In this document: one piece after another, positions 1 through 64,000 of the stretch
How the letters are laid out: every line of letters begins with the position of its first letter
Position numbering within the stretch: the first letter of the stretch is position 1
Assembly (NCBI GenBank): GCA_000830275.1
Contig: CP010424.1
Coordinates: 622,782 to 686,781 of the forward strand
Direction: 5' to 3'
DNA length: 64,000 bases
From: an archaeon GW2011_AR10
GTDB lineage: Archaea > Iainarchaeota > Iainarchaeia > Iainarchaeales > GW2011-AR10
Notes under the pieces: generated by a model
Seen by the model: only the letters and a program-made list of their open reading frames with translations
The model's database searches: none
Told to the model about the DNA's origin: nothing
Translations under genes and position numbers: made by a program

Positions 1-57
1 TCTTGGAAAGAAATTGCAAGGCAGTACCAAAAACTTATTGAGGGAAAGAGGTAGGCA

Positions 58-507
58 ATGGAAATGCTTGGACAAATTTTTTTTAGGGTTTATTCGTTTT
101 TTGCAACAATTGGTTTTGGTGGAAAAGGAAACAACGTGATTGTTTTTCCTGGGGCAAAACTTTTGAACAAAAAAAACCTGTTTGTTGGCAGCAACGTTGT
201 TCTGGCTGATGCCTTCATTGACTCAACTGCAAAGGTTGAAATCCAAAACAACGTTTTTTTCGGCCACCAAGCAATGGTTTTGACTGCATCACACGATTTT
301 AGAAAGAAGGGAACTGAAAGGCAGAAAGCAGTCAATGCAAAACCCATCCTAATTAAGGAAGGAGCATGGATTGCTTCACGTGCAATAATTCTTTCAGGAG
401 TTACCATCGGAGAAAACTCTGTTGTTGGAGCAGGGGCGGTTGTTGCAAAAGACGTTCCAGCAAACTCGGTTGTTGTAAGCGAAAGCAAATTCAAGATAAT
501 CAAATAA
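58..507 (+). CDS. Hexapeptide-repeat (left-handed beta-helix) sugar O-acetyltransferase
   Basis: 149-aa ORF with imperfect hexapeptide repeats (VGSNVVLADAFI, IASRAIILSGVTIGENSVVGAGAVVAKDV) typical of LbH acyltransferases. In-frame TAG at 52-54 puts the N-terminus inside the window. Confidence 0.6.
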   Translation: MEMLGQIFFRVYSFFATIGFGGKGNNVIVFPGAKLLNKKNLFVGSNVVLADAFIDSTAKVEIQNNVFFGHQAMVLTASHDFRKKGTERQKAVNAKPILIKEGAWIASRAIILSGVTIGENSVVGAGAVVAKDVPANSVVVSESKFKIIK

Positions 508-514
508 AATTTAT

Positions 515-1291
515 TTACCTGCTTTTCCTTTCCAGCTCCCAAAGCTTCACATTCACCTGAAAGCGGTAGAATGCAAAAGTTGTTGCAAGAATTAAACCTT
601 CCAAACCATCAAGTATGCCCTTCCACCAAATCAAGCGGTAAAAAAAGCTGCCTACAGGATGAAAAATCAGTTTCAGCAGGCTGAATTTTTCCCCTTTCAT
701 TTTCCTTGCTTTTGCTTCAAGCGAAGAGTAATGGTTGAGTTTCTGCAGCAAATCCGAGAGGTCAGGGTAAGAAAAATGGATTATCTTGTTTTTCATTTTG
801 CCTTCAGTGCCGGCAATTTTTGCTTCCTCGTGAACAATTTGGTCGTATTTTGCATTTTTTCTCCTGAACAGGCGCATGTGGTAGTAACTTTCCCCACCAT
901 ATTTTAGTTCTTTTTTTCCGTAATGGTTTTTGTAAGGAATCCAGTAACCGTCAGCAGAATTCTTTGAGTTCACTGTTTCAACTATTTCCTGCGCAAGCTC
1001 TTTGGGACATATTTCGTCCGGGTCTGGAAAAAAAATCCACTCGTTTTTTGCTTTGGTTAGAGCAAAATTTCTCTGCGCTGCAAAATCAGAGAATTTTTTC
1101 CTGAAAACTTTTGCACCAAGCTTTTTTGCTATCTGCACTGTTTTGTCGAAGCTATGGGAGTCAACGACAATTATTTCGTCTGCAAAGCCCTTAACTGCTT
1201 CAATGCATTGCCCTACAAATTTTTCTTCGTTGAATGTGATAATGCAGACAGAAATTTTTGCCATGAACTCACTTCTTTGCAGCAATAACAA
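515..1291 (-). CDS. Family 2 glycosyltransferase (GT-A fold)
   Basis: N-terminal ISVCIITFNEE...VVDSHSFDKT matches the GT2 nucleotide-binding signature. The more likely start is the internal ATG ending at 1264 (MAKISVCII...); the track start at 1291 adds 9 residues. Confidence 0.7.
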   Translation of the reverse strand: MLLLQRSEFMAKISVCIITFNEEKFVGQCIEAVKGFADEIIVVDSHSFDKTVQIAKKLGAKVFRKKFSDFAAQRNFALTKAKNEWIFFPDPDEICPKELAQEIVETVNSKNSADGYWIPYKNHYGKKELKYGGESYYHMRLFRRKNAKYDQIVHEEAKIAGTEGKMKNKIIHFSYPDLSDLLQKLNHYSSLEAKARKMKGEKFSLLKLIFHPVGSFFYRLIWWKGILDGLEGLILATTFAFYRFQVNVKLWELERKSR

Positions 1292-2054
1292 TTATTGTGT
1301 CCCCTTCACGCCAATTAAGGAGAAACTGATAAAATATTTTGTCAAACAAAATAAAAGGGTTTAATGAAATCGGAAAAAAAGGCTTGTTGATTTTAACCTT
1401 TAAAACCCTGAAGCCGTTCCTTGAAAGCAGTGCAGGAAGGATTTTATGGCCGAAATGCCAGACATGCTCTTCTGGGTTAAGGTAAACCCAGTTCTGCTTT
1501 TTAATTCCAGCAAGCCTGCTCTCAAAGTCTGGAACGCCAATTACTACAACGCCTTTTTTGCGCAGAATGCGCTTTGCTTCTTTAAGCGCTGCAGCAGGTT
1601 CCTGAAAGTGCTCAAAGACATGGTTGAAGACAACCAAATCAAAGTAGCGCGGAGGAAAACCGCTGTCTTCAAACAGGGCTTCTTTAACTGCTTTTTTTCC
1701 AAGCGCTTTTTTTGCCTCTGCTGCAGCTATTCTGCTTGGCTCAACCCCTTTAACACTGTAACCGCTGCGTTCAGCCAGCTCAAGCAGGATGCCAACGCTG
1801 CAGCCAACATCCAATAGTTTTCCGCTCGGCTTGAATTTTTTCACTTCCTCCAGGAGCTCTTCCATGAATCCTTCAACTTTTTTTCTTTCCAGCAAATAAT
1901 TAAGGTGCTTTTCTTTTTCCCCCGCATAGTTTGGTTTTGGGACAGGAAAGGTTCTTGATATTCCACAAGAACTGCATTTTTCAATCGAGTGAGGCCCTTT
2001 CCTGAACAAAAGATGGTATGATGCTGAGCCACACACGCATTTTTCTTTGCTCAT
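1269..2054 (-). CDS. Class I SAM-dependent methyltransferase with N-terminal Cys4 zinc ribbon
   Basis: LLDVGCSVGILLELA is a SAM-binding motif I; N-terminal CVCGS...CSSCG is a zinc-ribbon pattern. Start chosen at the ATG ending at 2054 (MSKEK...); the track ORF runs to 2237 through the flippase gene. Confidence 0.7.
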   Translation of the reverse strand: MSKEKCVCGSASYHLLFRKGPHSIEKCSSCGISRTFPVPKPNYAGEKEKHLNYLLERKKVEGFMEELLEEVKKFKPSGKLLDVGCSVGILLELAERSGYSVKGVEPSRIAAAEAKKALGKKAVKEALFEDSGFPPRYFDLVVFNHVFEHFQEPAAALKEAKRILRKKGVVVIGVPDFESRLAGIKKQNWVYLNPEEHVWHFGHKILPALLSRNGFRVLKVKINKPFFPISLNPFILFDKIFYQFLLNWREGDTIIVIAAKK

Positions 2055-3499
2055 TGTGAAACCTTTTGCATGGTTTTTGGCAGCACCTGCTTGATTAGGG
2101 CTACATCGGTTTTGTCTATTATTCCGAGCGGATAAAGCGGAACAGCGTAAAACGCCACTGAAAGCAAAAACAAAAGTATGATGGGAGTATCTAATAGGAG
2201 CATGCCCATAATCAGAAATGCTGTGAATGCATTCCATAAAGCCGGCTTAAAAAGCGTTTCAGTGAGGTTGACTCGGAAAATGTTCGTTGAAAAAAAGTGA
2301 AATGCCAGAATGAAAAGCAATGCTTCTGACGCCAAGAAGGAAACGCTTGCGCCAAGCAGGCCAAACAAGGGGACAAGGTAAAAGTTTAACAGCAGGCCAA
2401 GCAATGCAATTACGCAGAAGATGGCTGCAACAGCCCTTTGCTTGTTCACTGCAAAAAGCGAGTAAAACAGGAGGCCGTTAAGGAAGCTGAGCGGGACAAT
2501 CCAGGAGATTACTCTCAGCACGGCCACTGATTCAAGGAATTCCACGCCGTAAATGAATAGAACAATTTTTTCTGCTGCGATGAACAAAAAAACGGCTATT
2601 GGCAGGCCAACAACAACCAATAGCTTGAAGGATTTCTCAAACAGTCTGAAGAACCTAACCTTATCAGCGTGAAATGAAACCGAGAGGGCAGGATAAATTG
2701 CTATCAGGAAGTTTGTCTGAATAACAATAAGCGATTCAACCAGCCTTTGCGATGCAGTGTAAAGCCCCACAACCGCGCTGCCAAAAAAATGTTCCAGGAA
2801 GAGGACATTGATTTTAGTGTAAACAAGCAGAAAAATTGTTATCAGCGCAAAAATGAATCCATCCAAGAGAAGTGAACGCCAAAGCTTGAAATCGATGTTC
2901 CACGAAAAGCGGGAGATTTTTGTAAGCACGAGGAAAACGCTTAAAATAAATGAAACGATGTTGGCAAAAAGGTAAACTATAACGACTTCGAGGAGGCCGA
3001 AACCTTGCAGCAGAACAAGCATGCCAAAAAGGAAAAAGATTATGCTTTGAATTATCACCACCAGTGACTCAAATTCCATTACTTCAAAGGACTGGAAATG
3101 GTAGCGGAAAACCTGGCTTAAGGAATTGATGAAGGATGCAAGCGCAACAATGTAAACAATTGTCTTTAGGTGCGGCGAATAATTGGAGTTTTCAATGAAC
3201 AGCACTAATACAAGTAAAGCTGCAATTACAAGCAGGAAGCGCAGCACTAAAACATTGCTCAAGTACTTCTGCACCCGTGATTTCTCTTTTGCAACATCCC
3301 TTATGACCAGGTTGGAAAAGCCAAACTCTGCAACTATTATAAAGAAGGATACAAGAATCAGCGCGAAGTTGTAGTTCCCAAAAGGCTCTGAGCCAAGGTT
3401 TCTTGCAACGAAAACCAGCAGCAGGAAAGTCAGGAACATTGAAATGATTCTTGCAGCTGTTAACGCAAAAGTGTTCCTGAAAACTGTTTTTACAACCAT
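2051..3499 (-). CDS. Polysaccharide biosynthesis protein / oligosaccharide flippase (Wzx-like, MOP superfamily)
   Basis: 482 aa, hydrophobic throughout with about 12-14 predicted helices; N-terminal FRNTFALTAARIISMFLTFLLLVFVARNLGSEPFGNY is typical of Wzx/RfbX flippases. Its stop overlaps the methyltransferase start by 4 bp (ATGA), implying coupling. Confidence 0.65.
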   Translation of the reverse strand: MVVKTVFRNTFALTAARIISMFLTFLLLVFVARNLGSEPFGNYNFALILVSFFIIVAEFGFSNLVIRDVAKEKSRVQKYLSNVLVLRFLLVIAALLVLVLFIENSNYSPHLKTIVYIVALASFINSLSQVFRYHFQSFEVMEFESLVVIIQSIIFFLFGMLVLLQGFGLLEVVIVYLFANIVSFILSVFLVLTKISRFSWNIDFKLWRSLLLDGFIFALITIFLLVYTKINVLFLEHFFGSAVVGLYTASQRLVESLIVIQTNFLIAIYPALSVSFHADKVRFFRLFEKSFKLLVVVGLPIAVFLFIAAEKIVLFIYGVEFLESVAVLRVISWIVPLSFLNGLLFYSLFAVNKQRAVAAIFCVIALLGLLLNFYLVPLFGLLGASVSFLASEALLFILAFHFFSTNIFRVNLTETLFKPALWNAFTAFLIMGMLLLDTPIILLFLLSVAFYAVPLYPLGIIDKTDVALIKQVLPKTMQKVSQ

Positions 3500-3737
3500 T
3501 GCTTATCACGCGGCCTTTCCAGCACAGCCAAGACATAGAAAAAGGTTGTTTTCACTTGCCAGTTGCAAAAGCAGTGCATGCTTTCCTTTAAGGAATTCTT
3601 CCAGCATACAAGTAAAAGGAGGGATGCCTAATAAAAATTTAAAGGCAGGATTTTTCACTGAATTTTTAGCCATCTAACTCAAACGAAATATTTAAATAGA
3701 ATAATATCTATATTGATGTAGAATTTTTGCTTGCCTA

Positions 3738-5678
3738 TTGATTAAAGGGGTAAAATGCATGGCTGAACTTCAAGAAATGCAGAAGAAAGGCATTATTCTT
3801 GCAATGGTGGCAGTCATCGTTGGGATTGTAATAATTGGAGGCCCGGCATCTGCATTTTATGTTGTTGGCACGCCAGTGTTAACGCACACGCCAGGAACGA
3901 AGGATGCCAATGTAACTGTTACAATTTACAAAGAGAGATATGAGGCAATTGGAGACATCAACGCCCAAATGTTCGGAATGAGCACTGACGGTGATGTTAC
4001 AAATGCAAAGGGCTTTGGTGCTGTAGGCACTGACGTAAACTGCTTTGCAGTGCCGGATGAGTATTATGCTTACACTGAACCATTAAGCCAGACTCCTTCA
4101 GCAAACCCTTCAACGACAACTGTTAGGAGCTATGCACCGTGGCAGAAAAGCGATGGAACCTATGACTACAACATTTTGGCTTACGGCTATGTTGGAAACA
4201 CTGGAACTTTTACTGCAGGGGACCCGGGCAGCGCTGCAAGGTTTTTGACTGCTAACCCAGGTGGGCTGACAGAAGCATACTATGGTTATGGATACAATTA
4301 TGCCGGGAAGTTCAATTGCAAATGGCAGTTCACAAACCTTCCTGATGCGGTTTACTTTGGGGTGAAAGTGTGGATTAATGGGTTTTTAATGAACACTAGA
4401 GGTTTTACCACTCAAGCCGATACTGTTCAGGGAGCAACAATTGGAGATGTAAACGCAATCTTTGCAATTAAAACATTTGCAACAAGCGGTGCAACTGACA
4501 TAAACTTTGTTGACGGCTCATCAAACAAAAAAATGTATTTGTCAATTCCTGCAAACGCAGTTAACAGCGGCTCAGGAAGCACTGTAACGAAAGGCTCTGA
4601 TTTTATAACAGTAGACATTAATATTGCTAGTGCAAGAGCTAATAGTGCTGCTGACATTACAAACGTTCCAAGGTTCAGGCTTGATTCAAATGTTGCAAGC
4701 CTTACATTTGATGGAAGCAACCAAGCAACCCTTGATTTGTTCTACACGGGCTTTTTCACTGATGCTCAAATACTATCATTTGGTACAGCATTTAATATTT
4801 GGAAATTGGGAACTAATGGAGCCTGGACAAAGATTACCAATGGAAGAGACATTAATACAGATATTGACAGAGTCAGAGTAATCATTGGAAGCTTTTCTGA
4901 ATGGGGTTTTGGTCAGGACACTTCAGCAGGAAGTGGAACAGGCGGAACAACAACTACCACTGGAAGCACTGGTGGAGCCGGTGAAGGTGGCGGAGGAGGC
5001 GGTGGAGGCGGAGAGCCAAGTGCCCCATCCGGTGTTACAAGCGTTATTGTAGGGGAAAGCAGTGAAACTTACACTCCCACTCCAGAGGAGATAATAGATG
5101 TTTTAACCAAGGCAGGAGTAAGCCAGGAACAGATTGAAAAAGCGCTGGAGGCTGCGGACAGCACTTCCATTACGAAGAGCCTGCAAGTGTTCAAAGAAAC
5201 AAACAATGCAACAGGAGAGGTAACTTATAGGACAGAATTCACGATAGTTGTTAGGAACACTTCAACTGACACGATTTTGGCGAATGTAAGGGTTGTTGAA
5301 ACAATTCCGAAGAGCGTTGCACAGAGCGCAAGCGAAATAAGTAGTTCTTACACTTACAGTGTGCTGGTTGCTGACCCGGTGCTAGAGTTTGAAGCGCCAA
5401 ACGTCAGGCCAGGACAAGAAATCAAAATAACTTACTCTGTTAACAAAAAGCTGGATGAATCGGTTCTTGGAGAGTTCGAACCAACGGCTGTTATTGCTGA
5501 TGAGAAGCCAATTAGTGCAGGGGAAGAGGAAGTTACGCCGCCAACAGGGGAAGTAATTGCCCCAACTCCAGGAGAGGGAGTTGAAAAGCCAACTGACTTG
5601 CTTGGAACGCTGCTGGTAATAGTAATAGTTATTGTCGCAATTGCGGCAGCATACACTTACTTCATGAAAAAGAAGTAA
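3738..5678 (+). CDS. Cell-surface protein with Gly/Thr-rich linker and C-terminal transmembrane anchor plus KKK tail
   Basis: 646 aa; N-terminal hydrophobic signal (ILAMVAVIVGIVIIGGPASA); internal linker GSGTGGTTTTTGSTGGAGEGGGGGGGGGEPSAPSG; C-terminus LLGTLLVIVIVIVAIAAAYTYFMKKK. Possible S-layer-like or sortase-substrate protein. True start may be an internal M (MAELQ at 3759). Confidence 0.55.
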   Translation: MIKGVKCMAELQEMQKKGIILAMVAVIVGIVIIGGPASAFYVVGTPVLTHTPGTKDANVTVTIYKERYEAIGDINAQMFGMSTDGDVTNAKGFGAVGTDVNCFAVPDEYYAYTEPLSQTPSANPSTTTVRSYAPWQKSDGTYDYNILAYGYVGNTGTFTAGDPGSAARFLTANPGGLTEAYYGYGYNYAGKFNCKWQFTNLPDAVYFGVKVWINGFLMNTRGFTTQADTVQGATIGDVNAIFAIKTFATSGATDINFVDGSSNKKMYLSIPANAVNSGSGSTVTKGSDFITVDINIASARANSAADITNVPRFRLDSNVASLTFDGSNQATLDLFYTGFFTDAQILSFGTAFNIWKLGTNGAWTKITNGRDINTDIDRVRVIIGSFSEWGFGQDTSAGSGTGGTTTTTGSTGGAGEGGGGGGGGGEPSAPSGVTSVIVGESSETYTPTPEEIIDVLTKAGVSQEQIEKALEAADSTSITKSLQVFKETNNATGEVTYRTEFTIVVRNTSTDTILANVRVVETIPKSVAQSASEISSSYTYSVLVADPVLEFEAPNVRPGQEIKITYSVNKKLDESVLGEFEPTAVIADEKPISAGEEEVTPPTGEVIAPTPGEGVEKPTDLLGTLLVIVIVIVAIAAAYTYFMKKK

Positions 5679-5689
5679 AACAAACGCCA

Positions 5690-5710
5690 TAGCAAACAGC
5701 AAATTAAAAA
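5690..5710 (+). promoter_or_regulatory. Half-site of the recurrent TAGCAAACAGC element (site D)
   Basis: TAGCAAACAGCAAATTAAAAA lies about 45 nt upstream of the 5755 start; it shares 18 nt with site C but has no second arm. Confidence 0.35.
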
Positions 5711-5754
5711 TTCTTTTTTCTTTTTGTTTTCCTTAAAGCGGAATACTTAATTAC

Positions 5755-6423
5755 TTGGTTGAACTACTTTATTTCATGGGAAACAGGATTGACAAAATTT
5801 ATTTCATAACGCATCCAGCATATACTACCGCAATTAGAAGCAAGCAAACCAGGAACACTGCTAACGAGGCAAGGCACTTCATTGAAACAGAACTGCACCC
5901 GGTCATTGAAAGGGCTGCGAAAGAGCCAAATTCAATTGTCGTTCTTGTTAAGAGCCCTTTTTCGCTTCCAATAAAAGGCCTTAGCAGGGAAATACAGAGT
6001 GCAATGAGACGGTCACTCAAAATCAGTGGGTCATGGCACAGGAAAGGCAACGCAGTTGAAAAAAGGTTTGCTAAGTTTGTTGAAGGAAAACTTGGAGTGA
6101 AGGCCATAATTTCTTCTGGCCATGTAGGCCTTAAAGCGCTTTCAAAGGATCCAGCAGATTTGATTATAGAAAAAGTTAAAGCTGAAATCAAGCGCAGAAA
6201 ATTTGAGTTAAGCAGGAATGCCTCTGTTGAAGGCTATGGGAGTTACAGGGAAATATGCGCCCATGATTTTCCGAACAAGTTCAGGGAAGCGCTTGGAATT
6301 ACCGGCAGGTTTGAGGTGAAGCGAGCCGGCAGCATTTCTTTTGTTACAGGGTACAGGAAGCTCCCGAGGCCACCCCACAATCAGCCAAAAAAACCCAAGC
6401 AACACGGCATTAGAAGGCGCTAG
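5755..6423 (+). CDS. Hypothetical protein (basic C-terminus)
   Basis: 222-aa ORF with no recognised motif; C-terminal PRPPHNQPKKPKQHGIRRR is strongly basic. Confidence 0.4.
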   Translation: MVELLYFMGNRIDKIYFITHPAYTTAIRSKQTRNTANEARHFIETELHPVIERAAKEPNSIVVLVKSPFSLPIKGLSREIQSAMRRSLKISGSWHRKGNAVEKRFAKFVEGKLGVKAIISSGHVGLKALSKDPADLIIEKVKAEIKRRKFELSRNASVEGYGSYREICAHDFPNKFREALGITGRFEVKRAGSISFVTGYRKLPRPPHNQPKKPKQHGIRRR

Positions 6424-6480
6424 TTTTATCCTTGTTTTCAGGAGGAAAAAGAAAGCCTTAAAAAAAGCACCAGACATATT

Positions 6481-6496
6481 TACGTCAATTGACGTA
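6481..6496. promoter_or_regulatory. Perfect 16-bp palindrome TACGTCAATTGACGTA upstream of the Tad-like ATPase
   Basis: Read directly from the sequence; about 185 nt upstream of the annotated TTG start at 6682. Confidence 0.3.
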
Positions 6497-6681
6497 TAAC
6501 TATTGGCGGTGTTTTTCTGGAAAAGCTGGAAAATCCTTCGGAAGCGAAGCTTAAAAGCCACGAAATTCTTGGCTGGGGCCTTTACCACTTTGACGAACCG
6601 ATTTCAAAGACACTAAGGAAGGGGAAGGAAGCCGAAATAGTTGAACGCGCTGACGGCAGCAAGCATTACATTATCAGGGCT

Positions 6682-8019
6682 TTGCCTGAGCTTTCAGTGC
6701 AGGAAGCGTGGCTTGTCAAAAACTTTCTCAGCGAGTTTGCTGAAGGAGCCTATGGCAAAGGAAATTCTGAGCCGATTGAAGTTGCACTTAAAAAATTTTG
6801 CGAGAAAAACTGGGTTGAGCTGGATGATGGGCAGCGAGAGTACTTGGTTAAAACGCTTCAATTGCTTGCCTTTGAATTCGGGTTCCTTTCAATCATCTTG
6901 GAAGACGACAACATAGAGGAAGTTGCGGTAATCGGCTTGCATAAACCGGTTTATGTTTTTGACAGAGCATTCGGCTGGATGAAAACCAATGCCTTTTATT
7001 CAAGCGAAGCAGCCGTTAAAAATGCAGCCAACAAAATGGCAAGGCAGATTGGCAGGCACTTAAGCCTCCAAAACCCAAAACTGAATGCAGTGCTGCCGAA
7101 CGGAAGCAGGCTGAATGCATGCATTGAGCCGGCAGCAATGCAGCCTGCAATCACAATAAGGAAGTTCAGGGAAAAACCTTTTACTCCAACAGAGCTTGTT
7201 GCCAACAGAACGATTTCAAGTGAAGCCATTGCTTTCCTGTGGGCGGCAATGCAGACTGACTGCTCCATGCTAGTGTGTGGCAACACTGGCAGCGGGAAAA
7301 CAAGCACACTGAACGCGCTTTTCTGTTTTGTTCCAAAAGAGGAGAGAATTATTGTAACAGAGGAAACCCCTGAAATAAACCTGCCGCACGAACACATGGT
7401 AAAGCTCGTAACTGTTCAAAACATTGGCATTGGCATGAGTGAACTCATCGAGAATACTTTAAGGATGAGGCCTGACAGGGTTGTTGTTGGTGAAATACGG
7501 AACAGGGAAGAAGTGAATGCATTCATTGACACTCTCCTTGCAGGGCAGGGAAAGGGCTGCTATGCTACTTTTCACGCCAGATCCGCGAAAGAAGCTGCGC
7601 TGAGAATGAAGAAGTTAGGAGTGATGGAAATGGATCTTGGGGCAGTTGACATTATTCTTGTTCAGAAAAGGTGGAATTCTGTCAGAGAAAAAAAGGTTTC
7701 AGCCGAAGGCCCATTTTCGCAAACCTTTTCCCAAAAGGTTTCAGCCGAAGTCAGGCGCATCACTGAAATTGTTGAGGTCAGCCATTCAGCTGAAGGGCTT
7801 GAGTTGCGCACACTGTTTGAATTTGACCACGAAAAAGGCATGCTTGTCAGAAAGAACAGGAGCTCAAAGGTGATGGAGAAAATGAAAATCACTTTCGGTT
7901 TAAATGAAAAGCAGTTGGGGAAGCTGTTGAAGCAAAGGGAGAAAAGGCTTCGCCTGCTGCAGGCAAAAGAGCCATCATTGAAGGAATTCTTCGAGGAAAT
8001 CAGCAATGAACCAGACTGA
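6682..8019 (+). CDS. Type IV filament / secretion ATPase (TadA/CpaF/VirB11 superfamily)
   Basis: Walker A CGNTGSGKTSTLNAL, Asp box IIVTEETPEI, Walker B/His box DRVVVGEIRNREE...TFHARSAKEA. The annotated start is TTG; the reading frame is open upstream back to 6493 without a canonical start, so the N-terminus is uncertain. Confidence 0.8.
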   Translation: MPELSVQEAWLVKNFLSEFAEGAYGKGNSEPIEVALKKFCEKNWVELDDGQREYLVKTLQLLAFEFGFLSIILEDDNIEEVAVIGLHKPVYVFDRAFGWMKTNAFYSSEAAVKNAANKMARQIGRHLSLQNPKLNAVLPNGSRLNACIEPAAMQPAITIRKFREKPFTPTELVANRTISSEAIAFLWAAMQTDCSMLVCGNTGSGKTSTLNALFCFVPKEERIIVTEETPEINLPHEHMVKLVTVQNIGIGMSELIENTLRMRPDRVVVGEIRNREEVNAFIDTLLAGQGKGCYATFHARSAKEAALRMKKLGVMEMDLGAVDIILVQKRWNSVREKKVSAEGPFSQTFSQKVSAEVRRITEIVEVSHSAEGLELRTLFEFDHEKGMLVRKNRSSKVMEKMKITFGLNEKQLGKLLKQREKRLRLLQAKEPSLKEFFEEISNEPD

Positions 8020-8809
8020 ATGGATTGAGAGAAAGTTGTCAAAAGACTTAATGGAAGCCGGAATGAAGGTAAATGAAAAGGAATATCTTTCAAATGCATT
8101 CAAGTTTTCTTTGATTGCAGCAATTTTTTTCTGGCTGGCTTGGAATCTTCTGTTCAATGAACTTTTTTTTGGGATTGCTGCAACTGCATTGTTCTTTCTT
8201 GCGTCTGTCTTGGTGTGGATTTACCTGCCTGAAGCAAAAAAGAGAAAGCGCGCTGCACTGATTGAAAGGGATCTGCCGTTTGCTTTAATGCAGATGAGTG
8301 TTGAGCTGAACGTAAATGTTCCCTTCGAAAAAAGCCTGGAAAGGCTCTCCAAAGGAGGCTATGGCTTGGTTTCAGGGGAGCTGGGAAAAGCAATTGGTGA
8401 GGTGAAAGAAAAAGGGGCTTCGCTCCAGGAGGCGTTTATTCATGCAAGTGAAAGGAACCACTCTCACATGTTCCGAAGGGCACTGGCTCATCTAACGCAG
8501 GTGTACGAGCAGGGAAACAGAATCAAGGGCGAGGGGCTGAGGAGCCTGGCCAGAGAAGAGCTCGCACGGCAGAGGGCTAAAAGCAAGGAATTTTCAGGCA
8601 AGTTGGTAACGTATTCCTTGATGTTTATTGCCTTGTCGGCAATAATTCCTGCCTTGTTTCAGGCATTTATTGTTGTTGGCTCCACTTTCATGGAGCTGAC
8701 GCTTTCACCGCTACAGGTGCTGCTCATTCCGGCGCTTGTTTTTCCACTGATTGATTTGGCGGTTTTGCAGCTCATAAGAAGCAAAACTCCAGAGTTCTTG
8801 AAAGGATGA
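8006..8809 (+). CDS. Type II secretion system F-domain platform protein (TadB-like half-platform)
   Basis: 267 aa; cytoplasmic T2SSF-type region (RDLPFALMQMSVELNVNVPFEKSLERLSK) flanked by transmembrane helices. Overlaps the ATPase gene by 14 bp. Confidence 0.6.
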   Translation: MNQTEWIERKLSKDLMEAGMKVNEKEYLSNAFKFSLIAAIFFWLAWNLLFNELFFGIAATALFFLASVLVWIYLPEAKKRKRAALIERDLPFALMQMSVELNVNVPFEKSLERLSKGGYGLVSGELGKAIGEVKEKGASLQEAFIHASERNHSHMFRRALAHLTQVYEQGNRIKGEGLRSLAREELARQRAKSKEFSGKLVTYSLMFIALSAIIPALFQAFIVVGSTFMELTLSPLQVLLIPALVFPLIDLAVLQLIRSKTPEFLKG

Positions 8810-8821
8810 GAGTGAAAGGAA

Positions 8822-9736
8822 ATGCTTGAGTTCTTTGAAGGCAGAGAATGGATGAAAGAATTTGAATCTGTTCTAAGGCAGAACAACTATGAAAAAGGGG
8901 TTAAGGGGTTTGTTAGGAGTGCAACAGTGCAGGGGGCAGTGCTTTTTCTTTTCACATTCAGCGCGCTACTGCTCACAGGACAAAATGAAGTATACATAAT
9001 TGTTTTTTCTTTTGCAGCTTTTCTCGCTCCAGGAACTCTGAATTACTTATTCCAGCTCTTTGTTTTCGATTTGAGGAGGAAAAAAATTGAGGAATTGGTT
9101 CCTGATTTGCTGCTGCAGGCATCAATGCTTCCAGCAGGCACATCGCTTGAAAAAGCAATAGAGCGTTTTTCAAAGGCAGACTACGGCGAACTCAGCAGGG
9201 AATTCAGGAGAGCGCATGAAAGCATATTGAGTGGTGCTTCGCCGGAAGAAGCACTGGAAAAAATGAACAATAGCAACAGGTCAAAAACACTGGAGAGAGC
9301 AGTAAACCTGATAGTGCAGGGAATAAATTCAGGGAGCGAGGCAAGCCACGTGTTCAAGGAAACCGCTGAAGACATCCTTGAAACAAACAGCATTCTCCGA
9401 GAGCGCTCCTCTTCAATGGTAGTGGAAAAATACACTCTGCTCCTAGGCGGGGGAATAATTGTGCCGTTAATTCTCGGCCTGCTGGTTGGAATGGTGCATG
9501 AATTGAACTTTAATTCGTTGGCGGAACTAGGAATTGGTCTGCCGACGGAGCAGCGCGAGGCAGTAATGCAGGCAGCACTGCTTGCAAATCAACTTTACTT
9601 GGTTGAGTATGCAATTATTGCGTCGGTTTTTGTGGCTTTCCAGGAATCTGATTCCAAGAAGGCATTGCTGTATGCTGCCGTGCTTCTGCCATTGAGCTTT
9701 ATCGCTTATCATGCGGGGCAGATGTTTGGCATTTGA
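8822..9736 (+). CDS. Type II secretion system F-domain platform protein (TadC-like half-platform)
   Basis: 304 aa; T2SSF-type region (VPDLLLQASMLPAGTSLEKAIERFSKADYGELSREFRRAHESIL) with N- and C-terminal transmembrane helices. Confidence 0.6.
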   Translation: MLEFFEGREWMKEFESVLRQNNYEKGVKGFVRSATVQGAVLFLFTFSALLLTGQNEVYIIVFSFAAFLAPGTLNYLFQLFVFDLRRKKIEELVPDLLLQASMLPAGTSLEKAIERFSKADYGELSREFRRAHESILSGASPEEALEKMNNSNRSKTLERAVNLIVQGINSGSEASHVFKETAEDILETNSILRERSSSMVVEKYTLLLGGGIIVPLILGLLVGMVHELNFNSLAELGIGLPTEQREAVMQAALLANQLYLVEYAIIASVFVAFQESDSKKALLYAAVLLPLSFIAYHAGQMFGI

Positions 9737-9750
9737 AAGCAGGACAAAAA

Positions 9751-9873
9751 ATGACGTCCTCCCCTGCCTAAAGGCAGAGGGTATCCCAACATTTAATGGA
9801 CGTCATGAACCCGTCAACGCAACACTTTGTCAAAAAGAAAACAGGTGTTTTTATTTCACTTGACAAAGTGTTG
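9751..9873 (+). other. Two adjacent long hairpins; the second (9820-9873) is copy 1 of a 54-bp conserved hairpin element
   Basis: Hairpin 1: 9-bp arms ATGACGTCC / GGACGTCAT (9751-9759 and 9798-9806). Hairpin 2: 14-bp perfect arms CAACACTTTGTCAA / TTGACAAAGTGTTG around a 26-nt T-rich loop. Second copy at 51858-51911. Confidence 0.5.
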
Positions 9874-9905
9874 AAAAGATACCGAGACCAATAACCGCGA
9901 CTTAA

Positions 9906-10193
9906 AAGCCGAGGCGCACGCCTAACACTCACACATTATACCTAAAAAAGCCGGAGGAGCTTTCTGAGATATTATCCCCAAAAAGAATAGAACTGCTCAA
10001 GTACATAATCAGCAACCGCAAAAAAAACAGAACAATAAGTGAAATTTCCAAAAAGTTAAATAGAAAGCAGGAAGCAATAAGCAGGGACGCAAATTTATTG
10101 GTAAAGCACAATTTAATCAGGAAGATCCGACAAAAGCAGATGACCTGCTTGAAGGCCATTTACGGTTCCCTGCAAATAAGGTTGACCGCCTAA
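9906..10193 (+). other. Winged-helix (ArsR/Lrp-like) regulator-like ORF with no canonical start codon
   Basis: Open frame from after TAA at 9903-9905 to TAA at 10191-10193 encodes ...EELSEILSPKRIELLKYIISNRKKNRTISEISKKLNRKQEAISRDANLLVKHNLIRKIR.... No ATG, GTG or TTG lies in frame upstream of the helix-turn-helix part. Confidence 0.35.
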
Positions 10194-10302
10194 AGTAGTA
10201 CCCCCAATCAAAATTTTTTTTAGAACCCGCCATGTTCTACATCTGAAAGCGATATCAAGGCAAGAATTAATAAGCAGTTTGCACTTTTTTTTATTGGATT
10301 TT

Positions 10303-11049
10303 ATGCCTGGAGCCATAGCGGAGTTTGTGGAGTTCAGCCCGAAAAACCTTAAGGGCTACACTATTATTGAGGGCTTTCCAGGTATGGGTTTGGTTGGAAC
10401 AATTGCAGCCAAGTACATGGTTGAAAAAGTTAAGTTCAGGCTCTACGGTTACATTGATTCTGACATTTTCATGCCAATAATTAGGGTACACAAAGGCCTT
10501 CTAGTAAGGCCTGCAAGAATTTATGTTCATGAAGAAAAAAAACTCGTTGTTCTGATTTCAGAGCAGGCAATTCCAAAACTTTACACAAACAGGCTTGCAA
10601 AAGAGGTTGTAAAGTGGATTCAGAACAAGGGAATAACCGAGCTAATTTCCTTAAGCGGAATCCACGCATATAGTGAGGCGCCTGGCCAGCCAATAATTTA
10701 TGGAATTGCAGCAAATGAGGAATCAGTGGACATGCTGAAAAAATTTAACCTTGAACTAATCCAGGATGGCATTACCACTGGAATAACTGCGATGATTTTA
10801 ATGGAGCTCAAGAGAACAAACATTAAAGGAATTTCAATTCTCGGGAATGTGAAGATTGCGGCAGATTACCAGGCCGCTGCAGAAGTGCTTAAAAAACTCA
10901 ATGAACTGCTTTCACTTAAGATTGATGTCAAACCGCTGTTGAACGAGGCAAAAGAAGTTGAACGCGAGCTATTAAAGCAGTTGCAGACGACAAAGCAGAC
11001 CAAGGACTCGGCGGAAAAATTCGAGCCTAAGGCGCCGATGTATACTTAA
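10303..11049 (+). CDS. PAC2-family proteasome assembly chaperone
   Basis: GFPGMGLVGTIAAKYM near the N-terminus is the PAC2/COG1938 signature (family found in archaea and eukaryotes). Start chosen at ATG 10303 (MPGAIAEF); the track begins at TTG 10279. Confidence 0.7.
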   Translation: MPGAIAEFVEFSPKNLKGYTIIEGFPGMGLVGTIAAKYMVEKVKFRLYGYIDSDIFMPIIRVHKGLLVRPARIYVHEEKKLVVLISEQAIPKLYTNRLAKEVVKWIQNKGITELISLSGIHAYSEAPGQPIIYGIAANEESVDMLKKFNLELIQDGITTGITAMILMELKRTNIKGISILGNVKIAADYQAAAEVLKKLNELLSLKIDVKPLLNEAKEVERELLKQLQTTKQTKDSAEKFEPKAPMYT

Positions 11050-11059
11050 GCGGGAAAGC

Positions 11060-11935
11060 ATGCCTTCAAACGTGAAGATTGGAGTAATCGCAATTGTTGT
11101 TGTAATGGCTGCAGTGGTTGTTCTTCATTACCTTCAGCAGTCACAGGTGCCTGAATACATTGAAACCCCAAGTGGTGATGAGTACCTTCCACAGGATTAC
11201 GTTGACCCGGCAACCGCCGGAGGCCCTGAAATTGATTTGAGTGAAGGAAGCGCTCCAAGCAATTGCGCGCAGCTTGAAGGCTTTGAAAAGGAGAGCTGCA
11301 TTCATGCAAGTGCAGTCATTCAAGGAAACCCTGAAACATGCAATTCAATTGAAAGTGTTTACGCAAGGGACAACTGCATTTTGGAAGTTGCTATAACAAC
11401 TGGAAATGAGGAGGCATGCCCTCAAATTAGGTTTGGAAAAGAGGACTGCTTTTCGCAGATTGCACTGCAGGAAAACAGGCCTGAACTTTGCGAGAAAACA
11501 ACAATTGAAAAGGATGTTTGCAGGAATGCAGTGCAGCAAAATGACATTTCCATATGTGACTCGCTGGGGGAAGGAAAACGACACTGCATGAACGCTTTCA
11601 TTAAGCAGTGCCCTGATGATGCCCCATTGGCGCAGATATGCTATAGGAGCCCTCCCGATATGACGCAGTGCGACAGCATAATTGATTTGCGCGGAAGCTG
11701 CTATGCAGACATTGCTCTTGAAAAAAACAATCCTGCTTTATGCGCTGAAATCGGGGAGTTAAGCAACGTGTGCTATTTCACGATAGCAATTAACACCCTT
11801 GATGCAGGCGTTTGCGAGTTCATGAGCGAAAACAGGGACAACTGCGTTGCAACAATCGCTTTTGAGACAGGAAATCCTTCTCTCTGCGAAAAGGCAGGAA
11901 CTGAAAGGCAAAATTGTTTGGCTGACCTATCTTAA
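11060..11935 (+). CDS. Membrane-anchored cysteine-rich tandem-repeat protein
   Basis: N-terminal transmembrane helix (IGVIAIVVVMAAVVVL), then about four roughly 48-aa repeats each starting N-P-x-L-C with regularly spaced cysteines (GNPETCNS, ENRPELCEK, KNNPALCAE, GNPSLCEK). Confidence 0.5.
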   Translation: MPSNVKIGVIAIVVVMAAVVVLHYLQQSQVPEYIETPSGDEYLPQDYVDPATAGGPEIDLSEGSAPSNCAQLEGFEKESCIHASAVIQGNPETCNSIESVYARDNCILEVAITTGNEEACPQIRFGKEDCFSQIALQENRPELCEKTTIEKDVCRNAVQQNDISICDSLGEGKRHCMNAFIKQCPDDAPLAQICYRSPPDMTQCDSIIDLRGSCYADIALEKNNPALCAEIGELSNVCYFTIAINTLDAGVCEFMSENRDNCVATIAFETGNPSLCEKAGTERQNCLADLS

Positions 11936-11971
11936 AAAACCTTTATAAATAACTTGAATCCTAATTGTAGT

Positions 11972-12790
11972 ATGGCTTTATTCAGGCGAAGAGAAAGGGT
12001 TTCCCCCCTTACTGGCTTAAGGATGCACACCAGAAAAATAAAGCACCCTGGAGTTCAGGAGTATATGAGGCCACGCCGGATGCTGCCACTTTTTGAGCAC
12101 CCTGACATGGTGGAAGTTAAAAGGGCCGGGCCGTTCATTTTCAAGAAACCAAAAGACGAGCAGGCAGCAAAAAAGCTGTTGCTTAACCCTGATACAATGA
12201 TTGTGGGAGTGGACACAAGGTATGTTATTGACCCCCGGCAACTTGAGCTCGTGAGAAAAGAGTTTCAGAGAAGGCTGAGAATTACTTCTCCAGAAGAGCT
12301 GGAACGTTTGCCAAATGTTAAAATTTCTCCGGAAGAACTGAGCATGATTGAAGAAATGCAGGCAGACATTTTAAAAGTTCGTGGCTACTCTGGGGAAATT
12401 GAAAGAATGATGCAGGAACTGGTTTCTGGCTTGTACCATTCAGGCCAAGCGCCGGGCTTTAAGTGGGTTAGAATGGGCCCAGTAAGGGAAAGGACTGTAA
12501 AAGTGCCGGTTGCCGGAAAAATTCCTGGCGTAAACTTTTTTGCAACGAAAATTGCAAACTATTTAAGCAGAACCCCTTATCTTGGCTCAAAACATATAAT
12601 GCGCCCTCTCACTGAAGCAGAAAAGGAAAAAGTTGGAAGCAGGATTCAAGAGGTTGGAGCAGAGAGAGGGGAACTCATTGCCAAATGGGAGAGGGGAGGC
12701 ATTGGCACGGATTTAATCAGAAGATACAGGGAAGAAGAACAGCGTGCAATGGACACGCAAATTGAAAAAAAATTCAAGCTTGTAAAATAA
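11972..12790 (+). CDS. Hypothetical basic protein
   Basis: ATG at 11972 (track starts at TTG 11954); about 272 aa, rich in R/K, no recognised motif. Confidence 0.4.
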   Translation: MALFRRRERVSPLTGLRMHTRKIKHPGVQEYMRPRRMLPLFEHPDMVEVKRAGPFIFKKPKDEQAAKKLLLNPDTMIVGVDTRYVIDPRQLELVRKEFQRRLRITSPEELERLPNVKISPEELSMIEEMQADILKVRGYSGEIERMMQELVSGLYHSGQAPGFKWVRMGPVRERTVKVPVAGKIPGVNFFATKIANYLSRTPYLGSKHIMRPLTEAEKEKVGSRIQEVGAERGELIAKWERGGIGTDLIRRYREEEQRAMDTQIEKKFKLVK

Positions 12791-12831
12791 TGAAAACTAA
12801 AAGCAGGTTTTTCCTGAAAAAAACTGGAAAA

Positions 12832-15800
12832 CTAATTTTTTTCTCTTCGAATGTAAACAAAGACCGCAATTAATGAAACAATGAAAAGTGCTAAAACAAC
12901 AGGGTTTTCTGGAAGCGATGGAAGGTTAAGCAGGCTCTTGTCGGTTTCCCCTACCTGCAGGTTAAGCACGTTGCCTGAAGCAGTTGAAGTTACCTCGTTG
13001 TTGGGGCCAACTCTTGCAGAAATGCCTTCGCGGAAAGCCTCAATCAAAGGCAGCAGCTGGGCGTTTTCAGCATACCACAAGCCTTTCTCCGGGTCATAAT
13101 AGAATGCCCCGTTCCTTCCCTGCGCTGAAGTAAGAACCTCTGGCTTCTGCCCGTCGAAGGAAACTGTTGGAACACCGTTTTCTGCAGCAAAGTCAAGCGT
13201 GTGCTTTTTGCCGTTCTCGTCAATGAATTCAAGGCCATTTGGAGTGGCTCTTGCAGTTCCAGCAAAGTCTTGAATCTCGCCTGTTTCCTTATCTATTACC
13301 CTCAAATGGTCCTTGCATGCTCCTGTTTCATCTCTTTCCGAGCTCAGCACATACCTTTTGGTCGGGGTTTCAAATACTTGGAAGGGGCCGAATTTTTTTA
13401 AGGAAGTATTGAATGCAGCAACCTTTGCTTGGTTCGCGGGACTATTGGGGTCGCCTTCCACTTGGAAGTCAAGAGCTGGTTCCTCGCACTGGTTTTCAGG
13501 GTTAGTGGAGGAAGTCAGGTCAGTGTCAAGGCCCCTAACATCGTTTTGTTCAAGTATGCCCTGCTCGTGGTGCCTTAACCAAATAAGGTAACAGCCGTCA
13601 GGCCTTGCAACAATCATTCCATTCTTGAACTGGATTGACTTAAGCGAGCCAACTTCCGGAATCCCATCATTAGAGCTTGAGAGCGCAACATCATTGTTTG
13701 CAAGTACATTTATTGTTGAAATGTTTCCTACAGCAATTTTTCTTGGAACTCCTTCAGCGACAATCCTGTCACCTAATGGCCTGATGTTGGGGTGCGTAGT
13801 GGTTATAACGGAATTCACCAACCCAAATGTTGAGGTTAAATTGTTTCCCCCAACCAAAGGCAAACCAGTCTGCTGCATCACTCCATCCTGCAGGCACGCC
13901 CGCGCTTCAGGATGTGTTATGAATGCCTCGCCCCTTGCATTCACCTGAATTGCAACATCAGCTGTTGGAGGCAAGCAGACAGTTGTCAATGTTCTTGGAA
14001 CTTTTTTAGCTGGAATGCTTAGCTCAAGGTCATCTCCGGCCAACCTTGCTGCATCCTCGTTCTCTACAATAGGCTTTCCATCAAAGAGTATCTTGCCGTT
14101 CTCGAAATCAAAGTCAAGGCCTTTCCCTGTTGTTTTGTCTTTCACTGTTTCCTTTCCCTCTGTTTTGTATTCGCCGGAACTCATCTCGCAGCCCGGTCCA
14201 CACCAGAAATAGAACAGCTTTCTTCCCTTCAGCTGGCCTGAGCTCTGACCTTGAATGCTCAAGCGTGCCTGAACAATGTTTTTTTCCTCGGAATCATTCA
14301 CAAACTTTTTGATGTCATTTCCGATTCCTTCAACCTGCTCTTTGACCAATGAGTCTTCACTGCTGCCGCTGAATGCACCGGTTATCTGCTCGTTGAGGTT
14401 GCCAATAAAATTGGAAACTTTTTCAGTTGAAAGCTCCACGTTTCCTTCATCGTCCCTCTCCTCCATTGGAGGAACAAGGTAATGCACGAAGTAGCCTTCC
14501 TCAACATCAACGCAGTCCTGAAGCTTTGGAGCGTAAAGGGTTTGAATTGCAACAGTGCTGAATGCTCCAGGCCAGAAAAAGGTTGCGTAAGCCAAGGTTT
14601 CAATGCCGCCAAGCACTCCACCAATGCCGCCTTCTTCAGGCAGGAATGGAGCAATTTTTTTTGCTGTGGCATAACCAGGCAAAGAGAACACTGCCTGCTT
14701 GCAGGTTTTTGGTTCCCCTTCGGGCTGCACGAATTCCTGGCCCCTGTCCCTTGCCTCGAATTCTTCCTGCTCGTTGCTCCAGGCATCATGCAAATCAATT
14801 CGTTCCCCTTCAATGTCCCCAGTGCTTCCCTTCAAGTCCATGTGGTGCGCGAAAGCAATCAGGGTTTGGCCTTTCTGCAAGGCATCCTCCGAGCGCGTGT
14901 CCTCAAGAATGTAGGCATCGAAAGGCCTGCCGACAACAAAGAAGGGGTTAAAGTCCTCCAAGTTGGCTGAATTCAATGTGACAAAACAGTCAACGCATTC
15001 ATTGGGGCCAGTCAAGTAAAACGCAAGGCTTTCGGTTTCATTCCTCAGTTCCCTTCCTGAGAGCTTGTTGTAAAAGTCCGCAACAGGATTGAATTTATCG
15101 CTTACTTCATCAAGCACAAGCTTCCATGGAAGCTTGTTTGCAACCTGCACAAACAAATCGCCTTGATCAGAACCCTCATTTGCAAAGAAGTCAATGTATG
15201 CTTCAAAGTAAAGCGGCTTGTCTTGGAGCAGGAAGTCAACCTCGCTCCAAGTGTCTGGCAGCTGGTAAAGTGATAGGTCCTCAAAGCCTGCTCCTTTTTT
15301 GCTCCACCAGTAGCCAAACGGGTAAACAGTCCACTTTGCACCGCCCTTGAACGAAAAATAGCTCCTTATTATTTCGTCTTCTTCTGCCGCAAGCTTGTCA
15401 AGCCAGCTCCAGTAGCGCCTTGAAACCCAGTTTCGTTCACGGAGAGTATTAAGCATTAAGTCAGTATTCACTTTTGACCTCAAAACGTTTGAACCAACCC
15501 TTGCGTTTGTCAATGCAGATGAAAGCTCTTCCGGAGTAAGCACTTTAGAAGGCCCCCAGTTTCCTTGAACAATTGTAGGGTTGCCGCCAATCCTGTTCTG
15601 AATTAACGGAATGCTTGCATCAGTGTAATGGATGTATTCGCCCATGTCGGTTTTTACCCAAGTATTGGCATAGCCTTTGGCCGCCCTTTCAAGGTTGCTG
15701 TAACTTAAGGCCCTAAACTCTGTTGTTGTGGCAGGGTCAAAGCCATAAAGTATGAGGTTTCCAAACTCGTCAGTTTCATAGGCGCTGCGGTACTTGTTTA

Positions 15801-17661
15801 TCTCAGCCGTAAAGTTCCTCCAGTTGCCAGAGTCAACGAATTTATCCAGAATTACGCGGAAGTTCCTGTGCTCTGAGAACAAGTCAAGAACATCGCCTGT
15901 GTTCACCTGCTTTACTCCCTTGTCATACAGGCCCATATTGACATGCCTGACAATCCATTCAGGAAGGTCGGCTCCCATTTGGTCATCCGCAGTTGTGAGG
16001 AACTTTGCAAAAGAACGGCCATAATCAACAAGGGCTTTTTTCCCTTCAGGGTGCGTTAATGGGTCAATTCCTTGGTCCCTTAGTTTGTTAAAAATATTTG
16101 AGTATACTTTCTCTGACTGTTCCACTTCGTGGAGGCCGCCCCTCCATATTGTCCTCAGGTCTTTCATGACGCGGACAAACTCTGCTTTCTTTTCAAGAGT
16201 GTCAATTGATTCAAGGAATCCGCCTTTCGCCTGCTGTTTTCCCCACCAGTCAAAGAACTCCTGGGTTTTAATAATTGGGTAGCCTGTGCCATCAGAGCTG
16301 CCGATTGTCATGCTCTGCCAGAAGTCACGCCAGCCGTACTTGTCAATTTTTGACTGCATCCTTGAAACCTTAAGGTCTCCAAGGAAAGAGCCAGGAGTTT
16401 CAAATGTTGCCCTGAACCTGTCAGCGTAATCTGTGAGTTTTCCTTTCAGGCCAGGCAAGAGGCCTCTTCTCGCATTCCAGCCGAACATTTTTTTTGCTGC
16501 ATAGCCAAGGCTCGGCCCGAAATTTGTTACAACCATTTCAGCGCTCAGCCACTGGTTAAAGTATTTGTCAAACATCGAGTAAGTTGTTATAATGCAGTCG
16601 TTGCTGATGCAGTTGGTGCCGAATTCTGCGTCAAACTCCTGTGCAAGAATCGAGTTGGGAAGCAACTCTGTTTCCAGTCGAGTTGCGGTTTTAATGTGGT
16701 TGGGAAAAGAACATATGCTGTTATCCCACACCATTCCAGCTGAAGTGCATGAAGCTTCATCTCTTGGGGTTTCAATGCACTCTCCTGTTACCTTGCTGTA
16801 AAAGTTTTTTGCTCCATCAGTGCACTGCTCCTGGGAAACTTCTTTCCAGAGCTCTTCCTGTCCTTCCTCAGTGAAAACCGCTGCTGCCAGAACTTCCTGC
16901 TCTTCTGATGTGAACTCTGGCTTTTCTGTTGAGTTTTCATCAGTGAACCAGCTCTTTATTTTGTCGTATCCGCTGCCGAAAGCTTCCTTGATTGGTTTAA
17001 AATCTGCAGCAATTCCTGAACCGGAATTTCTGTAAGTGAGGTTTTTTCCTGTAAGCCAGCAGTTCTGGTCGTAGTCCTTGCATCTCCCTGTACGCAGAGA
17101 ATCATCAAGCACAAGACCGAAAGCGAAAGGCCCCTTTATGTGCCTGTTCAAGTAATTGCTTATCTCCCAAGGATTAAATTTTTTGTTTGGCAAGTCGGCT
17201 TTTGCCGTGACGTTTTCGTCCTGCTGCGATTTCAGAATGATGTTGTTTTCTTTCAGCTCATCCCTGTCATCAATCTCGTTTTCTGTTTGCTGTGGAAGAG
17301 CATCACCGCTTATCTCTTCTCCAACAAAGCCGTCTTTCAGGAGGTTTAGTATGTTGTTGCTTTCAGTTGGTGTAAGAGAACGGGACTCGCAGACATAACC
17401 CCTGTTTGGGAAAGGCGAAGGTATCGGCACTATAGGAGAAGTTGCAGGAGGAACTGCAGGTATTATTGGAGGGGGTTGTGGCACAGCATCAGGCGTCGGA
17501 TCAAGCACTGTTGCATCTGCACCCTGAAATGCGGCAGAATTTTCGTTTTCAGTTGGATTTAAAGGTTCTGGTGCCTGTTCAGCGTAATAGTCCTGCGCGT
17601 TGGCAGGATAAGTGCTAAGCAGAATTATTGCAATCAAGAAAAGGCTTGGAAGTTTCCTCAC
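12832..17661 (-). CDS. Large secreted surface protein (1,609 aa) with N-terminal signal peptide and C-terminal transmembrane anchor
   Basis: N-terminus MRKLPSLFLIAIILLSTYPANAQ; C-terminus PENPVVLALFIVSLIAVFVYIRREKN. Plus-strand ORFs inside it are treated as frame shadows. Confidence 0.6.
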   Translation of the reverse strand: MRKLPSLFLIAIILLSTYPANAQDYYAEQAPEPLNPTENENSAAFQGADATVLDPTPDAVPQPPPIIPAVPPATSPIVPIPSPFPNRGYVCESRSLTPTESNNILNLLKDGFVGEEISGDALPQQTENEIDDRDELKENNIILKSQQDENVTAKADLPNKKFNPWEISNYLNRHIKGPFAFGLVLDDSLRTGRCKDYDQNCWLTGKNLTYRNSGSGIAADFKPIKEAFGSGYDKIKSWFTDENSTEKPEFTSEEQEVLAAAVFTEEGQEELWKEVSQEQCTDGAKNFYSKVTGECIETPRDEASCTSAGMVWDNSICSFPNHIKTATRLETELLPNSILAQEFDAEFGTNCISNDCIITTYSMFDKYFNQWLSAEMVVTNFGPSLGYAAKKMFGWNARRGLLPGLKGKLTDYADRFRATFETPGSFLGDLKVSRMQSKIDKYGWRDFWQSMTIGSSDGTGYPIIKTQEFFDWWGKQQAKGGFLESIDTLEKKAEFVRVMKDLRTIWRGGLHEVEQSEKVYSNIFNKLRDQGIDPLTHPEGKKALVDYGRSFAKFLTTADDQMGADLPEWIVRHVNMGLYDKGVKQVNTGDVLDLFSEHRNFRVILDKFVDSGNWRNFTAEINKYRSAYETDEFGNLILYGFDPATTTEFRALSYSNLERAAKGYANTWVKTDMGEYIHYTDASIPLIQNRIGGNPTIVQGNWGPSKVLTPEELSSALTNARVGSNVLRSKVNTDLMLNTLRERNWVSRRYWSWLDKLAAEEDEIIRSYFSFKGGAKWTVYPFGYWWSKKGAGFEDLSLYQLPDTWSEVDFLLQDKPLYFEAYIDFFANEGSDQGDLFVQVANKLPWKLVLDEVSDKFNPVADFYNKLSGRELRNETESLAFYLTGPNECVDCFVTLNSANLEDFNPFFVVGRPFDAYILEDTRSEDALQKGQTLIAFAHHMDLKGSTGDIEGERIDLHDAWSNEQEEFEARDRGQEFVQPEGEPKTCKQAVFSLPGYATAKKIAPFLPEEGGIGGVLGGIETLAYATFFWPGAFSTVAIQTLYAPKLQDCVDVEEGYFVHYLVPPMEERDDEGNVELSTEKVSNFIGNLNEQITGAFSGSSEDSLVKEQVEGIGNDIKKFVNDSEEKNIVQARLSIQGQSSGQLKGRKLFYFWCGPGCEMSSGEYKTEGKETVKDKTTGKGLDFDFENGKILFDGKPIVENEDAARLAGDDLELSIPAKKVPRTLTTVCLPPTADVAIQVNARGEAFITHPEARACLQDGVMQQTGLPLVGGNNLTSTFGLVNSVITTTHPNIRPLGDRIVAEGVPRKIAVGNISTINVLANNDVALSSSNDGIPEVGSLKSIQFKNGMIVARPDGCYLIWLRHHEQGILEQNDVRGLDTDLTSSTNPENQCEEPALDFQVEGDPNSPANQAKVAAFNTSLKKFGPFQVFETPTKRYVLSSERDETGACKDHLRVIDKETGEIQDFAGTARATPNGLEFIDENGKKHTLDFAAENGVPTVSFDGQKPEVLTSAQGRNGAFYYDPEKGLWYAENAQLLPLIEAFREGISARVGPNNEVTSTASGNVLNLQVGETDKSLLNLPSLPENPVVLALFIVSLIAVFVYIRREKN

Positions 17662-17705
17662 GCTATCGCCTTAGTTTTTCCTTTAGGATAATGTGTTTTC
17701 CATTA

Positions 17706-17750
17706 TAGCAAACAGCTTTGATTTTTGAACATTTAATTTGCTGTTTGCTA
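17706..17750 (-). promoter_or_regulatory. Recurrent inverted-repeat element, site A
   Basis: TAGCAAACAGC-N23-GCTGTTTGCTA, 45 nt upstream of the minus-strand start at 17661; its reverse complement matches site C with a near-identical spacer. Confidence 0.5.
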
Positions 17751-17842
17751 GTTGCAAAACGCAGTTTTTGTTCATATTCAAATACATAAGCATTTTGCTA
17801 TATATATAACTTATTATTATTCGAAATTAGGCAAGGCTTTGC

Positions 17843-18385
17843 TTAAATTTCCGGCCAATAGTAAATGAATGCCAGAGTGCCGCTGATTATCCATTGAGCG
17901 AAAAAGAGCACGAATATGGAGGCAAGCAGTGTTACAATGAAAACCGTTAAGTAGAGCTTCAGTGCCCAGTGGAACTTGAACGACTTCTTGATTTTTTCGT
18001 GCAAGAACAGGCCTATGAACTCAAGCGGCAAAACAATGAAGGAAAGCACTAATGCAACAACAAGCAGCCTTACAAGCTGAATTAGCGCAATTAAGAGCAG
18101 CTCCAGAACAGGAGTCTGGAATTCAACTGGAGTTTCACCAAATGGATCGCTTTGAAGCAAGGGCAAAGCAGGCTGAAGATACAAAACTAATATTAATGAG
18201 AATATTAGTAAATATGTGGTTATGAATCCTGACTTGAACCAACTCCACTTGTACTTTCCGGCAATGGCCCTGCGCACTTTTGAAGCAAAAAAAACGAAAA
18301 TGAAAACAGGAACGGAGCTTATGAAGGAGCCTTTCAGCAAATCAATCAGGGAAAAAACGGTAACCGAAACAAGGTCCTGCACCAT
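17843..18385 (-). CDS. Hypothetical polytopic membrane protein
   Basis: 180 aa with four to five hydrophobic helices. Confidence 0.45.
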   Translation of the reverse strand: MVQDLVSVTVFSLIDLLKGSFISSVPVFIFVFFASKVRRAIAGKYKWSWFKSGFITTYLLIFSLILVLYLQPALPLLQSDPFGETPVEFQTPVLELLLIALIQLVRLLVVALVLSFIVLPLEFIGLFLHEKIKKSFKFHWALKLYLTVFIVTLLASIFVLFFAQWIISGTLAFIYYWPEI

Positions 18386-18418
18386 GGAAAAAATATCGAT
18401 AAACTAGTATAAAAAGCT

Positions 18419-19681
18419 ATGGAAGATGTCTTGATGGGGTTTATTGATTTGCTGCTTGATGGCTTCATTGCATTTTATCTTGTTCTTGGCTCAACTAGCC
18501 TTGGCTACATGTTCTTGCGTTTGGGGTGGCCGAGGATAAGGATTCTTGACAAGCAGTACCGCGCGGGGTGGAGCTTGATTCTTGGAGTGATTTTTACTTC
18601 CATTATTGTGGTGAGCTCGCTTATTTTCAGCATTACTCCTTTCCTTTCATTCAATTTCAAGGAGTTTTTGTTCCTTAACCTGAGCGTTACTTTTTTCATT
18701 GCAGTTGTAGTTCTTACAATTAAGAGAAAAATCCTTGTGCCGCGAAAGGCAACTGTGACTGTGCCAAGCGAACTGCTTAGAGCAAAAGTTGCGGCTGCAA
18801 AGGCAATGACGCATATTGAGTTAAGCGAAAGCCTTAAGGAAGGCGTAATCAGCGTTAAGCCATTGGAAGAGCAAAAGATTGCCGCGCTGAGAAAAAAACT
18901 TGAGGAAGGAAAAGAACTGGGTGCCATGAAAGCATCTGTTCAGGTTGAGTCAAGGCTTCCTCCGCTTGAAAAAATGTCAGAACAAAAGCATGAACAAAAA
19001 GAGGAAAAAATAGAAAGAGGGGAAGCAACGCACCCACTGGTGGCAAAACTTTTCGGAAAAAAACAGCTGGAAAAAACAGAAGAGAAGCTAATGGCCGAAA
19101 CTGGAAGGGCAAAGCCTTCCATTGAAGAGAAAATAGGGCAGGCAAAACAGAGGGAAGGAGAAGCAAAAGAGAAAAGGCTTGCTGAACTCCAAAACCTGCT
19201 AGAGCAGCAGAGAGATAAAGCAAGGGAAGAGGAGGGAAAGCCATCCAAGCCTTCTTGGAGTTTCACCAGCAGACCGAAGCAGGGCGGGTTTGAAGCAAGG
19301 AAAACAGAAGCAGGAAAGAAAGCATTAGGAGAACAGTTGAAAAAAACAGAAGCACTAAAGAAACCCGCAGCACAGAAACCGTTAAAGGAAACAATACAGT
19401 TCACTCCCCTGCCTCCAGAGGAAAGAAAGATAGAGGCTGTGAGAGCTCCTCCAAAACTGCAGCAAGAGCAGGTGCCTTCTGTGCCAAAAACTGCAATACC
19501 TGAAAAGCAGGGAAAAAAAGTTGAAGGGAAGCTGAGAGAACTGGACAAAACCGGGAAAAAACAAATTCAGCAGCGGCCTGAAGACAGCGGAGAAGATGTT
19601 CTGGACAGGTTCCTGAGAGAAAAAGGGGCCCAACTAAGAGTGCTAAAAAAGAAAAAAACAAAAGGCGAAGAAAGTGGGTGA
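18419..19681 (+). CDS. Membrane protein with long Lys/Glu-rich low-complexity tail
   Basis: N-terminal third has about three transmembrane helices; the rest is K/E/Q-rich and likely coiled or disordered. Confidence 0.45.
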   Translation: MEDVLMGFIDLLLDGFIAFYLVLGSTSLGYMFLRLGWPRIRILDKQYRAGWSLILGVIFTSIIVVSSLIFSITPFLSFNFKEFLFLNLSVTFFIAVVVLTIKRKILVPRKATVTVPSELLRAKVAAAKAMTHIELSESLKEGVISVKPLEEQKIAALRKKLEEGKELGAMKASVQVESRLPPLEKMSEQKHEQKEEKIERGEATHPLVAKLFGKKQLEKTEEKLMAETGRAKPSIEEKIGQAKQREGEAKEKRLAELQNLLEQQRDKAREEEGKPSKPSWSFTSRPKQGGFEARKTEAGKKALGEQLKKTEALKKPAAQKPLKETIQFTPLPPEERKIEAVRAPPKLQQEQVPSVPKTAIPEKQGKKVEGKLRELDKTGKKQIQQRPEDSGEDVLDRFLREKGAQLRVLKKKKTKGEESG

Positions 19682-20582
19682 GGGAAACCTGCCGAGAAGG
19701 CTTCGGCATAGAAAGCAGGCAGCTGATGCCAAGGCAGTTGAGAAGAAGTCCAGCGGCTTCTGGGATAATCTTTTTGGGAAAAAAAAAGCAGAAGAAAAAA
19801 AAAGCGAAGCAGTAGAACCAGAGCCTGACAGGCTGAGAAAAAAGCTGAAAGAAGAGAGCGATTACTTGGCTTCAGCAGAGGTCGGCAAATTCAAAGAAAA
19901 ACATAACAGGATTCCTACAAGAAAAGAACTGGATGAAATTTCTGAAACAATTTACAGCCAGCTTAAGAAAGAGACAAGAAAAGAAAGGGAACGCGAGGAA
20001 AAGCCAAGCAGGAGAAGGGAAAAGCACGGGAAAGAAAGAACACTGCTGGAGAAACGAAGGGCTGAGAGGAAAAGGCACAGGAGAAGAGAAGAAGTTGGCC
20101 GCCGAGAAAAGCTGGAAGAAGACGAAACAGAAGAAGAAAATGAGGAAGAAGCACTCCAGCTTGGAAGAGCTGAACCAGAAATCGGGAAAGGGGAAGAACC
20201 ACTTATTTCAGAGGAAGAGGAAAAAGAAATAAGCGTGAAGGACTTGCTGAAAGAAGAAGCAGGCGGAAAAGAAGAGGAAAGAGAAGAAACTACTGATGAA
20301 GATTATGACAAGCTTTCACTTGAAGAGCTGACGGAAACGGAAGAGTTTGGCAAAATAGGCAGCGAGCTTGAACGCAGCGGAACTGAATCAATCACAAAAG
20401 AGATTGAAACAGAGAAGAAGTGCCCTCACTGCGGCACAAAATCATCCGATATTGTTTTCTGCTCTGGCTGCGGAGCAGGATTCTGTTCCCACTGCGCGAA
20501 AAAGGTTGAAGTGCAGGAAGAGCACATAAAGTATGTCTGCCCTTCATGCGGCAGCGAGTTCAGGGTAAAAAGGCACAAGTGA
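19674..20582 (+). CDS. Highly charged protein with C-terminal double zinc ribbon
   Basis: C-terminus CPHCG-x10-CSGCG...CSHC-x14-CPSCG; K/E/R-rich remainder. GTG start overlaps the previous ORF by 8 bp in a different frame; two A9 tracts at 19779-19787 and 19795-19803. Confidence 0.4.
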   Translation: MGEGNLPRRLRHRKQAADAKAVEKKSSGFWDNLFGKKKAEEKKSEAVEPEPDRLRKKLKEESDYLASAEVGKFKEKHNRIPTRKELDEISETIYSQLKKETRKEREREEKPSRRREKHGKERTLLEKRRAERKRHRRREEVGRREKLEEDETEEENEEEALQLGRAEPEIGKGEEPLISEEEEKEISVKDLLKEEAGGKEEEREETTDEDYDKLSLEELTETEEFGKIGSELERSGTESITKEIETEKKCPHCGTKSSDIVFCSGCGAGFCSHCAKKVEVQEEHIKYVCPSCGSEFRVKRHK

Positions 20583-20588
20583 AAAATT

Positions 20589-21374
20589 TTACCTGCACGC
20601 TGAAGAATCAAAGTGCTCAATGCCTGCTTCAATGCAGCACCACTCAGAACTCTTAAAGTAGGGAACAGAACCTACTTCTGTCGCATCCCACAAAACCAAA
20701 TCTGCCTGCGTTTCAAATGGCCTGAAAGTTATCTCGTCCTCTGCAACCATTGTTATTTTGGCTGAAGCCTGCGCTGTGTCGCCAACCCGGATAATAAGGT
20801 CTTTCAGGCTGTTGTTGATTGTGCCAAAGTCAGCATTTTCCCCAATGCTGCACAGCAAATCAGTTCTTGGAGGGTCATCAGCAACAAAGTTTGGAAACCT
20901 CCCTGTTCCAATGTTCTCAAAGTTTGTTTTGTGGAAAAAAATGAAGATGAATTTCTGCCTCACATCCTCTTGGTCTCTTGGAACAGAAAGATAGAAAATG
21001 TAATCAAAGTTGTCTCCAAGAGGAGCCATTATTGAATTGATGTCCTGCGCTAAAATCAGCATTGTTTTCTCTGTGAGGTAGCGCTTGTCGGCATAATCTT
21101 CCTTCACATAAGCAAGCAGCTGGTCAATTTCAACTTCACTACTTAAGCCGTAAATTGAGCTGTCTGGGTTTCTTGGAGTGCTGCTGTAAAGAATTGTTTT
21201 AAGGGCATCCGTTGCAAAATCAGAATTGTAGTTCTGCACTATCTGCGCTGAAACAGTGTTGCCGTATCCATTGGAGAAAGAGAAAAGGAAAACGCTGATT
21301 GAGGTAACTATCAGGAGAAAGTAAAGAGCATCTGTTACTGCTGCTTGGCCTCTGTTTTCCTTTAAGGCATCCAT
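20589..21374 (-). CDS. Pilin-like protein with archaeal class III signal peptide
   Basis: N-terminus MDALKENRGQAAVTDALYFLLIVTSISVFLF: charged residues, Gly, then a hydrophobic helix. Confidence 0.5.
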   Translation of the reverse strand: MDALKENRGQAAVTDALYFLLIVTSISVFLFSFSNGYGNTVSAQIVQNYNSDFATDALKTILYSSTPRNPDSSIYGLSSEVEIDQLLAYVKEDYADKRYLTEKTMLILAQDINSIMAPLGDNFDYIFYLSVPRDQEDVRQKFIFIFFHKTNFENIGTGRFPNFVADDPPRTDLLCSIGENADFGTINNSLKDLIIRVGDTAQASAKITMVAEDEITFRPFETQADLVLWDATEVGSVPYFKSSEWCCIEAGIEHFDSSACR

Positions 21375-21901
21375 GTAACCACCACCAAGTGCATTGGCTT
21401 AATAACCCTGTTGTCTTCAACTGCAATCGGGTAAATCCTTGCAACAATTTCTTTGTCGGCAAAAAAACGGTAAGCAAAGCTAGGGGAAGAAGAAATGTCG
21501 CTGTTAATTGCAGGGTCAATGTTGTGGCATGAGAACTCGTTGCCTGCTTCATCCAAGAAAAAGCCCACGTTGTATAGCCTTGCATCCTGGGCATTGTATT
21601 GCAGGCTGTATTGGTCTGTGGCAGTATAATAGTTTGTTATTCCCGCGCGGAATTTAAGGTTTGGAATGCTGAGTGTACTGCACAGCGCTTTGAAGTTCTC
21701 GTAGCCACTTATATAGCTTGTGCCTTTAAGGACTTTGGCAATTTTTATCACTTTGATGTCAGAATCGAACTTGGAGTTTTTATTGTCAAAGACACCGAAA
21801 GCGAAAGTAAAGGTTGAAAAAAACATTATCAGCGCGAAGAGCAGTGGAATCAGGGAAGGCAGGTCATCTCCAATCGGCCCCAAAAAACCTTTATTCAGCA
21901 A
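21362..21901 (-). CDS. Pilus-associated protein with N-terminal transmembrane helix
   Basis: N-terminus MLNKGFLGPIGDDLPSLIPLLFALIMFF; overlaps the downstream gene by 13 bp, so it belongs to the operon. Confidence 0.4.
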   Translation of the reverse strand: MLNKGFLGPIGDDLPSLIPLLFALIMFFSTFTFAFGVFDNKNSKFDSDIKVIKIAKVLKGTSYISGYENFKALCSTLSIPNLKFRAGITNYYTATDQYSLQYNAQDARLYNVGFFLDEAGNEFSCHNIDPAINSDISSSPSFAYRFFADKEIVARIYPIAVEDNRVIKPMHLVVVTWMP

Positions 21902-22587
21902 GTGAAACCAACCCCTGGGTAAACGCTTTCACCCACGCTTGATTTTATGGCATTGCATGTCGGGCCAACGCTGCATGGAAAAATGTAGAGGGAGCTTTGC
22001 CCCCTCTTGATTTCCTTAACTAACTGAATTGAATCCATTGGAACTCTGGCCTGAGGGTCAATGTAAACAGATTCCCCTGTGTCAGTGGCCAGTTCGCGGA
22101 GTGTTCCAATTCCCCCGTACTCGTCACCCAAATAGTCTTGGCTGAAAAGGGTTACTTCTGCTTTTGTTTCAAAGGATTTTGCTGCAATTGCTTTTGGAAT
22201 GTAGGAAGGGTCATTAATTGATTTCACGAGGTCGCGCCTCGGGAAAACCGAGAAAATAACTTTCGAGATTGTTTCAGGGCCTGAGGGAAGCTCTTTCTCA
22301 AACTGCGTTACACTTATTTTCATCACATAGTAGAATTCTTGGCCGCTTACATCAAGGGAGCGCGGGAATGTATGTGAATCAGAAAAACAGTAAGCGGGGG
22401 AAGAAGCAACACTGCTTGCTTTGGTGAGAACCCTGTCAAGCAACAGCTGTGCTTCCTTCACCTTGACTATGTCGATTAAGCCGAAAGTGAAGAAGGCAAC
22501 GATTGCAAAAATTGATACCACAAGTATCAAGAGATTCATTTTGCTTAAAATGAAGCCAAGCATTGTCAAACCCTCTTGTAAACGCAA
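21895..22587 (-). CDS. Pilus-associated protein with N-terminal transmembrane helix
   Basis: N-terminus ...MNLLILVVSIFAIVAFFTFGL; overlaps neighbours on both sides. Confidence 0.4.
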   Translation of the reverse strand: MRLQEGLTMLGFILSKMNLLILVVSIFAIVAFFTFGLIDIVKVKEAQLLLDRVLTKASSVASSPAYCFSDSHTFPRSLDVSGQEFYYVMKISVTQFEKELPSGPETISKVIFSVFPRRDLVKSINDPSYIPKAIAAKSFETKAEVTLFSQDYLGDEYGGIGTLRELATDTGESVYIDPQARVPMDSIQLVKEIKRGQSSLYIFPCSVGPTCNAIKSSVGESVYPGVGFTC

Positions 22588-23111
22588 ATCCTTGGCTGCG
22601 GGGAGAACAAGTGGAACTGCTTGATTAAAGTGTACTGGCCGGGCTCAATTGCTTCGTCTTTCTTCCATTCCTTTACTTTAAATTCTGTTGGCTGGTCGTC
22701 AAAGTCGTGGCAGACTGTTGCGGAAGGAAAATCCGTTGCAGAAGAAATGTTAAGACACTTTATTGAACTGAAGTCAGGCGAGGAAAACAAAAGCAGAGTG
22801 CATTCATAGCGCAACCCGCCACAATGAAAAGAGCAAGTGGCCCGGTCATCCCTGCTGACAATCCTCAGCGAGCTATCATTCTGGTTAAAGCAGGACGGCA
22901 TATCGTATGCAACAGTTTTTTTGCCTTCGCCTTTTGCAACTGTTTCAAGCGCAGTCTTCAATTCCTCCATGTTCTGGTCAATTTTGCCTTCACACTGCGC
23001 TCTCAGCAAAGTGCTCATTGCATTGAGCCCTACAACTATCACAAAAGTCATTGTTATTACTGCAATCAGCAGCTCGAAAGGGGCTGCTTCCTGGCCTTTC
23101 TGGCTGAGCAT
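22566..23111 (-). CDS. Pilin-like protein with archaeal class III signal peptide
   Basis: MLSQKGQEAAPFELLIAVITMTFVIVVGL; start chosen at the internal M because K-G-Q sits right before the hydrophobic helix. The track ORF extends to 23162. Confidence 0.55.
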   Translation of the reverse strand: MLSQKGQEAAPFELLIAVITMTFVIVVGLNAMSTLLRAQCEGKIDQNMEELKTALETVAKGEGKKTVAYDMPSCFNQNDSSLRIVSRDDRATCSFHCGGLRYECTLLLFSSPDFSSIKCLNISSATDFPSATVCHDFDDQPTEFKVKEWKKDEAIEPGQYTLIKQFHLFSPQPRICVYKRV

Positions 23112-23220
23112 GGTAACAAGAATACTGTAAAGAGATATATAAAGATTCTCAGAATCAATCAACAGGTATTGAGGGCAAGCATTATGAGCTGTTTGTGTTA
23201 CTGTAAAAAAACGCAGTGTT

Positions 23221-23388
23221 TTACTTATTGAAATACTTGGCCTGCTGCCTGCTCCAAACCTTATTCGGAGTTTTTTTCAGCCATTCAGCGTACATGTCGA
23301 TAAATTCCATGCGCTGCTGCCTGTTTCTCCTCATTTCCTCTTTAAGCTCTTTCAAATCTTTTTTTGTAAGCTTTAGCCCTTTTCCCAT
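23221..23388 (-). CDS. Small charged protein (55 aa) inside the pilus operon, not in the ORF track
   Basis: Hand translation: MGKGLKLTKKDLKELKEEMRRNRQQRMEFIDMYAEWLKKTPNKVWSRQQAKYFNK; ATG ends at 23388, TAA at 23221-23223. Confidence 0.3.
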   Translation of the reverse strand: MGKGLKLTKKDLKELKEEMRRNRQQRMEFIDMYAEWLKKTPNKVWSRQQAKYFNK

Positions 23389-23547
23389 AAAATTTTCTCC
23401 GCCTGCTTTTCAACCCTGAAATTTTGAAAGCTCTCTTTCAAAAACAATCCTGTTTCCCTTGAATTCCAGTTCCATAAATTAATCTGCCAACAAACTTAAT
23501 TTAACCATTCTCAAGCAAAAAAAGTATCCAAGTATTTGAAGTAGTAG

Positions 23548-23706
23548 TCAGTTTATGAGCGGCTGCCTTTTAACTATTTCCTGGCTCTTCTTGAACATTG
23601 GCTTAATCAAAGCAATCAGCAAAAGCGCTGCAATAATAAAAATAATGATTAGGTAAATTGAGCTCCATTCACCCTGCGCCCTTTCACCTAATTCAGGAAA
23701 TCCCAT
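23548..23706 (-). CDS. Small hydrophobic pilin-like protein (52 aa), not in the ORF track
   Basis: Hand translation: MGFPELGERAQGEWSSIYLIIIFIIAALLLIALIKPMFKKSQEIVKRQPLIN; short charged N-terminus, Gly, then one helix, like short Flp-type pilins. Confidence 0.4.
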   Translation of the reverse strand: MGFPELGERAQGEWSSIYLIIIFIIAALLLIALIKPMFKKSQEIVKRQPLIN

Positions 23707-23752
23707 ATAGAAAAAGAATGGAAAAAGAAGTATTTAATGATTGGTGTTAGGT

Positions 23753-24301
23753 TTAACTTGCCGGAATAATGCTTACAAGGCAAATCCTTTCAGTGTTTGA
23801 GGGGTCAAATATTGCTGTTCCACCGCCACAAAAGCTGTTGTAGCCGGAAAACACTGTGTCAAGCCTTGCTTCTAGGACGGTTTCCTCAACCCTGTTCGCG
23901 TTATCGCAGAGCACGTATAGCTTCTGCTGCTGGTCAGAGTTGCCGTTGTAGCGAATCCAAGAGCCTTGAGCAACTTCCTCATAGTTAGGGTTGCTTCCTG
24001 AAACAGTGTCAGAAATTAAAACGCAAAGCTGGTGCTCTCCAAGCGAACCAGTTTTTTCTGCAATTGTCCTTGACCTCAGGCTTGTGCCGTTCTTGAATGT
24101 TACTAATCCTGTTCTTTCAGGCGTGCCCAAATTGTTGATGAGTGTCTTAATTTTTGAGGACGCTTCCTCTGTGGGGTCGCCTTGGCTTGGGGGCGCAATC
24201 TGCGTTAAAATCTGCAGCAGAATTGTGAGAATGAATACTGCAACAATTGCTGCAATCAACAGCTTGAAAACGCTGAAAGCCTGCCCTCTCTCATTCAACA
24301 T
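23753..24301 (-). CDS. Pilin-like protein with archaeal class III signal peptide
   Basis: MLNERGQAFSVFKLLIAAIVAVFILTILLQIL. Confidence 0.6.
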   Translation of the reverse strand: MLNERGQAFSVFKLLIAAIVAVFILTILLQILTQIAPPSQGDPTEEASSKIKTLINNLGTPERTGLVTFKNGTSLRSRTIAEKTGSLGEHQLCVLISDTVSGSNPNYEEVAQGSWIRYNGNSDQQQKLYVLCDNANRVEETVLEARLDTVFSGYNSFCGGGTAIFDPSNTERICLVSIIPAS

Positions 24302-24366
24302 AGCAATCGTAAATAGAAACTCTTAACCCATATTTAAAGGTTTTGCTTTAATTCGGCTATAAACAG

Positions 24367-24813
24367 CTAAGGCGTAATTGGTTTAGAGAAAGAGAACTTG
24401 CAGCAGATTTCGCAGGTTGAATCGCAAAAGGAGGCAGGGTCAAGGTTTGTTGTGCACTGCGCGTAAAAGTTTGTTTCAATGCGGTAATTTACCAGTATTC
24501 TTTGCGAGTCAACAGTGAAAGAGGAACTGCTTGGAGCAAGAATTTCAACGCATTGCCCCTCTAATCCTGTTCTTCTTGCAAGAAAATCTTTAGTATAAAC
24601 TGTGCCTTTGTCGAAGAGGAGGTTTTCAACAACAAGAATGTCATTGTTTGGCTGCTGCACCGCGTTCTCTAATCCTTCAAGAAAACGCTCTTTGCTCACG
24701 TTTATTTTGAACTCCTCAAAGGAACGGATTGCACCGAGAATTATTAATAAAATCAGCAGCGCAACTATTGCGCCAATCATCATCTTGAACGGCTCAAACT
24801 GCCCTTTCTCCAT
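24367..24813 (-). CDS. Pilin-like protein with archaeal class III signal peptide
   Basis: MEKGQFEPFKMMIGAIVALLILLIILGAI; start chosen at the internal M (track start 24831). Confidence 0.6.
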   Translation of the reverse strand: MEKGQFEPFKMMIGAIVALLILLIILGAIRSFEEFKINVSKERFLEGLENAVQQPNNDILVVENLLFDKGTVYTKDFLARRTGLEGQCVEILAPSSSSFTVDSQRILVNYRIETNFYAQCTTNLDPASFCDSTCEICCKFSFSKPITP

Positions 24814-24852
24814 ACTAAAAACATCTCCCAATTTTTTTTAGTGTAAAAAACA

Positions 24853-27210
24853 TTAAGCCAAAAATCCGCCGACGAGAATGTTGGAAATAATTATGCTTAA
24901 AACGAAAATTATAACTGAAATTGGGAAAAAGCGCGCAATGTTTATTCTCACCAGCAAATCGTTGTCCTCCTCTATTTTGGTGGTGAAGTAAGTCATTATG
25001 AGGAGAAGCTCCACAACGTAGATTGCAACGATGATTACGAACTGCGTTGGAGTAGCCATTCCAGCAACTGCTGCCGGGTCAATGAAGCTTCCAACGTTTA
25101 TGCCAGAAAACGTGTTTGGAATGCCTGCTCCTCCTGGAACATCAAGGTTGCTCAGATCAAGTTCCGTTGCAATATTGGAAGAAGCGATGGAGGAAAGGGT
25201 TATTATTACGATTTTCTGCAGGCTTGTTGTAATGCCCAAAACCATCGGCGCAATGAATAGGCTCATTGTCTTCATCATTCCTGTTACATCAGAAACCAAA
25301 ATCTTCAAATTGTTTGCAACCTTTTCCGCGTTGTCGAGCTGGATGCTTAACGCAATCATTGTCCTGGCAGCAACGTTCACCCCCAATTGCACTGAATCAA
25401 CAAGCAGCCTCACTGAACCGCTAATCAACGAGCTTGGAATGTTTTTCAATGAACCATAGTTTGGGTCAAAGAATGCCTGCTCTAATGGCATTGCAAGCAA
25501 GGCAATGTTGTCAAGCGTTTTCGAGAAAATCCTTTTCGATATTTTGAACTGTGGCAAAAAATCCATTGTGTGCTTTAATGCTTCCTCCACCGGCTTGTTT
25601 TCACCCATGCGGGAAGCAAGAATGTAGATTGAGTCCTTGAACTCTGACTCCATTTCAACAATTTCAAGCTGGGCTTTCCGCTTGTAAATGTTGTTGTAGT
25701 AGAGGTAAACAAACACTGAAAGTGAAACGGTTATGAGCAGGCCGAAAATGAAATTGTAGGGAGTAATATCGTTGGCCGGCTTCGTGAAAAATGCCTGTTC
25801 CTCGCTTTTCACGCGTTTCTCTGCTTCCTCAACAGGAAAACCCTGCGCAATCAGCTCATTGTAAAGCACTCCTGTGGGAATGTCAAAGTATTTCAATTGG
25901 TAGCCTGCTTTTGAAAGAACTTCAGTCCTTTGCTTGTCTAATGCAAGCAGCTGCGGCGTGCCTTCCTCAAGGCCCAAAGCATCGTAAAGAATTTTTGGCG
26001 GAACTCCTTGCTGTGAAACAAAAAAGGAAATTGAGCTTCCTGCAATCAACACAACAACAACCACGAAGAAAATGCTCACAAAGCCGTTGCCTAACCTCAT
26101 TGTGCCCTTCGGCGGCAAACCCGGAAAGTTGTCCTTTATTTCAGGCGCAACATACGTTGGTGGGCGCTTGCTTATAACGGAGAAAGCAAACCAAAGCGTA
26201 ACCAAAGGAATTATTATGTTGTAAATGGCAAACAAAACAATTGGGTTTGCAAGCGGTGCGCCGCTGAAAGAGCTCCCTACAGGAAGAATGATTATCAGAA
26301 TCAATGGAAGCAGCACCCCAACATAGAAGAGAATCATTGTTGGCTGGTTGAGGTCGCGAGCATACTGCTCCATTTTGTTTTTTATTGACTCAAGTATTTC
26401 ATCCATTGTTTGGTCAAGCAAAGCAAAACGCTTTGCTTCAGTTGTTTCAATCACTGAAGCGCGGATTCGCATCAACGCTTTCTTGAATTCATCGCTGAAT
26501 GCACCCCAGCGGTAAGCCAGTGCATCGCTTGCTTCTGCAACAGACGAGTAAACTCCCAACTGGACATCCCACAAAAGTTTTTTGAAGTCTTCAGCAATTT
26601 TGCCCCTGCCGTGCTCTGCTGCAAACTCAATGCTTTTCTCCAGGTTCGGGCTTAACTTCATTGACATAACCATGTAGCCGAGGATTTCAGGAACATAAGT
26701 CAAAGCACGCACCTGCTCTGCTCTTGCCTCCTCCAAGGGATAGTTTTGAACATAATATGTTGCAAAAACCACCATGCCAAGCAATGGGAGGAGAATGTAG
26801 ATTGGCGTAAGAAAGGTTGCCCCGCCAACGAATAGGTTTACAACCACTATTGCAGGGGACAGGAAAATAATTCCTGCAATTACTATTGCAGCAAGAAAGC
26901 TCACAATCAGCACGAACTTGTACGCTGCACCAAGCTCTTCCCCATTTAGCTCCCAACCCAGAAACTCCACTGCCTTCTTGTTCTGCTCTGAAAGCGCTTC
27001 ACCTTTTCCTAGTGAAGGAGCCATTGCGTGAATGCGCTTGCAGAACCTAACAAAAGGGTGCTGTTTTCTCCTTACAAGCGTTCTTTCCTCATTCTTGAAC
27101 TCGTCCTTGACCACGGCTATTTCCCTGTAAAGCTCTCCAATAGAGCTTGGCCCATCAAACAGCTTCTCTTCTTCTTCCTGCTCTCTTTCTTCCCTGTCTT
27201 TTCTCGCCAT
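24853..27210 (-). CDS. Type IV pilus platform membrane protein (FlaJ/TadC-like, two-domain, 785 aa)
   Basis: Polytopic; helical bundles alternate with two soluble regions, as in two-domain T2SSF platforms; sits directly downstream of the ATPase. Confidence 0.55.
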   Translation of the reverse strand: MARKDREEREQEEEEKLFDGPSSIGELYREIAVVKDEFKNEERTLVRRKQHPFVRFCKRIHAMAPSLGKGEALSEQNKKAVEFLGWELNGEELGAAYKFVLIVSFLAAIVIAGIIFLSPAIVVVNLFVGGATFLTPIYILLPLLGMVVFATYYVQNYPLEEARAEQVRALTYVPEILGYMVMSMKLSPNLEKSIEFAAEHGRGKIAEDFKKLLWDVQLGVYSSVAEASDALAYRWGAFSDEFKKALMRIRASVIETTEAKRFALLDQTMDEILESIKNKMEQYARDLNQPTMILFYVGVLLPLILIIILPVGSSFSGAPLANPIVLFAIYNIIIPLVTLWFAFSVISKRPPTYVAPEIKDNFPGLPPKGTMRLGNGFVSIFFVVVVVLIAGSSISFFVSQQGVPPKILYDALGLEEGTPQLLALDKQRTEVLSKAGYQLKYFDIPTGVLYNELIAQGFPVEEAEKRVKSEEQAFFTKPANDITPYNFIFGLLITVSLSVFVYLYYNNIYKRKAQLEIVEMESEFKDSIYILASRMGENKPVEEALKHTMDFLPQFKISKRIFSKTLDNIALLAMPLEQAFFDPNYGSLKNIPSSLISGSVRLLVDSVQLGVNVAARTMIALSIQLDNAEKVANNLKILVSDVTGMMKTMSLFIAPMVLGITTSLQKIVIITLSSIASSNIATELDLSNLDVPGGAGIPNTFSGINVGSFIDPAAVAGMATPTQFVIIVAIYVVELLLIMTYFTTKIEEDNDLLVRINIARFFPISVIIFVLSIIISNILVGGFLA

Positions 27211-27224
27211 AAAATGGTTTCACT

Positions 27225-29504
27225 TCAAGACTTTGTTTTGGCAATTATTCCCTTAATTAAGTGGTTTTTTACCCAGTTCTTCCACTCGCCCAGAACCTCT
27301 TCGTAGTCAACGGAACCGTGTTCTTCAAGCTGGTCCTCCTTCAATAGCATGAGCTTGTTGTTTGCAAGAACCGCGTTTTCTGCTTCAAGCAGAGAAGGAA
27401 TTGAATTCTTGTTCTTCATTTCCACCAAAAACTCTTTTGCCGAGCCATTCATTCTTATGCTCCTCCAGATTTCTTCAAGGTTGAGGCCGCTCATCTTGCT
27501 TATCTTTGAGAACATCTCGCTTTCCTTAAGGTTGTCTTCAAGCAGTTCAAGCTCGTCTTTTTTTGCGTCATAACTCATTAGGTCCAGCAAACCGCCCTCT
27601 CTTTCAGGATCCTCAATCCAGTGCTTTTTCACCTCTGTTATCTGGACAATTCTCCTGTTCCTCTGCAGTGACCCGGAAAACCTTATCGGCCTTGCAACCA
27701 CGACAACATCAGTTGCCTTAAACGAAGTGTTTGGAACATCCAAGTCATTCACTACCCTATCCCACACAGAGTAAGCGCTTTCACCGTGGATTGTTCCCAT
27801 CACAATGTTTCCCGCAGCACCAATTCTCATTGCCTCGTACAGAACCCTTGCTTCCTTGCTCCTCACTTCACCTATGATTAGGGCAGAATCTCCCAAACGA
27901 AGCGCTGTCCTCAAAGCTTCCTCTGGCGCAACCTCAGAGGAAGTGCCGCCAGCAGCAATAGGTGAACGCGTTTTAAGCCTCTGGATGTTGAAGCCTATGT
28001 TCTTCATGTAAGGAACTGGAAGTTCCAAGGTGTCTTCCTGCACAATTATTCTCGTGCTCTGGATAATTTCAAGGATTAGTGCCTGCATCAAAGAAGTTTT
28101 TCCGCTGCCCCTTGAACCAGTAACCAGCATTGTTGCCTGTGCGTCAACGAAAAAAGAAAGCAGGCCTGCTGAAAGAGGAGTTAAAAATTTCACGTCAACA
28201 AACTGGGGCAGCGTCCAAGGAGTAACCTTATGCAGCCTGAAAGCAAACGCGATTCCGCTCGGCGCAAGCGGCGGGCCAATGACTGCAACCCTTGTCTCCA
28301 TGTCAGGCAAATCAAAGTCCAGGACTGGATGAGCTTCATCAAATGGCCTGCCTGACATTGCACGCATTTTTGATACAAGCGAACTTGCCTCTCCTTCAGT
28401 GTAAAGAATGTTGGTTTCGCACTGGCCAAAGTCAGAGTGAATAACGTAAAGCGGCTTCTGCCCGATGGGAGAATCAATGAAAATGTCTGTGAGGTTCCTG
28501 TCAGAGAGCAGCAGTTCAAGGATTCCGTAGCCGACAGTGTACCTTGCAACAATCTGGCTTAACTCAATTATTTCATCGTTGCCAAGAGAAATATTGTTCT
28601 CTTTCGCGATGTCCTTGATTGTTGACTGGTAAACGCGCTCAAAGTACTTCCTGCTTTTCGCAAGCTCGCTTAAAGAGGTTTTTCCAGGCCTGTACGATGC
28701 AACGATTTCCCTTGTCTTGCTCAAAATGAAGTACTTGTCCGGGGGCAGGGAATACTCTGGGGGATTGACAATGTAAAGCTTCTGCGGCTTGTTCGGGTGC
28801 TTGAATATCTGCACTGTTGTATCCTTCACTTGGTATTCGTCCAGAAGCTCCAGCTTTTCCTCTTCTTCAAACAGCAGCCTTGAACCGATAAAGGAGGGTT
28901 TTACCTGCGCTTCAAAGAACGGCTTGTACATTTCTTTTGTGTCAGGAACTGTTTTCAGCTTCAAAAGAATCTGTTTGGCTTTCTGGACAAGCATTGTGCT
29001 GTCAAGGTTCTTCTTTATGTAAAGCAGGGTGCGAAGGTAAACATCAGAGTAATGCTCTTTGTCCTCAGAGCTAAAGCGCTCCCTTTCCTTGCTGATGGCG
29101 CGGAGCAGTTCAAGGTAAGAATAAATCGGGTCAAACAACAGGGTATCGTGAGTGATTTTAACAATAGTGTTGTGCCTTTCACCGAAGTCTTTTTCGCCCT
29201 CAATTTTTGCATCCCCTAAAAACTTGTAGCTCCACACGCTTTCAATCTCTAATTTTTGCGCAACCCTCGAAATTTCCTCCAGAAGCTTTTTCTGCTCCTC
29301 GCTGTAAACCCTTTCGTACACTTCAGCCAAAACAATGTCGTCAACTTCCACTTCTTGAAGCAGGCTGAAGACATGGTACCTGCATGCAGGGTCATCAGCG
29401 ATTGAGGAACTATAAACGCAGTCGCGACAGTCAAAAATCAGGTGCCTCTTGTTGCCTTCCTCTTTAACCGCCCAAGGGCCTACTTCAAAACCGCCGATTT
29501 TCAA
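27225..29504 (-). CDS. Type IV pilus assembly ATPase (FlaI/ArlI/PilB-like) with extended N-terminal domain
   Basis: Walker A TGSRGSGKTSLMQAL, Asp box IIVQEDTLEL, Walker B/His box ALIIGEVRSKEA...GTIHGESA; 759 aa, about 200 aa longer than typical FlaI. Confidence 0.8.
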   Translation of the reverse strand: MKIGGFEVGPWAVKEEGNKRHLIFDCRDCVYSSSIADDPACRYHVFSLLQEVEVDDIVLAEVYERVYSEEQKKLLEEISRVAQKLEIESVWSYKFLGDAKIEGEKDFGERHNTIVKITHDTLLFDPIYSYLELLRAISKERERFSSEDKEHYSDVYLRTLLYIKKNLDSTMLVQKAKQILLKLKTVPDTKEMYKPFFEAQVKPSFIGSRLLFEEEEKLELLDEYQVKDTTVQIFKHPNKPQKLYIVNPPEYSLPPDKYFILSKTREIVASYRPGKTSLSELAKSRKYFERVYQSTIKDIAKENNISLGNDEIIELSQIVARYTVGYGILELLLSDRNLTDIFIDSPIGQKPLYVIHSDFGQCETNILYTEGEASSLVSKMRAMSGRPFDEAHPVLDFDLPDMETRVAVIGPPLAPSGIAFAFRLHKVTPWTLPQFVDVKFLTPLSAGLLSFFVDAQATMLVTGSRGSGKTSLMQALILEIIQSTRIIVQEDTLELPVPYMKNIGFNIQRLKTRSPIAAGGTSSEVAPEEALRTALRLGDSALIIGEVRSKEARVLYEAMRIGAAGNIVMGTIHGESAYSVWDRVVNDLDVPNTSFKATDVVVVARPIRFSGSLQRNRRIVQITEVKKHWIEDPEREGGLLDLMSYDAKKDELELLEDNLKESEMFSKISKMSGLNLEEIWRSIRMNGSAKEFLVEMKNKNSIPSLLEAENAVLANNKLMLLKEDQLEEHGSVDYEEVLGEWKNWVKNHLIKGIIAKTKS

Positions 29505-29524
29505 CGCAATTCACCTTTAAAATT

Positions 29525-29612
29525 GCGAATTCCCTTTATTAATAGGTGGTTCAGTGGAATTCGCGTAACTCAAAAACCACCCATAATCCACCGACTTAGG
29601 CCGGTGGTTTTT
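29525..29612 (+). other. Conserved structured intergenic element, copy 1, followed by hairpin plus T-run
   Basis: 9-bp inverted repeat GCGAATTCC / GGAATTCGC encloses GGTGGTT, which can pair with the downstream AACCACC; then CCACCG-N8-CGGTGG followed by TTTTT. Core GGTGGTTYAGTGGAATT...AACTC...AAAAACCACC recurs reverse-complemented at 51926-51999. Confidence 0.45.
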
Positions 29613-29759
29613 GAAAGCTGCAGCGAATAAAAAAGGCCTAATCTTATTATTATACTTTATCTTCAATGAAAGAAACTAATAATAATAACAAAATACATTG
29701 TTTTTCTGCGGAAAGTGAAGCACTAAGAGCATGGCTGACTTGAAGCAAAAGGTGAACTG

Positions 29760-30995
29760 ATGCGGTTCGGCGAAGTGTTAAAGAATTCATTCACCCTGTG
29801 GCTGAAGGACAAAAAGAGCCTTATATATGTTCTTGCATTAATTGGATTGTTTGCGGTTCTCGCAGCTGGATTGATTGCTTTTCTTGCAATTGGTTCTTTG
29901 ACTAACTCGATTAGATTTATTGAAGGTTCGGACTTAACCCAAGTGGCCCTTTCAGATGACGGAAACATCATCTTCCTGGCAATTGCGGCAATTGTTTTGC
30001 TCTGCGCTTTTATAGTGTTTTTTGTAGGCACATTCTATGTGTCAGCCTTGCTGGAGGTTCGAGCGCTGCAGCTGCTGGGCTTTAACACCGCGCGGTTCGG
30101 GCTAATTAAATTCGTCAAGCTTGTTCTATTCCAGATTTGGGTTTCAATCATGGCCTACACTTCATGGTACAACAAGGTGTTCTTCTACTATCTAATCGGG
30201 CTGATTCTCTTCTGGGTTACATCAATCGGCGTGTTTTTGCTGATTGAGCGCATCGGAAACATTTTGCTTTTATTGGCAACACTGCTTTCAGCTGTCTACC
30301 TTTTACCTGTTATATACAACACAATTAGGCTGAGCATTGCTTCCGCCATTTATCTCCATGAGGACTTTGGGATTATGAAGGCAGGAAGGGCCGCATGGGA
30401 GCTAGCGCACAAGAAAGTGCTTGGAATATTCATTGCATTCCTGCTGGTGCAGATTGCAATTCAAATATTACTAATCATACCTTGGTTTGTCTTAATTATT
30501 GCGGCAAACGTTGCCCTGCTTTTGACAGGCATAGAACTCTTAGCAATTGCAATTGCTTTCACAGGAATGGCCTTGATAATTATTTTTGCTATTGTTGTTT
30601 CATCTTTTGCAGTGCCAAGCATTTACTCGGAAGTGAAAAACAGCCCGAGCGAGCAGCCACCTGCCCCAAGTGGTTTGCCGAAAAATACAACTGCCCTTAC
30701 AACAATGCAAACCAATGAGCCGATTGAAAGAATGCGCGCATCAATCCAAAGGCAGGAGCCAGTTTACTCTCAGCCACAAAGGCAACAGAGCTATGCAAGG
30801 CGCAGCCCTGCAGCTGCTGGGCTTTCAGCGGTTGAAAAAGCGCATGTGAACAAGCTTGCTGCAGTGCTGAAAGACGTTTCCCACCGCTACAAGGAATCGG
30901 AAATAAGGCAAGTAATAAAGGAAAAGAATTACTCTGACAGAATAGCGGATGAAACAATCAAGCTGCTCCAGAAAGACCTTAAAAACAGCAAATGA
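29760..30995 (+). CDS. Hypothetical polytopic membrane protein
   Basis: 411 aa with about eight hydrophobic helices and a hydrophilic C-terminal tail. Confidence 0.45.
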   Translation: MRFGEVLKNSFTLWLKDKKSLIYVLALIGLFAVLAAGLIAFLAIGSLTNSIRFIEGSDLTQVALSDDGNIIFLAIAAIVLLCAFIVFFVGTFYVSALLEVRALQLLGFNTARFGLIKFVKLVLFQIWVSIMAYTSWYNKVFFYYLIGLILFWVTSIGVFLLIERIGNILLLLATLLSAVYLLPVIYNTIRLSIASAIYLHEDFGIMKAGRAAWELAHKKVLGIFIAFLLVQIAIQILLIIPWFVLIIAANVALLLTGIELLAIAIAFTGMALIIIFAIVVSSFAVPSIYSEVKNSPSEQPPAPSGLPKNTTALTTMQTNEPIERMRASIQRQEPVYSQPQRQQSYARRSPAAAGLSAVEKAHVNKLAAVLKDVSHRYKESEIRQVIKEKNYSDRIADETIKLLQKDLKNSK

Positions 30996-31028
30996 TTTAA
31001 AAACAAGGGAACTGCATGATTTTAGTTA

Positions 31029-31586
31029 ATGCACAAAAAATTTGAATTTCTGAGTAAAACTTTTTCAGAGAAAGAAATACTTAAAGCAGGAAAGTTTCTT
31101 TTGGGCTTAGCTGCATACTTCATTGCGCTGAGCTTTCTTGTTTCACTGGTGCCGCTGGAATTGGTTGAATTCTTTTTTGCATCAGTTTCACTTTTCTTTC
31201 TTGGGTTTTTTGGCTTTTCGGGAGAACTGGTTTTCACGGAACCAGTTATCATGCAATTGCAGGGCTTGGAGCAAGGAATTGCAATAACCTATCTTTGCAC
31301 TGGCCTGCTGGAACTGGTGCTGCTTGTTTCAGCTGTTGCCTCCTCGTTCGGCATTGAATGGAAAAAAAGAATTATTGGAGTTATTGCTGGCGCAATTGCA
31401 TTGGTTGCGTTCAACGTTTTCAGGATAGTTTCAAGCATTCTGATTATTCTTTGGTTTGGTTTGGAGGCAGGTGGCTTTTCGCATGACCTGTTGTTCAGGG
31501 TTTTTTTGTTTGCAACCGTTGCCGGCTACTATTTTGTGTGGTTTAACTGGGCCACAAGACTAAAAAAACTGAATTCCACCTTATAG
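31029..31586 (+). CDS. Small polytopic membrane protein, possible exosortase/archaeosortase-family
   Basis: Five to six helices; a helix-embedded Cys (ITYLCTGLLEL) and a downstream N-x-x-R (AFNVFRIV) resemble the conserved Cys and Arg of that family. Weak, motif-level only. Confidence 0.3.
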   Translation: MHKKFEFLSKTFSEKEILKAGKFLLGLAAYFIALSFLVSLVPLELVEFFFASVSLFFLGFFGFSGELVFTEPVIMQLQGLEQGIAITYLCTGLLELVLLVSAVASSFGIEWKKRIIGVIAGAIALVAFNVFRIVSSILIILWFGLEAGGFSHDLLFRVFLFATVAGYYFVWFNWATRLKKLNSTL

Positions 31587-31949
31587 CATTATAGTGTTTT
31601 CTCCTTCAAAGTGTTTGTCCCCAGTAACAATCGGCAGATTGTACTGCTTTGCTGTTGCAAGAATGATTGCATCAATTAAACCAAAATCCTTGAAGTTTTT
31701 TCTTTTTTCTATTTTTAATATACCTGATGTTTCCAATTGTTCTTGGTTGACTTCGATAATTGTAGACAGGTTTTTAACAATGTGAAAAATTTTTTGCCGG
31801 TTAAGTTTGCTTTTTTCAACCCACTCGCTCAGCTCTGCAATAGAAATAGCACTTGTGAAACACTGGTTATTAGCAATAACTTCTTTTACTTTTAGGCCCC
31901 TGCTAGTACCATTAAATAATTCAATCCAAGCATATGTATCCAAAAGCAC
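31581..31949 (-). CDS. vapC: PIN-domain toxin VapC
   Basis: N-terminal MLLDTYAWIE (first acidic residue) and C-terminal PIVTGDKHFEG are the PIN-domain signatures. Confidence 0.8.
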   Translation of the reverse strand: MLLDTYAWIELFNGTSRGLKVKEVIANNQCFTSAISIAELSEWVEKSKLNRQKIFHIVKNLSTIIEVNQEQLETSGILKIEKRKNFKDFGLIDAIILATAKQYNLPIVTGDKHFEGENTIML

Positions 31950-32168
31950 TTAAAACACTCTGTCTTTGTGGTCTCGCCTAAAGGGTTTTGCATTTTTTAC
32001 AGAACCAAATGCTTTTTCAAGTAAAGAGATGTCTTTTTTAATAACAGCCAACTGTATTTTCTCCCCCTCGCCGATTTTTTCCTGTTTTACTACCTCCTTT
32101 GGAATCAGAGCACCCCAAGAACTCCCAACCTTTCTAAGCTTGGTTTCAAAAACCTGCACAAAAATCAC
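31950..32168 (-). CDS. vapB: AbrB/SpoVT-type antitoxin VapB
   Basis: 72 aa; KVGSSWGALIPKEVV matches the swapped-hairpin DNA-binding fold; its stop abuts the vapC start. Confidence 0.7.
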   Translation of the reverse strand: MIFVQVFETKLRKVGSSWGALIPKEVVKQEKIGEGEKIQLAVIKKDISLLEKAFGSVKNAKPFRRDHKDRVF

Positions 32169-32350
32169 TATTATAATATATTATAACAAAATATTTAAAC
32201 TTATTCTTGGCCGGAACTGCATTGTTTCTGCCAAAAAAAACATTCATCTGGGCGACAAGAATCTGAAGCCGTTTTGCATAAGAAGCACCTTAAAACCTGA
32301 AAGCAGTAAATATATATTGCTGAAGATAATTAATACAAAGAGAGAAGCAG

Positions 32351-32935
32351 GTGAATTTGTTGGAGAAGCGCTATAGAAACCTCGCCCTGTTAGTGGTTGC
32401 AGTAATAGTTTTAGCTTTGGCTTGGCTTCTTTTTTCCTCTGTTTCCTTTGAGTCAAAGCTCTCGGAAATTGATGCAGTGTGGAAAGAAAACGGCCTTAGC
32501 GTGGCTGGTTTTCCTTACCGAAATTCACAGGAATTTGACGCGCTCAGCCTGCAGGAAATTGAGTCACTGAAGGAAAGGCTTGGCAGGGTTGAGCCGGCAA
32601 GAATTGAATCAGTTGAACAGTTTGTGGCATTAAACAAAAAGCTGTTGGCTCTTGCAACCGCTAGGAAACTTTTGGAGGAAAAAGTTCTTGCAATCGAATC
32701 AACAGCAGGCATATGCAGTGAACTCAGCCTTCTTGATGAACTGCTAGAAGCCCAAAGGGAAGTGAACGAAAAATCAAAATCGTTTGTTGGAAGCTACAAT
32801 TTGTTCGTTGAGTCTTTTCCTAGGGAAGCCGAGACAGCATCGCTTCCACAAATTGAGGACAACGGCCTTGAACTGGAGTTCCTGCTCGCGCAACAGGAGG
32901 AAAATGCTGCAGCAGTCAGGGGTGAGTGCGCTTGA
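32351..32935 (+). CDS. Hypothetical membrane-anchored protein
   Basis: N-terminal transmembrane helix (LALLVVAVIVLALAWLLF) then a helical, Leu/Glu-rich region. Confidence 0.4.
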   Translation: MNLLEKRYRNLALLVVAVIVLALAWLLFSSVSFESKLSEIDAVWKENGLSVAGFPYRNSQEFDALSLQEIESLKERLGRVEPARIESVEQFVALNKKLLALATARKLLEEKVLAIESTAGICSELSLLDELLEAQREVNEKSKSFVGSYNLFVESFPREAETASLPQIEDNGLELEFLLAQQEENAAAVRGECA

Positions 32936-35900
32936 AGAAAAAACCTTTATTCTTGCTTTTGCTGCTTGCACTGCTTTTAACTGCCGCTAACGCAGAAGCA
33001 CAAATTGCTGCCTCTGAGTGGAATGAAGGCGTTATTGCAACCAGCTTCAGCTGCAGGAAAAGCAACTGCGTTGCATTGCCCTCTCGTTTGGCTTTAGGCA
33101 AGAGAGTTGAGGTGTGCTCTTCCAAAGGATGCGTGACCGCGGTTGTAGCAGATGTTGGGCCTTGGTGCAGGCAGGATGACCCCTACGTGCTTGGCAACAG
33201 CAGGCCTTTTGCTGAGCAGCGTGCAGGAGAAAACCTTGATGATGCATTAAAATTTCCTGAAGCAGGAGAGGACACCTTGGACTGCAGAACTAACCCGAAA
33301 GTTGGAGGGCCTATTCCAAGGAAAAGCAACGGCGCAGGCATTGACTTATCGGTTGATGTTGACAGGGAACTAGGCAACAACGGAAAAGGAATTGTGAGCT
33401 GGAGGTTCATTGATGATCCAACCAATTCGCTGTTGAAATTGATTGACACTGCAAGAAAATCCCAGCAGGAGTCAATTCCAAATATTTTTTCGGCTTCAAT
33501 TAGTTCAGGCGCTCCGCTTGACTTCTTCAGGGGCAAAACAGTTCTTATTGATGTAGGGCACGGTGGAAGGGATCCCGGCGCAGTTTTCACCACCAAAAAC
33601 GGGCAGACAGTGAACGAGAAGGACATGGCACTCTCGTATTCAAATAAACTCAAAGAAGTGCTTGAATCAAACGGGGCGAGGGTTTTGATGACAAGGGAAA
33701 CCGATGTTTACCTTTCCTTGAGCGAAAGGGTTGACATCATTAACAGGGAAAAACCTGATGTTGCAATTTCAATGCACATTAACTCTGCAAGGCTGCCTGT
33801 TTTCAGGGGCACACCACTGGTTTTCGTGGCATGCCTTTTCAGGGAGGAGGGCAAAAACGGCAACGGCTTGGTTGACATAGCAGAATTTGCCTCATTTAAC
33901 CAGTTGTGCCAGCCTAACCCTGCTGAAAGCCACCAAGGCAGCGTAATAGTGGCATCGAACGTTACAAACAAGTTAAGCGGGTTTCTTACCGGAATGCGCG
34001 TAGCTGATGCAACTGTTCTGGTTAGGTCAAATTCTCCTGTTGTGTTGTTTGAGGTTGGCTTTGGCTCGAACAAGGATGAACTTGAAAGAATGCTGACTCC
34101 ATTGCACCAGACAACCATAACTCTTGGCTTGGCAGCAGCAATACAGGATTACCTTGGAAAAACGAAAAAGGCAGCAGTAACTGGAACCGAGCTGAAGGAA
34201 ATTGAGCTGGAGGAAGAACTGGATTATGTTGTGCTGAACTTTGGTGACCTAAGCGAACTCGAAAGGAGGGGGGTGCCAAACCCAATCACTTCAATTGCAA
34301 GCGGCACAAAATTCTACAAGAACGGGAACGAAGTGGATGCGTTCGCAACTTCGATTGTTCCTGATTCGGCTGGCAGCGAAAACAAGCTGGCAGTGTACAG
34401 GCTGCAACAGTACTCATCATACAATTTTGAGGTGAAGCTCACAGGCTACTTTGACAACAAGGTGATTGGCACAGGAAGCTTTGGGCCTATTCCTGGAAAG
34501 GCAAAGCCGGAGCTAAACGCAAATGTAAAGTGGAATTTTGCAGGGGAAGCAGCAGGCAATGTTGCTCCAACCGCTGTTGCAAATGACATAAATGCAGTGA
34601 AAGGAAAAGCGGTTTTGCTTGACGCTTCAAGGTCTTTTGACTCCGATGGAACAATTGAAGGTTACTTGTGGCTTGATTCAAGTCACCCGGATGAAAGCCC
34701 TGCAAATGGGAAAAGAGTTGCAGAGGCAACTGTTTCAGCTGTGTTTAACACTTTGGGAGAGCACCTTGTAATTCTTTACGTAACAGATGACAAGGGGGCA
34801 ACCGGCTCGGAAACTTTTTACGTGAATGTAGCCAAGGAACAAGAAGGCATAGTGGAAGAAGGAGCTCCGAGGATTGAGAGACTTGTGCTGAATTATGAGT
34901 ATTCTTTACGAATCAGATACAACGAGGACGGCACTATCAGGGAAACAGATGTTATTTCCCTGCAGCTCGGAAAAAACCAATTAATCTCTGCCGCGTTTTA
35001 TTCCCCTGTTGAGTTTTATCGCGCGCAACTTGAGCTCTGGGCATTCCAGGAGGGAATTACTCCAAGCGCGGCAAGCATTGAGAGGAGAATGATAATTGCG
35101 GCTGATGAACGAGGCACTAATGCTCATGAGGCAGGCACTGACATATTGGTGCCAATTGATGAGGGAAAAATTGTCAGCCTAGACGAAATAGATTACGGAA
35201 AAATTGGGACAGGGCAGTGGAACAGTTCAGTGAAAGAGTTCGTGCAAAAATTCAAGGACAACCAGTATTATTTTAGGGTTGAAACAAGGATTGAAAAGGA
35301 AAGCAATGGTAAAAAGGTTGGCTCACAATTCGTGCCGGTAAGCATATCCTTGTTTGAGGAGCTTCCGCGCATTGAGAGCTGCAGTTCCATTAGGGAGTGC
35401 CTTGCCCGCGGCAGCCAGATTGTTTCCAACAGTCTTTTGAGGGCAGGCGAACAGGCAGAAGATTTTGAGGGCTTGAAGTGCGTGCAATTAGAGGAAGGAA
35501 AGCAGCTGGATGTTGTCAGTGCTCCATGCATTTCAGCTGAAAGGATTGATGAAATCCTTGCAGCAAACGATTCTCCGGCAGCTGGAACAGGAAAGGCATT
35601 CTATGATTACGGTTTAAAGTACGGCATTGACCCAACAGTTGCCTTGGCTTTCTTTAGGGAAGAGTCAACTTTCGGAAAGTTTGGGGCAGCAAACAGGACA
35701 AAATCAATCGGCAACATCAGGTATTACGATACTGCTGACCCAAATGATGCTGCTTACTGCCCAACGCAGAGAAATGACAATGGATTCTGCTCTTATGACA
35801 GCTGGGAGCAAGGCATCGAGCACTTCTACAAGTACATTAATGGCCCGCTTTACGTTGCAGCAGGCAACAATACTCTGGAGGAAATAGTGCCAATTTACAT

Positions 35901-35976
35901 TTCCGCTTCTTCAACTGAAACAAGCAGCATCATCAGCAAAATGAGAAGCTGGTTGGCTGAGTGGAGGGAACAGTAG
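32926..35976 (+). CDS. Secreted multi-domain peptidoglycan hydrolase (amidase-3 plus lysozyme/glucosaminidase-like)
   Basis: Signal peptide; RlpA/3D-like segment (GVIATSFSCRKSNCVALPSRLALGKRVEVCSSKGCVTAVVADVGPW); amidase-3 motifs (VLIDVGHGGRDPGAV...ARVLMTRETDVYLSLSERVDIINREKPDVAISMHINSA); PKD-like segment (LLDASRSFDSDGTIEGYLW); C-terminal lysozyme-like region (GIDPTVALAFFREESTFGKFGAANRTKSIGNIRYYD). Confidence 0.65.
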   Translation: MRLKKKPLFLLLLLALLLTAANAEAQIAASEWNEGVIATSFSCRKSNCVALPSRLALGKRVEVCSSKGCVTAVVADVGPWCRQDDPYVLGNSRPFAEQRAGENLDDALKFPEAGEDTLDCRTNPKVGGPIPRKSNGAGIDLSVDVDRELGNNGKGIVSWRFIDDPTNSLLKLIDTARKSQQESIPNIFSASISSGAPLDFFRGKTVLIDVGHGGRDPGAVFTTKNGQTVNEKDMALSYSNKLKEVLESNGARVLMTRETDVYLSLSERVDIINREKPDVAISMHINSARLPVFRGTPLVFVACLFREEGKNGNGLVDIAEFASFNQLCQPNPAESHQGSVIVASNVTNKLSGFLTGMRVADATVLVRSNSPVVLFEVGFGSNKDELERMLTPLHQTTITLGLAAAIQDYLGKTKKAAVTGTELKEIELEEELDYVVLNFGDLSELERRGVPNPITSIASGTKFYKNGNEVDAFATSIVPDSAGSENKLAVYRLQQYSSYNFEVKLTGYFDNKVIGTGSFGPIPGKAKPELNANVKWNFAGEAAGNVAPTAVANDINAVKGKAVLLDASRSFDSDGTIEGYLWLDSSHPDESPANGKRVAEATVSAVFNTLGEHLVILYVTDDKGATGSETFYVNVAKEQEGIVEEGAPRIERLVLNYEYSLRIRYNEDGTIRETDVISLQLGKNQLISAAFYSPVEFYRAQLELWAFQEGITPSAASIERRMIIAADERGTNAHEAGTDILVPIDEGKIVSLDEIDYGKIGTGQWNSSVKEFVQKFKDNQYYFRVETRIEKESNGKKVGSQFVPVSISLFEELPRIESCSSIRECLARGSQIVSNSLLRAGEQAEDFEGLKCVQLEEGKQLDVVSAPCISAERIDEILAANDSPAAGTGKAFYDYGLKYGIDPTVALAFFREESTFGKFGAANRTKSIGNIRYYDTADPNDAAYCPTQRNDNGFCSYDSWEQGIEHFYKYINGPLYVAAGNNTLEEIVPIYISASSTETSSIISKMRSWLAEWREQ

Positions 35977-36036
35977 GCCAAAAAATTTGGAAAATAGGAT
36001 ATATTTTAGTTAAAGTCGGAGTATAAGTGTATTGTA

Positions 36037-36918
36037 ATGGCAGCAAAGAGGAAAACAGGGAAAGAGAGCTTAGCCAGAATATTGGTTAAAGGAACTGGGA
36101 ACAGCATTTGGTTCACAGCAAAGGCTCCGTTCACGGCAGGCTGGTGGGTTTCAAAGAAAGGCGTAAAGGCAACAGGGTGGCTTGCCAAGAAGGGCACAAA
36201 AGCAGGAAGTTGGTTGGGAAAAAAAGGAGTTAAGGCTAGCGCAGTTGCAGGGGCTTGGGCGGGAAAGAAGACAGCGTCGGCTATGAAGAGGCTCATAAAA
36301 AGCCCTTACGTTAGGTCTGCTGGCGCCGGGGTTATTGTTTACCAGTTTCCCAGCACAACCATTAAGCTGATTTTAACTGGAGTAAAATGGAGCGCAATTG
36401 GGGCTTACACTTTTCCAGGCGTGGTGATTCCAGCTGCCCTCGGTGCCGGAACATACCACTACTTTAAGGACGCCAGGAGAAGAAAGGTTATCTGGCAGTT
36501 GGTTTCAGCAGGGAAAGACCTTGCATGGGAAAGGATTGGCGGCAAGCTGTTCATTAAGGGTGGTGACGGAAAAAATCGTTTCAGGTGGAGCCCAACGGAA
36601 CTCATAGTGTTGGCTACTGAAAGGGCAAGGAAAGGGATAGCAGGGAGAAGAGAGACCAGGGAGGCCAGGCAAAGGCTTTTGAAGGCATTGGATGAACCAA
36701 GCATGAAAAAATTTGTTTCTGGAATCAGAAAGGAAATTGAAGCGATTCATAGTAGGGCTGCAAGGAAGGCAAAAGCAGTTAGTGGCCAATCAATAGTTGA
36801 TGGCGCGGAAGTGCTCAATGAAACCAGAAAAATCAAAGCCATCTTTACTGGAAAGTTCGAAAGGAAAACTGGAATAAAGCTGAGTGAAAGGCAGGTTGAT
36901 GAAATTTTGAGCGGGTGA
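36037..36918 (+). CDS. Hypothetical basic protein with N-terminal KKG-[VT]-KA-x2-WL tandem repeats
   Basis: GWWVSKKGVKATGWLAKKGTKAGSWLGKKGVKASAVAGAWAGKK; no recognised domain. Confidence 0.4.
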   Translation: MAAKRKTGKESLARILVKGTGNSIWFTAKAPFTAGWWVSKKGVKATGWLAKKGTKAGSWLGKKGVKASAVAGAWAGKKTASAMKRLIKSPYVRSAGAGVIVYQFPSTTIKLILTGVKWSAIGAYTFPGVVIPAALGAGTYHYFKDARRRKVIWQLVSAGKDLAWERIGGKLFIKGGDGKNRFRWSPTELIVLATERARKGIAGRRETREARQRLLKALDEPSMKKFVSGIRKEIEAIHSRAARKAKAVSGQSIVDGAEVLNETRKIKAIFTGKFERKTGIKLSERQVDEILSG

Positions 36919-36932
36919 ACAATTAAATATAG

Positions 36933-36986
36933 CAAAACGCTTAAGTAATTGAACATTGAAACAAAACGCTTAAGTAATTGAACATT
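36933..36986. repeat. Tandem direct repeat, two copies of CAAAACGCTTAAGTAATTGAACATT, 29-bp period
   Basis: Units at 36933-36957 and 36962-36986, immediately upstream of site B. Confidence 0.6.
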
Positions 36987-37004
36987 TAAATTGCATTTTG
37001 CATC

Positions 37005-37048
37005 TAGCAAACAGCAATAAAAAGTTCAAAAATATAAGCTGTTTGCTA
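37005..37048 (+). promoter_or_regulatory. Recurrent inverted-repeat element, site B
   Basis: TAGCAAACAGC-N22-GCTGTTTGCTA, about 55 nt upstream of the 37103 start; spacer differs from sites A and C but keeps GTTCAAAAAT. Confidence 0.5.
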
Positions 37049-37102
37049 TACAATAAACTTAGTAATGTTAAGTAATGGAATGCTGTGGGTTAAGGTGGTT
37101 GG

Positions 37103-37696
37103 TTGGATAAGAGATGGAAAAACCTGTTGCTCTTGGGGGTTTTAATTCTGGTTGTTGCAGCTGCGGCATTTATTATTCTTCAGCCAGGACCTGGAAGGGC
37201 AAAGACGTTTGGAGAGGGGTTTGAGGAAATGAAAGCATTTTTTGCAGGAAAAGGAATTGATGCCGGGGCGTTAGACATTGAGGACTTGGCTGCTCTGTCT
37301 TCGGCTGAACTTGCAGAGCTAAAAGTTGAGTTGCAGTCTTTTGCAAGTTCGTTTAATGGGCCTGGCTCTGCAAAAGAGCTTGCGGGAGTTTATGTTTCAG
37401 CAATTGATTTGGGGGCCAAGTCAAAAGCGCAGGGCAAAAAAACCAACCAAATTGATGCCCTCAGCCTGCAGGACTACTGTTCAAACATTGTGCTGTTCAA
37501 GGAAAGGGATTCACTGGAGGAGGAAAAAATTGGTTTGCTGGAGCAATTGAAAACAAATATTAATTCTTTTGTTGGAAAGTACTCAAATGAGGCACAGCAG
37601 ATAGGGCTTAAACCGCTTGAAGTGGACATTGAAGCGCTGCGCTCTGCAAATGGTGAGAGAGCAACGGTAACAGCGCAGCTAGAGGGAGCATGCTGA
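37103..37696 (+). CDS. Hypothetical membrane-anchored protein
   Basis: 197 aa with N-terminal signal anchor (LLLLGVLILVVAAAAFIIL); TTG start in track. Confidence 0.4.
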   Translation: MDKRWKNLLLLGVLILVVAAAAFIILQPGPGRAKTFGEGFEEMKAFFAGKGIDAGALDIEDLAALSSAELAELKVELQSFASSFNGPGSAKELAGVYVSAIDLGAKSKAQGKKTNQIDALSLQDYCSNIVLFKERDSLEEEKIGLLEQLKTNINSFVGKYSNEAQQIGLKPLEVDIEALRSANGERATVTAQLEGAC

Positions 37697-37706
37697 GTGA
37701 TTTGAA

Positions 37707-39152
37707 ATGAACAGAAAAGTTTTTGCGCTTGCAGCGTTCTTGTTTTTTGCTGTTCTGGTTTTACCAAGTGCATTCGCGCTTCAGAGCTGCGCTTTTGCTT
37801 ATGACTTGGGCGTTAACGGGCAGTTTAATCTGCCGAATTACTGCGGAATGAACCTCAATCAGAAAATTGAGTTCAAATACCCTGTTCCGGAAAGGAACTA
37901 TTCGGTTACTGTCTTCTCGTTGAGGTTGATTAGATTCAATCAGAATAAGGCAGGAACATATTTACCATTTAACGATGACAGCTGGTCGTTCCTTATTGAA
38001 AATGATTTGTTTGGAACAAGAGGCGAATTTGTTATCAATGAAGACACTACTGATTCCCGAGGAATAGGCAGGGGGATTGGAACAATTTCAATATATGTTG
38101 ACTCACAGTCAGCTGATTTTGCTTCACAGATTGAGAGGTTGACCATTAACTTTGACAGCAGGCAAATATACGAGCAGTTGAACAAACGCGTGGCAGAAGG
38201 AGAGTCTTCTCTTGGAGAGTTGGTTGGCTTTGGGGAAAATTTCACCCCTAATTTGCCTGCAACTCAAGGCGGCCAGTGCCAGCCGGCTTACACTGTTCCG
38301 AGCAGCGGAAAATTCAGGCTGCCACAGCCTTGCACAGCGGTTCCCGGCCAGCAAATTTCTTTCATGTTCAGGCAGACAGAGTTAAGTTCTCCTGTTGAAT
38401 TGTTTGTTTTAAGGTATGAAAACATAAGGCCAGATTCTTTGGATTATTGGTATGACAATGATTTGCTTGAGTTCTCTGTGATTGACAGGCTCACAGGCCA
38501 AAGAAATGTTTTGAACGCGGAGGAAAATCAGGGTGGCTCTTCTAAAGTGGGAAATTATGCTGGGGTTTTCCTTAATGCAGACACCATTACTGAGGCAGGC
38601 TCGATTAAGGTGAAGAACCTTAACATTGAAATTTACCCACAAGAACTCAGCGGACTGACATCAGAGTTTCCTGGTTTGCTTGAACAGGTTAGCTCCAATA
38701 AAGTTGATGAAAAAACCAAAGCAGCAATTAATGCAAAGTTTGCAAACGATGAGGCAGCAGATGATTCAGAGGGAATTGCCGTTGCCGTGAAGGATTCAAC
38801 ATCAAAAACCTCAGGAGATGCCTGGGCTTCATCTCCTCCAAAAAAAGGAACTTATGTTTGGGCTTGGCAGCTTGAAGGCGCGACAATTCAGCAGCTTAAT
38901 GATAACAAGGAAAAAGTTACAATAAAGCAGGAAGTCGGCAGCGAGTTTGTTGAAACCAGTGTTCCAATAAATGTTTCATCCTCGTTCAAAGACACAGAAG
39001 GAAACGATGTCGTGGGGGCATTTTACCTGGTGGAATTCAGGGACGCGGGAAAATACAGGGTTTTGGTTGAAGGGCAGGTTGTGAAAAACTTGCTGGTGTT
39101 CGTGAAAAGCGGCAATACGGGGTATGAGATAATAAAGCTCACGGGGCAGTGA
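37707..39152 (+). CDS. Secreted protein with signal peptide
   Basis: MNRKVFALAAFLFFAVLVLPSAFA then a Cys-containing mature region; no recognised domain. Confidence 0.45.
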   Translation: MNRKVFALAAFLFFAVLVLPSAFALQSCAFAYDLGVNGQFNLPNYCGMNLNQKIEFKYPVPERNYSVTVFSLRLIRFNQNKAGTYLPFNDDSWSFLIENDLFGTRGEFVINEDTTDSRGIGRGIGTISIYVDSQSADFASQIERLTINFDSRQIYEQLNKRVAEGESSLGELVGFGENFTPNLPATQGGQCQPAYTVPSSGKFRLPQPCTAVPGQQISFMFRQTELSSPVELFVLRYENIRPDSLDYWYDNDLLEFSVIDRLTGQRNVLNAEENQGGSSKVGNYAGVFLNADTITEAGSIKVKNLNIEIYPQELSGLTSEFPGLLEQVSSNKVDEKTKAAINAKFANDEAADDSEGIAVAVKDSTSKTSGDAWASSPPKKGTYVWAWQLEGATIQQLNDNKEKVTIKQEVGSEFVETSVPINVSSSFKDTEGNDVVGAFYLVEFRDAGKYRVLVEGQVVKNLLVFVKSGNTGYEIIKLTGQ

Positions 39153-39156
39153 AAAA

Positions 39157-40662
39157 ATGAAAAACAAAATCTTTGTTGCAGTTGCAGTTGTTTTGCTTGC
39201 AGTACTGGTTTTCGCAGCTGAAGCAGGCATTGAAGGCATTACAACAACAGAGGACGGCCAAGGAGCTGATGTTGACAACTTTTCAACAATTTTTGGAGCA
39301 CAACAGCCAACAGAATTGGTTGAAATAACCGGAAAGCCGGTTATTCTTTCCGTTTCGGTTGATGGAAAAACTTTCAGGTGCGCGACAGAAGAGCAGCCGG
39401 GAAAGTTCAGGCTTACTTCTGAATGCAAGGACATTCCGGTTAACTTGGCTGAAAATTCAGCGTTGGCGGTTGAATTCAAGTCATTGGAGAATGCGAAGTG
39501 GACAACCCTTGACATCTGGGCGATGCAAAGCGATTTGGTTCCTTTGTTTGAAAACATGGACAAGGACTTTGAGGAAACAAGGCTGAGGCAGTTCATTTTC
39601 AAGCAGCCGTACAGTTCAAATACAGCGTTGAACCTGCAAAGTGAAACCGACACGAAAAGCGGTTACGCTGAAAAGAAAACACAGGAATGGAAGGGCCTGA
39701 AACCGGAAAACTTTTTCCAGTACATTGAAGGAAAAAATGATGATTCAGGATATTACGTCCTTGTGGAGCAGTCAACTGTTGGGGCTGATGGCCCTTACAC
39801 TGATTCTGAACTTGTTTCAATCCAGCTTAGCAATGTTAAGGCGCCAGCGCCTTCATTCAATTTGAGGTTCACTGAGGTGAGGGCAAAGGACAACTCGGTT
39901 TTGAAACAGAACAGCTCTGGCTTAACCTCTTACAGTTTTTCTGAACCACGGGAATTCAAGCTGAAAATTGAGGGAATTGACATAGCAAAAAACCTTTACC
40001 TTTCAAGCGGTGAAAACTCATGCAGCAAAGTGATTGAGGCAGTGAAAACAACTGCATCTGCTGGGACTCAAGGAGAAACAAGAGTTATGGGAATGGTTTT
40101 GCTCGCAGAGGATTCAACTGCAAAGGATTGGGGTGAAGCAGCAGGCACTAACACAAGGACTGCTGTTAGAACAGCTGGAACTTGGACTGGCAGGATTGTC
40201 AATGGAGCATGGATTATCGTTAGCGAATTTGGTTCAGGGTTCTGGGAAGGCGTAACTGCTTCAAGCCCGGAAGCCGCAACAACAGAAGAAATTAATGATA
40301 TTCAGGTTCAGGAAACGCAGCCAGAACCAGGAAGCACTCCGCAGCCTGCTGCTGAACCTGTTGAGGAGGAAGCCGAAATAACCCTTAACGAAAAAGACAA
40401 TGTTGTTGAGGGAAAGTTTTACCCTGTTCCAACCGGCACAATAAAAAAAGATTCAGCGCTCTGGAAGATTGCTCAGATTGACGGAGTGAACGTTTCAGCA
40501 ATAAAGGGGGAGAGTTACACTTTTTTCGCGTGCCAGGAAAGCGGAAGCAGCTACAAGGAAGCAAAAATAACCGTGAGCTTTCCAAGCGAGCCGGGAGAAT
40601 GCTCAACAATTAGGCAGTGCCTTGCAATAACCGACAAAAAGTTTGTTGAAAGGCTTGGGTAA
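39157..40662 (+). CDS. Secreted protein with signal peptide
   Basis: MKNKIFVAVAVVLLAVLVFAAEA; no recognised domain; sits 4 bp after the previous gene. Confidence 0.45.
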   Translation: MKNKIFVAVAVVLLAVLVFAAEAGIEGITTTEDGQGADVDNFSTIFGAQQPTELVEITGKPVILSVSVDGKTFRCATEEQPGKFRLTSECKDIPVNLAENSALAVEFKSLENAKWTTLDIWAMQSDLVPLFENMDKDFEETRLRQFIFKQPYSSNTALNLQSETDTKSGYAEKKTQEWKGLKPENFFQYIEGKNDDSGYYVLVEQSTVGADGPYTDSELVSIQLSNVKAPAPSFNLRFTEVRAKDNSVLKQNSSGLTSYSFSEPREFKLKIEGIDIAKNLYLSSGENSCSKVIEAVKTTASAGTQGETRVMGMVLLAEDSTAKDWGEAAGTNTRTAVRTAGTWTGRIVNGAWIIVSEFGSGFWEGVTASSPEAATTEEINDIQVQETQPEPGSTPQPAAEPVEEEAEITLNEKDNVVEGKFYPVPTGTIKKDSALWKIAQIDGVNVSAIKGESYTFFACQESGSSYKEAKITVSFPSEPGECSTIRQCLAITDKKFVERLG

Positions 40663-40743
40663 ATTTTTGGCGAAATATTTTTGAGTTTGAACAACCAAAA
40701 CAAATAAATTCTTTGGATTGATACTATTTATAGGTGTTGGAGA

Positions 40744-40956
40744 ATGGCTAATGGGAAAACCGTTGTTTTGAAGAAGGAAGCTATTAATGAATTAAGGAAA
40801 GAAGCTAACCGGCTTAGAAGTGATTTTAAGGGGTATCTTGAGGATTTGGAGCTGATGAGCAATCCTGCTTTTTGGAAATCTGTTGAGGAGTTGCAGTCCG
40901 GAAAATTGAAGAAATATGATTCGCTGGAAGAATTTTTCAAAGAGCTTGAAAGCTGA
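40744..40956 (+). CDS. Putative antitoxin partner of the RelE-family toxin
   Basis: 70 aa, charged; its TGA overlaps the toxin ATG (ATGA at 40953-40958). Assigned by position, not motif. Confidence 0.5.
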   Translation: MANGKTVVLKKEAINELRKEANRLRSDFKGYLEDLELMSNPAFWKSVEELQSGKLKKYDSLEEFFKELES

Positions 40957-41204
40957 TGCCTTATAGTTATTCTTTTTCCAGCGAATTCAAAAAGTCATTC
41001 AAGAAACTTGACCGCAGAATGAAAATTCTTGTTAAAAAGAAGATTGCCAAGATTGCAGAGAACCCTGAACTTGGAAAACCGTTGCATAAGCCTTTGCAGA
41101 ACTTCAAAAGTGAAAGAGTTGAGAAAATGCGGATAGTCTATGCTTTTGACGGCAAATCAATCGAGTTTGCATTGCTTGACGACAGAGGACATGTTTACGG
41201 TTAA
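40956..41204 (+). CDS. relE: RelE/ParE-family toxin
   Basis: 82 aa; pattern FKKSFKKLDRRMKILVKKKIAKIAENPELGKPL...RVEKMRIVYAFDGKSIEFALLDDRGHVY matches RelE-type mRNA interferases. Confidence 0.65.
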   Translation: MPYSYSFSSEFKKSFKKLDRRMKILVKKKIAKIAENPELGKPLHKPLQNFKSERVEKMRIVYAFDGKSIEFALLDDRGHVYG

Positions 41205-41248
41205 AAATGGCATGAAGAACTTCGATTTACGGCAAACAGTTTGGCAAT

Positions 41249-41581
41249 TCAGCTTTTCAGTTTGTCAATTTTTGCTGCAAGAATGAAATCATTATCGTGA
41301 AGCCCCTGAATTTTGTGAGTGTAGTTTGTTAAGGTAACCTTGTTGTAAGAAATTAGTATGTCTGAATGGTGGCGCTCTAGTTCCATTATGGCTGCAGCCT
41401 TATTGACGAAAGCCATTGCTTCAATGAAATTCTTGAACTTGAACTGCTTGCGGATTTTTTTCGAGTTCGCTGTCAGGCTCCAACCTGAAACCTGCCGCAG
41501 AAACTTTTTTGCTTTTTTTTCTTCCATTGGAGGAATTCCTCCCCTGCAAGGAATGCAGTCCTTTGATTCAAGTTTGCTCAT
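41249..41581 (-). CDS. Pterin-4a-carbinolamine dehydratase (PCD/DCoH)-like protein
   Basis: 110 aa; WSL...KQFKFKNFIEAMAFVNKAAAIMELERHHSDILISYNKVTLTNYTH...GLHDNDFILAAKID follows the PCD pattern. Confidence 0.6.
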   Translation of the reverse strand: MSKLESKDCIPCRGGIPPMEEKKAKKFLRQVSGWSLTANSKKIRKQFKFKNFIEAMAFVNKAAAIMELERHHSDILISYNKVTLTNYTHKIQGLHDNDFILAAKIDKLKS

Positions 41582-41671
41582 TAAACCACCCCCATATTTA
41601 GTGAAAAAATACTAATTTAAGGGCCTGCTTTAATGGTTAAAATTTGGTTTTCTGCGAAGCTGCGTTTTGAT

Positions 41672-41691
41672 AAACCTTTTTTAAAAGGTTT
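41672..41691. promoter_or_regulatory. Inverted repeat AAACCTTTT-TT-AAAAGGTTT upstream of giant gene 1
   Basis: 9-bp perfect arms with a 2-nt spacer, about 95 nt upstream of ATG 41784; a TATA-like TACTATATAA lies at 41742-41751. Confidence 0.3.
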
Positions 41692-41783
41692 TTGGCTGGA
41701 GAAGGGAGCATCCTTAATATATTAGTTTTCACTTTTAATACTACTATATAATGCGTTGAATGCTTTGCGCGCGAGGCCTTTTC

Positions 41784-44700
41784 ATGGGGATTTCCGAGAC
41801 ATTGAGCGGATTTTACGCCAAACTGGAGGACAAGTTCTATGGCATTGCGGACTTCTTTGACAGCAAAGGCATTCCGGTTAACAGCGCGATTGACTGGGTT
41901 GAGGACAAGGGCATTCCTGCTTTTCCTCTGACAATTGCGGCAATTGTTGTTGTTGTAGCGCTGCTTTACGGTTTCGTGTTTGCTGCAACACAGCAAGTAA
42001 CTGTTGTTTTTGACCTGAAGGACAACAATGGAAACGCGTTAAGCCAGGTTAGGGTTAGCGCGGTTAATTCGGCAGGCAACAATGTTCCCTTAGGCAAAAC
42101 TTCCTTTAAGGACGGGGAAGACGTAACACTTGCTGGAGTGCCTGTTGGCGGCACAATAAAGTTTTCCTCTCAAAAGGAAGGTTACATTGATGGAAAGTTT
42201 TCACTGCAGGTTTCAGGCACTGAAAACCTTGCATTGCTGCGCATGAAAAAGGATGTGCAGACAATCGTGGGGCAAATAAGCCTTGTTGACACTGAAACAG
42301 GGGACCCTGTTGGAGAGGCACAAGTTATTGCAACCTTAAGCGACAAATCAACTGTTGAATGCAATGCCGGGGAGAGCATTGGGGCTTATGAGTGCGTTGG
42401 AGTGCTCGAGGGTGACAGCGCAAAAGTTGATGTTAGGACAAGCAACTTTGAGGACAGCTCCTTCACTGTTTCTTTCTTCGAGGGAAGCGTCAGCGAGTTT
42501 GAACTGCAGCCAAAGGCTTCCGCTGCAGAAGGAAAAAGCAGCCTAATTATCAGGGTTGTGGATTCTGCAACAGAGCAGAGAGTGCAGGGCGCTACAATCA
42601 GAATATTTGACGCTGATGATGAGGGCTTAATCAGTGAGGTAACTGACGAGGATGGGGAGTACATTGAAAGGGTTGACAAGGGGTTATCCTTAAGAGTGGT
42701 TGTTTCAAGGGACGGTTACATAAAGTATGATTCCGGCGCTGAAGGAATCGAGAGGACAATGCGGGATGACGAGGAGCTGTGGCTTGTCAGCATGGTGGAA
42801 GGCGGGGCAACTGTTACTGTTAGGGTAAGGGATGCTGGCGGAGCGCCACTAACAGGGGTTGTTGTTTCATTGTTCAACAGCGAGGCGGAACTGCTGGATG
42901 AAGAGAAAACATTGTTTGCCGGGGAAGTTGATTTTTCTGACTTGAATGCGGAAGCAACTTATTTTGTTACGGCTTTCCTTGACAGGTATGTTCCTGCAAG
43001 AGAAATCGTGAGGCCGCTGCAAAGCAAGGAACTTGACATAGAGCTGGAGCGATTAACGCAGTCAAATTCCTCCAATCTCAGGGTTTTTGTTGTTGATGAA
43101 CGTAACAGTGCGGTAAACAATGCGTTCCTTAACTTCTTTGAATTAGAGGACGGGAAGAAAACCCCTTCAGGAATACCGCAGCAGAAAAGTGATGTAACTG
43201 GAAAAGCAACTGTGCCTGTGTCAGTAAACATTTCAATGCTTGTTGAAGCGGTTAAGGGAGCGCAGCGCGGCGAAGCCGAGGTTGAAATCAAGCAGCAGGG
43301 CCTCAATGAGGCGCTTGTAACTGTTCGCAAGGAGCTTGGCCTAGTGACCTTTGCTCTGCTGGATGAAGACAAGGAACCAGTTCAGGGAGGGCATTTAACA
43401 ATTAAAAGCGGTGCAGGGGAAGAGCTGTTCAGGGCAACTCTTTCAGGGCAGAATGAAGTAACAGTTGATGTCGGGGAAAACGATTACGTGAAGATTGACT
43501 TCCTCGGCACTGACGGCAAAACACACGCGGAAGAAATTTATGTTAAGGAACAATCAAGGGTTGAAGTAATAATTGGCGGAAAGGGTTCTGCTAGTCTTTC
43601 CCCCACGCTGGAGTTTTTGGGGGTTTTCAGTGCAAGCGGTGCAGAGGTTGAGGGAATAAAGCGCGGGCAAGATTATTTCCTAAAGTTTCAGGTTGTTTTT
43701 CCTGAGGGCAAAGGAAATTATGGCATGCACGTGAGGGTTGGGGATGACTCGGTTAAGTTTGCTGACTCGCAGGATGTCGGCATAATTGGTTTGAGTGCAA
43801 CTGGTGCACAGGCTTTTTATGGAAGAACTTTCTCTCCTTTCCCGGAACCGGGCTTTGAGGGGGTTGACATGCAGAACGAGGGAAACCCGGGAGGATACAA
43901 CAAGTTTGTTGAGCTTTCCTTCACTGAAGGTGGAACAAAAATCGTCAAAGTGAGGGTTAAGGCAAAGGAAACAGCAACTGATTCAAGCTTTGATGTTAAG
44001 TTCAGGGCATGGAGTGAAGCAGGCAGAAGCTTTTATCGCGCACCAGTTGATTCAGTGCTTGAAACAGCAGCGTTTTCAAGCGAAAAAGGAACCTTGTACG
44101 CTGAAACATTGAAGGAAAGCGTGAGGATTTTCCAGACTGATTCGAGCTGCGAAGACGACTTGTGTGCTGGCTTCAAGTTCATCAGGAGCAATGACTCTGA
44201 GTTCGCGCCTGAAGACTTCAAGGCAGTGGTTGGAGAGGTTTACGCGCTTGAAGTGGAGCTTAACCCGAGCAAGGAAATTGACGCAACAATCAGGGCGGTC
44301 ACTTCGCGAAGCAACCCGAAAATTTTCTGGCAAGGATATGGAATTGACAACTTCATTGACTTTCCTGACAACAACAAGCAGGAAACCTCCATTGAAGTGA
44401 AAGGAATTACTGCAATGCCGGGGCAGGCAGTCAAGACAAGGCTTTTCTTTAAGACGGTTGAGCTGGAAACCGCTTCAATCACGCTGCAGGTTGTAACAGC
44501 AGATGATGTTTTGAACGAGTCCTTCTTTTTCGATATTTTCCTTGAAAGGGACATGGAGTTCTCAATCCAGCCTGATGAGGTAACTTTGGGAAAGGACTTC
44601 AGCATCCTGTTAAAGGAGGATACTGGAAAAGGGATTGAGAACGCAACGATTAAGCTGAAGGACAAGGACGGAAAGCACATTGAAACAATTATCGGGGATG

Positions 44701-47700
44701 GTTCCCTTGGAAAAGGGCTTGATGGAAAATACGATGTAAAAAACTCTTTTGATCCTGGAGTGATAAAATACGAAATCGCTGCTGAGGGATTCAAGCCTGT
44801 TGAGGGAGAACTTCAGGTGCTTAAAACCGGGGTGCTGAGGCTGCCGGAGGAAGTGCAGGTAAGCATTCCTGCTGGGCAGGAACAGGCAAGCGTTTCAGTA
44901 AACCTCGAAAATATTTCAGAGGAGTTAGTGCAGGACATACAGTTTGAGGTGAAGAGGCGCGGCAATTTCCCTGTTGGAATGGAGCTGAAGGCAGGCGGGG
45001 TTTCATCCATTCAGGCTAACTCAACTTACAGGGTGCCGTTTACTGCAGCTTACCATGGAATTGCCGAAAGAGAGCACGGCGAGGTTGATGTTATTGCAAG
45101 GGGCAGGGTGCTTGGCAAGTACTCTGTCAGCGCTGAAACAAGAGTGAAAATTGACTTTAACCCCGAGGTTGACCCGGCAGACATTGAGTTCAGCAAGTCA
45201 AAGTTAGTGGCTTACCTTGCAAGCGGCTACGACAACAGGCAGTTCTATGACAACAGCTATAATCAGCGTTACCCTTCAGGCTATGACAGTTCCCTGTACG
45301 GCACTGGTGGCAGCTCTCCGTATGGCACTTCCCAGTACGGCACTGGTGGCACTTCCCAGTACGGCACTGATTACTCCGGCGCAGGCTACTATGACAGCAC
45401 TTCATATCCTTACAGTTACTCCAACAACGTTTACGCGCAAAGGTACTATCCTTCTTATTTGACTGGCTATGGTTCAACTGATTACTCCAACTATAATGAC
45501 ACTCTCCCATACCGTTACCTTAATTACTCAAGCGCGCAGCAGGTTGAGTTCACTATCAGGAACAACTCTGACCTTGACTTGGTGCTGGTGCCGGATGTTG
45601 TAGCAGAGGACAAAATTGATGCTGAGGGAATACAGGTTGATGTGCCGCAGGTTACGCTGAAAAAAAAGGGCACAGCTGTCGGCGGGAGAAGAGAGGACGA
45701 GAAAGCAGTGAAGGTTTCCATAACAAACAAGCTGCTTAGGAATTATCCAAACAAGCAGTCATTCAAGTTTGACCTTGTGTTCAAATCAGATGCAGTCACT
45801 AAGTCCATTCCGCTGGAGATTTTCATTTGGAGCCCAAAGTTTGCGCTGGAAATGCAGCGCAATGTTGAGCTGTGGCTTTCACAGGAAACTCCAACGTCGA
45901 GGGCAATTGCTCAGGTTCCATTGTTTGTGAGGAACGTTGGTTTGGCGCCTGTTGAAAACATTGTGTTCAGGGCTTCGAGCGCGAGCCTTCGCGGCAATGT
46001 CAATGTCAGAGTAATTCCTGCTGTGCCTGTTCCATTCCTTGACAAGGGGCAGGCAATAACTCCGCCGCCAGCGCTTGTGGCTGAAGCAATTAGAACAGAG
46101 AAGACAACCCTGCTGGATGTGAAGCAGATTGACGTGTTTGGAACCATTGACGGAAGGCAGTACGAGTTCGGGCCAATTTTTGTGACAACCCACATTTCTA
46201 GGCCGGAGTGCTTGGTTGTTGTGCCTAACTCGCTTGAATTCCTAAGCGAAAAGGAAACAGGGGCAATAACAAAGGAATTGAAGGTTAAAAACACTTGCGC
46301 TGAAGAGGTAAGGGTTAGGCTCATTGAGCCAAGAGAGTTTGGCTCAAACAGTCTTGACTTGGCGTTTCCTGATGAAGTTGTTCCGCCGGGAAGTGATAGG
46401 CCAATTCAAATAATTTTAACCAAGAACGAGGCGTGGAATGCGCAAACACAGGTTTTTTTGCGCGGCTTCCTTGTGAGAAGCGGCAGGTTCACTTCCTCTA
46501 ACCCAATAAACGTTAACCTCAACATAGGCAAGCAGGGAGTGCAGGACAAAGTAGCTGTTGAAGAAATTTCTGTGCCGGTGTGTGGTGAGGAAGGAAAGGC
46601 AGCTGAAGAAAAGCTCGTTGCGTTTCCGAAGATTGCAACAGGCAATGACTGCAGCAACGCTTACTGTGATGCAAAACAGCTTTCAGAGTTCTTGGCTGAA
46701 AAAATCAGAAGCAGAATTGATGAAACAAAGAGGCAGGTAACCAACTACAAATCTGACTTGCTGAATGTGCCTACTTGCGAAACGCATTCATCAGGCTACT
46801 GTTCTTTTGCTGACTTGGGGCTTTCAGGGGAGAGCTTCAGCGTTTACTTCCAGAACGACATTCTTTCACCGCAGCTACTGAAGGAAGCCCTAAGCGGGAA
46901 AGGCGCGGACCTTGCTTCTTACAGAACAGACTATGCTTCAGGCTCTGATCCGGGCAGGTTTTTGGGGCAGATTGGAAAACAGGTTTTAATCAACGGAAGG
47001 ATTGAGGGGTGCGGGCGCTATAGAATGTCTGTTAACGGAGCAGTGAAAGTGCAGGGCTCGCAGCTGCAGCCTGACCTAATGGTGATACTAATTGATGTGA
47101 ACCCGGAGGGAGAAGCACTGGACAATGCAGAGGGAGCAGCAGGGGGAGCAATGACAGGAAAAGAAGTAACGGAGCAGTGCCTGCCGAAGATACAAAACAT
47201 TGCGAACTTTTTGCCGCTGGATGAAGGGTTCACTCCAGCCAACAGAAAGGACACTTTGCTTGGACTGGTTGATGTCGGCGGTGAAACACCTGAGGAAAAG
47301 CAAAAGCTTGAGGGTTTGGGAAAAGAGGTTGCAACTGGAATGTTTGGGAACGAGGCAAGGTTTGTGCAGAACGCAACCACTTCCAACAGATTGAACCTGC
47401 AGATTGGCGAAACAACTGGTTACTTGGTTAAGGTTGACATTGAGAAAACAGGGGAGGGGGCAAAGAAGACAGTGAAAGCATTCATTCAGGATGCTGGAAC
47501 TAATGCAGAAAAGCAGGGCAAGGTTGCGAAGGAGGCAGCACAAGCAATAATCGGCTTGAGGAACAACGCGATTGACGGATGCATTTCAGCAAACGATGAT
47601 TATGCTTTGCTGAAGTCAGCTGCAGAAGTTGGGGAACTTGAGATAATGGCGTGCAAGGACAGCAAGTTAAGGATTTCAGTTGGAGAGAGCTGCTGTGATA

Positions 47701-50288
47701 TAAGCGTGCTTGGCGACTTGCAGCAGGAAGTAGAAGCCGGGGCAAGCATTGACAAGGTAACCGGAATAAACCCGCCGCAGGTAAAGAAAGGCAATGCAGC
47801 GGTAACTGAAACAAAGCTTGATGCAAAAGACGAGAAAACAAACAAGTACAAATCCGAATTGCAGCTTTGCGTTACAGGATTAACTGATTTGCATAATGCT
47901 AATGGAAAGAAGGTGAAGCTTGACGCGCAGTACAAGGTTACGAAAGCAAAGGCTGCAGCAAAAGAGGTTGAATTGCAAGTATGCGGCCTGCACCCAAGCA
48001 CTCTGCTTGACGAAGTGCAAAAGCAGCCTGCCGGCACTTATTACTTTAATCCCTCGTGGAAGGGCACCCCTGAAACAATCCAGTTGAAGGAACTCATTGA
48101 AGGAGAGGTTGCTGAAGCAAACCTTGCTGAAGCAGAGAAATCCGTTGCAAGCAACAAACCAGGCGGGCAGACAAAAATTGAGGACGCGAAGAAAACCCAG
48201 AGGCTGCGGGGGCTTGGAATATATGTTGGAACATGCAGTGCGGTTGCTGCTTTGGCAGGATGGTGGACTGGATTCGGGATATTTTTGAACCCCTTAATTG
48301 ACTGCATTATTCCTGCTGCTTGGTCAGGAGCAGACGACATCGGGTTAGGCGGAGTGAAGGAATGGATTTCAGATATTTCAGGAAAGGTGTTTGGTTTCCT
48401 TGGCGGAATCACTGACAGCCTTTTCGGAAAGTTTGATGATGTTACTGAAGCATTGACAGGGCCAACAGACAACATTGAAAACTTTGACGAGTTAAAGAAC
48501 AGTGCTTTCACGACCGTAAGCACTTACTCGATTTACCGTGGTATCACAAACCCAAGCGATATCGCAACTGCATCCAATGTTAGGTCAGCTGCAAAAACAG
48601 TTTCAGAAAACCTTGCAGACCAGATAATGAAAGACAATTTCCCGCATTATCCACTCATTAGGAGCGCGAGGAGCACTGCGCTTTGGAAAAACCTTTCAGA
48701 CAAGTATTACAACGAAATTGTTAAGGGGGCTGAATCATCTTACGGAAAATCAACGCTTGATAATGCGGTGAGAAGTGCAACTGGAGCATCACATGCAGCT
48801 GTTGCAGCCGACAGTAAAGTGGTTGAAGAGTTTGTTAAGCTTAAGGGAAACCTGAAGCCTGAAGCACAAAACCTTTTGAAGGGAAATAAGGCAACTGTGC
48901 TGAATGAAGCGTTTGATTTGCAGAAATACACAGGAGCCGCTGAAGGCTCAGGAACAGTTAAGAAGTGGGATATTGGAGTTGATAGAACCACCACTCCTCC
49001 TAAATATTCTGAAAAAAGCTTTAAGAGCACCGCAGCAGGAATTGCTGACCAGCTGACTAATGACACGTGGCCGCAAATCAGGAGTGACATGGCTGAAAAG
49101 CTTGGAGCAGAGTTTGTAGGAGAAAATGAAAAAGAATTGAGGTCACTTTACAGGAGAGGCGTTGGAGCAGCAGTGAGAAACCAGCTCTCAACCCCAGTTG
49201 ACGCTGGCACAGGAAGGCTTCTGTCTTTTTCCACTGAGTTCACGCCAGCAAACGCAAGAAGCTCCGTTACCGCTGGAGTTGAAAACATTAACAAGAATTT
49301 GGCCGGCAAGGCGCTTGAATTCGTGGAAAAGAAGGCCGGCCCGAAAGTGATGCAGGAGCTTGCACAAAAAGCAGATGAAGCAATTACAAGCACTAAAGGC
49401 ACTTACAGTTTGAAATGGACTAATTTCAAGTCATATGCGAAAGGTTTCCTCAAAAATTTCGGCAAAGGAATTGCTGGAGGACTGATAGCGAATGCTGCCG
49501 GCTTGGCCGCTTACAAGGCTTACATGAACAGCGCTGGAAAAGCGGTTGAAGCTGATGAAACTTTCCAAGCGATGCAAGGAAATGCAAGTGATGATGACGG
49601 TGATGGCTTAATTGATGAAGAGGTTGCTGACGGCATTGACAATGATGGAGACGGAAAAGTGGATGAGGATGTAATAGAAATCAAGTCAGACATTACGCTG
49701 AAAAAGTACAAGCCGTACAAGGTAACAATCAGGGAGGAGTTCGGCAGGAAAACTTATACAATTGATGAAGCCGGTGAAGGCGCGGAAATTCCTGCTGACG
49801 CAAAGTTCATTGAAAAGTGCGATGCAACCCTGCAGGAAGATTTCGAGGTTGTTGGGAGCCTGCTGCCACAAGCAAACGAATTCAGTGGACAGGCCCCACA
49901 GGTTGCCAGCTACTACAAGCATTACTCTCCAATTACAAGGCATTTCTCTGATGCGTTTAATGTGCCGGAAGCGCTGCTTGTAACTGTTGCTTCATGGAAG
50001 ACAGGCATGGGAACTCAAGGAAGCGTTGAGTGGATTACGAGCTGCAATTACGGCAGCGAGGAAACAAAGTCAGTTGAAAAGAGCTTTGAGTGCGCTGCAA
50101 GAGAACTAAGCACTGCACTGAATTCTTGCAGCGGGGAAGAAAACAGCAAGGAAAAGGTAACTTGCGCTTTGCAGAAATATGATTCCGCAGGGAACAAGAG
50201 GCCAAATGAAAAAGCAGCAAACTTTGATGAACTGTTTGAACAATTCGAGCTGTGGAACAAGAGGAAATTCACAATTGAGGCAAGCTGA
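41784..50288 (+). CDS. Giant surface protein 1 (2,834 aa) with N-terminal anchor and tandem carboxypeptidase-regulatory-like domains
   Basis: Start at ATG 41784 by paralogue alignment (track ATG 41760 adds 8 aa). Conserved N-terminal motif, transmembrane helix, then beta-sandwich repeats (SLIIRVVDSATEQRVQGATIRIFDADDEGLISEVTDEDGEYIERVDKGLSLRVVVSRDGY). Y/G/S-rich region at about 45230-45520; acidic DDDGDG...DNDGDGKVDED at about 49570-49680. Confidence 0.7.
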   Translation: MGISETLSGFYAKLEDKFYGIADFFDSKGIPVNSAIDWVEDKGIPAFPLTIAAIVVVVALLYGFVFAATQQVTVVFDLKDNNGNALSQVRVSAVNSAGNNVPLGKTSFKDGEDVTLAGVPVGGTIKFSSQKEGYIDGKFSLQVSGTENLALLRMKKDVQTIVGQISLVDTETGDPVGEAQVIATLSDKSTVECNAGESIGAYECVGVLEGDSAKVDVRTSNFEDSSFTVSFFEGSVSEFELQPKASAAEGKSSLIIRVVDSATEQRVQGATIRIFDADDEGLISEVTDEDGEYIERVDKGLSLRVVVSRDGYIKYDSGAEGIERTMRDDEELWLVSMVEGGATVTVRVRDAGGAPLTGVVVSLFNSEAELLDEEKTLFAGEVDFSDLNAEATYFVTAFLDRYVPAREIVRPLQSKELDIELERLTQSNSSNLRVFVVDERNSAVNNAFLNFFELEDGKKTPSGIPQQKSDVTGKATVPVSVNISMLVEAVKGAQRGEAEVEIKQQGLNEALVTVRKELGLVTFALLDEDKEPVQGGHLTIKSGAGEELFRATLSGQNEVTVDVGENDYVKIDFLGTDGKTHAEEIYVKEQSRVEVIIGGKGSASLSPTLEFLGVFSASGAEVEGIKRGQDYFLKFQVVFPEGKGNYGMHVRVGDDSVKFADSQDVGIIGLSATGAQAFYGRTFSPFPEPGFEGVDMQNEGNPGGYNKFVELSFTEGGTKIVKVRVKAKETATDSSFDVKFRAWSEAGRSFYRAPVDSVLETAAFSSEKGTLYAETLKESVRIFQTDSSCEDDLCAGFKFIRSNDSEFAPEDFKAVVGEVYALEVELNPSKEIDATIRAVTSRSNPKIFWQGYGIDNFIDFPDNNKQETSIEVKGITAMPGQAVKTRLFFKTVELETASITLQVVTADDVLNESFFFDIFLERDMEFSIQPDEVTLGKDFSILLKEDTGKGIENATIKLKDKDGKHIETIIGDGSLGKGLDGKYDVKNSFDPGVIKYEIAAEGFKPVEGELQVLKTGVLRLPEEVQVSIPAGQEQASVSVNLENISEELVQDIQFEVKRRGNFPVGMELKAGGVSSIQANSTYRVPFTAAYHGIAEREHGEVDVIARGRVLGKYSVSAETRVKIDFNPEVDPADIEFSKSKLVAYLASGYDNRQFYDNSYNQRYPSGYDSSLYGTGGSSPYGTSQYGTGGTSQYGTDYSGAGYYDSTSYPYSYSNNVYAQRYYPSYLTGYGSTDYSNYNDTLPYRYLNYSSAQQVEFTIRNNSDLDLVLVPDVVAEDKIDAEGIQVDVPQVTLKKKGTAVGGRREDEKAVKVSITNKLLRNYPNKQSFKFDLVFKSDAVTKSIPLEIFIWSPKFALEMQRNVELWLSQETPTSRAIAQVPLFVRNVGLAPVENIVFRASSASLRGNVNVRVIPAVPVPFLDKGQAITPPPALVAEAIRTEKTTLLDVKQIDVFGTIDGRQYEFGPIFVTTHISRPECLVVVPNSLEFLSEKETGAITKELKVKNTCAEEVRVRLIEPREFGSNSLDLAFPDEVVPPGSDRPIQIILTKNEAWNAQTQVFLRGFLVRSGRFTSSNPINVNLNIGKQGVQDKVAVEEISVPVCGEEGKAAEEKLVAFPKIATGNDCSNAYCDAKQLSEFLAEKIRSRIDETKRQVTNYKSDLLNVPTCETHSSGYCSFADLGLSGESFSVYFQNDILSPQLLKEALSGKGADLASYRTDYASGSDPGRFLGQIGKQVLINGRIEGCGRYRMSVNGAVKVQGSQLQPDLMVILIDVNPEGEALDNAEGAAGGAMTGKEVTEQCLPKIQNIANFLPLDEGFTPANRKDTLLGLVDVGGETPEEKQKLEGLGKEVATGMFGNEARFVQNATTSNRLNLQIGETTGYLVKVDIEKTGEGAKKTVKAFIQDAGTNAEKQGKVAKEAAQAIIGLRNNAIDGCISANDDYALLKSAAEVGELEIMACKDSKLRISVGESCCDISVLGDLQQEVEAGASIDKVTGINPPQVKKGNAAVTETKLDAKDEKTNKYKSELQLCVTGLTDLHNANGKKVKLDAQYKVTKAKAAAKEVELQVCGLHPSTLLDEVQKQPAGTYYFNPSWKGTPETIQLKELIEGEVAEANLAEAEKSVASNKPGGQTKIEDAKKTQRLRGLGIYVGTCSAVAALAGWWTGFGIFLNPLIDCIIPAAWSGADDIGLGGVKEWISDISGKVFGFLGGITDSLFGKFDDVTEALTGPTDNIENFDELKNSAFTTVSTYSIYRGITNPSDIATASNVRSAAKTVSENLADQIMKDNFPHYPLIRSARSTALWKNLSDKYYNEIVKGAESSYGKSTLDNAVRSATGASHAAVAADSKVVEEFVKLKGNLKPEAQNLLKGNKATVLNEAFDLQKYTGAAEGSGTVKKWDIGVDRTTTPPKYSEKSFKSTAAGIADQLTNDTWPQIRSDMAEKLGAEFVGENEKELRSLYRRGVGAAVRNQLSTPVDAGTGRLLSFSTEFTPANARSSVTAGVENINKNLAGKALEFVEKKAGPKVMQELAQKADEAITSTKGTYSLKWTNFKSYAKGFLKNFGKGIAGGLIANAAGLAAYKAYMNSAGKAVEADETFQAMQGNASDDDGDGLIDEEVADGIDNDGDGKVDEDVIEIKSDITLKKYKPYKVTIREEFGRKTYTIDEAGEGAEIPADAKFIEKCDATLQEDFEVVGSLLPQANEFSGQAPQVASYYKHYSPITRHFSDAFNVPEALLVTVASWKTGMGTQGSVEWITSCNYGSEETKSVEKSFECAARELSTALNSCSGEENSKEKVTCALQKYDSAGNKRPNEKAANFDELFEQFELWNKRKFTIEAS

Positions 50289-50334
50289 ATAGAGAGTTAA
50301 ATATATTAATGAAATAAACGATAATTTTCCTCTG

Positions 50335-51807
50335 ATGACTGGAATAAAGGGGTTCACGCTTTTCACTGCACTTGTTGCATTCATACTGATTGTTTTATCG
50401 GTGCTGCTGGTTCAGACAATGATTCGCACCGAGAGGAATACAACTGACATCATTTCAGACATTCAGGAGGAACAGGAAATGCAGGCAATAGCTGATTTGG
50501 CGAGAGCAGAGGCACTGCAAACATTCAATTACGGCATCAGGTTTTCGATTGAGGACTGGCTCACAAAAGACGGGGATGGAGACGGCATTCCTGATAATGC
50601 TTACCTTTTGACGCCAAGCGAGTTGGCTGGAACTGATGCAGAGTCATGGGAGAACACAAAGAAAAAGTTCGCTGAATCCAATTTTGGTGTTGGAGGCGAA
50701 GGAACCCAGTTTGCCAACAGGGCAGCAAACCATCTTTCAACGCTGCTTGCAAGCACGCCTGATGTAAGGGGCTTCCAAGTAAATCTTGACAACAACAGCC
50801 AGGCGGTGATTGTTAGTGTGCTGGAACCATTGTTTGAGGACAGCAGTGCAAGGCAGGACTTTTTTGAAGTGATTCGGTGTGATGGCACTTGGGATGGTTG
50901 CCCGATAGGAACTTTTTATGTTAACCTTGACATTGCAAGACTGACTGATGAGCAGTACGAGAAGCTGCCGCAGATTGTCGTGAAAAAAATCACAACAAAA
51001 GGAGAGGTGGAGAGGACTTTGAGGGAGCCGATTCTTCCAAGGGGAAATTTGCAGATTTATGTGCCGATAAGAATCTTCAAGGCAATTGCTGGGGCAAGAG
51101 ATGTTGCAAGGACAGGCAGCGGGTTTTACTCTGGAGCAATTGATGCAACTTTGTTGGAGGTAAAGTTGGGGGTTTGTGGAGAGAACACTTGCGTGCCGGA
51201 ATACCATTCTGCTTCCGGCCCTGACATTGAAGGTTTTGCCTGCGTCGGCGACACTTACGCTGACCATCCAAAAATTTCAAGCATTCCAGTTTTGATTGAC
51301 GGAACATCTTTCAACTATGATCCAAACAATGAGGAGGAAATGAGGAGCAGGCTGATTAACGAAGTTGGCAGGCCAAGGCTCCTCAACTTCTTTGCAAATG
51401 AGCTGACGCAAAACCTGCCTAATGACTTGAGTGTCCCGGCGGTTGACTTTCGGCTTGTAACAATTCCTGCGGGAAGCGGCTATGACACAATCCAGAGAAC
51501 TTCTGTTATTGTTGTAACTCCTAAGACAAGGCAGGTTGATTTCATTGGTGCGCCATCTGGAGAAGCTGTTTGCGCGAGAATTGACAGGGTTGGCGGCTTC
51601 CTTGTGTTTGAGGACACCAAGCCGGATTACATGGTGAGCGAGTTGCCAAAATATGGTTCTCTTATCCCTACTAACAGGTATGCTGTGAGGCTTTCAACTG
51701 ACTCTTTTTCTGGAGAAGTTCCTGCTGTTAAAACCTGTGAAACCATTGCAACCCCAACTGGAATAGACCTGGCAGATTTTACTTACAGATGCGAGTTCAG
51801 GGGCTGA
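50335..51807 (+). CDS. Large pilin-like protein (490 aa) with class III signal peptide
   Basis: MTGIKGFTLFTALVAFILIVLSVLLVQ: K-G then a hydrophobic helix; contains DGDGDGIPDN. Confidence 0.5.
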   Translation: MTGIKGFTLFTALVAFILIVLSVLLVQTMIRTERNTTDIISDIQEEQEMQAIADLARAEALQTFNYGIRFSIEDWLTKDGDGDGIPDNAYLLTPSELAGTDAESWENTKKKFAESNFGVGGEGTQFANRAANHLSTLLASTPDVRGFQVNLDNNSQAVIVSVLEPLFEDSSARQDFFEVIRCDGTWDGCPIGTFYVNLDIARLTDEQYEKLPQIVVKKITTKGEVERTLREPILPRGNLQIYVPIRIFKAIAGARDVARTGSGFYSGAIDATLLEVKLGVCGENTCVPEYHSASGPDIEGFACVGDTYADHPKISSIPVLIDGTSFNYDPNNEEEMRSRLINEVGRPRLLNFFANELTQNLPNDLSVPAVDFRLVTIPAGSGYDTIQRTSVIVVTPKTRQVDFIGAPSGEAVCARIDRVGGFLVFEDTKPDYMVSELPKYGSLIPTNRYAVRLSTDSFSGEVPAVKTCETIATPTGIDLADFTYRCEFRG

Positions 51808-51857
51808 ATTGCGACAAAAAAGGTGATGGTTGAAACAGCAGTGGAATGAATCTCAAA

Positions 51858-51911
51858 CAACACTTTGTCAAAAAGAAAATAGGTGTTTTTATTTCACTTG
51901 ACAAAGTGTTG
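51858..51911 (+). repeat. 54-bp conserved hairpin element, copy 2
   Basis: One mismatch (loop C to T) relative to 9820-9873; arms identical. Confidence 0.6.
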
Positions 51912-51925
51912 AACCACTATATGCA

Positions 51926-51999
51926 GTCCACCAAAATTATTTGGTGGTTTTTGAGAGTTACAAATTCCACTAAAACCACCCATTAAAATAGGTGGAATT
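51926..51999 (-). other. Conserved structured intergenic element, copy 2 (reverse orientation)
   Basis: Reverse complement reads AAATTCCAC...GGGTGGTTTTAGTGGAATTTGTAACTCTCAAAAACCACC. Outer stem pairs are AAA:TTT here versus GCG:CGC in copy 1, i.e. covarying. Confidence 0.45.
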
Positions 52000-52111
52000 T
52001 GTTTGATTTTAATACTTGGCATGCAACACAGAATTGGTTTAAATAATATAGTAACTTTAATATAGATAAAACGCATTAGTTATTGGTAAAACAAAGGTTT
52101 TCCGTGGTTTC

Positions 52112-55100
52112 ATGCCTGAGGGGAAAAAGGGGCTTTACGCTTCACTTGAGGGAAAGTATTACGATTTGCTTGACTGGCTTGACACGAAGGGAATCCCTGT
52201 TTACAGTGTAGTTGACTGGATTGAGGACAAGAATATTCCTTCCTTTCCTGTTGCAGTGCTTTTCTCCTTTCTTGTGCTGATTTTGGTTGGCTGGCTTGTT
52301 TTGGGCTTGGTTGCGCCGGGCAAGGCAACGCTTTCTGTTTCGGTTTTTGATGAAAGCCTTTCTCCAGTTAGTAATGTTGAAGTGAGCGCTTCGACTGCTT
52401 CTGGGGGAACAATTGGCCCGGAGCTTACTGATGCAAGCGGTGTTGCAAGCATAACTGTGCCAATGAATGAGGAAATTCTTGTTGAAGCAAAAAAGGAGCC
52501 TGATTTCAGGACAAAAACTGAAACTTTCACTGCAATTAAGCAGGAGGAAAGCCTTGAGTTGGAGTTGCAGCGCACGGTTTCAACTTTGAGGAAAACAATT
52601 GAAATTTTGAGGCCTGGAACAAACGAGCTTGTGGACGAGCTTGTGGAGCTTGAGCTTCGATGCAGTGAAAAGCCAGAGTTCAGCGAGCGCGTAACAACCA
52701 CTACAGGCATAATTACTGTTGAAGTACAGAGCGATTGCGGAACACTTCACGTTACTCCTGCCAATGGGTTCACTGCTTCCGGCACAACAAGTTTTGATGT
52801 GAGGGTTGAGGGAACAATTGAACTGTTTTTGAGGGAAGAGGAAACAGGGAAAGGCACAATAATTGTTTCAGTTACTGACAGCTCTGGAACCCCACTGCAA
52901 GGAATTGATGTTTCGGTTGTAGTGCGGAGTGATGAATCAGAAATTGGCTCGGTTGTTGAAACAAAGCAGACTCTTGCTTCAGGCACTGTTACTTTCCTTG
53001 AGGTTCCGGAAGGAACATACTCTGTAACGGCTTTTGACAGAACAGGAACGTTCAGCGAATTTGATTCATCAGAAATTGGCTTGGTGCAGGAAGTTGCGGA
53101 TGGGGCAACCAAAACTTTTTCAATTGCATTGGAGAAAACAGTAGTGGGCTCAATAAGGGTTTTAGTGAAGGACGCTGTTTCGCTTAAGGCAATTGAGAAC
53201 GCAACTGTTTCAGTGAGCAAAGAATCAGTGAATCTCCCTCAAAAGAAAACCGATGCGGAGGGAAGAGCCGAGTTTGGTGTAGGGGAACAGGTAAAGTACA
53301 CTGTTGTTGTGGACAAGGAAGGCTACCTCATTGAAGAACTTGAACTGGAGCCTGCCAATGAGTTCAGGGAAGTTCTTTTAAGGGAGGCAACAGCTGAGAA
53401 CAGCCAGAGCCTTACAGTAATAGTGAGAGACGAGGTAGGCGACCCGATTGAAAATGTAAGAATAACTTTGAGGAACGCGGAAACTGATGCGCAGGTTGGA
53501 AGGGAGCTTGTTACTGGCATTGCAGGAATTGCGTTGTTTGAAAGAGTTGAGGCGGGAACATATTACGTGTTTGCCTTGAAGCCTGGCTTCGGGGAAAAAA
53601 CAAGCCAGACATTCACTTTGAACAGGAGGCAGGAAAACAGGGTGGAGCTAACCATTTCAATCGGTTCTGGAGCAGTTGAATTGATGGTGTTTGATGAAGC
53701 AAAGCAGCCAATGGCTGGGACAAGCGTTAAACTGCTTGACTTTTACTCGAAAGAAGTTTTAAGCGAGGGCATCACAGGCTCTGATGGAATTGCTTCTCTT
53801 GCTGCGAGAGCAGACAAAACAGTTTATGCGGTGGTAACCTTGAGCGGTTACCTGCCGTACATTACTAGAACTGTTAGGATGGGAAAGGATGTAACGCAGC
53901 AACTTGAGGCAGGCATGAGGAAGGAAATAAGTGCTCTTTCACTTGAACTGGTGAGCCTGCAGCTCGGCGAAGAAACTGTGAGAGACGTTGAGGTGCCAAG
54001 CCTTGAGCCGGGGCAAAGGTATAAGGCAAAGTTTTTGCTGCTGGTGCCTAAGGGCTCTGCTTTGGAGGAGGCTGGAGTGCATTTGAGGGTTGGCGCATCA
54101 GAGGAAGGCAAAACAAATGTGCTGGAGAAAGATGACCTGTATATTCTGGGTGTGAGTTCTGCTTTCAGTGAAATTCTGCGCGGCACTTCTTTCACTCCGC
54201 CTATTGGCTATGGCGCTGACGCGCAACATTTTACTTCAGCTGAAGCGAAGTGGGTTAATGTTTTCTTTTCACAGCCAGCAAACGGCGTGATTGAAGTTGA
54301 AGCAGAAATTCAGGTTAGGGAAAATGCAAGGCGCGGCTCAGCGCTTGACTTGTGGTATAGGGCTTGGGGGAAGACAGGAAGTTACCTTAGGTTTCCAAGC
54401 GATGCAGCTCTTGGAAGCTCTGAGAACAGTGCATCAAAGCAGGCACTGTATGCTCAGGCCAAGAACAAGAAGTTTTCTGTTGGCCCAACCAACCTTTGCT
54501 TGAACGAGTTCTGCTCAACTGTTTCAATTGAGGACTTGAGGGAAGAGCTTGAAACAAGCGTTGTGGACGAATATGTTGCGGAAATAGGCAACAATTACAG
54601 GTTAAAGTTTTCCATAAACAGTGTTTCATCAGAGCTATTCGAGCAAGCAGAGCTACAGGTGGTTGACTCAACAGGCAGCCTTGCATTTGGCAATTACGAC
54701 ATTTCAACTGTTGCCGGGGAGCGGAGAAGCGGAACTGCAACAGGCTCAGAGTTAAGGGTTGGAATAGGGAGCCTGGCAAAAGATGACTTCTTTAATGGAA
54801 CGCTTGAGTTCAGTTCAAGAAAGGAGGGAACAGCCTTAGTGCAATTAAGCGTCATTTCATCCAACCAGCGGGTTTTCGAGAAAGAGGTTAGGATCCTTGT
54901 TTTGCCGGCAGAAGAGATGAGCGTTGACATTTTGCCGAAAATAATTGTGCCATTCATTAACAACAACATTTTGGTGCAGGCTTCAACTGAGGCAGAGGAT
55001 GGGTTGCTGTTGCCTGTTCCAAATGCATCAGTTTCATTGAAGAAAGACGGCGAGGTTGTTGCCTCTGGTTTCACTGATTCAGCCGGAATTTTTCCTTACA

Positions 55101-58100
55101 CGCTGTTGAACCCGAACGCAGGCATAACTGTTGGGGTTAAGGTTGAGAAGCCTGGCTTCAGGCCGGTTGAAAAAGAAATAATCGTTACTGAGGACATTTT
55201 GGTTGCAACTCCTGCAACACTGAGGGAAACCCTTAAGGTTGGCTTGGCTCCAAGCAAAGAGCTTGCATTCGGTTTAAGCAATTTAACCCAAGTGCCCCTC
55301 ACTATTTCCAGTGTTGAGGAAAGCGCTGACTTCACTAACTTGGTGAAATTTTCATTTGATGAAACCCTTGAGGGAAGAGTAATTGGGGTTAGGGAGGACA
55401 GCAACTTAACTGTTAGGGTGAGCCTTGCTCCTGCTGGAACTATTGTTGATGAGCCTACTGCTGTGAATGGAGGGGTAAGCGTTTACGTAACGAACCCTGC
55501 ATTTAACCGCACTTGGCGCAGCGTTATTCCTGCAGAGATAAGGATTGGCTTTGGTGAGGAAATAGATGATGCAGACTGCTTCAGCATTTTTCCCAGCGAC
55601 TGGAGGATTTTCACTTCAACTGAGGCCAAATCGTTGAACGTTGATGTGAAGAACTCATGCAAGATTGGCGGAATTCCTGTTAATCTCAGGAACCTGCAGG
55701 CAAGGCTCGTAACCGGCAACCAAAACCAGGCTGGAGAATTCAGGGTTAAGAGCAACTTGGAGGGAAGCAACTCAGTAAATTTAACCGGCAGTTTCCAAAC
55801 CATTTCATTGGTTGTGCCGGAAAACTCGGAGTCAACTTTGACCTTTGATTTTAACCCTGCAAACGTCAAGAGCGCCAGCTCAGAGCTAAAGGTGGAGGTG
55901 AGGGCAATTAACCTTACGGTTAACGGGGCAGAAGAAGTGAAGCGGGCAATAAATGTGAAGGTTAGTGTGAATGACTTAGTGCAGTGCTTGGATATCCCGC
56001 AAAGGGAAGGCCTAAAGCTTTTGAGCTGCCCGTTCAATGTAGGTTATGGAAATTACCCCAACAATTTCGGCGGGGCATACGGTTATGGTGGGTATCCTTC
56101 TGGTTACTCTTACGGCCAAGGTTATGGTGGAACAAGCTATTATGGGAATCAGGCTTCAGGCTACAACCTTTATGGTGGAACAGGCTATTATGGGAACCAG
56201 GCTTCAGGCAACAACCTTTATGACCCTTCCAATACAGGCCTTGGTTATGGTAGCGGCTACAACAACTACAATCCTTACGGTTCCGGTTATGGACTTGGCG
56301 CTGGTTATGGTGGAACAACAAGCTCTTACGGTTACAGTTCCTATGACCCTTACCAAACTCAATCCGGCTACGGAAGCGGATTGCCTCCATACATTGGCAC
56401 GCTTTCACAGCTTGGCTCAACTTACCCTAACCCATCTTATTACTCCCCATCCTATGGCGGCGACTACTATGATAGAAGCGCTAACAACAGGTTTGGGTGC
56501 GGCCCTGGATTAGGCCAGGGAAAAGCAGAAATAGTGCTCAACAATTCCTGCACTGACTCGGTTGAAGTGCAGGCAAGGGATGCTGATGGTTTGATAATTA
56601 ATGAGTCAACTGTTAAGATTGAGAAAGGAAAGCAGGGAAAAATCAGTGTGCAGCCAGCCTACTTTGTTGGAAGGTATCCTGTAGAGATTTCAGCAAGGCT
56701 TGAAGGAAGCGAAGAGTCATTCACTCCGATTGATTCCGTAAACGTAATCGTGGAGAACCCTTTAACTCTTTCATACAGGGACTGCATCAGTGTTTCTCCT
56801 TCAAGGAAGCTTTCATTCAACAACTTTTTCGGAAGGCCTGTAACATTGAAAGTTATAAACAGCTGCGTGAATGAAGGAGTGCGGCTGCTTTTCAGCAACG
56901 ACACGATTTTCTTTTCAAGTGGCGCATTGAGGCAGCCAACCGACGTTAGGAGCGGATTCCACGAAATGATTGAGAACTGGGCAATACTTGATGAAAAGTT
57001 TGAGTCAGCACCAGACGGCAAAACCACTCAAATACTTGAGTTTGAAATAGTGAAAGCGCTGAAGCAGTACTGCAATCAAGCACCGCCTTTCCCAAAAGAG
57101 GGAAGCATTTTCCAGCAGGTGGGAAACTTGCGCTACTTTGCTTCTTCAGCGTACTACTCTGTTCTGGGAAGAGCAAGTTTGACTGTTAAGTTTTTCACTC
57201 CTTTTGGCAGTGAGAGCAGGATTGCTTTCCCGATGGAAATAGAGGACTTCTGGGAGGGGCTGCCTTACGGTGAAAGGCTCATAAGCTACGGTGACCCGAA
57301 TTACACTCCAGACCAATGCGTGAAGCCTGATGCATTGAATTTCAACAACACTTACAATGGGTGCATTCCTATTGGAGAGCTTGACAGGCTTGCAACGCAG
57401 CCTTTTTCAACAAAGAATAATGGAGGCTTAATGGTTGTTGCAGCGCCACAGCCAGTCAGCCAGACTTGCCAGAGCTTCCAGGCACTAGTGCAGGCCGGCG
57501 CGCCAGAGAAAGGCGGCTGCGGAACTGTTGACACAATTTCAGGGCTTTCAAGCAACAGGATTGAAAAGAACGGAATGGTGTTTTACTTTAATGCCCTCAA
57601 TAACCGCGACATTGAAATGCGCGTTGACAAGTCAGCCTGGAACGGAAAAAAGGTTGAGGTTGAGGAAACATTGTTTGTTACAGTTAACAGGGTGGTGCCT
57701 TCAAGCAGCAAGCGGGTTGCTGTGCCGGTCAAGCTGTGCGTTGAAGGCGGAGCTAATATTGGGCAGGAAGAGCAGAGCATAATTGACAAACTTGATGACA
57801 AGTACGGCGAAAACAGGTGGAAGGAACTCGGCGAGTCCGACTTGAATAAGGCAATAAAGGAGGCCAAACCCAATGCAACCAATGAAGAAATCAAAAAAAT
57901 AACGGATTTGGCTAATGAAACCCCAACAACAGGAGAGGCTTTTGTGTGCGAGGCGGGAAAGAGTGGCAGCGCTGTTTACAAGGAGCTTGGCTTTGACAAG
58001 CTGTTGTTTGATTGGCGCTATGACAGCATTGGCATGCAGGCGTGCGATGCAGGTAATGCAGTAGCCTATTACTGTGATGCAACACAGCTGTCAGTGGAGT

Positions 58101-60121
58101 TGAACAAGAAGGCAGAGCAGGTAAGGACAGCGGTAAGCAAGCTGCCGAGAGAAAACTGCGGGGTTGAAGGCATAACTGATTGCAATAAGTTTGAGAACTC
58201 GAAGGAGTTGCTGCGTTTCTTCCGCAGCACAGCTGATGTTACAGATCATGCAAGGAGTGATAAGCCTGTGCTGCGCTTCTTCAAGGACTCAAATGGCAAA
58301 ATACTTGAAAATACTTCTGCAACAGAGGAAACAAAGAAGACATTGAAGGAATTGATGGATTCAATCAAAGGCACTTCAACGGATTCGATTGCTTCACAGC
58401 AGAAAACAATTGATGACACAACAGAGCTGTTGTTGAAGCTTGCTGCCAACAAGGAAGTTGACAATGGCAAAGACATTGTTGGCTTGCTGAAGAAAGAGCC
58501 TACGGGCCTGCAGGACAAGCACAAGGAAACACTGAAAGAGTTGGGCATTACTGAAGGGGAAGTGCTTGCTGTTGGCAATGAGGAATTTTATCTCATTACT
58601 TTCGAGGAATTCAAGCTGTTCCACCTAAACACTGACAAAGCAAAGAATGAAGCGCAGTGCGGCGGCTCTCCTGAGAACAAGAACTGCTGGGTTGAAAAGA
58701 ATGAAACCGGAGAGGTAATCAAAGTCAGAATCAAGGAAACCAATGAAGGGAATTTAGACGGAACCCTTATTGACACAACTTTCATGCCAGACTTCTATAA
58801 CAGCTTTGCGGGCTTTGTTGTCGGAGTACGGAATAAGCCGGAATTGAATGACTCGCAAAGAAAGGTTTTGATGAAGGACATTAAGGGAAGCGAGTTTGGC
58901 TTGGCAGAATTCAGCAACTTTGAGGAATTCTATAACCAAGATATTAACTTTAATGCAAACCTTATAAAGGACGGCTACAGCACTGATTTCAGGAAAGACT
59001 TTGCGAAGGCATCAGAGTACAAGGAACATATTGTAGGGACATTCTATTCTGAAGACAGTGCTGCGCCAAGATGGGGTTTCACGGTTAAGCAGTCTGCAAG
59101 CGACAGTGGCGCAAGCAATGCAGCGCTGCCTGACACTGGCACTTACAATGTTGGCTTGGCTTATGATTGGAGCAAGGGAACTTTAAACAACCAAATAAAA
59201 GTGCAGGTTGACTTAACGCTGAAAGAAAGGCTTAAAGGCAATTACGCAAAGAACGCGCTGTTTTACCTGCCAGTGGATGGCAGGATTGGCTTTGAGTCAA
59301 GCAGCCTTGAATTCAGCAGGGAAGACTATGGCTCTGGTTTCAGCGGCAACACCGGCCTGCTTAGGTTTGCAAACTATTCTCAGGTTGAAGGGGCTGTGCT
59401 TGACCCGATTGCTGAAAAGGGTTCAGGCAAGGAACAGTTCAAGGTTAACTACACCTCTGCCTTTGATGTTGGAAAGACAGCTTCCAAAGTGCTTTCAATT
59501 GATTCAACTGCCAAAGAAATTGTTTTCTCTCCGAGAGACCCTGTTGCAGTTGAAGTTGGAGTTGAGAAGAGAACAAACCCGCAGATTCCTGCAGGGTTTT
59601 TGTACAGCGTTTTTGGCGGAACAACCCAGGCTGGAAGCGTTGCATCACTGCTTGAGTGGCAGGTAACAGAAGACACGGTAACGGATGATGGAAATAGAAC
59701 AGCAAAGGATTCAGCGCATGCAAGCGATGAATTATGCAAAACAGGAAGCGAATCATTTTATGGCTTTGTTTTTAGCAGCGGGAAAGTAGGCCAAACAAAG
59801 ATGAAGACAATAATTTATGCTCCCACTAACACTGCATCGGTTGCAGTTTCGCGGCTCAACATTGTGTGCTGGAAGGACTCTGGCAGCGGAAGGGCAAGGG
59901 ACATTCTTGCAGATAAAAGCTTCACGCTTTCCATTGGGTCGAACCAGCTGAATCACTCTGAGAAGGACAGGATCAGAAGTGATTACACTGTTAAGAATTT
60001 GATTGAAATGGTTAAGAGCGGTGGCGAGAAAGGAAGGGTTTGCGTTGAGTCAGGAACTGAAACAGAGAAGAAACTAAACTTTTACTGGAACCCAGACAAG
60101 ATATTCGATGAATTCGGTTAG
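52112..60121 (+). CDS. Giant surface protein 2 (2,669 aa), paralogue of giant 1
   Basis: Same N-terminal motif, transmembrane helix (VAVLFSFLVLILVGWLVLGLV) and repeated beta-sandwich modules (GTIIVSVTDSSGTPLQGIDVSVVV..., GSIRVLVKDAVSLKAIENATVSVSKE...); Y/G/S-rich region at about 56040-56475; no C-terminal hydrophobic segment. Confidence 0.7.
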   Translation: MPEGKKGLYASLEGKYYDLLDWLDTKGIPVYSVVDWIEDKNIPSFPVAVLFSFLVLILVGWLVLGLVAPGKATLSVSVFDESLSPVSNVEVSASTASGGTIGPELTDASGVASITVPMNEEILVEAKKEPDFRTKTETFTAIKQEESLELELQRTVSTLRKTIEILRPGTNELVDELVELELRCSEKPEFSERVTTTTGIITVEVQSDCGTLHVTPANGFTASGTTSFDVRVEGTIELFLREEETGKGTIIVSVTDSSGTPLQGIDVSVVVRSDESEIGSVVETKQTLASGTVTFLEVPEGTYSVTAFDRTGTFSEFDSSEIGLVQEVADGATKTFSIALEKTVVGSIRVLVKDAVSLKAIENATVSVSKESVNLPQKKTDAEGRAEFGVGEQVKYTVVVDKEGYLIEELELEPANEFREVLLREATAENSQSLTVIVRDEVGDPIENVRITLRNAETDAQVGRELVTGIAGIALFERVEAGTYYVFALKPGFGEKTSQTFTLNRRQENRVELTISIGSGAVELMVFDEAKQPMAGTSVKLLDFYSKEVLSEGITGSDGIASLAARADKTVYAVVTLSGYLPYITRTVRMGKDVTQQLEAGMRKEISALSLELVSLQLGEETVRDVEVPSLEPGQRYKAKFLLLVPKGSALEEAGVHLRVGASEEGKTNVLEKDDLYILGVSSAFSEILRGTSFTPPIGYGADAQHFTSAEAKWVNVFFSQPANGVIEVEAEIQVRENARRGSALDLWYRAWGKTGSYLRFPSDAALGSSENSASKQALYAQAKNKKFSVGPTNLCLNEFCSTVSIEDLREELETSVVDEYVAEIGNNYRLKFSINSVSSELFEQAELQVVDSTGSLAFGNYDISTVAGERRSGTATGSELRVGIGSLAKDDFFNGTLEFSSRKEGTALVQLSVISSNQRVFEKEVRILVLPAEEMSVDILPKIIVPFINNNILVQASTEAEDGLLLPVPNASVSLKKDGEVVASGFTDSAGIFPYTLLNPNAGITVGVKVEKPGFRPVEKEIIVTEDILVATPATLRETLKVGLAPSKELAFGLSNLTQVPLTISSVEESADFTNLVKFSFDETLEGRVIGVREDSNLTVRVSLAPAGTIVDEPTAVNGGVSVYVTNPAFNRTWRSVIPAEIRIGFGEEIDDADCFSIFPSDWRIFTSTEAKSLNVDVKNSCKIGGIPVNLRNLQARLVTGNQNQAGEFRVKSNLEGSNSVNLTGSFQTISLVVPENSESTLTFDFNPANVKSASSELKVEVRAINLTVNGAEEVKRAINVKVSVNDLVQCLDIPQREGLKLLSCPFNVGYGNYPNNFGGAYGYGGYPSGYSYGQGYGGTSYYGNQASGYNLYGGTGYYGNQASGNNLYDPSNTGLGYGSGYNNYNPYGSGYGLGAGYGGTTSSYGYSSYDPYQTQSGYGSGLPPYIGTLSQLGSTYPNPSYYSPSYGGDYYDRSANNRFGCGPGLGQGKAEIVLNNSCTDSVEVQARDADGLIINESTVKIEKGKQGKISVQPAYFVGRYPVEISARLEGSEESFTPIDSVNVIVENPLTLSYRDCISVSPSRKLSFNNFFGRPVTLKVINSCVNEGVRLLFSNDTIFFSSGALRQPTDVRSGFHEMIENWAILDEKFESAPDGKTTQILEFEIVKALKQYCNQAPPFPKEGSIFQQVGNLRYFASSAYYSVLGRASLTVKFFTPFGSESRIAFPMEIEDFWEGLPYGERLISYGDPNYTPDQCVKPDALNFNNTYNGCIPIGELDRLATQPFSTKNNGGLMVVAAPQPVSQTCQSFQALVQAGAPEKGGCGTVDTISGLSSNRIEKNGMVFYFNALNNRDIEMRVDKSAWNGKKVEVEETLFVTVNRVVPSSSKRVAVPVKLCVEGGANIGQEEQSIIDKLDDKYGENRWKELGESDLNKAIKEAKPNATNEEIKKITDLANETPTTGEAFVCEAGKSGSAVYKELGFDKLLFDWRYDSIGMQACDAGNAVAYYCDATQLSVELNKKAEQVRTAVSKLPRENCGVEGITDCNKFENSKELLRFFRSTADVTDHARSDKPVLRFFKDSNGKILENTSATEETKKTLKELMDSIKGTSTDSIASQQKTIDDTTELLLKLAANKEVDNGKDIVGLLKKEPTGLQDKHKETLKELGITEGEVLAVGNEEFYLITFEEFKLFHLNTDKAKNEAQCGGSPENKNCWVEKNETGEVIKVRIKETNEGNLDGTLIDTTFMPDFYNSFAGFVVGVRNKPELNDSQRKVLMKDIKGSEFGLAEFSNFEEFYNQDINFNANLIKDGYSTDFRKDFAKASEYKEHIVGTFYSEDSAAPRWGFTVKQSASDSGASNAALPDTGTYNVGLAYDWSKGTLNNQIKVQVDLTLKERLKGNYAKNALFYLPVDGRIGFESSSLEFSREDYGSGFSGNTGLLRFANYSQVEGAVLDPIAEKGSGKEQFKVNYTSAFDVGKTASKVLSIDSTAKEIVFSPRDPVAVEVGVEKRTNPQIPAGFLYSVFGGTTQAGSVASLLEWQVTEDTVTDDGNRTAKDSAHASDELCKTGSESFYGFVFSSGKVGQTKMKTIIYAPTNTASVAVSRLNIVCWKDSGSGRARDILADKSFTLSIGSNQLNHSEKDRIRSDYTVKNLIEMVKSGGEKGRVCVESGTETEKKLNFYWNPDKIFDEFG
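56126..56221 (+). repeat. In-frame 48-bp tandem duplication inside the Y/G-rich region of giant gene 2
   Basis: Unit 1 (56126-56173) encodes GGTSYYGNQASGYNLY and unit 2 (56174-56221) GGTGYYGNQASGNNLY; the two units differ at a handful of positions. Confidence 0.6.
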
Positions 60122-60181
60122 TGAAAGAAAAAATGCAAGCAAAGCAAGCACGTGACATACAAGTGAAAAGAGCATAGCAGA

Positions 60182-60667
60182 TTGAGGCTTCAGTTTATGA
60201 ATGAGAACCAATTGATTTATGTGCCGTTGAATTTTATCATGTTTCTTGTGGGCCTCGCGGTTGGCTTCTTTCTGGAATTGAACATCGCGCCTTTCACTTT
60301 TGGCATTCACCCCGCTGTTGACGCAGTTGTTTTAACTTTCGGGGTTTTCGTGCTCTCAATTGTTTTCTATGGTTACCTTAACCCTGTTATTTTCCTTTAT
60401 ATTGGCCTGCTTCACTCAGGCCTGGTTTCAGGGAACCCTATTGGAGTGGTAATGCTCTTGCTTCCATTGCTTGTTGCATCTTATGGGGGTGGAATGACTG
60501 CAGGCTATTTGGCGGTTGACCTGCACGAGGAAGGCAACCTGTTCGAGCACAAAATCCAGATAGCGGCTTTTTTCTTTGGGGCGCTGTTTTTGGCGCTTGT
60601 AATAGGGCTGCTTTACGGTTTTCTCCCCAACCTGGAGGAACTTGACAGCCTGATTTTTTATGATTAA
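60182..60667 (+). CDS. Hypothetical polytopic membrane protein
   Basis: 161 aa with about four to five helices. Confidence 0.45.
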   Translation: MRLQFMNENQLIYVPLNFIMFLVGLAVGFFLELNIAPFTFGIHPAVDAVVLTFGVFVLSIVFYGYLNPVIFLYIGLLHSGLVSGNPIGVVMLLLPLLVASYGGGMTAGYLAVDLHEEGNLFEHKIQIAAFFFGALFLALVIGLLYGFLPNLEELDSLIFYD

Positions 60668-60717
60668 CCTATGGCAAAATGCTTATGTGTTTGAACAAAA
60701 AATTGCATTTTTGAAAC

Positions 60718-60761
60718 CAGCAAACAGCAAATTAAATGTTAAAAAATCAAGCTGTTTGCTG
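60718..60761 (+). promoter_or_regulatory. Recurrent inverted-repeat element, site C
   Basis: CAGCAAACAGC-N22-GCTGTTTGCTG, 115 nt upstream of ATG 60876; spacer and about 40 nt of upstream flank match the reverse complement of site A. Confidence 0.5.
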
Positions 60762-60875
60762 TACGCTTAAACATAACAAAAAGTTATGATTAAAACCATA
60801 ACCAAAAAGTATATTAATATTAGATTAATTAGATTACTTATATTAATTTGGAAATTACCTGCGCACGGTGAATAA

Positions 60876-63800
60876 ATGGGTGTCCTAGATTCATTGAAAA
60901 ACATTTATTTTGGCCTCGAGGAAAAGTACTATTCTCTGCTGGACAAAATCGATGAAAGGATCCCAATTTACAAGATAATCGACCCAATTGACAAGATTGT
61001 GCCGAGTTTTGCACTGGTTTTAATCATCGGTTTCTTGCTCCTTGTTTTGGCACTATGGTGGCTTGCAGGAATACTGCTGCCGCCGACAACCTCAACCCTG
61101 ACAATTGTTGTGGTGGAAGAGGATAAAACTCCAATAGAAAATGCTGCCGTAACTTTTTCGGTTGGCGGTGAGGAAGAAAGCAGGGAGCGCACAAACGAAA
61201 ACGGTGAAGCAAAGCTTGAGGGCATTGAAAAGGGAACAGAGGTGTTCGTTGAAGCCGAGAAAGAAGGCTATCAGACAAGGACAAGGAGCGTGTTCGTTTC
61301 AGAGGTTCCAAGCCAGGTTGAAGAAATCGTTTTGGAGCTGGAGGAAGCTGCATTTGAAACAAAAACAATCAGGCTTGTTGATTCTCTTGGGCAAGGCGTT
61401 CCGGCTGAGTTCACGCTTACTTTCAGCTGCAGTGACCCTTTTGCAACTCCGCCTTCACCGGTAAACCTGCTTAGAAGCGATTTTGGGGTTGCAAGGGTTC
61501 AGGTGCCAAGCAACTGCGGAACACTGCGCGTTTCAGTAATTGATGATGCAGGCTATGAAAACATAACAAGCATTGAGGTCATTGGGAATGACTTCAGGAT
61601 TGAGTTAAGTGAAGCAGTAAAGCCTGAAGGCACAATCGCGGTAAACCTGCTGGATGAAGACGGAAATCCAATTGAGGACTCAGTTGAAGTGCAGTTGTAC
61701 CGCTACGATGACCTGGTTCAGAACCCGGAAATAGGGCCAATTGATTTTGGTTACAGTTCCGGCGGGCAAGCAACATTTGTTGCAACTGTGGGACAGTACG
61801 TGGTGAAGACGTTTGACTCTTCCGGAGTTTATGGGGATGAAACTTCCGCCAGGATAACGCTTTCAGCTGATGAAACCAAGACAGTTAACATCACTTTAAC
61901 TGCGAATGTCATTGGGAGCATTAAGATTCAGGTAATTGATTCTGCTTCAAGGCAGCCGGTTGACAATGCAAAGGTAACATTAAAGTATCAGAGCGATGAA
62001 AGGCAGGTGGCGCAGCTCACAACTGACTCGGATGATGACGCAATAGTTGAGTTCTCCATTTCCAGGGACGTGGAATACAGGGTTTTGGTTGAAGCAGAAG
62101 CCTACCAGCTTGGAAAAAGGGAGAGCCTTGAAATAAGCAGTGCTGTTGTAGTGGTTGAGCTCAACAAGTGCACTCCAACAACTTGCGGAAAGCTTTTAGT
62201 GAAGGTGCTAGACCAAGACGGGGAACCAGTGGAAAATGCTGCTGTTTCATTGTACAATGCTTCAACCAATTACCTGGCTGGCTACAGCAACAAGGTGTCT
62301 GATCTCAATGGAGTTGCAGAGTTTACTGGAGTCAGCTCCGGAAACTACTTTGCGTTTGCGTTCAAGGAAACAATTTCAGGGAGAAGCGACACAACATATT
62401 TCAGCAGTACAAGCAATGACGATGAAGACGTTGACTTGACTGTTTCAATGGAGATTCCAAACGGGATTGTGAGGGCGCTTATTGTTGACAAGGAAGGAAG
62501 AGGAATTGCTTTTCCAATTGTTACTGTGTTTGATGCGCGCACAAACGAGGTCATTGGCTCAAGGCAGGGGGAAGCGGATGGCACCTTCGAGCTTGAAACA
62601 AAGGCTGACAAAAGGGTTTACCTGCGCGTTAGGCAGAAGGACTCAAAGCCAAGGATGGCAGACTACTTCACTGTAGCGAGGCCTGTTGTGCCGTCAACCA
62701 TTCAGGAGTTCACAATAGTAATGGAGCCGGAAATAATTGACAAGGACATCGAGGCAGAGTTTTTGGGTTTGTTCCAAGCAGGGGAAAGGGCAAAGACTCT
62801 TTCAAAAGGAGAACAGTACACGGCAAGATTCAGGTTGCGCGTGCCAGAGGAAAAGGATTACTCTGAAACAGGAATGCACATCAGGGTTGGAAAAGAACTC
62901 ATAATGGAAAAAGACCCCATTGTGTTGAAGGAAATAAACGCTCCAGCAGCATCAATCATCAAGGCAACAAAGTTTGACCCTGACTCAGGATTAAGCGAAC
63001 AGCAATATGCTTTGACGAATGATGACGCAAAATGGTCCAACATTGTTTGGAGCAATGAGCCGGCTGCAGGAATATATGAGGTTGAATCGGTTGTGGAAAT
63101 AAAGGAAACCGCCTCAATTCGCGATGAGCTGGAAGTGCATTGGCGGGGCTGGGCTGAAAACGGAATCAGGGAAAGAAATCCTGAGGATGACTCTGTTTCA
63201 ATTGAGCTTTACTCTAATACCCACACGCAGGTGTTTGAGGTTGGCGTAACCACTTTGTGCAGTGAGGACTTCTGTTTCAGCGCAAGGATAAGGGACCAGG
63301 AAGCAGGCCTAACCGAATCTGTTTCTGATGCGTACACTGCAAGGATTGGGAACACTTACGAATTTAGGTTCATTATTACAAACAACAACCCTTCAAGGAT
63401 TCACGACAACGCGGATCTTAGAATCAACAACGTTGACCAGGCAGTCAGGTTTTTGGAGTACAGCATGGTGAACGCGCAAACAGGAGAACTGCAAGGCGTA
63501 GTCAATGGTTCAGAATTTCCAAGGCTGAACGTTGGCAATTTGAGCCCAAACCAGGACATTGTTCTGACAACAGAGTTCGTAACATTGAAGCCAATCACAG
63601 GCATCATAAGCATCAGGCTTGTATCTGATGAGGCAATTGTTTTCGAGAAAAACCTTACAATCCAGATTTCTGCGCCGAAGGAAATGACTGTAACTGTTCT
63701 ACCGCAGCGCTATGCTTCCGGCATAGAAACAGACATTAATGTGCTGGTCAAGGACAAGGAAACAAGGCTTGAGCTGGAGGAAGCTGTTGTAAGGCTCAAA

Positions 63801-64000
63801 GACAGAAGGGATAACACCATTGAAGCAACTCAAACAGGCAAAGACGGCTTTGCTTTCCTCATTGTTCCAGCGCAGATGCCGGGAGAGGTTCTAACGCTTG
63901 AAGTAAGAAAGCCTGGCTACAACACGAAGGAAGTTGAGCTGAAAATTGAGTCAGGGGTGCTTGAGTTAAGCCCTGACCAGCTAGGCGTGCAGTTGAATGT
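60876..64000 (+). CDS. Giant surface protein 3 (5' partial, >1,040 aa), third paralogue
   Basis: Hand translation from ATG 60876 stays open to the window end (absent from the ORF track, presumably because no stop is reached). N-terminus MGVLDSLKNIYFGLEEKYYSLLDKIDERIPIYKIIDPIDKIVPSFALVLIIGFLLLVLALWWLAG aligns with giants 1 and 2, followed by similar beta-sandwich modules. Confidence 0.6.
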   Translation, partial: MGVLDSLKNIYFGLEEKYYSLLDKIDERIPIYKIIDPIDKIVPSFALVLIIGFLLLVLALWWLAGILLPPTTSTLTIVVVEEDKTPIENAAVTFSVGGEEESRERTNENGEAKLEGIEKGTEVFVEAEKEGYQTRTRSVFVSEVPSQVEEIVLELEEAAFETKTIRLVDSLGQGVPAEFTLTFSCSDPFATPPSPVNLLRSDFGVARVQVPSNCGTLRVSVIDDAGYENITSIEVIGNDFRIELSEAVKPEGTIAVNLLDEDGNPIEDSVEVQLYRYDDLVQNPEIGPIDFGYSSGGQATFVATVGQYVVKTFDSSGVYGDETSARITLSADETKTVNITLTANVIGSIKIQVIDSASRQPVDNAKVTLKYQSDERQVAQLTTDSDDDAIVEFSISRDVEYRVLVEAEAYQLGKRESLEISSAVVVVELNKCTPTTCGKLLVKVLDQDGEPVENAAVSLYNASTNYLAGYSNKVSDLNGVAEFTGVSSGNYFAFAFKETISGRSDTTYFSSTSNDDEDVDLTVSMEIPNGIVRALIVDKEGRGIAFPIVTVFDARTNEVIGSRQGEADGTFELETKADKRVYLRVRQKDSKPRMADYFTVARPVVPSTIQEFTIVMEPEIIDKDIEAEFLGLFQAGERAKTLSKGEQYTARFRLRVPEEKDYSETGMHIRVGKELIMEKDPIVLKEINAPAASIIKATKFDPDSGLSEQQYALTNDDAKWSNIVWSNEPAAGIYEVESVVEIKETASIRDELEVHWRGWAENGIRERNPEDDSVSIELYSNTHTQVFEVGVTTLCSEDFCFSARIRDQEAGLTESVSDAYTARIGNTYEFRFIITNNNPSRIHDNADLRINNVDQAVRFLEYSMVNAQTGELQGVVNGSEFPRLNVGNLSPNQDIVLTTEFVTLKPITGIISIRLVSDEAIVFEKNLTIQISAPKEMTVTVLPQRYASGIETDINVLVKDKETRLELEEAVVRLKDRRDNTIEATQTGKDGFAFLIVPAQMPGEVLTLEVRKPGYNTKEVELKIESGVLELSPDQLGVQLN

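Follow-up and report, generated by a model that had tools for sequence, protein, structure and literature searches.

A conserved 52-residue protein of a type IV pilus-like operon in Iainarchaeota and Micrarchaeota is a candidate minimal pilin

In this study, we found that a small open reading frame (ORF) of 52 aa in the archaeon GW2011_AR10, here called s52, is a real gene under purifying selection, and that its position within a type IV pilus-like operon, its cleavage-type motif and its promoter are conserved. Judging from these features, the s52 protein is very probably a processed pilin-like component of a filament, whether major or minor. With less assurance, we consider it probable that s52 is the main filament subunit. 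We infer that s52 is cleaved, that it polymerizes or is incorporated into a filament and that it plays the major-subunit role.

The window, that is, the whole stretch of 64,000 nucleotides (64 kb) that was analyzed, has as its closest relatives metagenome-assembled genomes (MAGs) labelled Candidatus Iainarchaeum or Diapherotrites (DPANN archaea). An earlier sequence-only reading of the window had reported s52 and a second small ORF of 55 aa, here called s55; both were found on the minus strand at the coordinates and with the translations that it gave. They lie between pil182 and pil198, in a type IV pilus-like operon. [quoted passage not shown] Rfam and tRNA scans of the window gave no match, which rules out an RNA gene as the explanation of the region. 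The features are listed below in the direction of transcription, and a slash marks the cleavage site of a class III signal.

27225-29504, minus strand: T2SSE/FlaI-TadA-like ATPase of 759 aa, part of the assembly motor
24853-27210, minus strand: T2SSF-like platform protein of 785 aa, part of the assembly motor
24367-24813, minus strand: pil154, pilin-like, MEKG/QFEPFKMMIG, 148 aa from its ATG, co-transcribed with the platform gene
23753-24301, minus strand: pil182, pilin-like, class III signal MLNERG/QAFSVFKLLIAAIV, with its own promoter and terminator in most species
23731-23738, minus strand: TATA box of s52, ATTAAATA, which ends 24 nt before the ATG
23548-23706, minus strand: s52, gene of a putative minimal class III signal-peptide (type IV pilin-like) protein, ATG start, 52 aa, MGFPELGERAQGEWSSIYLIIIFIIAALLLIALIKPMFKKSQEIVKRQPLIN
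23517-23523, minus strand: run of seven T, archaeal terminator-like, 25-31 nt after the s52 stop
23423-23509, minus strand: 5' remnant of a DUF2204 nucleotidyltransferase gene, comprising the promoter region and the first 17 codons (MELEFKGNRIVFERELS; ATG at 23475)
23221-23388, minus strand: s55, small helical protein assigned to DUF8150 (PF26477) through its homologues, ATG start, 55 aa, MGKGLKLTKKDLKELKEEMRRNRQQRMEFIDMYAEWLKKTPNKVWSRQQAKYFNK
23136-23143, minus strand: TATA box of pil198, the first gene of the pil198-p230-p179-p261 unit
22566-23111, minus strand: pil198, pilin-like, class III signal MLSQKG/QEAAPFELLIAV
20589-22563, minus strand: p230, p179 and p261, conserved, overlapping or abutting genes of pilin-like or accessory proteins

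Four of the six larger proteins begin with the archaeal class III signal [KR]-G/Q followed by a hydrophobic helix. Their sites are MEKG/QFEPFKMMIG, NERG/QAFSVFKLLI, SQKG/QEAAPFELLI and, as the class III-type site of p261, NRG/QAAVTDALYF. pil198 has 181 aa when counted from the ATG at 23111, compared with its nominal 198 aa.

A word-indexed search found 13 homologues of s52 with 66-98% identity, all of them 51-59 aa long and none annotated. With a pattern scan that took one genome of each GTDB species, we located 68 s52 loci, nearly all Iainarchaeial, each with an intact ORF, and an exhaustive profile search of 1.84 billion protein representatives yielded a family of 93 clusters. The proteins of 92 of these clusters are 39-100 aa long; the exception is a repetitive protein of 219 aa at the significance limit. 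Family members are named 'hypothetical protein' in NCBI records. In the ungapped core of 35 codons, the nucleotide diversity at codon positions 1, 2 and 3 is 0.30, 0.12 and 0.57, respectively, and the pairwise dN/dS is about 0.16, indicating strong purifying selection. Thus, the balance of synonymous and nonsynonymous changes fits a coding sequence, as had been proposed, and conservation together with the codon-position pattern rules out a chance ORF. Searches of s52 against Pfam, NCBIfam and PADLOC gave nothing significant, the family profile matched none of the PDB sequences and no earlier description of this small protein was found in the searchable literature.

The gene order ATPase-platform-pil154-pil182 (one or two copies)-s52-pil198-p230-p179-p261 was found by tblastn with the window proteins in essentially all of the 68 loci. 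On the 3' side of p261, the syntenic loci contain two opposite-strand genes and a membrane protein. Two copies of s52 were never seen in one locus; the gene is single-copy and its conservation equals that of the ATPase gene. As an independent test against circularity, 80 metagenomic loci were retrieved through p179, not through s52, and 37 of them hold a pil198 homologue with enough upstream sequence. An ORF of the s52 family lies immediately upstream of pil198 in 34 of these 37 operons. In one further, rearranged locus s52 directly follows pil182, and the remaining two are split loci without the pil182 side. Conservation of both small ORFs at the same operon position had been suggested as a check on the sequence-only reading: s52 is conserved there (68 loci and 34 of the 37 independent operons), whereas s55 is not (0 of 68). 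Three contigs that carry the complete Iainarchaeial operon (L006, L009 and L041) are filed under Chloroflexi, Chloroflexota or Thaumarchaeota MAGs, which is likely due to mis-binning.

The distant branch of the s52 family belongs to Candidatus Micrarchaeota. The gene order of the pilus operon is also found in two Micrarchaeota loci (L076 and L077), in which the small gene sits between a pil182-like and a pil198-like gene; in L077 the ATPase and platform genes lie upstream. The Micrarchaeota members start with M-[KR]1-3-G followed by S-x-E-W-x-P-[IL]-Y, and their leaders are basic. These homologues (P0153-P0214, L075-L077) also have a C-terminal extension of about 25 residues, which is absent from the Iainarchaeial proteins. 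It is composed of an A/S/Q-rich stretch and a short hydrophobic segment with RR or KR at its end, and is reminiscent of a sorting or anchor signal.

The leader of s52 comprises residues 1-10 (MGFPELGERA), with predicted cleavage between Ala10 and Gln11. The predicted mature protein has 42 aa (family median, 43 aa), a mass of 4.85 kDa and a pI of 9.8. Among 69 s52 sequences, position -3 is Glu in 50, position -2 is Arg or Lys in 65, position -1 is Ala in 60, Gly in 6 and Cys in 3, and position +1 is Gln in 68. The Gln is followed by [S/G], Glu (67 of 69), Trp (67 of 69), [S/N], Ser, [V/I] and Tyr (68 of 69). Positions -3 to +8 are thus nearly invariant, and the part upstream of -3 varies freely in length (mostly 7-15 residues) and in composition; a variable leader joined to a near-invariant -3 to +8 segment is the pattern of a cleavage site. 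Ala at position -1 is no obstacle, because characterized archaeal pilins carry RA sites: the sites are RA/Q in EpdA, KG/Q in EpdB-E, RA/L in AapA/B and RA/V in PilA (PMC4371748, PMC4390842). EppA, the pilin-specific peptidase, requires Gln at position +1 (PMC4371748, PMC4390842). hhalign of s52 against the pil182 family placed GERAQ in register with NERGQ at a probability of only 25%, for which reason this match was set aside as proof of homology.

Positions +7 to +24 of s52 are uniformly hydrophobic; about 16 hydrophobic residues come after the conserved start, and the hydrophobic helix is put at 18-20 residues. Ile15, K25, M27 and F28 are invariant, and Ala16, Ala17 and P26 are nearly so. 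The C-terminal part consists of S31-Q32 and then a short lysine/arginine-rich tail, the charge of which is +4 in the window and +3 as the family median; the Iainarchaeial leader is neutral or acidic. The AF2 model of s52 is one continuous helix of residues 4-46 with a core pLDDT of 96, a result that does not discriminate between the hypotheses considered below. The sequence-only reading had described a short N-terminus, a Gly and a single helix. The helix agrees with the AF2 model, and the key small residue is Ala10 (Gly in some homologues), not Gly8 or Gly12. Further members of the family can be sought with the motif [KR]-[AG]/[QS]-x-[ED]-W-x-[SP]-[IVL]-Y ... K-P-[ML]-F. We rejected the idea that s52 is a Sec signal peptide that releases an 18-aa peptide: s52 lacks an A-x-A site, has a long and highly conserved hydrophobic stretch and carries an invariant Pro one residue past the would-be cut. 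A Pro just after the cut is unfavorable for signal peptidase I.

A TATA box with the consensus TTTAAATA was matched in 61 of the 69 s52 loci, and in 48 of these 61 the distance between its end and the ATG is 22-26 nt. This spacing places the transcription start of s52 at or just before the ATG, so the mRNA would be leaderless or have a very short leader. A run of five or more T within 40 nt after the stop was found for pil182 (60%), p261 (51%) and s52 (49%), compared with a background of 17% and with 3-20% for the other genes. Because the s52 sites served to build the promoter matrix, the scores of s52 itself are circular. Promoter scores exceed the 95th percentile of the background for pil182 in 84% and for pil198 in 53% of the loci, and those of platform, pil154, p230, p179 and p261 are at or near the background rate (0-13% of the loci). 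The pattern of promoters and terminators points to four likely transcription units, namely ATPase-platform-pil154, pil182, s52 and pil198-p230-p179-p261. The s52 mRNA is probably monocistronic, and s52 is one of only two pilins in the operon, the other being pil182, that have a private promoter and terminator.

We propose that s52 is the precursor of a minimal type IV pilin-like protein in a DPANN-specific type IV filament system. s52 would be transcribed from its own TATA promoter into a leaderless or near-leaderless mRNA, and a class III (prepilin) signal peptidase would remove the leader between Ala10 and Gln11. The putative site is of the EppA type, with Gln at +1, and would be common in type to the four larger operon pilins. 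The mature protein of about 42 residues would comprise the QxEWxSxY start, the hydrophobic helix, K-P-M-F and the basic tail; the adjacent ATPase and platform protein would extract it from the membrane and polymerize it through its helix into a filament. s52 may then form a helix-only filament body, as EpdE does in Methanococcus and Flp in Tad pili, and the larger pilins may be minor, tip or adhesin subunits. Since s52 is the smallest and most conserved pilin and has a private promoter and terminator, it is the most likely body subunit.

Three points count against the pilin reading: the charges of the cationic tail and the leader, the lack of a peptidase gene in the window and the traits of pil182. 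No prepilin peptidase was detected in the 64-kb window by a GxGD motif search or by Pfam on the membrane ORFs, and no peptidase A24 gene was seen there. The motor that would use s52 is assigned by synteny only, because a second ATPase/platform set lies 14 kb from the main operon. This second type IV filament motor (6682-9736, plus strand) comprises a T2SSE ATPase of 445 aa and, downstream of it, a T2SSF platform that is divided between two genes (267 and 304 aa), an arrangement that is Epd/Tad-like. A small pilin ORF was searched for beside the second set and none was found.

The traits of pil182 allow for a different reading, which we consider rather unlikely: s52 is processed and remains low-copy, and the filament body is formed by pil182 and its tandem paralogues. 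s52 would then be, for example, a helix-only primer, a base or spacer subunit, or a co-polymerizing partner of pil182. The promoter (84% of the loci) and terminator (60%) of pil182 are at least as frequent as those of s52, pil182 is only 29-50% identical between species and it is tandemly duplicated in seven loci (L002, L016, L021, L022, L046, L049 and L065). In addition, the contigs of 17 of the 68 species end inside or beside pil182, less than 0.9 kb upstream of s52 (L001, L003, L005, L008, L010, L012, L014, L015, L020, L026, L036, L039, L040, L045, L058, L063 and L067), as would be expected of a strain-variable exposed protein; only 5 of the 68 end within 1 kb downstream of s52. The pil182 region thus seems to be strain-variable or repetitive enough to break assemblies. 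An independent promoter and terminator, duplication and assembly breaks are traits expected of an exposed major pilin. Against a low-copy role, s52 is a single-copy gene, its conservation matches that of the ATPase, and a private strong promoter would be unusual for a low-copy minor pilin. The major subunit of other type IV filaments is usually the pilin that is smallest and most conserved; GspG, ComGC and Flp are examples. EpdE is likewise a small major pilin (PMC4371748).

The charges of s52 bear on another, improbable reading, in which s52 is not cleaved and stays in the membrane as a bitopic accessory of the assembly machine, with its N-terminus outside and its cationic C-terminus in the cytoplasm. 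The tail carries +3 to +4, and the leader and the N-terminal segment are neutral to negative in Iainarchaeota; by the positive-inside rule, a positive tail with a neutral or acidic leader favors the N-out/C-in orientation, which is opposite to that of a pilin. Furthermore, no recognized pilin family matches s52, and K-P-M-F directly after the helix is a possible cytoplasmic contact site, through which such an accessory could contact the platform protein or the ATPase. However, the near-invariant -3 to +8 segment after an unconserved upstream part is the pattern of a cleavage site, and the site is identical in type to those of four neighboring pilins. The Micrarchaeota homologues, moreover, have the classic short basic leader M-K-R-G, which favors N-in.

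If s52 is the minimal pilin that we propose, a bolder extension can be formulated, which we regard as a long shot: a thin filament of the helix-only s52 pilin of about 4.8 kDa, the smallest archaeal pilin, would be DPANN-wide, and its Lys/Arg tail would give it a cationic surface. If this is true, a cationic filament could help these nucleotide-auxotrophic symbionts to hold on to the envelopes of their hosts or to capture nucleic acids, and an s52 lineage separate from EpdE would bear on the origin of Flp/Tad-type pilins.

The other small ORF, s55, had been taken for a second member of the pilus operon, and this claim did not hold. s55 has 110 homologues with up to 96% identity, all of which have a precomputed PF26477/DUF8150 match, and by these matches s55 is assigned to DUF8150. 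DUF8150 is absent from all of the 68 syntenic pilus loci, so s55 is not a pilus component; it belongs to a pair of a transferase and DUF8150. In each of four independent genomes examined, the DUF8150 gene directly follows a transferase gene of about 200 aa, in a context unrelated to pili. It usually overlaps the transferase gene or lies about 10 nt downstream of it. These transferase genes are 50-70% identical to one another, and the two that were scanned against Pfam just reach the threshold of the DUF2204 nucleotidyltransferase. Two of the four contexts are islands with many PIN, Fic, PemK and RHH genes. s55 is 60-96% identical to the DUF8150 members that directly follow a transferase gene.

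Remains of the transferase are present in the window. In addition to the 5' remnant listed above, the last ~15-26 codons of the gene form a 3' remnant that is fused out of frame. Alignment by tblastn and blastn with the intact genes of L069 and L072 placed the junction of the internal deletion at ~23418-23423 and the gap at ~514 nt, and the window flanks are 80-81% identical to L069 on both sides of this gap. Two contigs with 99.6% identity share the deletion, and a strain with 98.8% identity (L080) runs into an intact transferase exactly where the window homology stops. Judging from these alignments, the stretch between the s52 terminator and the pil198 promoter received a transferase-DUF8150 module in this species only, and the strain of the window lost the transferase from the inserted module and left s55 behind. 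That s55 is a functional part of the pilus operon has next to no probability: its position between s52 and pil198 is limited to the window and two near-identical contigs, and against it stand the 68 of 68 loci that lack it, its pairing with the transferase in four unrelated genomes, the two transferase ends that the window keeps around the deletion and the intact gene of the sister strain.

The s55 ORF is intact, and its conservation and codon-position pattern led us to reject a chance ORF. Its AF2 model consists of two helices. The s55 family profile gave no match in PDB, a Foldseek search of PDB with the s55 model came back empty and PADLOC gave no significant match. No earlier description of DUF8150 was found in the searchable literature. 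The survival of s55 after the loss of its partner would fit an antitoxin-like role, although this is speculation.

Several other observations were made on the ATPase gene and its surroundings. The ATPase of several species is indicated to hold an intein at one conserved site: it matches as two fragments (query 1-493 and 487-751) about 1.5 kb apart in L007, L013, L018 and L043 of Iainarchaeota and in L076 of Micrarchaeota, and the L076 gene has Intein_splicing and LAGLIDADG matches. An exosortase/archaeosortase family protein (31029-31586, plus strand; TIGR04178, 39.7 bits compared with a cut-off of 23) is encoded 1.5 kb from the pilus ATPase. A protein of 1016 aa (32926-35976, plus strand) has N-acetylmuramoyl-L-alanine amidase (E = 8e-34), PKD and glucosaminidase-like domains and is thus a murein hydrolase; its presence in an archaeon hints at bacterial targets. 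Giant ORFs of 2842, 2669, >1041 and 1609 aa lie at 41760-50288, 52112-60121 and 60876-64000 on the plus strand and at 12832-17661 on the minus strand, respectively. The first three share an N-terminal motif (..YY.L.D..D.KGIPV..), and the giant ORFs probably encode DPANN surface proteins. Between two of the giant genes, a protein of 490 aa (50335-51807, plus strand) starts with MTGIKGFTLFTALVAFILIV, which looks like a bacterial-style prepilin site (G/FTL). The conserved neighbor tm180 (17843-18385) gave no family match.

DPANN archaea live in attachment to hosts, a contact for which type IV filaments are prime candidates, but their pilins have been difficult to identify. s52 belongs to a family of small proteins without annotation, which is found at a fixed position in almost every copy of this operon in Iainarchaeota and Micrarchaeota. 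It therefore offers a concrete candidate for the filament subunit of two DPANN phyla and a target for proteomics and cryo-EM. For some ATPases of nanoarchaea, no cognate pilin was found in earlier censuses (PMC4858521). A core component of this kind is missed by gene callers and by ORF tracks that have a floor of 60 aa. The result for s55 is corrective, in that a decaying inserted module should not be taken for a pilus gene.

The best functional analogues of s52 would be EpdE and Flp, of which EpdE, processed by EppA, is the closer. s52 has the features of archaeal class III proteins, namely a short leader with [KR]-[A/G], a helix of about 20 residues and an association with an ATPase and a platform protein. 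EpdE (MMP1685), of the Epd pilus of Methanococcus maripaludis, shares with s52 an archaeal host and a class III [KR]-[G/A] site followed by Gln at +1. Each is very small when mature and lacks a globular domain, as predicted in the case of s52, and each is accompanied by several larger minor pilins with the same site. The mature form of EpdE is 6.4 kDa (PMC4390842), and the protein lacks a globular domain, like Tad pilins (preprint 10.64898/2026.04.22.720090). However, there is no detectable sequence relationship between the two, and mature s52 has a median of 43 aa compared with about 60 in EpdE. Unlike EpdE, s52 has a cationic tail and no N-glycosylation sequon. s52 is encoded inside its operon whereas EpdE is encoded at a separate locus, and the platform is a single 785-aa protein in the s52 operon and the product of two genes in the Epd system. 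PF04021 (Class_IIIsignal) gave no match at E ≤ 10 for 14 plus 30 s52 members, and of its motif Q-x-S-x-E-x-x-x-L only Q1 and L/M9 coincide with Q-[SG]-E-W-[SN]-S-[VI]-Y-[LM] of s52. With no profile match and different motifs, we rejected membership of s52 in the Class_IIIsignal/EpdE family.

Flp/Fap (PF04964) of bacterial Tad pili and, by prediction, s52 are helix-only mature pilins of 40-50 residues, and both are encoded beside larger pilins or pseudopilins (TadE/TadF in the case of Flp), an ATPase and a platform protein. They differ in host, which is archaeal for s52 and bacterial for Flp, and in the site: the Flp motif G/XXXXEY is absent from s52, which has [KR]A/Q-x-E-W. PF04964 did not match s52 of the window or its close members, and matched one of 30 distant relatives at E = 0.069. 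No secretin (RcpA-type) or TadZ-like gene is present in the s52 operon, where the single 785-aa platform protein takes the place of TadB and TadC. With no PF04964 match, no Flp motif and no Tad components, membership of s52 in the Flp family was also rejected. The sequence-only reading had proposed a short Flp-type pilin. Of this proposal, the short pilin precursor stands at the level of sequence and synteny, through the site, the helix, the position, the promoter and selection, and the Flp type does not, for want of both the PF04964 match and the motif.

ComGC and GspG are, like s52, the small and most conserved subunits of their pilin sets, but s52 has neither their globular part nor their G/F-T-L-x-E site. 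Ten of 30 Micrarchaeota s52 members have sub-threshold matches to the ComGC major-pilin model and four of 30 to GspG, over the N-terminal helix; the best of them has E = 0.002, and the scores are about 13-20 bits compared with a cut-off of 75. Some Micrarchaeota members are named ComGC or FimT by JGI. Type IV pilins without a globular domain are an established concept, to which the s52 family would add.

Follow-up and report, generated by a model that had tools for sequence, protein, structure and literature searches.

A paired-hairpin repeat beside pilus and giant surface-protein genes of archaeon GW2011_AR10 looks like mobile or formerly mobile DNA

What are the two related, structured sequences that lie on opposite strands between genes of the archaeon GW2011_AR10, one beside a pilus ATPase gene and the other upstream of a giant surface-protein gene, and do they serve these genes? 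Both fall within the 64,000-nucleotide stretch analysed here (the window), and a preliminary description had taken their alternative pairings and apparent covariation to suggest a functional RNA or a DNA cruciform site. Copy 1 occupies a divergent spacer, flanked by the T2SSE-type pilus ATPase gene (27225–29504, minus strand) and a 411-aa ORF (29760–30995), while copy 2, on the strand opposite to copy 1, is located between a 490-aa ORF (50335–51807) and giant gene 2 (52112–60121). The 411-aa and 490-aa products match proteins of GW2011_AR10, Candidatus Iainarchaeum of the Diapherotrites, with full identity. The relationship of the two copies and their opposite strands are confirmed by alignment: the segments 29528–29587 (+) and 51999–51936 (−) form the best local alignment of both intergenic regions, with a score of 55, and shuffled sequences scored 19.7 ± 2.4 with a maximum of 31 (n = 300). 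The copies are ~80% alike and differ by indels. One of these falls within the core that had been described as shared; the core is indeed common to both, but it reads GGTGGTT-C-AGTGG in one case and GGTGGTT-TT-AGTGG in the other, a 1-nt indel and not a single Y. On either strand, dinucleotide shuffling (n = 200) gave no sequence that folds as well as copy 1 or copy 2, whether as RNA (z −3.7 to −4.4) or as DNA (z −3.7, −4.2). Strain contigs from different samples were identical in sequence and orientation at copy 1 (9/9) and copy 2 (10/10), and these 19 contigs carry no polymorphism, inversion or covariation information at either copy.

The boundaries first given for the copies were too short. 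Copy 1 extends from 29525 to 29615 and copy 2 from 51851 to 52002, the latter including a foreign 54-nt palindrome. Each element of the family (~90–150 nt) is a pair of related hairpin units with a common plan, which, with both strands read, is X – CCAC(C) – spacer (4–27 nt) – CCACC – short palindromic stem-loop – GGTGG – X′, where X is complementary to X′. Copy 1 is a complete doublet in which unit A, in reverse orientation, is joined by a 4-nt linker to unit B, in forward orientation. Unit A (29525–29564, −) reads GCGAATT-CCAC-TGAA-CCACC-TATTAATAAA-GGGAA-TTCGC; its 9-bp outer stem is intact, and its inner CCACC/GGTGG hairpin has decayed, GGTGG having become GGGAA. Unit B (29569–29615, +) reads CTCAAAAA-CCACC-CATAAT-CCACC-GACTTAGGCC-GGTGG-TTTTTGAA and forms a 12-bp outer stem followed by T5, which makes it terminator-like on the plus strand. 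The two units score 39.5 and 51 bits with model R3. In copy 2 both units face forward on the plus strand, unit B preceding unit A. The part of unit B that lies 3′ of the insert (51912–51955, +; 43.5 bits) reads AA-CCAC-TATATGCAGT-CCACC-AAAATTATTT-GGTGG-TTTTTGAG, and its displaced 5′ arm, TCTCAAA, is found at 51851–51857. Unit A (51960–52002, +; 53.7 bits) reads ACAAATT-CCAC-TAAAA-CCACC-CATTAAAATA-GGTGG-AATTTGT and has an 11-bp outer stem.

The enclosing stems named in the preliminary description were found in both copies, as GCGAATTCC/GGAATTCGC in copy 1 and as AAATTCCAC/GTGGAATTT in copy 2, where the stem lengthens to 11 bp as ACAAATTCCAC/GTGGAATTTGT. Two of the three outer pairs do change from G:C to A:T, as had been claimed for all three, but the middle C:G pair is unchanged. 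The proposed pairing of GGTGGTT with AACCACC is likewise possible in both copies and corresponds to a contact between the two units. Within a unit, three folds can be drawn. The inner hairpin pairs the 3′ GGTGG of the unit with the near CCACC, and the outer stem pairs GGTGG plus X′ with the far CCAC plus X, which excludes the inner hairpin. In the third fold the first CCAC forms a bulge, and X:X′ stacks on the inner hairpin. On the ATPase strand of copy 1 (29569–29590, −) a 4-codon upstream ORF, AUG GGU GGU UUU UGA, can also be read with GGUGGA ahead of it; as a family trait it was rejected, being missing from copy 2 and from the other members.

A covariance analysis with more copies, the check that had been proposed for this structure, bears out both alternative helices. 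It is based on alignment A6, which holds 10 units of 40–69 nt each from five loci; these form five doublets, four of them inverted and one, copy 2, direct. The inner helix is paired in 92% of cells, with four pairs changed on both sides (10 such cells), and the outer helix in 89%, with seven such pairs (17 cells), values to be read with the caveat that the units are few and partly related (the L085 and L087 members are ~88% alike) and that the structure was derived from these same sequences. The unpaired cells of the inner helix stem from unit A of copy 1. The covariation score was reached by none of 500 shuffles for either helix, and controls in which the arms were slid gave 21–51% (inner) and 33–56% (outer) paired cells. 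The CCAC(C)/GGTGG feet are invariant across the 10 aligned units, with regular spacings of 10–15 bp, and the stem extensions past CCACC differ yet pair (AATC/GATT, AGTC/GACT, GGTC/GACC, CATC/GATG, AAA/TTT). Only ~3 G-U cells occur among ~180 paired ones, and nearly all pairs are Watson-Crick. Since units stand in opposite orientations within one element, complementarity is held on both strands, which would fit a DNA-level or strand-symmetric role better than an RNA made from one strand. The same is suggested by the scarcity of G-U pairs and by the element's indifference to orientation.

The family reaches beyond AR10. A pattern scan of metagenomes returned 26 stretches, four of which are true members, namely L096 (the window's own copy 1), L085, L087 and L100, all recovered with one loose pattern; the remaining stretches are without the flanking motifs. 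Together with copy 2 this gives five independent loci, in either orientation and with unrelated flanks. The adjoining genes share nothing, encoding a pilus ATPase, a giant surface protein, an amino-acid permease, MetK, and HisI with an M50 peptidase, and no ORF is conserved across the members. L085 lies between an asparagine-synthase-like gene and the permease gene, ending 6 nt before the permease ATG; L087 follows a bacterial-type metK and precedes a small ORF by ~30 nt; and L100 sits between the convergent hisI and M50 peptidase genes, at a locus that also holds hisF. The upstream ORFs of L085 (asparagine-synthase-like) and L087 (metK) run into the element and end in the same tail, QYSTNL* (L085 1350–1377, L087 1083–1108), which stops on the element's TGA and takes the place of the native C-terminus that relatives retain. 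The host of L085 is a low-GC archaeon whose locus encodes eRF1, aIF5A, L37ae and prefoldin, and its permease is nearest to proteins named Nanoarchaeota/Woesearchaeota. Contigs of the AR10 type and of the L085 type come from the same aquifer samples, so that horizontal spread would be possible.

Model R3, run over the window and 205 kb of loci, gave doublets only, and solo units were absent. Neither the two-copy model R1 nor the five-copy model R2 found extra copies in the window or in relatives. The copy number seen is two doublets in ~70 kb of the 1.24-Mb AR10 chromosome, none in ~100 kb of relatives and one in ~25 kb of the L085 organism. The metagenome scan does not allow rarity to be concluded, because it returned no JGI contigs with copy 2 (for example Ga0209211_10000053), which its pattern should match, and its sparse results therefore understate the distribution. 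In other collections, a 21-base pattern gave three chance matches among species-genome contigs, a collection from which AR10 was evidently left out, and a 16-base core pattern gave 66 matches in viral contigs, all by chance and in coding sequence. Unit-type patterns returned either no matches in viral contigs or ordinary phage terminators, and blastn with two members gave no match in plasmids and phages. A homolog search with the giant protein for AR10 paralogs yielded only 13 proteins and no paralog.

Copy 1 had been taken to overlap the likely promoter of the pilus ATPase operon, but the promoter-like box that relatives conserve lies outside it. A BRE/TATA-like box, GATAAAGTATAATAATAAG (29643–29661, −), upstream of the ATPase gene is conserved in L079 and L082, whose ATPases are ~75–78% identical to that of AR10, and we take this box to be the probable promoter in view of its conservation and the archaeal promoter consensus. 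Copy 1 is situated between it and the Shine-Dalgarno sequence AGGTGA (29511–29516, −) with the TTG start codon (29502–29504, −) of the ATPase gene (27225–29504). The ATPase leader of L079 and L082 is without the ~50–70 nt that make up copy 1, which identifies copy 1 as a lineage-specific insert that separates the probable promoter from the Shine-Dalgarno/TTG. A gap of 9 nt lies between these two signals and the foot of unit A, and the unit does not sequester them. At the second locus, the spacer upstream of giant gene 2 measures 304 nt in AR10 and 160 and 137 nt in the orthologous L139 and L141, and the latter two spacers contain no element and gave no model match. At the third, the permease site is empty in L113 and L114 (77–79% identical permeases) and filled in L085. 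The element is therefore absent from relatives at all three loci for which orthologous spacers were recovered (copy 1, copy 2 and permease), the filled and empty junctions being too diverged for base-exact comparison.

The surroundings of the two copies hold several features of their own. The homologs of the pilus ATPase are named Diapherotrites, and several orthologs in that group (P0017, P0025, P0084, P0087 and others) reach ~1270 aa and contain intein/LAGLIDADG domains, which are absent from the AR10 protein (759 aa). One Rifle scaffold (L005, 9125–14933) is a strain variant of the window from ~21400–23200 and beyond, where genes encoding a large TPR protein, an HTH protein and an FtsK/SpoIIIE-type ATPase stand in place of the pilin-like genes after the ATPase operon. 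The cause could be an assembly chimera or an island specific to that strain. Toxin-antitoxin pairs (PIN, HicA, ParE, MazE-like) are scattered round the pilus locus in AR10 and a relative (window 31581–31949 with the adjacent 72-aa ORF; L081 9529–9958, 16019–16680 and 20186–20652), and the window also encodes a PAC2-family protein. The two giant surface-protein genes have short in-frame tandem repeats at 45282–45383 and 56122–56217 (39 and 48 nt). A third intergenic repeat family, 72–93% identical, is present at 17704–17806, 36924–37051 and 60670–60764. Downstream of these copies lie a 1609-aa gene, the ORF at 37103 and a giant gene with its start past 60.9 kb. The copies carry BRE/TATA-like boxes (AAAACGCTTAAGTAAT) and a GCAAACAGC/GCTGTTTGC hairpin, and the family has the look of a promoter-leader module common to surface-protein genes.

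Copy 2 is itself the target of an insertion. The 54-nt palindromic element at 51858–51911, which is not a family member, has perfect 14-bp terminal inverted repeats, CAACACTTTGTCAA, and an asymmetric 26-nt centre; a second example, differing by one base, is located at 9820–9873. At position 51880, strain contig L132 has the base of the other palindrome copy. The insert splits the 5′ outer arm of unit B, and removal of 51858–51911 in silico restores a 15-bp outer stem, TCTCAAAAACCAC... opposite ...GGTGGTTTTTGAGA. The insertion is precise, with no duplication of target bases, so that besides the doublets AR10 has at least one small palindromic element capable of such precise insertion. The split arm is present in every strain contig examined. 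Each AR10 copy thus has one damaged unit, copy 1 in the inner hairpin of unit A and copy 2 in the arm of unit B.

With its dispersal, empty orthologous sites, doublet layout, compensatory structure and nested insertion, the element family looks like a mobile or formerly mobile DNA repeat of DPANN archaea and not like a regulator of the pilus or giant genes. The more specific reading, a REPIN/MITE-like, non-autonomous hairpin-doublet repeat that is partly decayed in AR10 and incidentally adds hairpins to the pilus ATPase leader, we give roughly an even chance. We infer that it would have spread as DNA through a trans-acting enzyme recognising single-stranded hairpins with CCACC/GGTGG feet. The AR10 copies would be ageing relics, a view taken because one unit in each is damaged, and nothing in AR10 points to recent activity, copies 1 and 2 being only ~80% alike and separated by indels. 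Effects on neighbours would be incidental, as where two strong hairpins may open the pilus ATPase leader, or where hairpins would come to stand behind the 490-aa gene and ahead of the promoter-like boxes of giant gene 2.

An A/T-rich, TTTAAA-like left flank is shared by four of five members, with no defined target motif; the element ends are loosely inverted (CAAKAWWCCACC), and the terminal repeats are only loosely alike (WWCCACC). No target-site duplication is recognisable at any of the five members, where a clean junction is likewise not definable. Neither the window nor the DNA within 10 kb of a member yielded a transposase, integrase or HUH gene, and the scanned ORFs of the window and the called genes of the related loci contain no transposase, integrase, reverse transcriptase or Orc1/Cdc6 domain. 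The end of a known mobile element had been named as an explanation that would undo the first interpretation; what we find is dispersed, insertion-like behaviour, but no parent element. IS608-type TTAC/TCAA cleavage motifs and a geminivirus-like TAATATTAC in L085 were considered, and neither is conserved across members. Also unfavourable to a mobile repeat are the apparently low copy number in the kilobases surveyed and the preservation of the CCACC/GGTGG feet and of two competing helices across lineages of 33% and 44% G+C, which selection for a host function could explain as well.

Such a function might be that of a strand-symmetric structural module acting in transcripts as a pair of UTR hairpins, whose task would be to shield mRNA ends, to pause or end transcription, or to mark a processing site. 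It would be free of orientation since the doublet is nearly palindromic, and it may first have been dispersed by transposition and then kept. Should the box at 29643–29661 be the promoter, transcription of the ATPase gene would begin only a few nucleotides from unit B, and the mRNA would carry the 12-bp hairpin of this unit at its 5′ end. The members just ahead of the permease ATG and of the small ORF, and the one between convergent 3′ ends, are also placed as UTR hairpins would be. Unit B of copy 1 resembles an intrinsic terminator, the AAGAACCACC...GGTGGTTCTT type of hairpin is an ordinary terminator hairpin in phage contigs, and covariation preserves stems that RNA could use. The scarcity of G-U pairs speaks against this module, however, as do the T-run after unit B, which is unconserved (TTTTT in copy 1, TTCTTGA in other members), the relatives that do without the element at 3/3 orthologous sites, and the damaged unit fixed in every strain contig of each AR10 copy. 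On balance we hold the UTR module to be less likely than the mobile repeat.

Alternatively, the doublet could act as DNA, as a protein-binding or cruciform site in which CCACC/GGTGG half-sites form an array for a nucleoid, regulatory or Orc1-like protein. Invariant and regularly spaced feet would suit such an array, as would Watson-Crick-only complementarity, indifference to orientation and the strong folds of single-stranded DNA, and the AGTGGAAT/ATTCCACT core is, as we take it, loosely reminiscent of archaeal mini-ORB boxes. Binding sites in double-stranded DNA, however, would not need variable spacers to stay self-complementary, as they do here, and no Orc1/Cdc6 or evident regulator domain was found in the scanned ORFs of the window. 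Cumulative GC skew has no clear turning point at copy 1 or copy 2, and relatives lack the element at the same loci. We consider a binding site unlikely.

The preliminary description pointed in the direction of a cis-regulatory RNA specific to the pilus and surface-protein genes (riboswitch, attenuator or thermometer) or of an invertible promoter controlling them. In its favour, both AR10 copies lie upstream of cell-surface genes, and the mutually exclusive helices have an attenuator-like 1:2 / 2:3 / 3:4 topology. Such a role is now very improbable, and the distribution of the family, whose members flank unrelated genes in both orientations, already largely refutes it. Copy 2 lies upstream of the putative TATA-like boxes of giant gene 2 and not in its leader. 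The TATA-like loops of the AR10 units are not kept in other members, so an internal promoter is unlikely. Rfam 15 gave no match in the window at the gathering threshold, and none that qualified even at E ≤ 10, where the best hits reached at most 21 bits against thresholds of 37–90. As for an inverton, this was rejected because the 9 + 10 strain contigs show one orientation and sequence, the TATA-like loop is unconserved and no recombinase was found; moreover, site-specific inversion would hardly be expected with inverted arms only 22 nt apart. Of the functional RNA or cruciform first proposed, then, the structure is real, and a dedicated regulator of the pilus ATPase operon or giant gene 2 is unsupported.

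A tRNA remnant or integration (att) site is refuted for practical purposes: GGTGGTTCAGTGGAATTC presumably resembles the D-arm region of some tRNA-Gly genes and GGTGGTT/AACCACC looks acceptor-stem-like, but ARAGORN found no tRNA or tmRNA gene in the window, Rfam gave no tRNA match at the permissive threshold, the 'acceptor' arms are only ~25 nt apart with no T-loop, and the copies are inverted, not direct, with no integrase nearby. The tRNA origin that the preliminary description had listed as a possible refutation therefore does not apply. C/D-box, attC, DGR, ORB-origin and split-tRNA readings were rejected because their defining parts are missing.

Returning to the mobile or formerly mobile repeat, its interest lies in its hosts. 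DPANN archaea have tiny genomes in which small mobile or repeated DNA has hardly been described, and a family present in Diapherotrites and at least one other archaeal lineage of the same aquifer would offer a handle on DNA exchange among episymbionts, and on single-strand DNA transposition in them. For annotation it carries two warnings: covarying intergenic hairpins beside pilus or giant surface-protein genes do not alone make the case for a dedicated regulator, and inserts can rewrite both 5′ leaders (ATPase) and the 3′ ends of genes (metK, asparagine-synthase-like). The retention of two exclusive helices by covariation, and their sharing across two archaea of the same aquifer, lead to a further and rather doubtful reading, in which the doublet would be a true two-state nucleic-acid switch or else would correspond, in archaea, to domesticated hairpin-repeat systems. 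Either a conserved protein that recognises hairpins and is yet to be discovered would then be involved, or an RNA function that persists in both orientations.

How does the family compare with known systems? Among archaeal and bacterial MITEs are the PATE of haloarchaea, palindrome-associated elements derived from IS200/IS605. Like these, the AR10 family is small, non-coding and intergenic, has hairpin-forming ends, and is scattered among unrelated flanks in some lineages but missing from others; as with IS200/IS605, no target duplication is obvious. In contrast to MITEs, a parent insertion sequence or transposase was not found in the window or within 10 kb of members, and whereas the end hairpins of IS200/IS605 are on the same strand, the units here are inverted in 4/5 members. 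The family would be a MITE in part, by its small size, dispersal and presence/absence. The Correia elements of Neisseria (CREE/NEMIS) are inverted-repeat elements of ~100–150 nt between promoters and start codons, which are co-transcribed and whose hairpins alter mRNA processing and expression. Correia elements number in the hundreds and carry 26-nt terminal repeats, an IHF site and a TA duplication; in the AR10 family we see none of these traits.

The doublets appear to work most like REP doublets (REPINs, BIMEs) and small MITEs, among them Correia elements and palindromic elements derived from IS200/IS605. The REPINs and BIMEs of Proteobacteria, mobilised by RAYT/TnpA_REP, are likewise extragenic, short, imperfect palindromes dispersed as pairs of hairpins, usually inverted, with stems kept by compensatory change and a conserved foot sequence. 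In UTRs, where the AR10 family is also located, they can stabilise or terminate transcripts, and they are targets of other insertions, as copy 2 is of the 54-nt palindrome. REP palindromes conserve a GTAG or CGTC tetranucleotide at one end (PMC3733652); in the 10-unit alignment this tag is absent from the unit ends, the feet here being CCAC(C)/GGTGG, and an extra CCAC per unit gives two competing helices. REP sequences number tens to hundreds per genome, whereas the number here is apparently low (two doublets in ~70 kb of AR10). REP systems also have a single-copy RAYT (Y1 HUH) gene with the repeats on its flanks; no RAYT gene was found within the window or 10 kb of members, and the hosts are DPANN archaea; in a survey of the superfamily, RAYT classes were not observed in archaea, and IS200/IS605-type Y1 HUH transposases (subclass 1.1) were the only class reported there (PMC6006769). 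With the tag absent and RAYT classes unobserved in archaea (PMC6006769), the doublet family does not appear to be a member of the REP/RAYT family. Nonetheless the feature is genuine and has a structure, and the family it represents is an undescribed one of a known kind.

Follow-up and report, generated by a model that had tools for sequence, protein, structure and literature searches.

The window analysed here, a stretch of 64 kb from the archaeon GW2011_AR10, carries on its forward strand (positions 31029 to 31586, with an ATG start) a gene for a polytopic membrane protein of 185 amino acids (aa), hereafter the sortase. Directly upstream, at 29760 to 30995 of the same strand, lies the gene of a 411-aa polytopic membrane protein with seven hydrophobic segments, for which family searches gave no match and whose homologs were detectable at the same position in only four to five loci. 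The reverse strand holds a type-IV-pilus-like cluster and the gene of a 1609-aa secreted surface protein (12832 to 17661), and the forward strand encodes, downstream of the sortase, giant proteins of about 2800 aa; together, the sortase, the 1609-aa target, the pilus-like cluster and the giants make up one conserved locus. A secreted peptidoglycan hydrolase also belongs to the sortase locus. Scans of the 64-kb window for tRNA genes and Rfam families came back empty.

The 185-aa protein is a genuine member of the exosortase/archaeosortase family. The original prediction had taken it for a possible archaeosortase- or exosortase-like protein, and the search with family models bore this out: TIGR04178 (the NCBIfam model 'exosortase/archaeosortase family protein') matched it with 39.7 bits and E = 4.5e-10, where the curated cutoff is 23, with residues 86-174 aligned to positions 3-94 of the 97 in the model. 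The same model matched 45 of 45 members of the sortase clade, and the NCBI record of an identical protein is already named exosortase/archaeosortase family protein. The open reading frame is not a product of chance, because it has 46 homologs at E ≤ 1e-28, and a profile search with the sortase reached 583 cluster representatives at E ≤ 1e-3. The Pfam model PF09721 (Exosortase_EpsH) scored 22.5 bits, short of the 25.7 that it demands for gathering; of its 254 positions only those in the C-terminal half align to the sortase, and a precomputed match to it is present in several close homologs. We attribute the sub-threshold score to the shortness of the protein rather than to a conflict with the family. 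Among the named subfamilies (ArtA-ArtG, pacearchaeosortase, heimdallarchaeosortase and XrtA-XrtY) the sortase fell far below every curated cutoff, the best being XrtX (34.7 against 170), followed by XrtH (29.6 against 86), XrtG (27.5 against 103), ArtB (22 against 150), ArtD (16.5 against 125) and pacearchaeosortase (11.8 against 80). The best subfamily E-value across the 45 clade members was 4.8e-13, and the fullest subfamily alignments of the sortase ran over 41-164 of 168 (XrtX), 31-155 of 158 (XrtH) and 9-150 of 156 (ArtB). The sortase is a further member of an already known enzyme family, outside all of its named subfamilies; its clade, one of small archaeal sortases, has so far been seen in Iainarchaeota (Diapherotrites, DPANN).

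The exosortase family is defined by three motifs, Cys-x-Gly, Asn-x-x-Arg and His-x-x-x-Gly, each carried by one of three successive helices, near the outside of the membrane (Haft 2006, PMC1569441), the Cys of the first being the most conserved point of the family (PMC1569441). The Cys-Thr-Gly and Asn-Val-Phe-Arg that had first drawn attention to the 185-aa protein are exact in its translation, and His152 can be added to them; the three motifs follow each other in the order of the family, and neither the family models nor the placement of Cys and Arg refutes the original prediction. C90-T91-G92, whose Cys is the putative nucleophile, is invariant in 45 of 45 relatives within the best-conserved block, YLCTGLLE; the Asn and Arg of N129-V-F-R132 are likewise invariant (45/45), and so is His152 (45/45). 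The distance from Cys90 to Arg132 is 42 residues, and in ArtA the experimentally critical Cys173 and Arg214 stand 41 residues apart (PMC9263693). An AlphaFold2 model of the sortase (pLDDT 91, pTM 0.82) has five helices (14-39, 43-59, 88-104, 111-143 and 145-184), the Cys, Asn/Arg and His motifs being placed on the third, fourth and fifth, respectively. The loops at 40-47, 60-87 and 143-151 hold no Lys or Arg, against 12 on the opposite side of the membrane (six in the N-terminal tail, three in loop 105-114 and three in the C-terminal tail), and this split of 12 versus 0 therefore puts C90, R132 and H152 in the outer half. On the modelled topology the three motifs are extracytoplasmic, and the Cys, Arg and His are predicted to cluster in space.

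The third motif, H152-D-L-L-F156, departs from the H-x-x-x-G of the family in having at its +4 position an invariant Phe (45 relatives) in place of the Gly, followed by R157, where the relatives have Arg or Lys. Taken with the very small size of the protein and its PF09721 score, this departure could mean that the protein merely resembles sortases and is inactive or has been diverted to another function, such as that of a structural part of the pilus machinery in the membrane. We consider this very improbable: the invariance of Cys, Asn, Arg and His in all 45 relatives speaks against it, and other named subfamilies are equally small, their models having 150-168 positions.

The 1609-aa protein begins with a signal peptide, MRKLPSLFLIAIILLSTYPANA, and gave no domain in Pfam and NCBIfam scans. 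It ends in ...LLNLPSLPENPVVLALFIVSLIAVFVYIRREKN, where the segment encoded at 12835 to 12927 (reverse strand) consists of N-L-P-S-L-P-E, a hydrophobic helix of 20 residues and the basic R-R-E-K-N. Orthologs were found in 13 database entries, in 80 metagenome loci and in the sortase loci L037 and L134, and nearly all of them have the same tail, with the consensus [F/L]-N-[L/I]-P-S-x-P-E, about 20 hydrophobic residues and a Lys/Arg cluster. The motif is kept in about 90 orthologs, even where the neighbouring domain has an identity of 33-40%. In an alignment of 78 tails that was anchored on the two prolines of the motif, which 78 of about 80 complete tails possess, Asn and Glu each occur in 68 of the 78, and the motif is followed by about 20 uncharged residues and then by a median of 5 Lys/Arg. 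Among 76 distinct tails the information content reached 3.1-4.3 bits at F-N-L-P-S-L-P-E, compared with 1.2-2 bits in the two parts that flank it, a preceding Gly-rich linker and the helix that follows. Read from the sequences, this succession of motif, helix and basic cluster is that of a classic tripartite sorting signal. No NCBIfam sorting-domain model (PGF-, PEF-, PIP-, VPXXXP-, PEP-, Loki- and Heimdall-CTERM, LPXTG and others) matched the whole proteins, and none reached its cutoff with ten isolated tails, the best being Loki-CTERM with 13.6 against 19.9; the signal is a previously unmodelled one, absent from the current NCBIfam models. Searching a database of 5.8 billion proteins with a profile of the tail returned one ortholog fragment and missed the known orthologs, so that this search is uninformative on further substrates.

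Two large proteins of the window (at 3738-5678 and 12832-17661) had been put forward as candidate substrates. Both exist and end in a hydrophobic helix plus a basic tail, and it was rightly stated that no shared tripeptide is obvious between them. The proposal holds for the 1609-aa protein, the most likely substrate, with its conserved signal and its syntenic gene, and is unsupported for the other, a membrane-anchored protein of 646 aa (3738 to 5678, forward strand) whose sole domain is a weak DUF11 repeat. The latter ends in ...EKPTDLLGTLLVIVIVIVAIAAAYTYFMKKK, and the tails of its homologs consist of a Pro/Ala-rich stalk, a helix and KKK, with at most a loose D-[LY]-[TL]; as these homolog tails are without P-x-x-P-E or any conserved motif, we rejected the 646-aa protein as a sortase substrate.

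The sortase gene and the gene of the 1609-aa protein keep to one locus in many genomes, a rearranged one among them, and share one contig in four cases. In the window the sortase lies 18 kb from the end that encodes the tail (the genes being 13 kb apart), in L037 the distance is 8 kb, in Ga0209542_10000368 it is about 25 kb, and in L134, where the gene order is rearranged, it is 2 kb. The CABMIU genome has both genes (L017 and L041), and in 36-37 of 80 loci the target gene is flanked by pilin genes of the kind that flank the sortase. Within 10 kb of the 3' end of the target gene, no sortase match was found in the 80 metagenome loci, because the length of the target gene and the intervening pilus cluster exceed this flank. 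Upstream of the 1609-aa gene lies, as a conserved neighbour, the gene of a five-helix membrane protein of 180 aa (17843 to 18385, reverse strand), homologs of which adjoin the ortholog in 22 of 80 loci and also in L040, L041 and L134. This 180-aa protein was considered as a second processing enzyme and rejected, having neither a family match nor an invariant residue of catalytic type. In the sequence at hand (64 kb of a genome of about 1.24 Mb, plus locus-centred fragments) the sortase and the 1609-aa protein look like a 'dedicated' pair of one sortase and one target; other substrates may lie elsewhere.

These data could also be accounted for if the P-x-x-P-E tail only served to hold the protein permanently in the membrane, its juxtamembrane segment being conserved; the true substrates would then be encoded elsewhere with a different motif, and the proximity of the genes would reflect a general 'cell-surface island'. 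Only about 5% of the genome is covered by the window, in L012, L032 and L037 the immediate neighbours of the sortase include large proteins that have a C-terminal anchor but lack the motif, artA is unlinked to its substrates in haloarchaea (PMC7157517), and the uninformative outcome of the tail-profile search is compatible with such a scenario. An eight-residue motif at 3-4 bits beside an unconserved linker would, however, be unexpected in a plain anchor, the 646-aa family, which serves as the comparison for plain anchors, has no such motif, and the sortase remains near the target gene in the rearranged locus. On balance we regard the permanent anchor as improbable, and cleavage of the 1609-aa tail signal by the sortase as most likely, by analogy with characterised sortases.

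The pilus-like cluster contains six pilin-like genes (20589 to 24831, reverse strand) with class-III-type N-termini, for example RG-QAFSVFKLLIAAIV and KG-QFEPFKMMIGAIV, in which [KR]-G is followed by a hydrophobic helix; these N-terminal sequences are conserved across loci, and synteny links the genes to both the sortase and the 1609-aa gene. One of the six, pil179, carries KG-FLGPIGDD-LPSLIP before its helix. Next to them are encoded a polytopic platform protein of the T2SSF/FlaJ-like kind (785 aa, nine hydrophobic segments; 24853 to 27210, reverse strand), which scored 24.6 bits with PF00482, marginally under the cutoff of 25.2, and is present in 21 sortase loci, and an assembly ATPase of the type II/IV secretion family (759 aa; 27225 to 29504, reverse strand; PF00437, E = 7.6e-17; FlaI/TadA-like NCBIfam matches), whose gene is no more than 4 kb away from that of the sortase in 19 of the 25 loci with enough flank. 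A further pilin-like protein of 490 aa (50335 to 51807, forward strand), beginning with KG-FTLFTALVAF and with weak matches to ComGF/ComGE pilin N-termini, is encoded after a giant gene, and at the same position in L014, L028, L029 and L136. No prepilin peptidase was found within the 64-kb window. Judged by its T2SSE-family ATPase, its platform (marginal in PF00482) and its pilins with class III signal peptides, the cluster qualifies as an archaeal type-IV-pilus-like system.

The first giant (2842 aa; 41760 to 50288, forward strand) has a conserved N-terminal leader of 48 aa, then K-G-I-P-A-F-P and a single helix, its one hydrophobic segment (aa 57-75), and Ig-like domains (CarboxypepD_reg, SpaA and Big_1). 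It is followed on the forward strand by two paralogs, one of 2669 aa (52112 to 60121) with an N-terminal K-N-I-P-S-F-P and helix, the other partial (more than 1041 aa; 60876 to 63998), running past the end of the window, with D-K-I-V-P-S-F-A and helix. The N-termini of the giants gave no match in NCBIfam. A classical sorting signal at their C-termini was rejected, as these finish in a conserved Y..W..[FY] and lack a helix. Of the 26 loci with enough flank, 17 have the start of a giant homolog no more than 3 kb downstream of the sortase, often at 30-100 bp, and it is this gene, not that of the 1609-aa protein, that is most tightly attached to the sortase. The element [L/I]-P-[S/A]-[L/F]-P plus helix of the target tail recurs in the giants, at their N-terminal anchor; it occurs 78 times in 580,260 residues, 56 times in target tails, 21 times at giant N-termini and once in a likely spurious open reading frame, and in L134 an identical LPSLP stands on both the target and the giant.

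This arrangement allows another reading, in which the sortase primarily serves the type-IV-pilus-like system and the giants, may recognise the N-terminal element of the latter and may take a pilus component as its acceptor; the 1609-aa protein would then be linked covalently to a giant adhesin or a pilus instead of a lipid. The position of the giants downstream of the sortase, seen also in the distant relatives L128, L135 and L136, and the element common to target tails and giants argue for it, and so do the 37 of 39 sortase loci that contain a pilus or giant component, the survival of the linkage where the ATPase-platform-pilin block is inverted, and a natural fusion of a sortase domain with a pilin-like one that adjoins a T2SSE ATPase (P0161/L042). 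Yet the motif of the giants stands after Lys/Arg-Gly and before their only helix, which would place it on the cytoplasmic face if the Ig-rich 2700 residues are outside, opposite the side of the sortase active site; moreover, the giants are without a C-terminal helix and without a basic cluster after their helix, gene order shared inside a phylum may in part be due to common descent, and the more distant relatives L129 and L130 have no pilus or giant neighbours. We know of no exosortase-family enzyme that acts on an N-terminal signal. We therefore hold this reading to be unlikely and view with similar doubt its stronger form, in which the archaeosortase would be an integral, co-transcribed part of the pilus-like apparatus, with one element common to the 1600-aa tail and the giant anchors, and might covalently join or co-process these partners.

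The reading that we prefer, with a probability of roughly 0.6, is that of a small five-helix archaeosortase of Iainarchaeota that has the 1609-aa surface protein as its target, cleaves its tail and passes the protein to an amine acceptor, yielding a lipid-anchored product. By analogy with ArtA of Haloferax and with bacterial sortases, the 1609-aa protein would be exported by Sec and stay in the membrane through its C-terminal helix, and its P-x-x-P-E motif would be recognised by the sortase on the outside of the membrane. Attack of Cys90 on the motif would then give a thioester and release the helix and basic tail, and the new C-terminus would be transferred to the acceptor. The likeliest acceptor would be a lipid of the membrane, for instance archaetidylethanolamine, and the end product a surface protein anchored by lipid. 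The analogy for this mechanism is taken from PMC7157517. No pssA/pssD-like genes were found within the 64-kb window.

Compared with known systems, the pair resembles ArtA and PGF-CTERM of Haloferax volcanii in belonging to TIGR04178, in the order of the Cys and Arg motifs with nearly equal spacing, and in having for substrate a large secreted cell-surface protein with motif, helix and basic tail. It differs in that ArtA has about 300 aa, against about 185 aa and five helices here, where no cutoff of ArtA-G is reached; in that the signal there is Pro-Gly-Phe; and in that ArtA has many targets to which its gene is unlinked, whereas this sortase apparently has one target family and lies inside a pilus-like locus. 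Attachment to lipid, as in ArtA, can be proposed here by analogy only. The small XrtX, XrtH, XrtG, XrtY, ArtB, ArtD and pacearchaeosortase enzymes are of similar minimal size, and many of them are 'dedicated' and encoded near their targets; all their cutoffs, however, lie far above the scores obtained here, and the present clade is archaeal and has so far been seen in Iainarchaeota. The PEP-CTERM/EpsH system of Gram-negative bacteria has the same three enzyme motifs, and a signal containing Pro and Glu immediately before a short helix and basic cluster (PMC1569441), but the signal is P-E-P there and P-x-x-P-E here, no PEP-CTERM model matches, there is neither an outer membrane nor an EPS locus, and a single target family takes the place of paralogous expansion. 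With the pilus sortases of Gram-positive bacteria the locus shares a Cys transpeptidase encoded inside a pilus cluster, beside large adhesins with SpaA/prealbumin-like Ig folds; the fold of the enzyme is unrelated, and those pili are polymerised by sortase whereas the pili here would be of the type-IV kind, with ATPase and platform, a covalent role of the sortase in their biology being speculation.

To our knowledge, experimental work on archaeosortases is limited to haloarchaea, and very little has been learned about how DPANN archaea build their surface. The locus, as an apparently one-to-one pair of enzyme and target, offers a simple system for studying archaeosortase specificity, and the sharply defined tail motif, lying outside the NCBIfam models, can improve the annotation of Iainarchaeota genomes. 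The sortase, the pilus-like cluster, the Ig-rich giants and the secreted peptidoglycan hydrolase together suggest a surface apparatus through which the cell may make contact with others, and such contact is central to the biology of ultrasmall archaea. If the motif shared by the giants is functional, the range of recognition of the exosortase/archaeosortase family would be wider than that known so far. If the sortase, as a component of the pilus apparatus, joined or co-processed these partners, for instance by moving the cleaved surface protein to a pilus or giant component, the system would be the archaeal equivalent of the pili that sortases build in bacteria, on a type-IV scaffold and with an enzyme fold of its own, and possibly part of a device for attachment to host or prey in DPANN archaea.

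The open reading frame at 31029-31586 (+), 185 codons long and opening with ATG, is a real gene, because an identical protein and many homologs are present in the databases. The identical protein, encoded on many metagenome contigs of up to 1,241,428 bp, bears the NCBI name 'exosortase/archaeosortase family protein [Candidatus Diapherotrites archaeon]'; 45 further homologs share 41-66% identity with it, and a full HMMER profile search returned 583 cluster representatives at E<=1e-3, of which 61 reached E<=1e-30. The species-representative genomes with a relative are without exception labelled Iainarchaeum, Diapherotrites or unclassified archaeon (39/39). The original prediction, that this polytopic protein may be an archaeosortase or exosortase because it holds a Cys-Thr-Gly and a downstream Asn-Val-Phe-Arg, was borne out: both motifs are in the translation (Cys90-Thr-Gly and Asn129-Val-Phe-Arg132, together with His152), and the family model NCBIfam TIGR04178 scored 39.7 bits (E 4.5e-10; curated cutoff 23), aligned nearly end to end (residues 86-174 with model positions 3-94 of 97) and matched 45/45 clade members. 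Pfam PF09721 gave 22.5 bits for a gathering score of 25.7, with only the C-terminal half of the model aligned.

Haft et al. 2006 (PMC1569441) defined the family by the motifs Cys-x-Gly, Asn-x-x-Arg and His-x-x-x-Gly, which sit one per helix on three successive transmembrane helices, close to the outer end. In the sortase the motifs follow in the same order as C90-T-G, N129-x-x-R132 and H152-x-x-x-F156, the third with Phe at +4 instead of the Gly of the definition, and all 45 relatives keep C90, T91, G92, N129, R132, H152 and F156 unchanged. The Cys and Arg that had been likened to active-site residues also correspond in spacing to those of Haloferax ArtA, whose activity requires Cys173, Arg214 and Arg253 (PMC9263693), the Cys-to-Arg distance being 42 in the sortase and 41 in ArtA. 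A simple hydropathy scan gave four hydrophobic segments, and the AlphaFold2 model, built with 45 aligned relatives as input (mean pLDDT 91.1, pTM 0.82), has helices at 14-39, 43-59, 88-104, 111-143 and 145-184, the last three consecutively bearing the three motifs; residues 65-86 form a small beta element. Lysines and arginines number six in the N-tail, three in loop 105-114 and three in the C-tail, with none in loops 40-47, 60-87 and 143-151; from this charge bias, by the positive-inside rule, Cys90, Arg132 and His152 would be extracytoplasmic, as expected for the family. No solved structure for the family was found in the PDB copy searched by sequence and by fold.

Membership in the exosortase/archaeosortase family is thus close to certain. 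No named subfamily model came near its cutoff (XrtX 34.7 against 170, XrtH 29.6 against 86, XrtG 27.5 against 103, ArtB 22 against 150, ArtD 16.5 against 125, heimdallarchaeosortase 15 against 130 and pacearchaeosortase 11.8 against 80), and the lowest subfamily-model E-value across the 45 clade members was 4.8e-13. The sortase is a family member by every testable criterion, yet it stands outside all named subfamilies. The family call was already public in the NCBI annotation; the subfamily, the cognate signal and the genomic coupling are new. In the literature searched we found no paper on archaeosortases in Diapherotrites/Iainarchaeota and no report of an archaeosortase within a pilus gene cluster, and archaeal pili have no known sortase according to the thread-filament paper.

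Two large proteins had been put forward as candidate substrates, at 3738-5678 (+; 646 aa) and 12832-17661 (-; 1609 aa). Both exist and both end in a hydrophobic helix and a basic tail; the candidacy held for the 1609-aa protein, which has a conserved tripartite tail, and failed for the 646-aa protein, as no fixed motif recurs in the tails of its homologs, which are made up of a Pro/Ala-rich stalk, a helix and KKK. Beside the gene for this anchored surface protein lies a glycan-biosynthesis block (58-3499: hexapeptide acyltransferase, GT2 glycosyltransferase, methyltransferase and Wzx-like polysaccharide flippase), for which reason the surface proteins may be glycosylated.

The 1609-aa protein is secreted, with a typical N-terminal signal peptide (MRKLPSLFLIAIILLSTYPANA), and no recognisable domain was found in it. 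Its 13 orthologs, retrieved with the last 350 residues as query, all end in [F/L]-N-[L/I]-P-S-[L/I/V]-P-[E/Q] followed by a hydrophobic stretch and Arg/Lys, and a variable Gly-rich linker precedes the motif. A metagenome scan added 80 loci (identity 33-66%), in which nearly all complete tails have the same layout, the distant ones reading F-N-I-P-L-T-P-E. Both prolines were found in 78 of about 80 complete tails, which is the informative figure, since the 78/78 at each proline in the aligned tails arises by construction, the prolines being the pattern used for aligning; the second is followed by Glu in 68/78, and the first has Asn two residues before it in 68/78 and Phe or Leu three before it in 76/78. 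Over 76 distinct tails the information content was 3.1-4.3 bits along F-N-L-P-S-L-P-E and 1.2-2 bits in the linker and most of the helix. After the motif come an uncharged run (median 20 residues) and a median of five Lys/Arg in the last 15 residues, so that the tail has the tripartite architecture of sortase-type signals. Known sorting-domain models do not match this proposed signal, none of those in NCBIfam reaching its cutoff on the tail, and no other open reading frame with a C-terminal P-x-x-P-E and helix was found in about 1.5 Mb of fetched loci. The 1609-aa protein is probably the substrate of the sortase.

Some relatives have a different C-terminally anchored protein encoded immediately next to the sortase (L012 10732-15774, L032 84-3455, L037 9280-9897 and L018 4733-8776). 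The tails of these proteins deviate from the exact motif (they read ...GQPLEAAQ+helix, ...AEAPEIH+helix, ...KNPSILP+helix and ...AAGLQQ+helix, respectively), and the proteins may serve as further or alternative substrates that carry a looser Pro/Glu motif. The conserved neighbour just upstream of the 1609-aa gene and co-directional with it, also in L040, L041 and L134, is a gene for a 180-aa five-helix membrane protein (17843-18385, -), in which we found neither a family match nor an invariant residue of catalytic type.

In the window the sortase and target genes stand on either side of one complete archaeal type-IV-pilus-like cluster (20589-29504, -), composed of six pilin-like genes (20589-24831, -), a T2SSF/FlaJ-like platform (24853-27210, -) and a T2SSE ATPase of 759 aa that has a long N-terminal extension (27225-29504, -). 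Nearly all Iainarchaeota loci (L003-L039) keep this cluster in synteny with the sortase, the ATPase lying within 4 kb of it in 19/25 loci with enough flank, and the linkage persists despite inversion of the ATPase-platform-pilin block. Of the 80 target-centred loci, 36-37 have the same pilin genes upstream of the target, a count limited by the 10-kb flank. Sortase and target share a contig in four cases, with the tail separated from the sortase by 18 kb in the window, 8 kb in L037, about 25 kb in Ga0209542_10000368 and 2 kb in L134. The last is the weightiest: although its genome is more distant and the genes are ordered differently, only 2 kb separate the sortase from the ortholog (whose tail reads PFN-LPSLP-TEPYLL...KRKK). 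In the CABMIU genome the two genes are on separate contigs, and the 80 metagenome loci gave no sortase within 10 kb of the target 3' end, which is expected from the locus geometry and does not count against linkage. A second T2SSE ATPase, smaller at 445 aa, is encoded together with two T2SSF-like genes and a PAC2-family gene (6682-9736, + and 10279-11049, +). This set is kept downstream of the 1609-aa gene in 32-42/80 loci, and in L040 and L134 the ATPase bears ferredoxin-like (Fer4) domains.

The tightest neighbour of the sortase is, however, not the target gene but one for a giant pilin-like protein (2700-2950 aa): in 17/26 loci its start is no more than 3 kb downstream, often at 30-100 bp, and the same holds in distant relatives (L128, L135 and L136); a pilus or giant component is present in 37/39 sortase-centred loci. 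Between the sortase and the three giants of the window (2842 aa, 41760-50288, +; 2669 aa, 52112-60121, +; and more than 1041 aa, 60876-63998, +, continuing past the window end) lie a toxin-antitoxin pair and an amidase cluster. The giants have a single helix (residues ~57-75) and Ig-like domains (CarboxypepD_reg, Big_1, SpaA), and no C-terminal anchor was found in them. Their conserved N-terminus, ...E-[D/K]-[K/R]-G-I-P-[S/A]-[F/L]-P and then the helix, with a conserved acidic leader of ~48 aa carrying two (K/R)-G-I-P repeats in the three window paralogs, resembles, from its sequence, a class III (prepilin) signal whose leader is very long. The regular expression [LIV]P[SA][LFIMV]P matched 91 times in 580,260 residues of long open reading frames from the loci, directly followed by a hydrophobic helix in 78 cases: 56 target tails, 21 giant N-termini and one probably spurious frame, the combination being therefore essentially exclusive (77/78) to these two contexts in loci L001-L122 and L134. 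In L134 the target ortholog and the giant carry the identical LPSLP, and pil179, one of the six pilin-like families, has a related element, KG-F-[I/L]-GPIGDD-LPSLIP and helix. An apparent natural fusion of 1102 aa (P0161, L042 7134-10442) joins a sortase domain through a repeated basic linker (MERKG...) to a pilin-like protein of ~850 aa (KG-FYAVTPFLGVIIIL...), its gene running divergently from that of a T2SSE ATPase, with a UbiA prenyltransferase gene coming after it. The gene proximity, the shared element and this fusion would all suit a sortase tied to the pilus-like system and the giants, but the motif lies outside the cell in the target tail and should be at the cytoplasmic face in the giants, if their Ig-rich part is outside; as the two contexts imply opposite membrane orientations, simple dual-substrate use is disfavoured. 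We consider the pilus-coupled reading, the main alternative, unlikely.

We therefore favour, with a probability of roughly 0.6, an archaeosortase acting on the 1609-aa protein in the manner of ArtA/PGF-CTERM and the small 'dedicated' exosortases. By analogy with ArtA (PMC7157517, PMC6098224), the protein would be exported by Sec and held in the membrane by its C-terminal helix; at the outer face Cys90 would attack inside or beside the P-x-x-P-E motif, setting free the helix and basic tail, and an amine, in the most plausible case a lipid headgroup, would then resolve the acyl-enzyme to give a lipid-anchored surface protein. We hold the acceptor with less confidence than the substrate.

The insertion between sortase and giants in the window holds toxin-antitoxin pairs: a PIN-domain toxin (31581-32168, -), convergent with the sortase and overlapping its 3' end by 6 bp, with a putative 72-aa antitoxin, and farther along a ParE-like toxin (40956-41204, +). 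In L023, L126 and L135 the cluster is broken up by similar genes (PIN, HicA and MazE). A secreted 1016-aa protein (32926-35976, +) of this archaeon has N-acetylmuramoyl-L-alanine amidase (Amidase_3), PKD and glucosaminidase-like domains, and the giant of L136 (6585-15074) bears an SLT lytic transglycosylase domain; the presence of peptidoglycan-cleaving enzymes next to pili and adhesins suggests interaction with bacterial cells. The sortase locus is a solid and useful finding, and one puzzling feature of it could make it more important.
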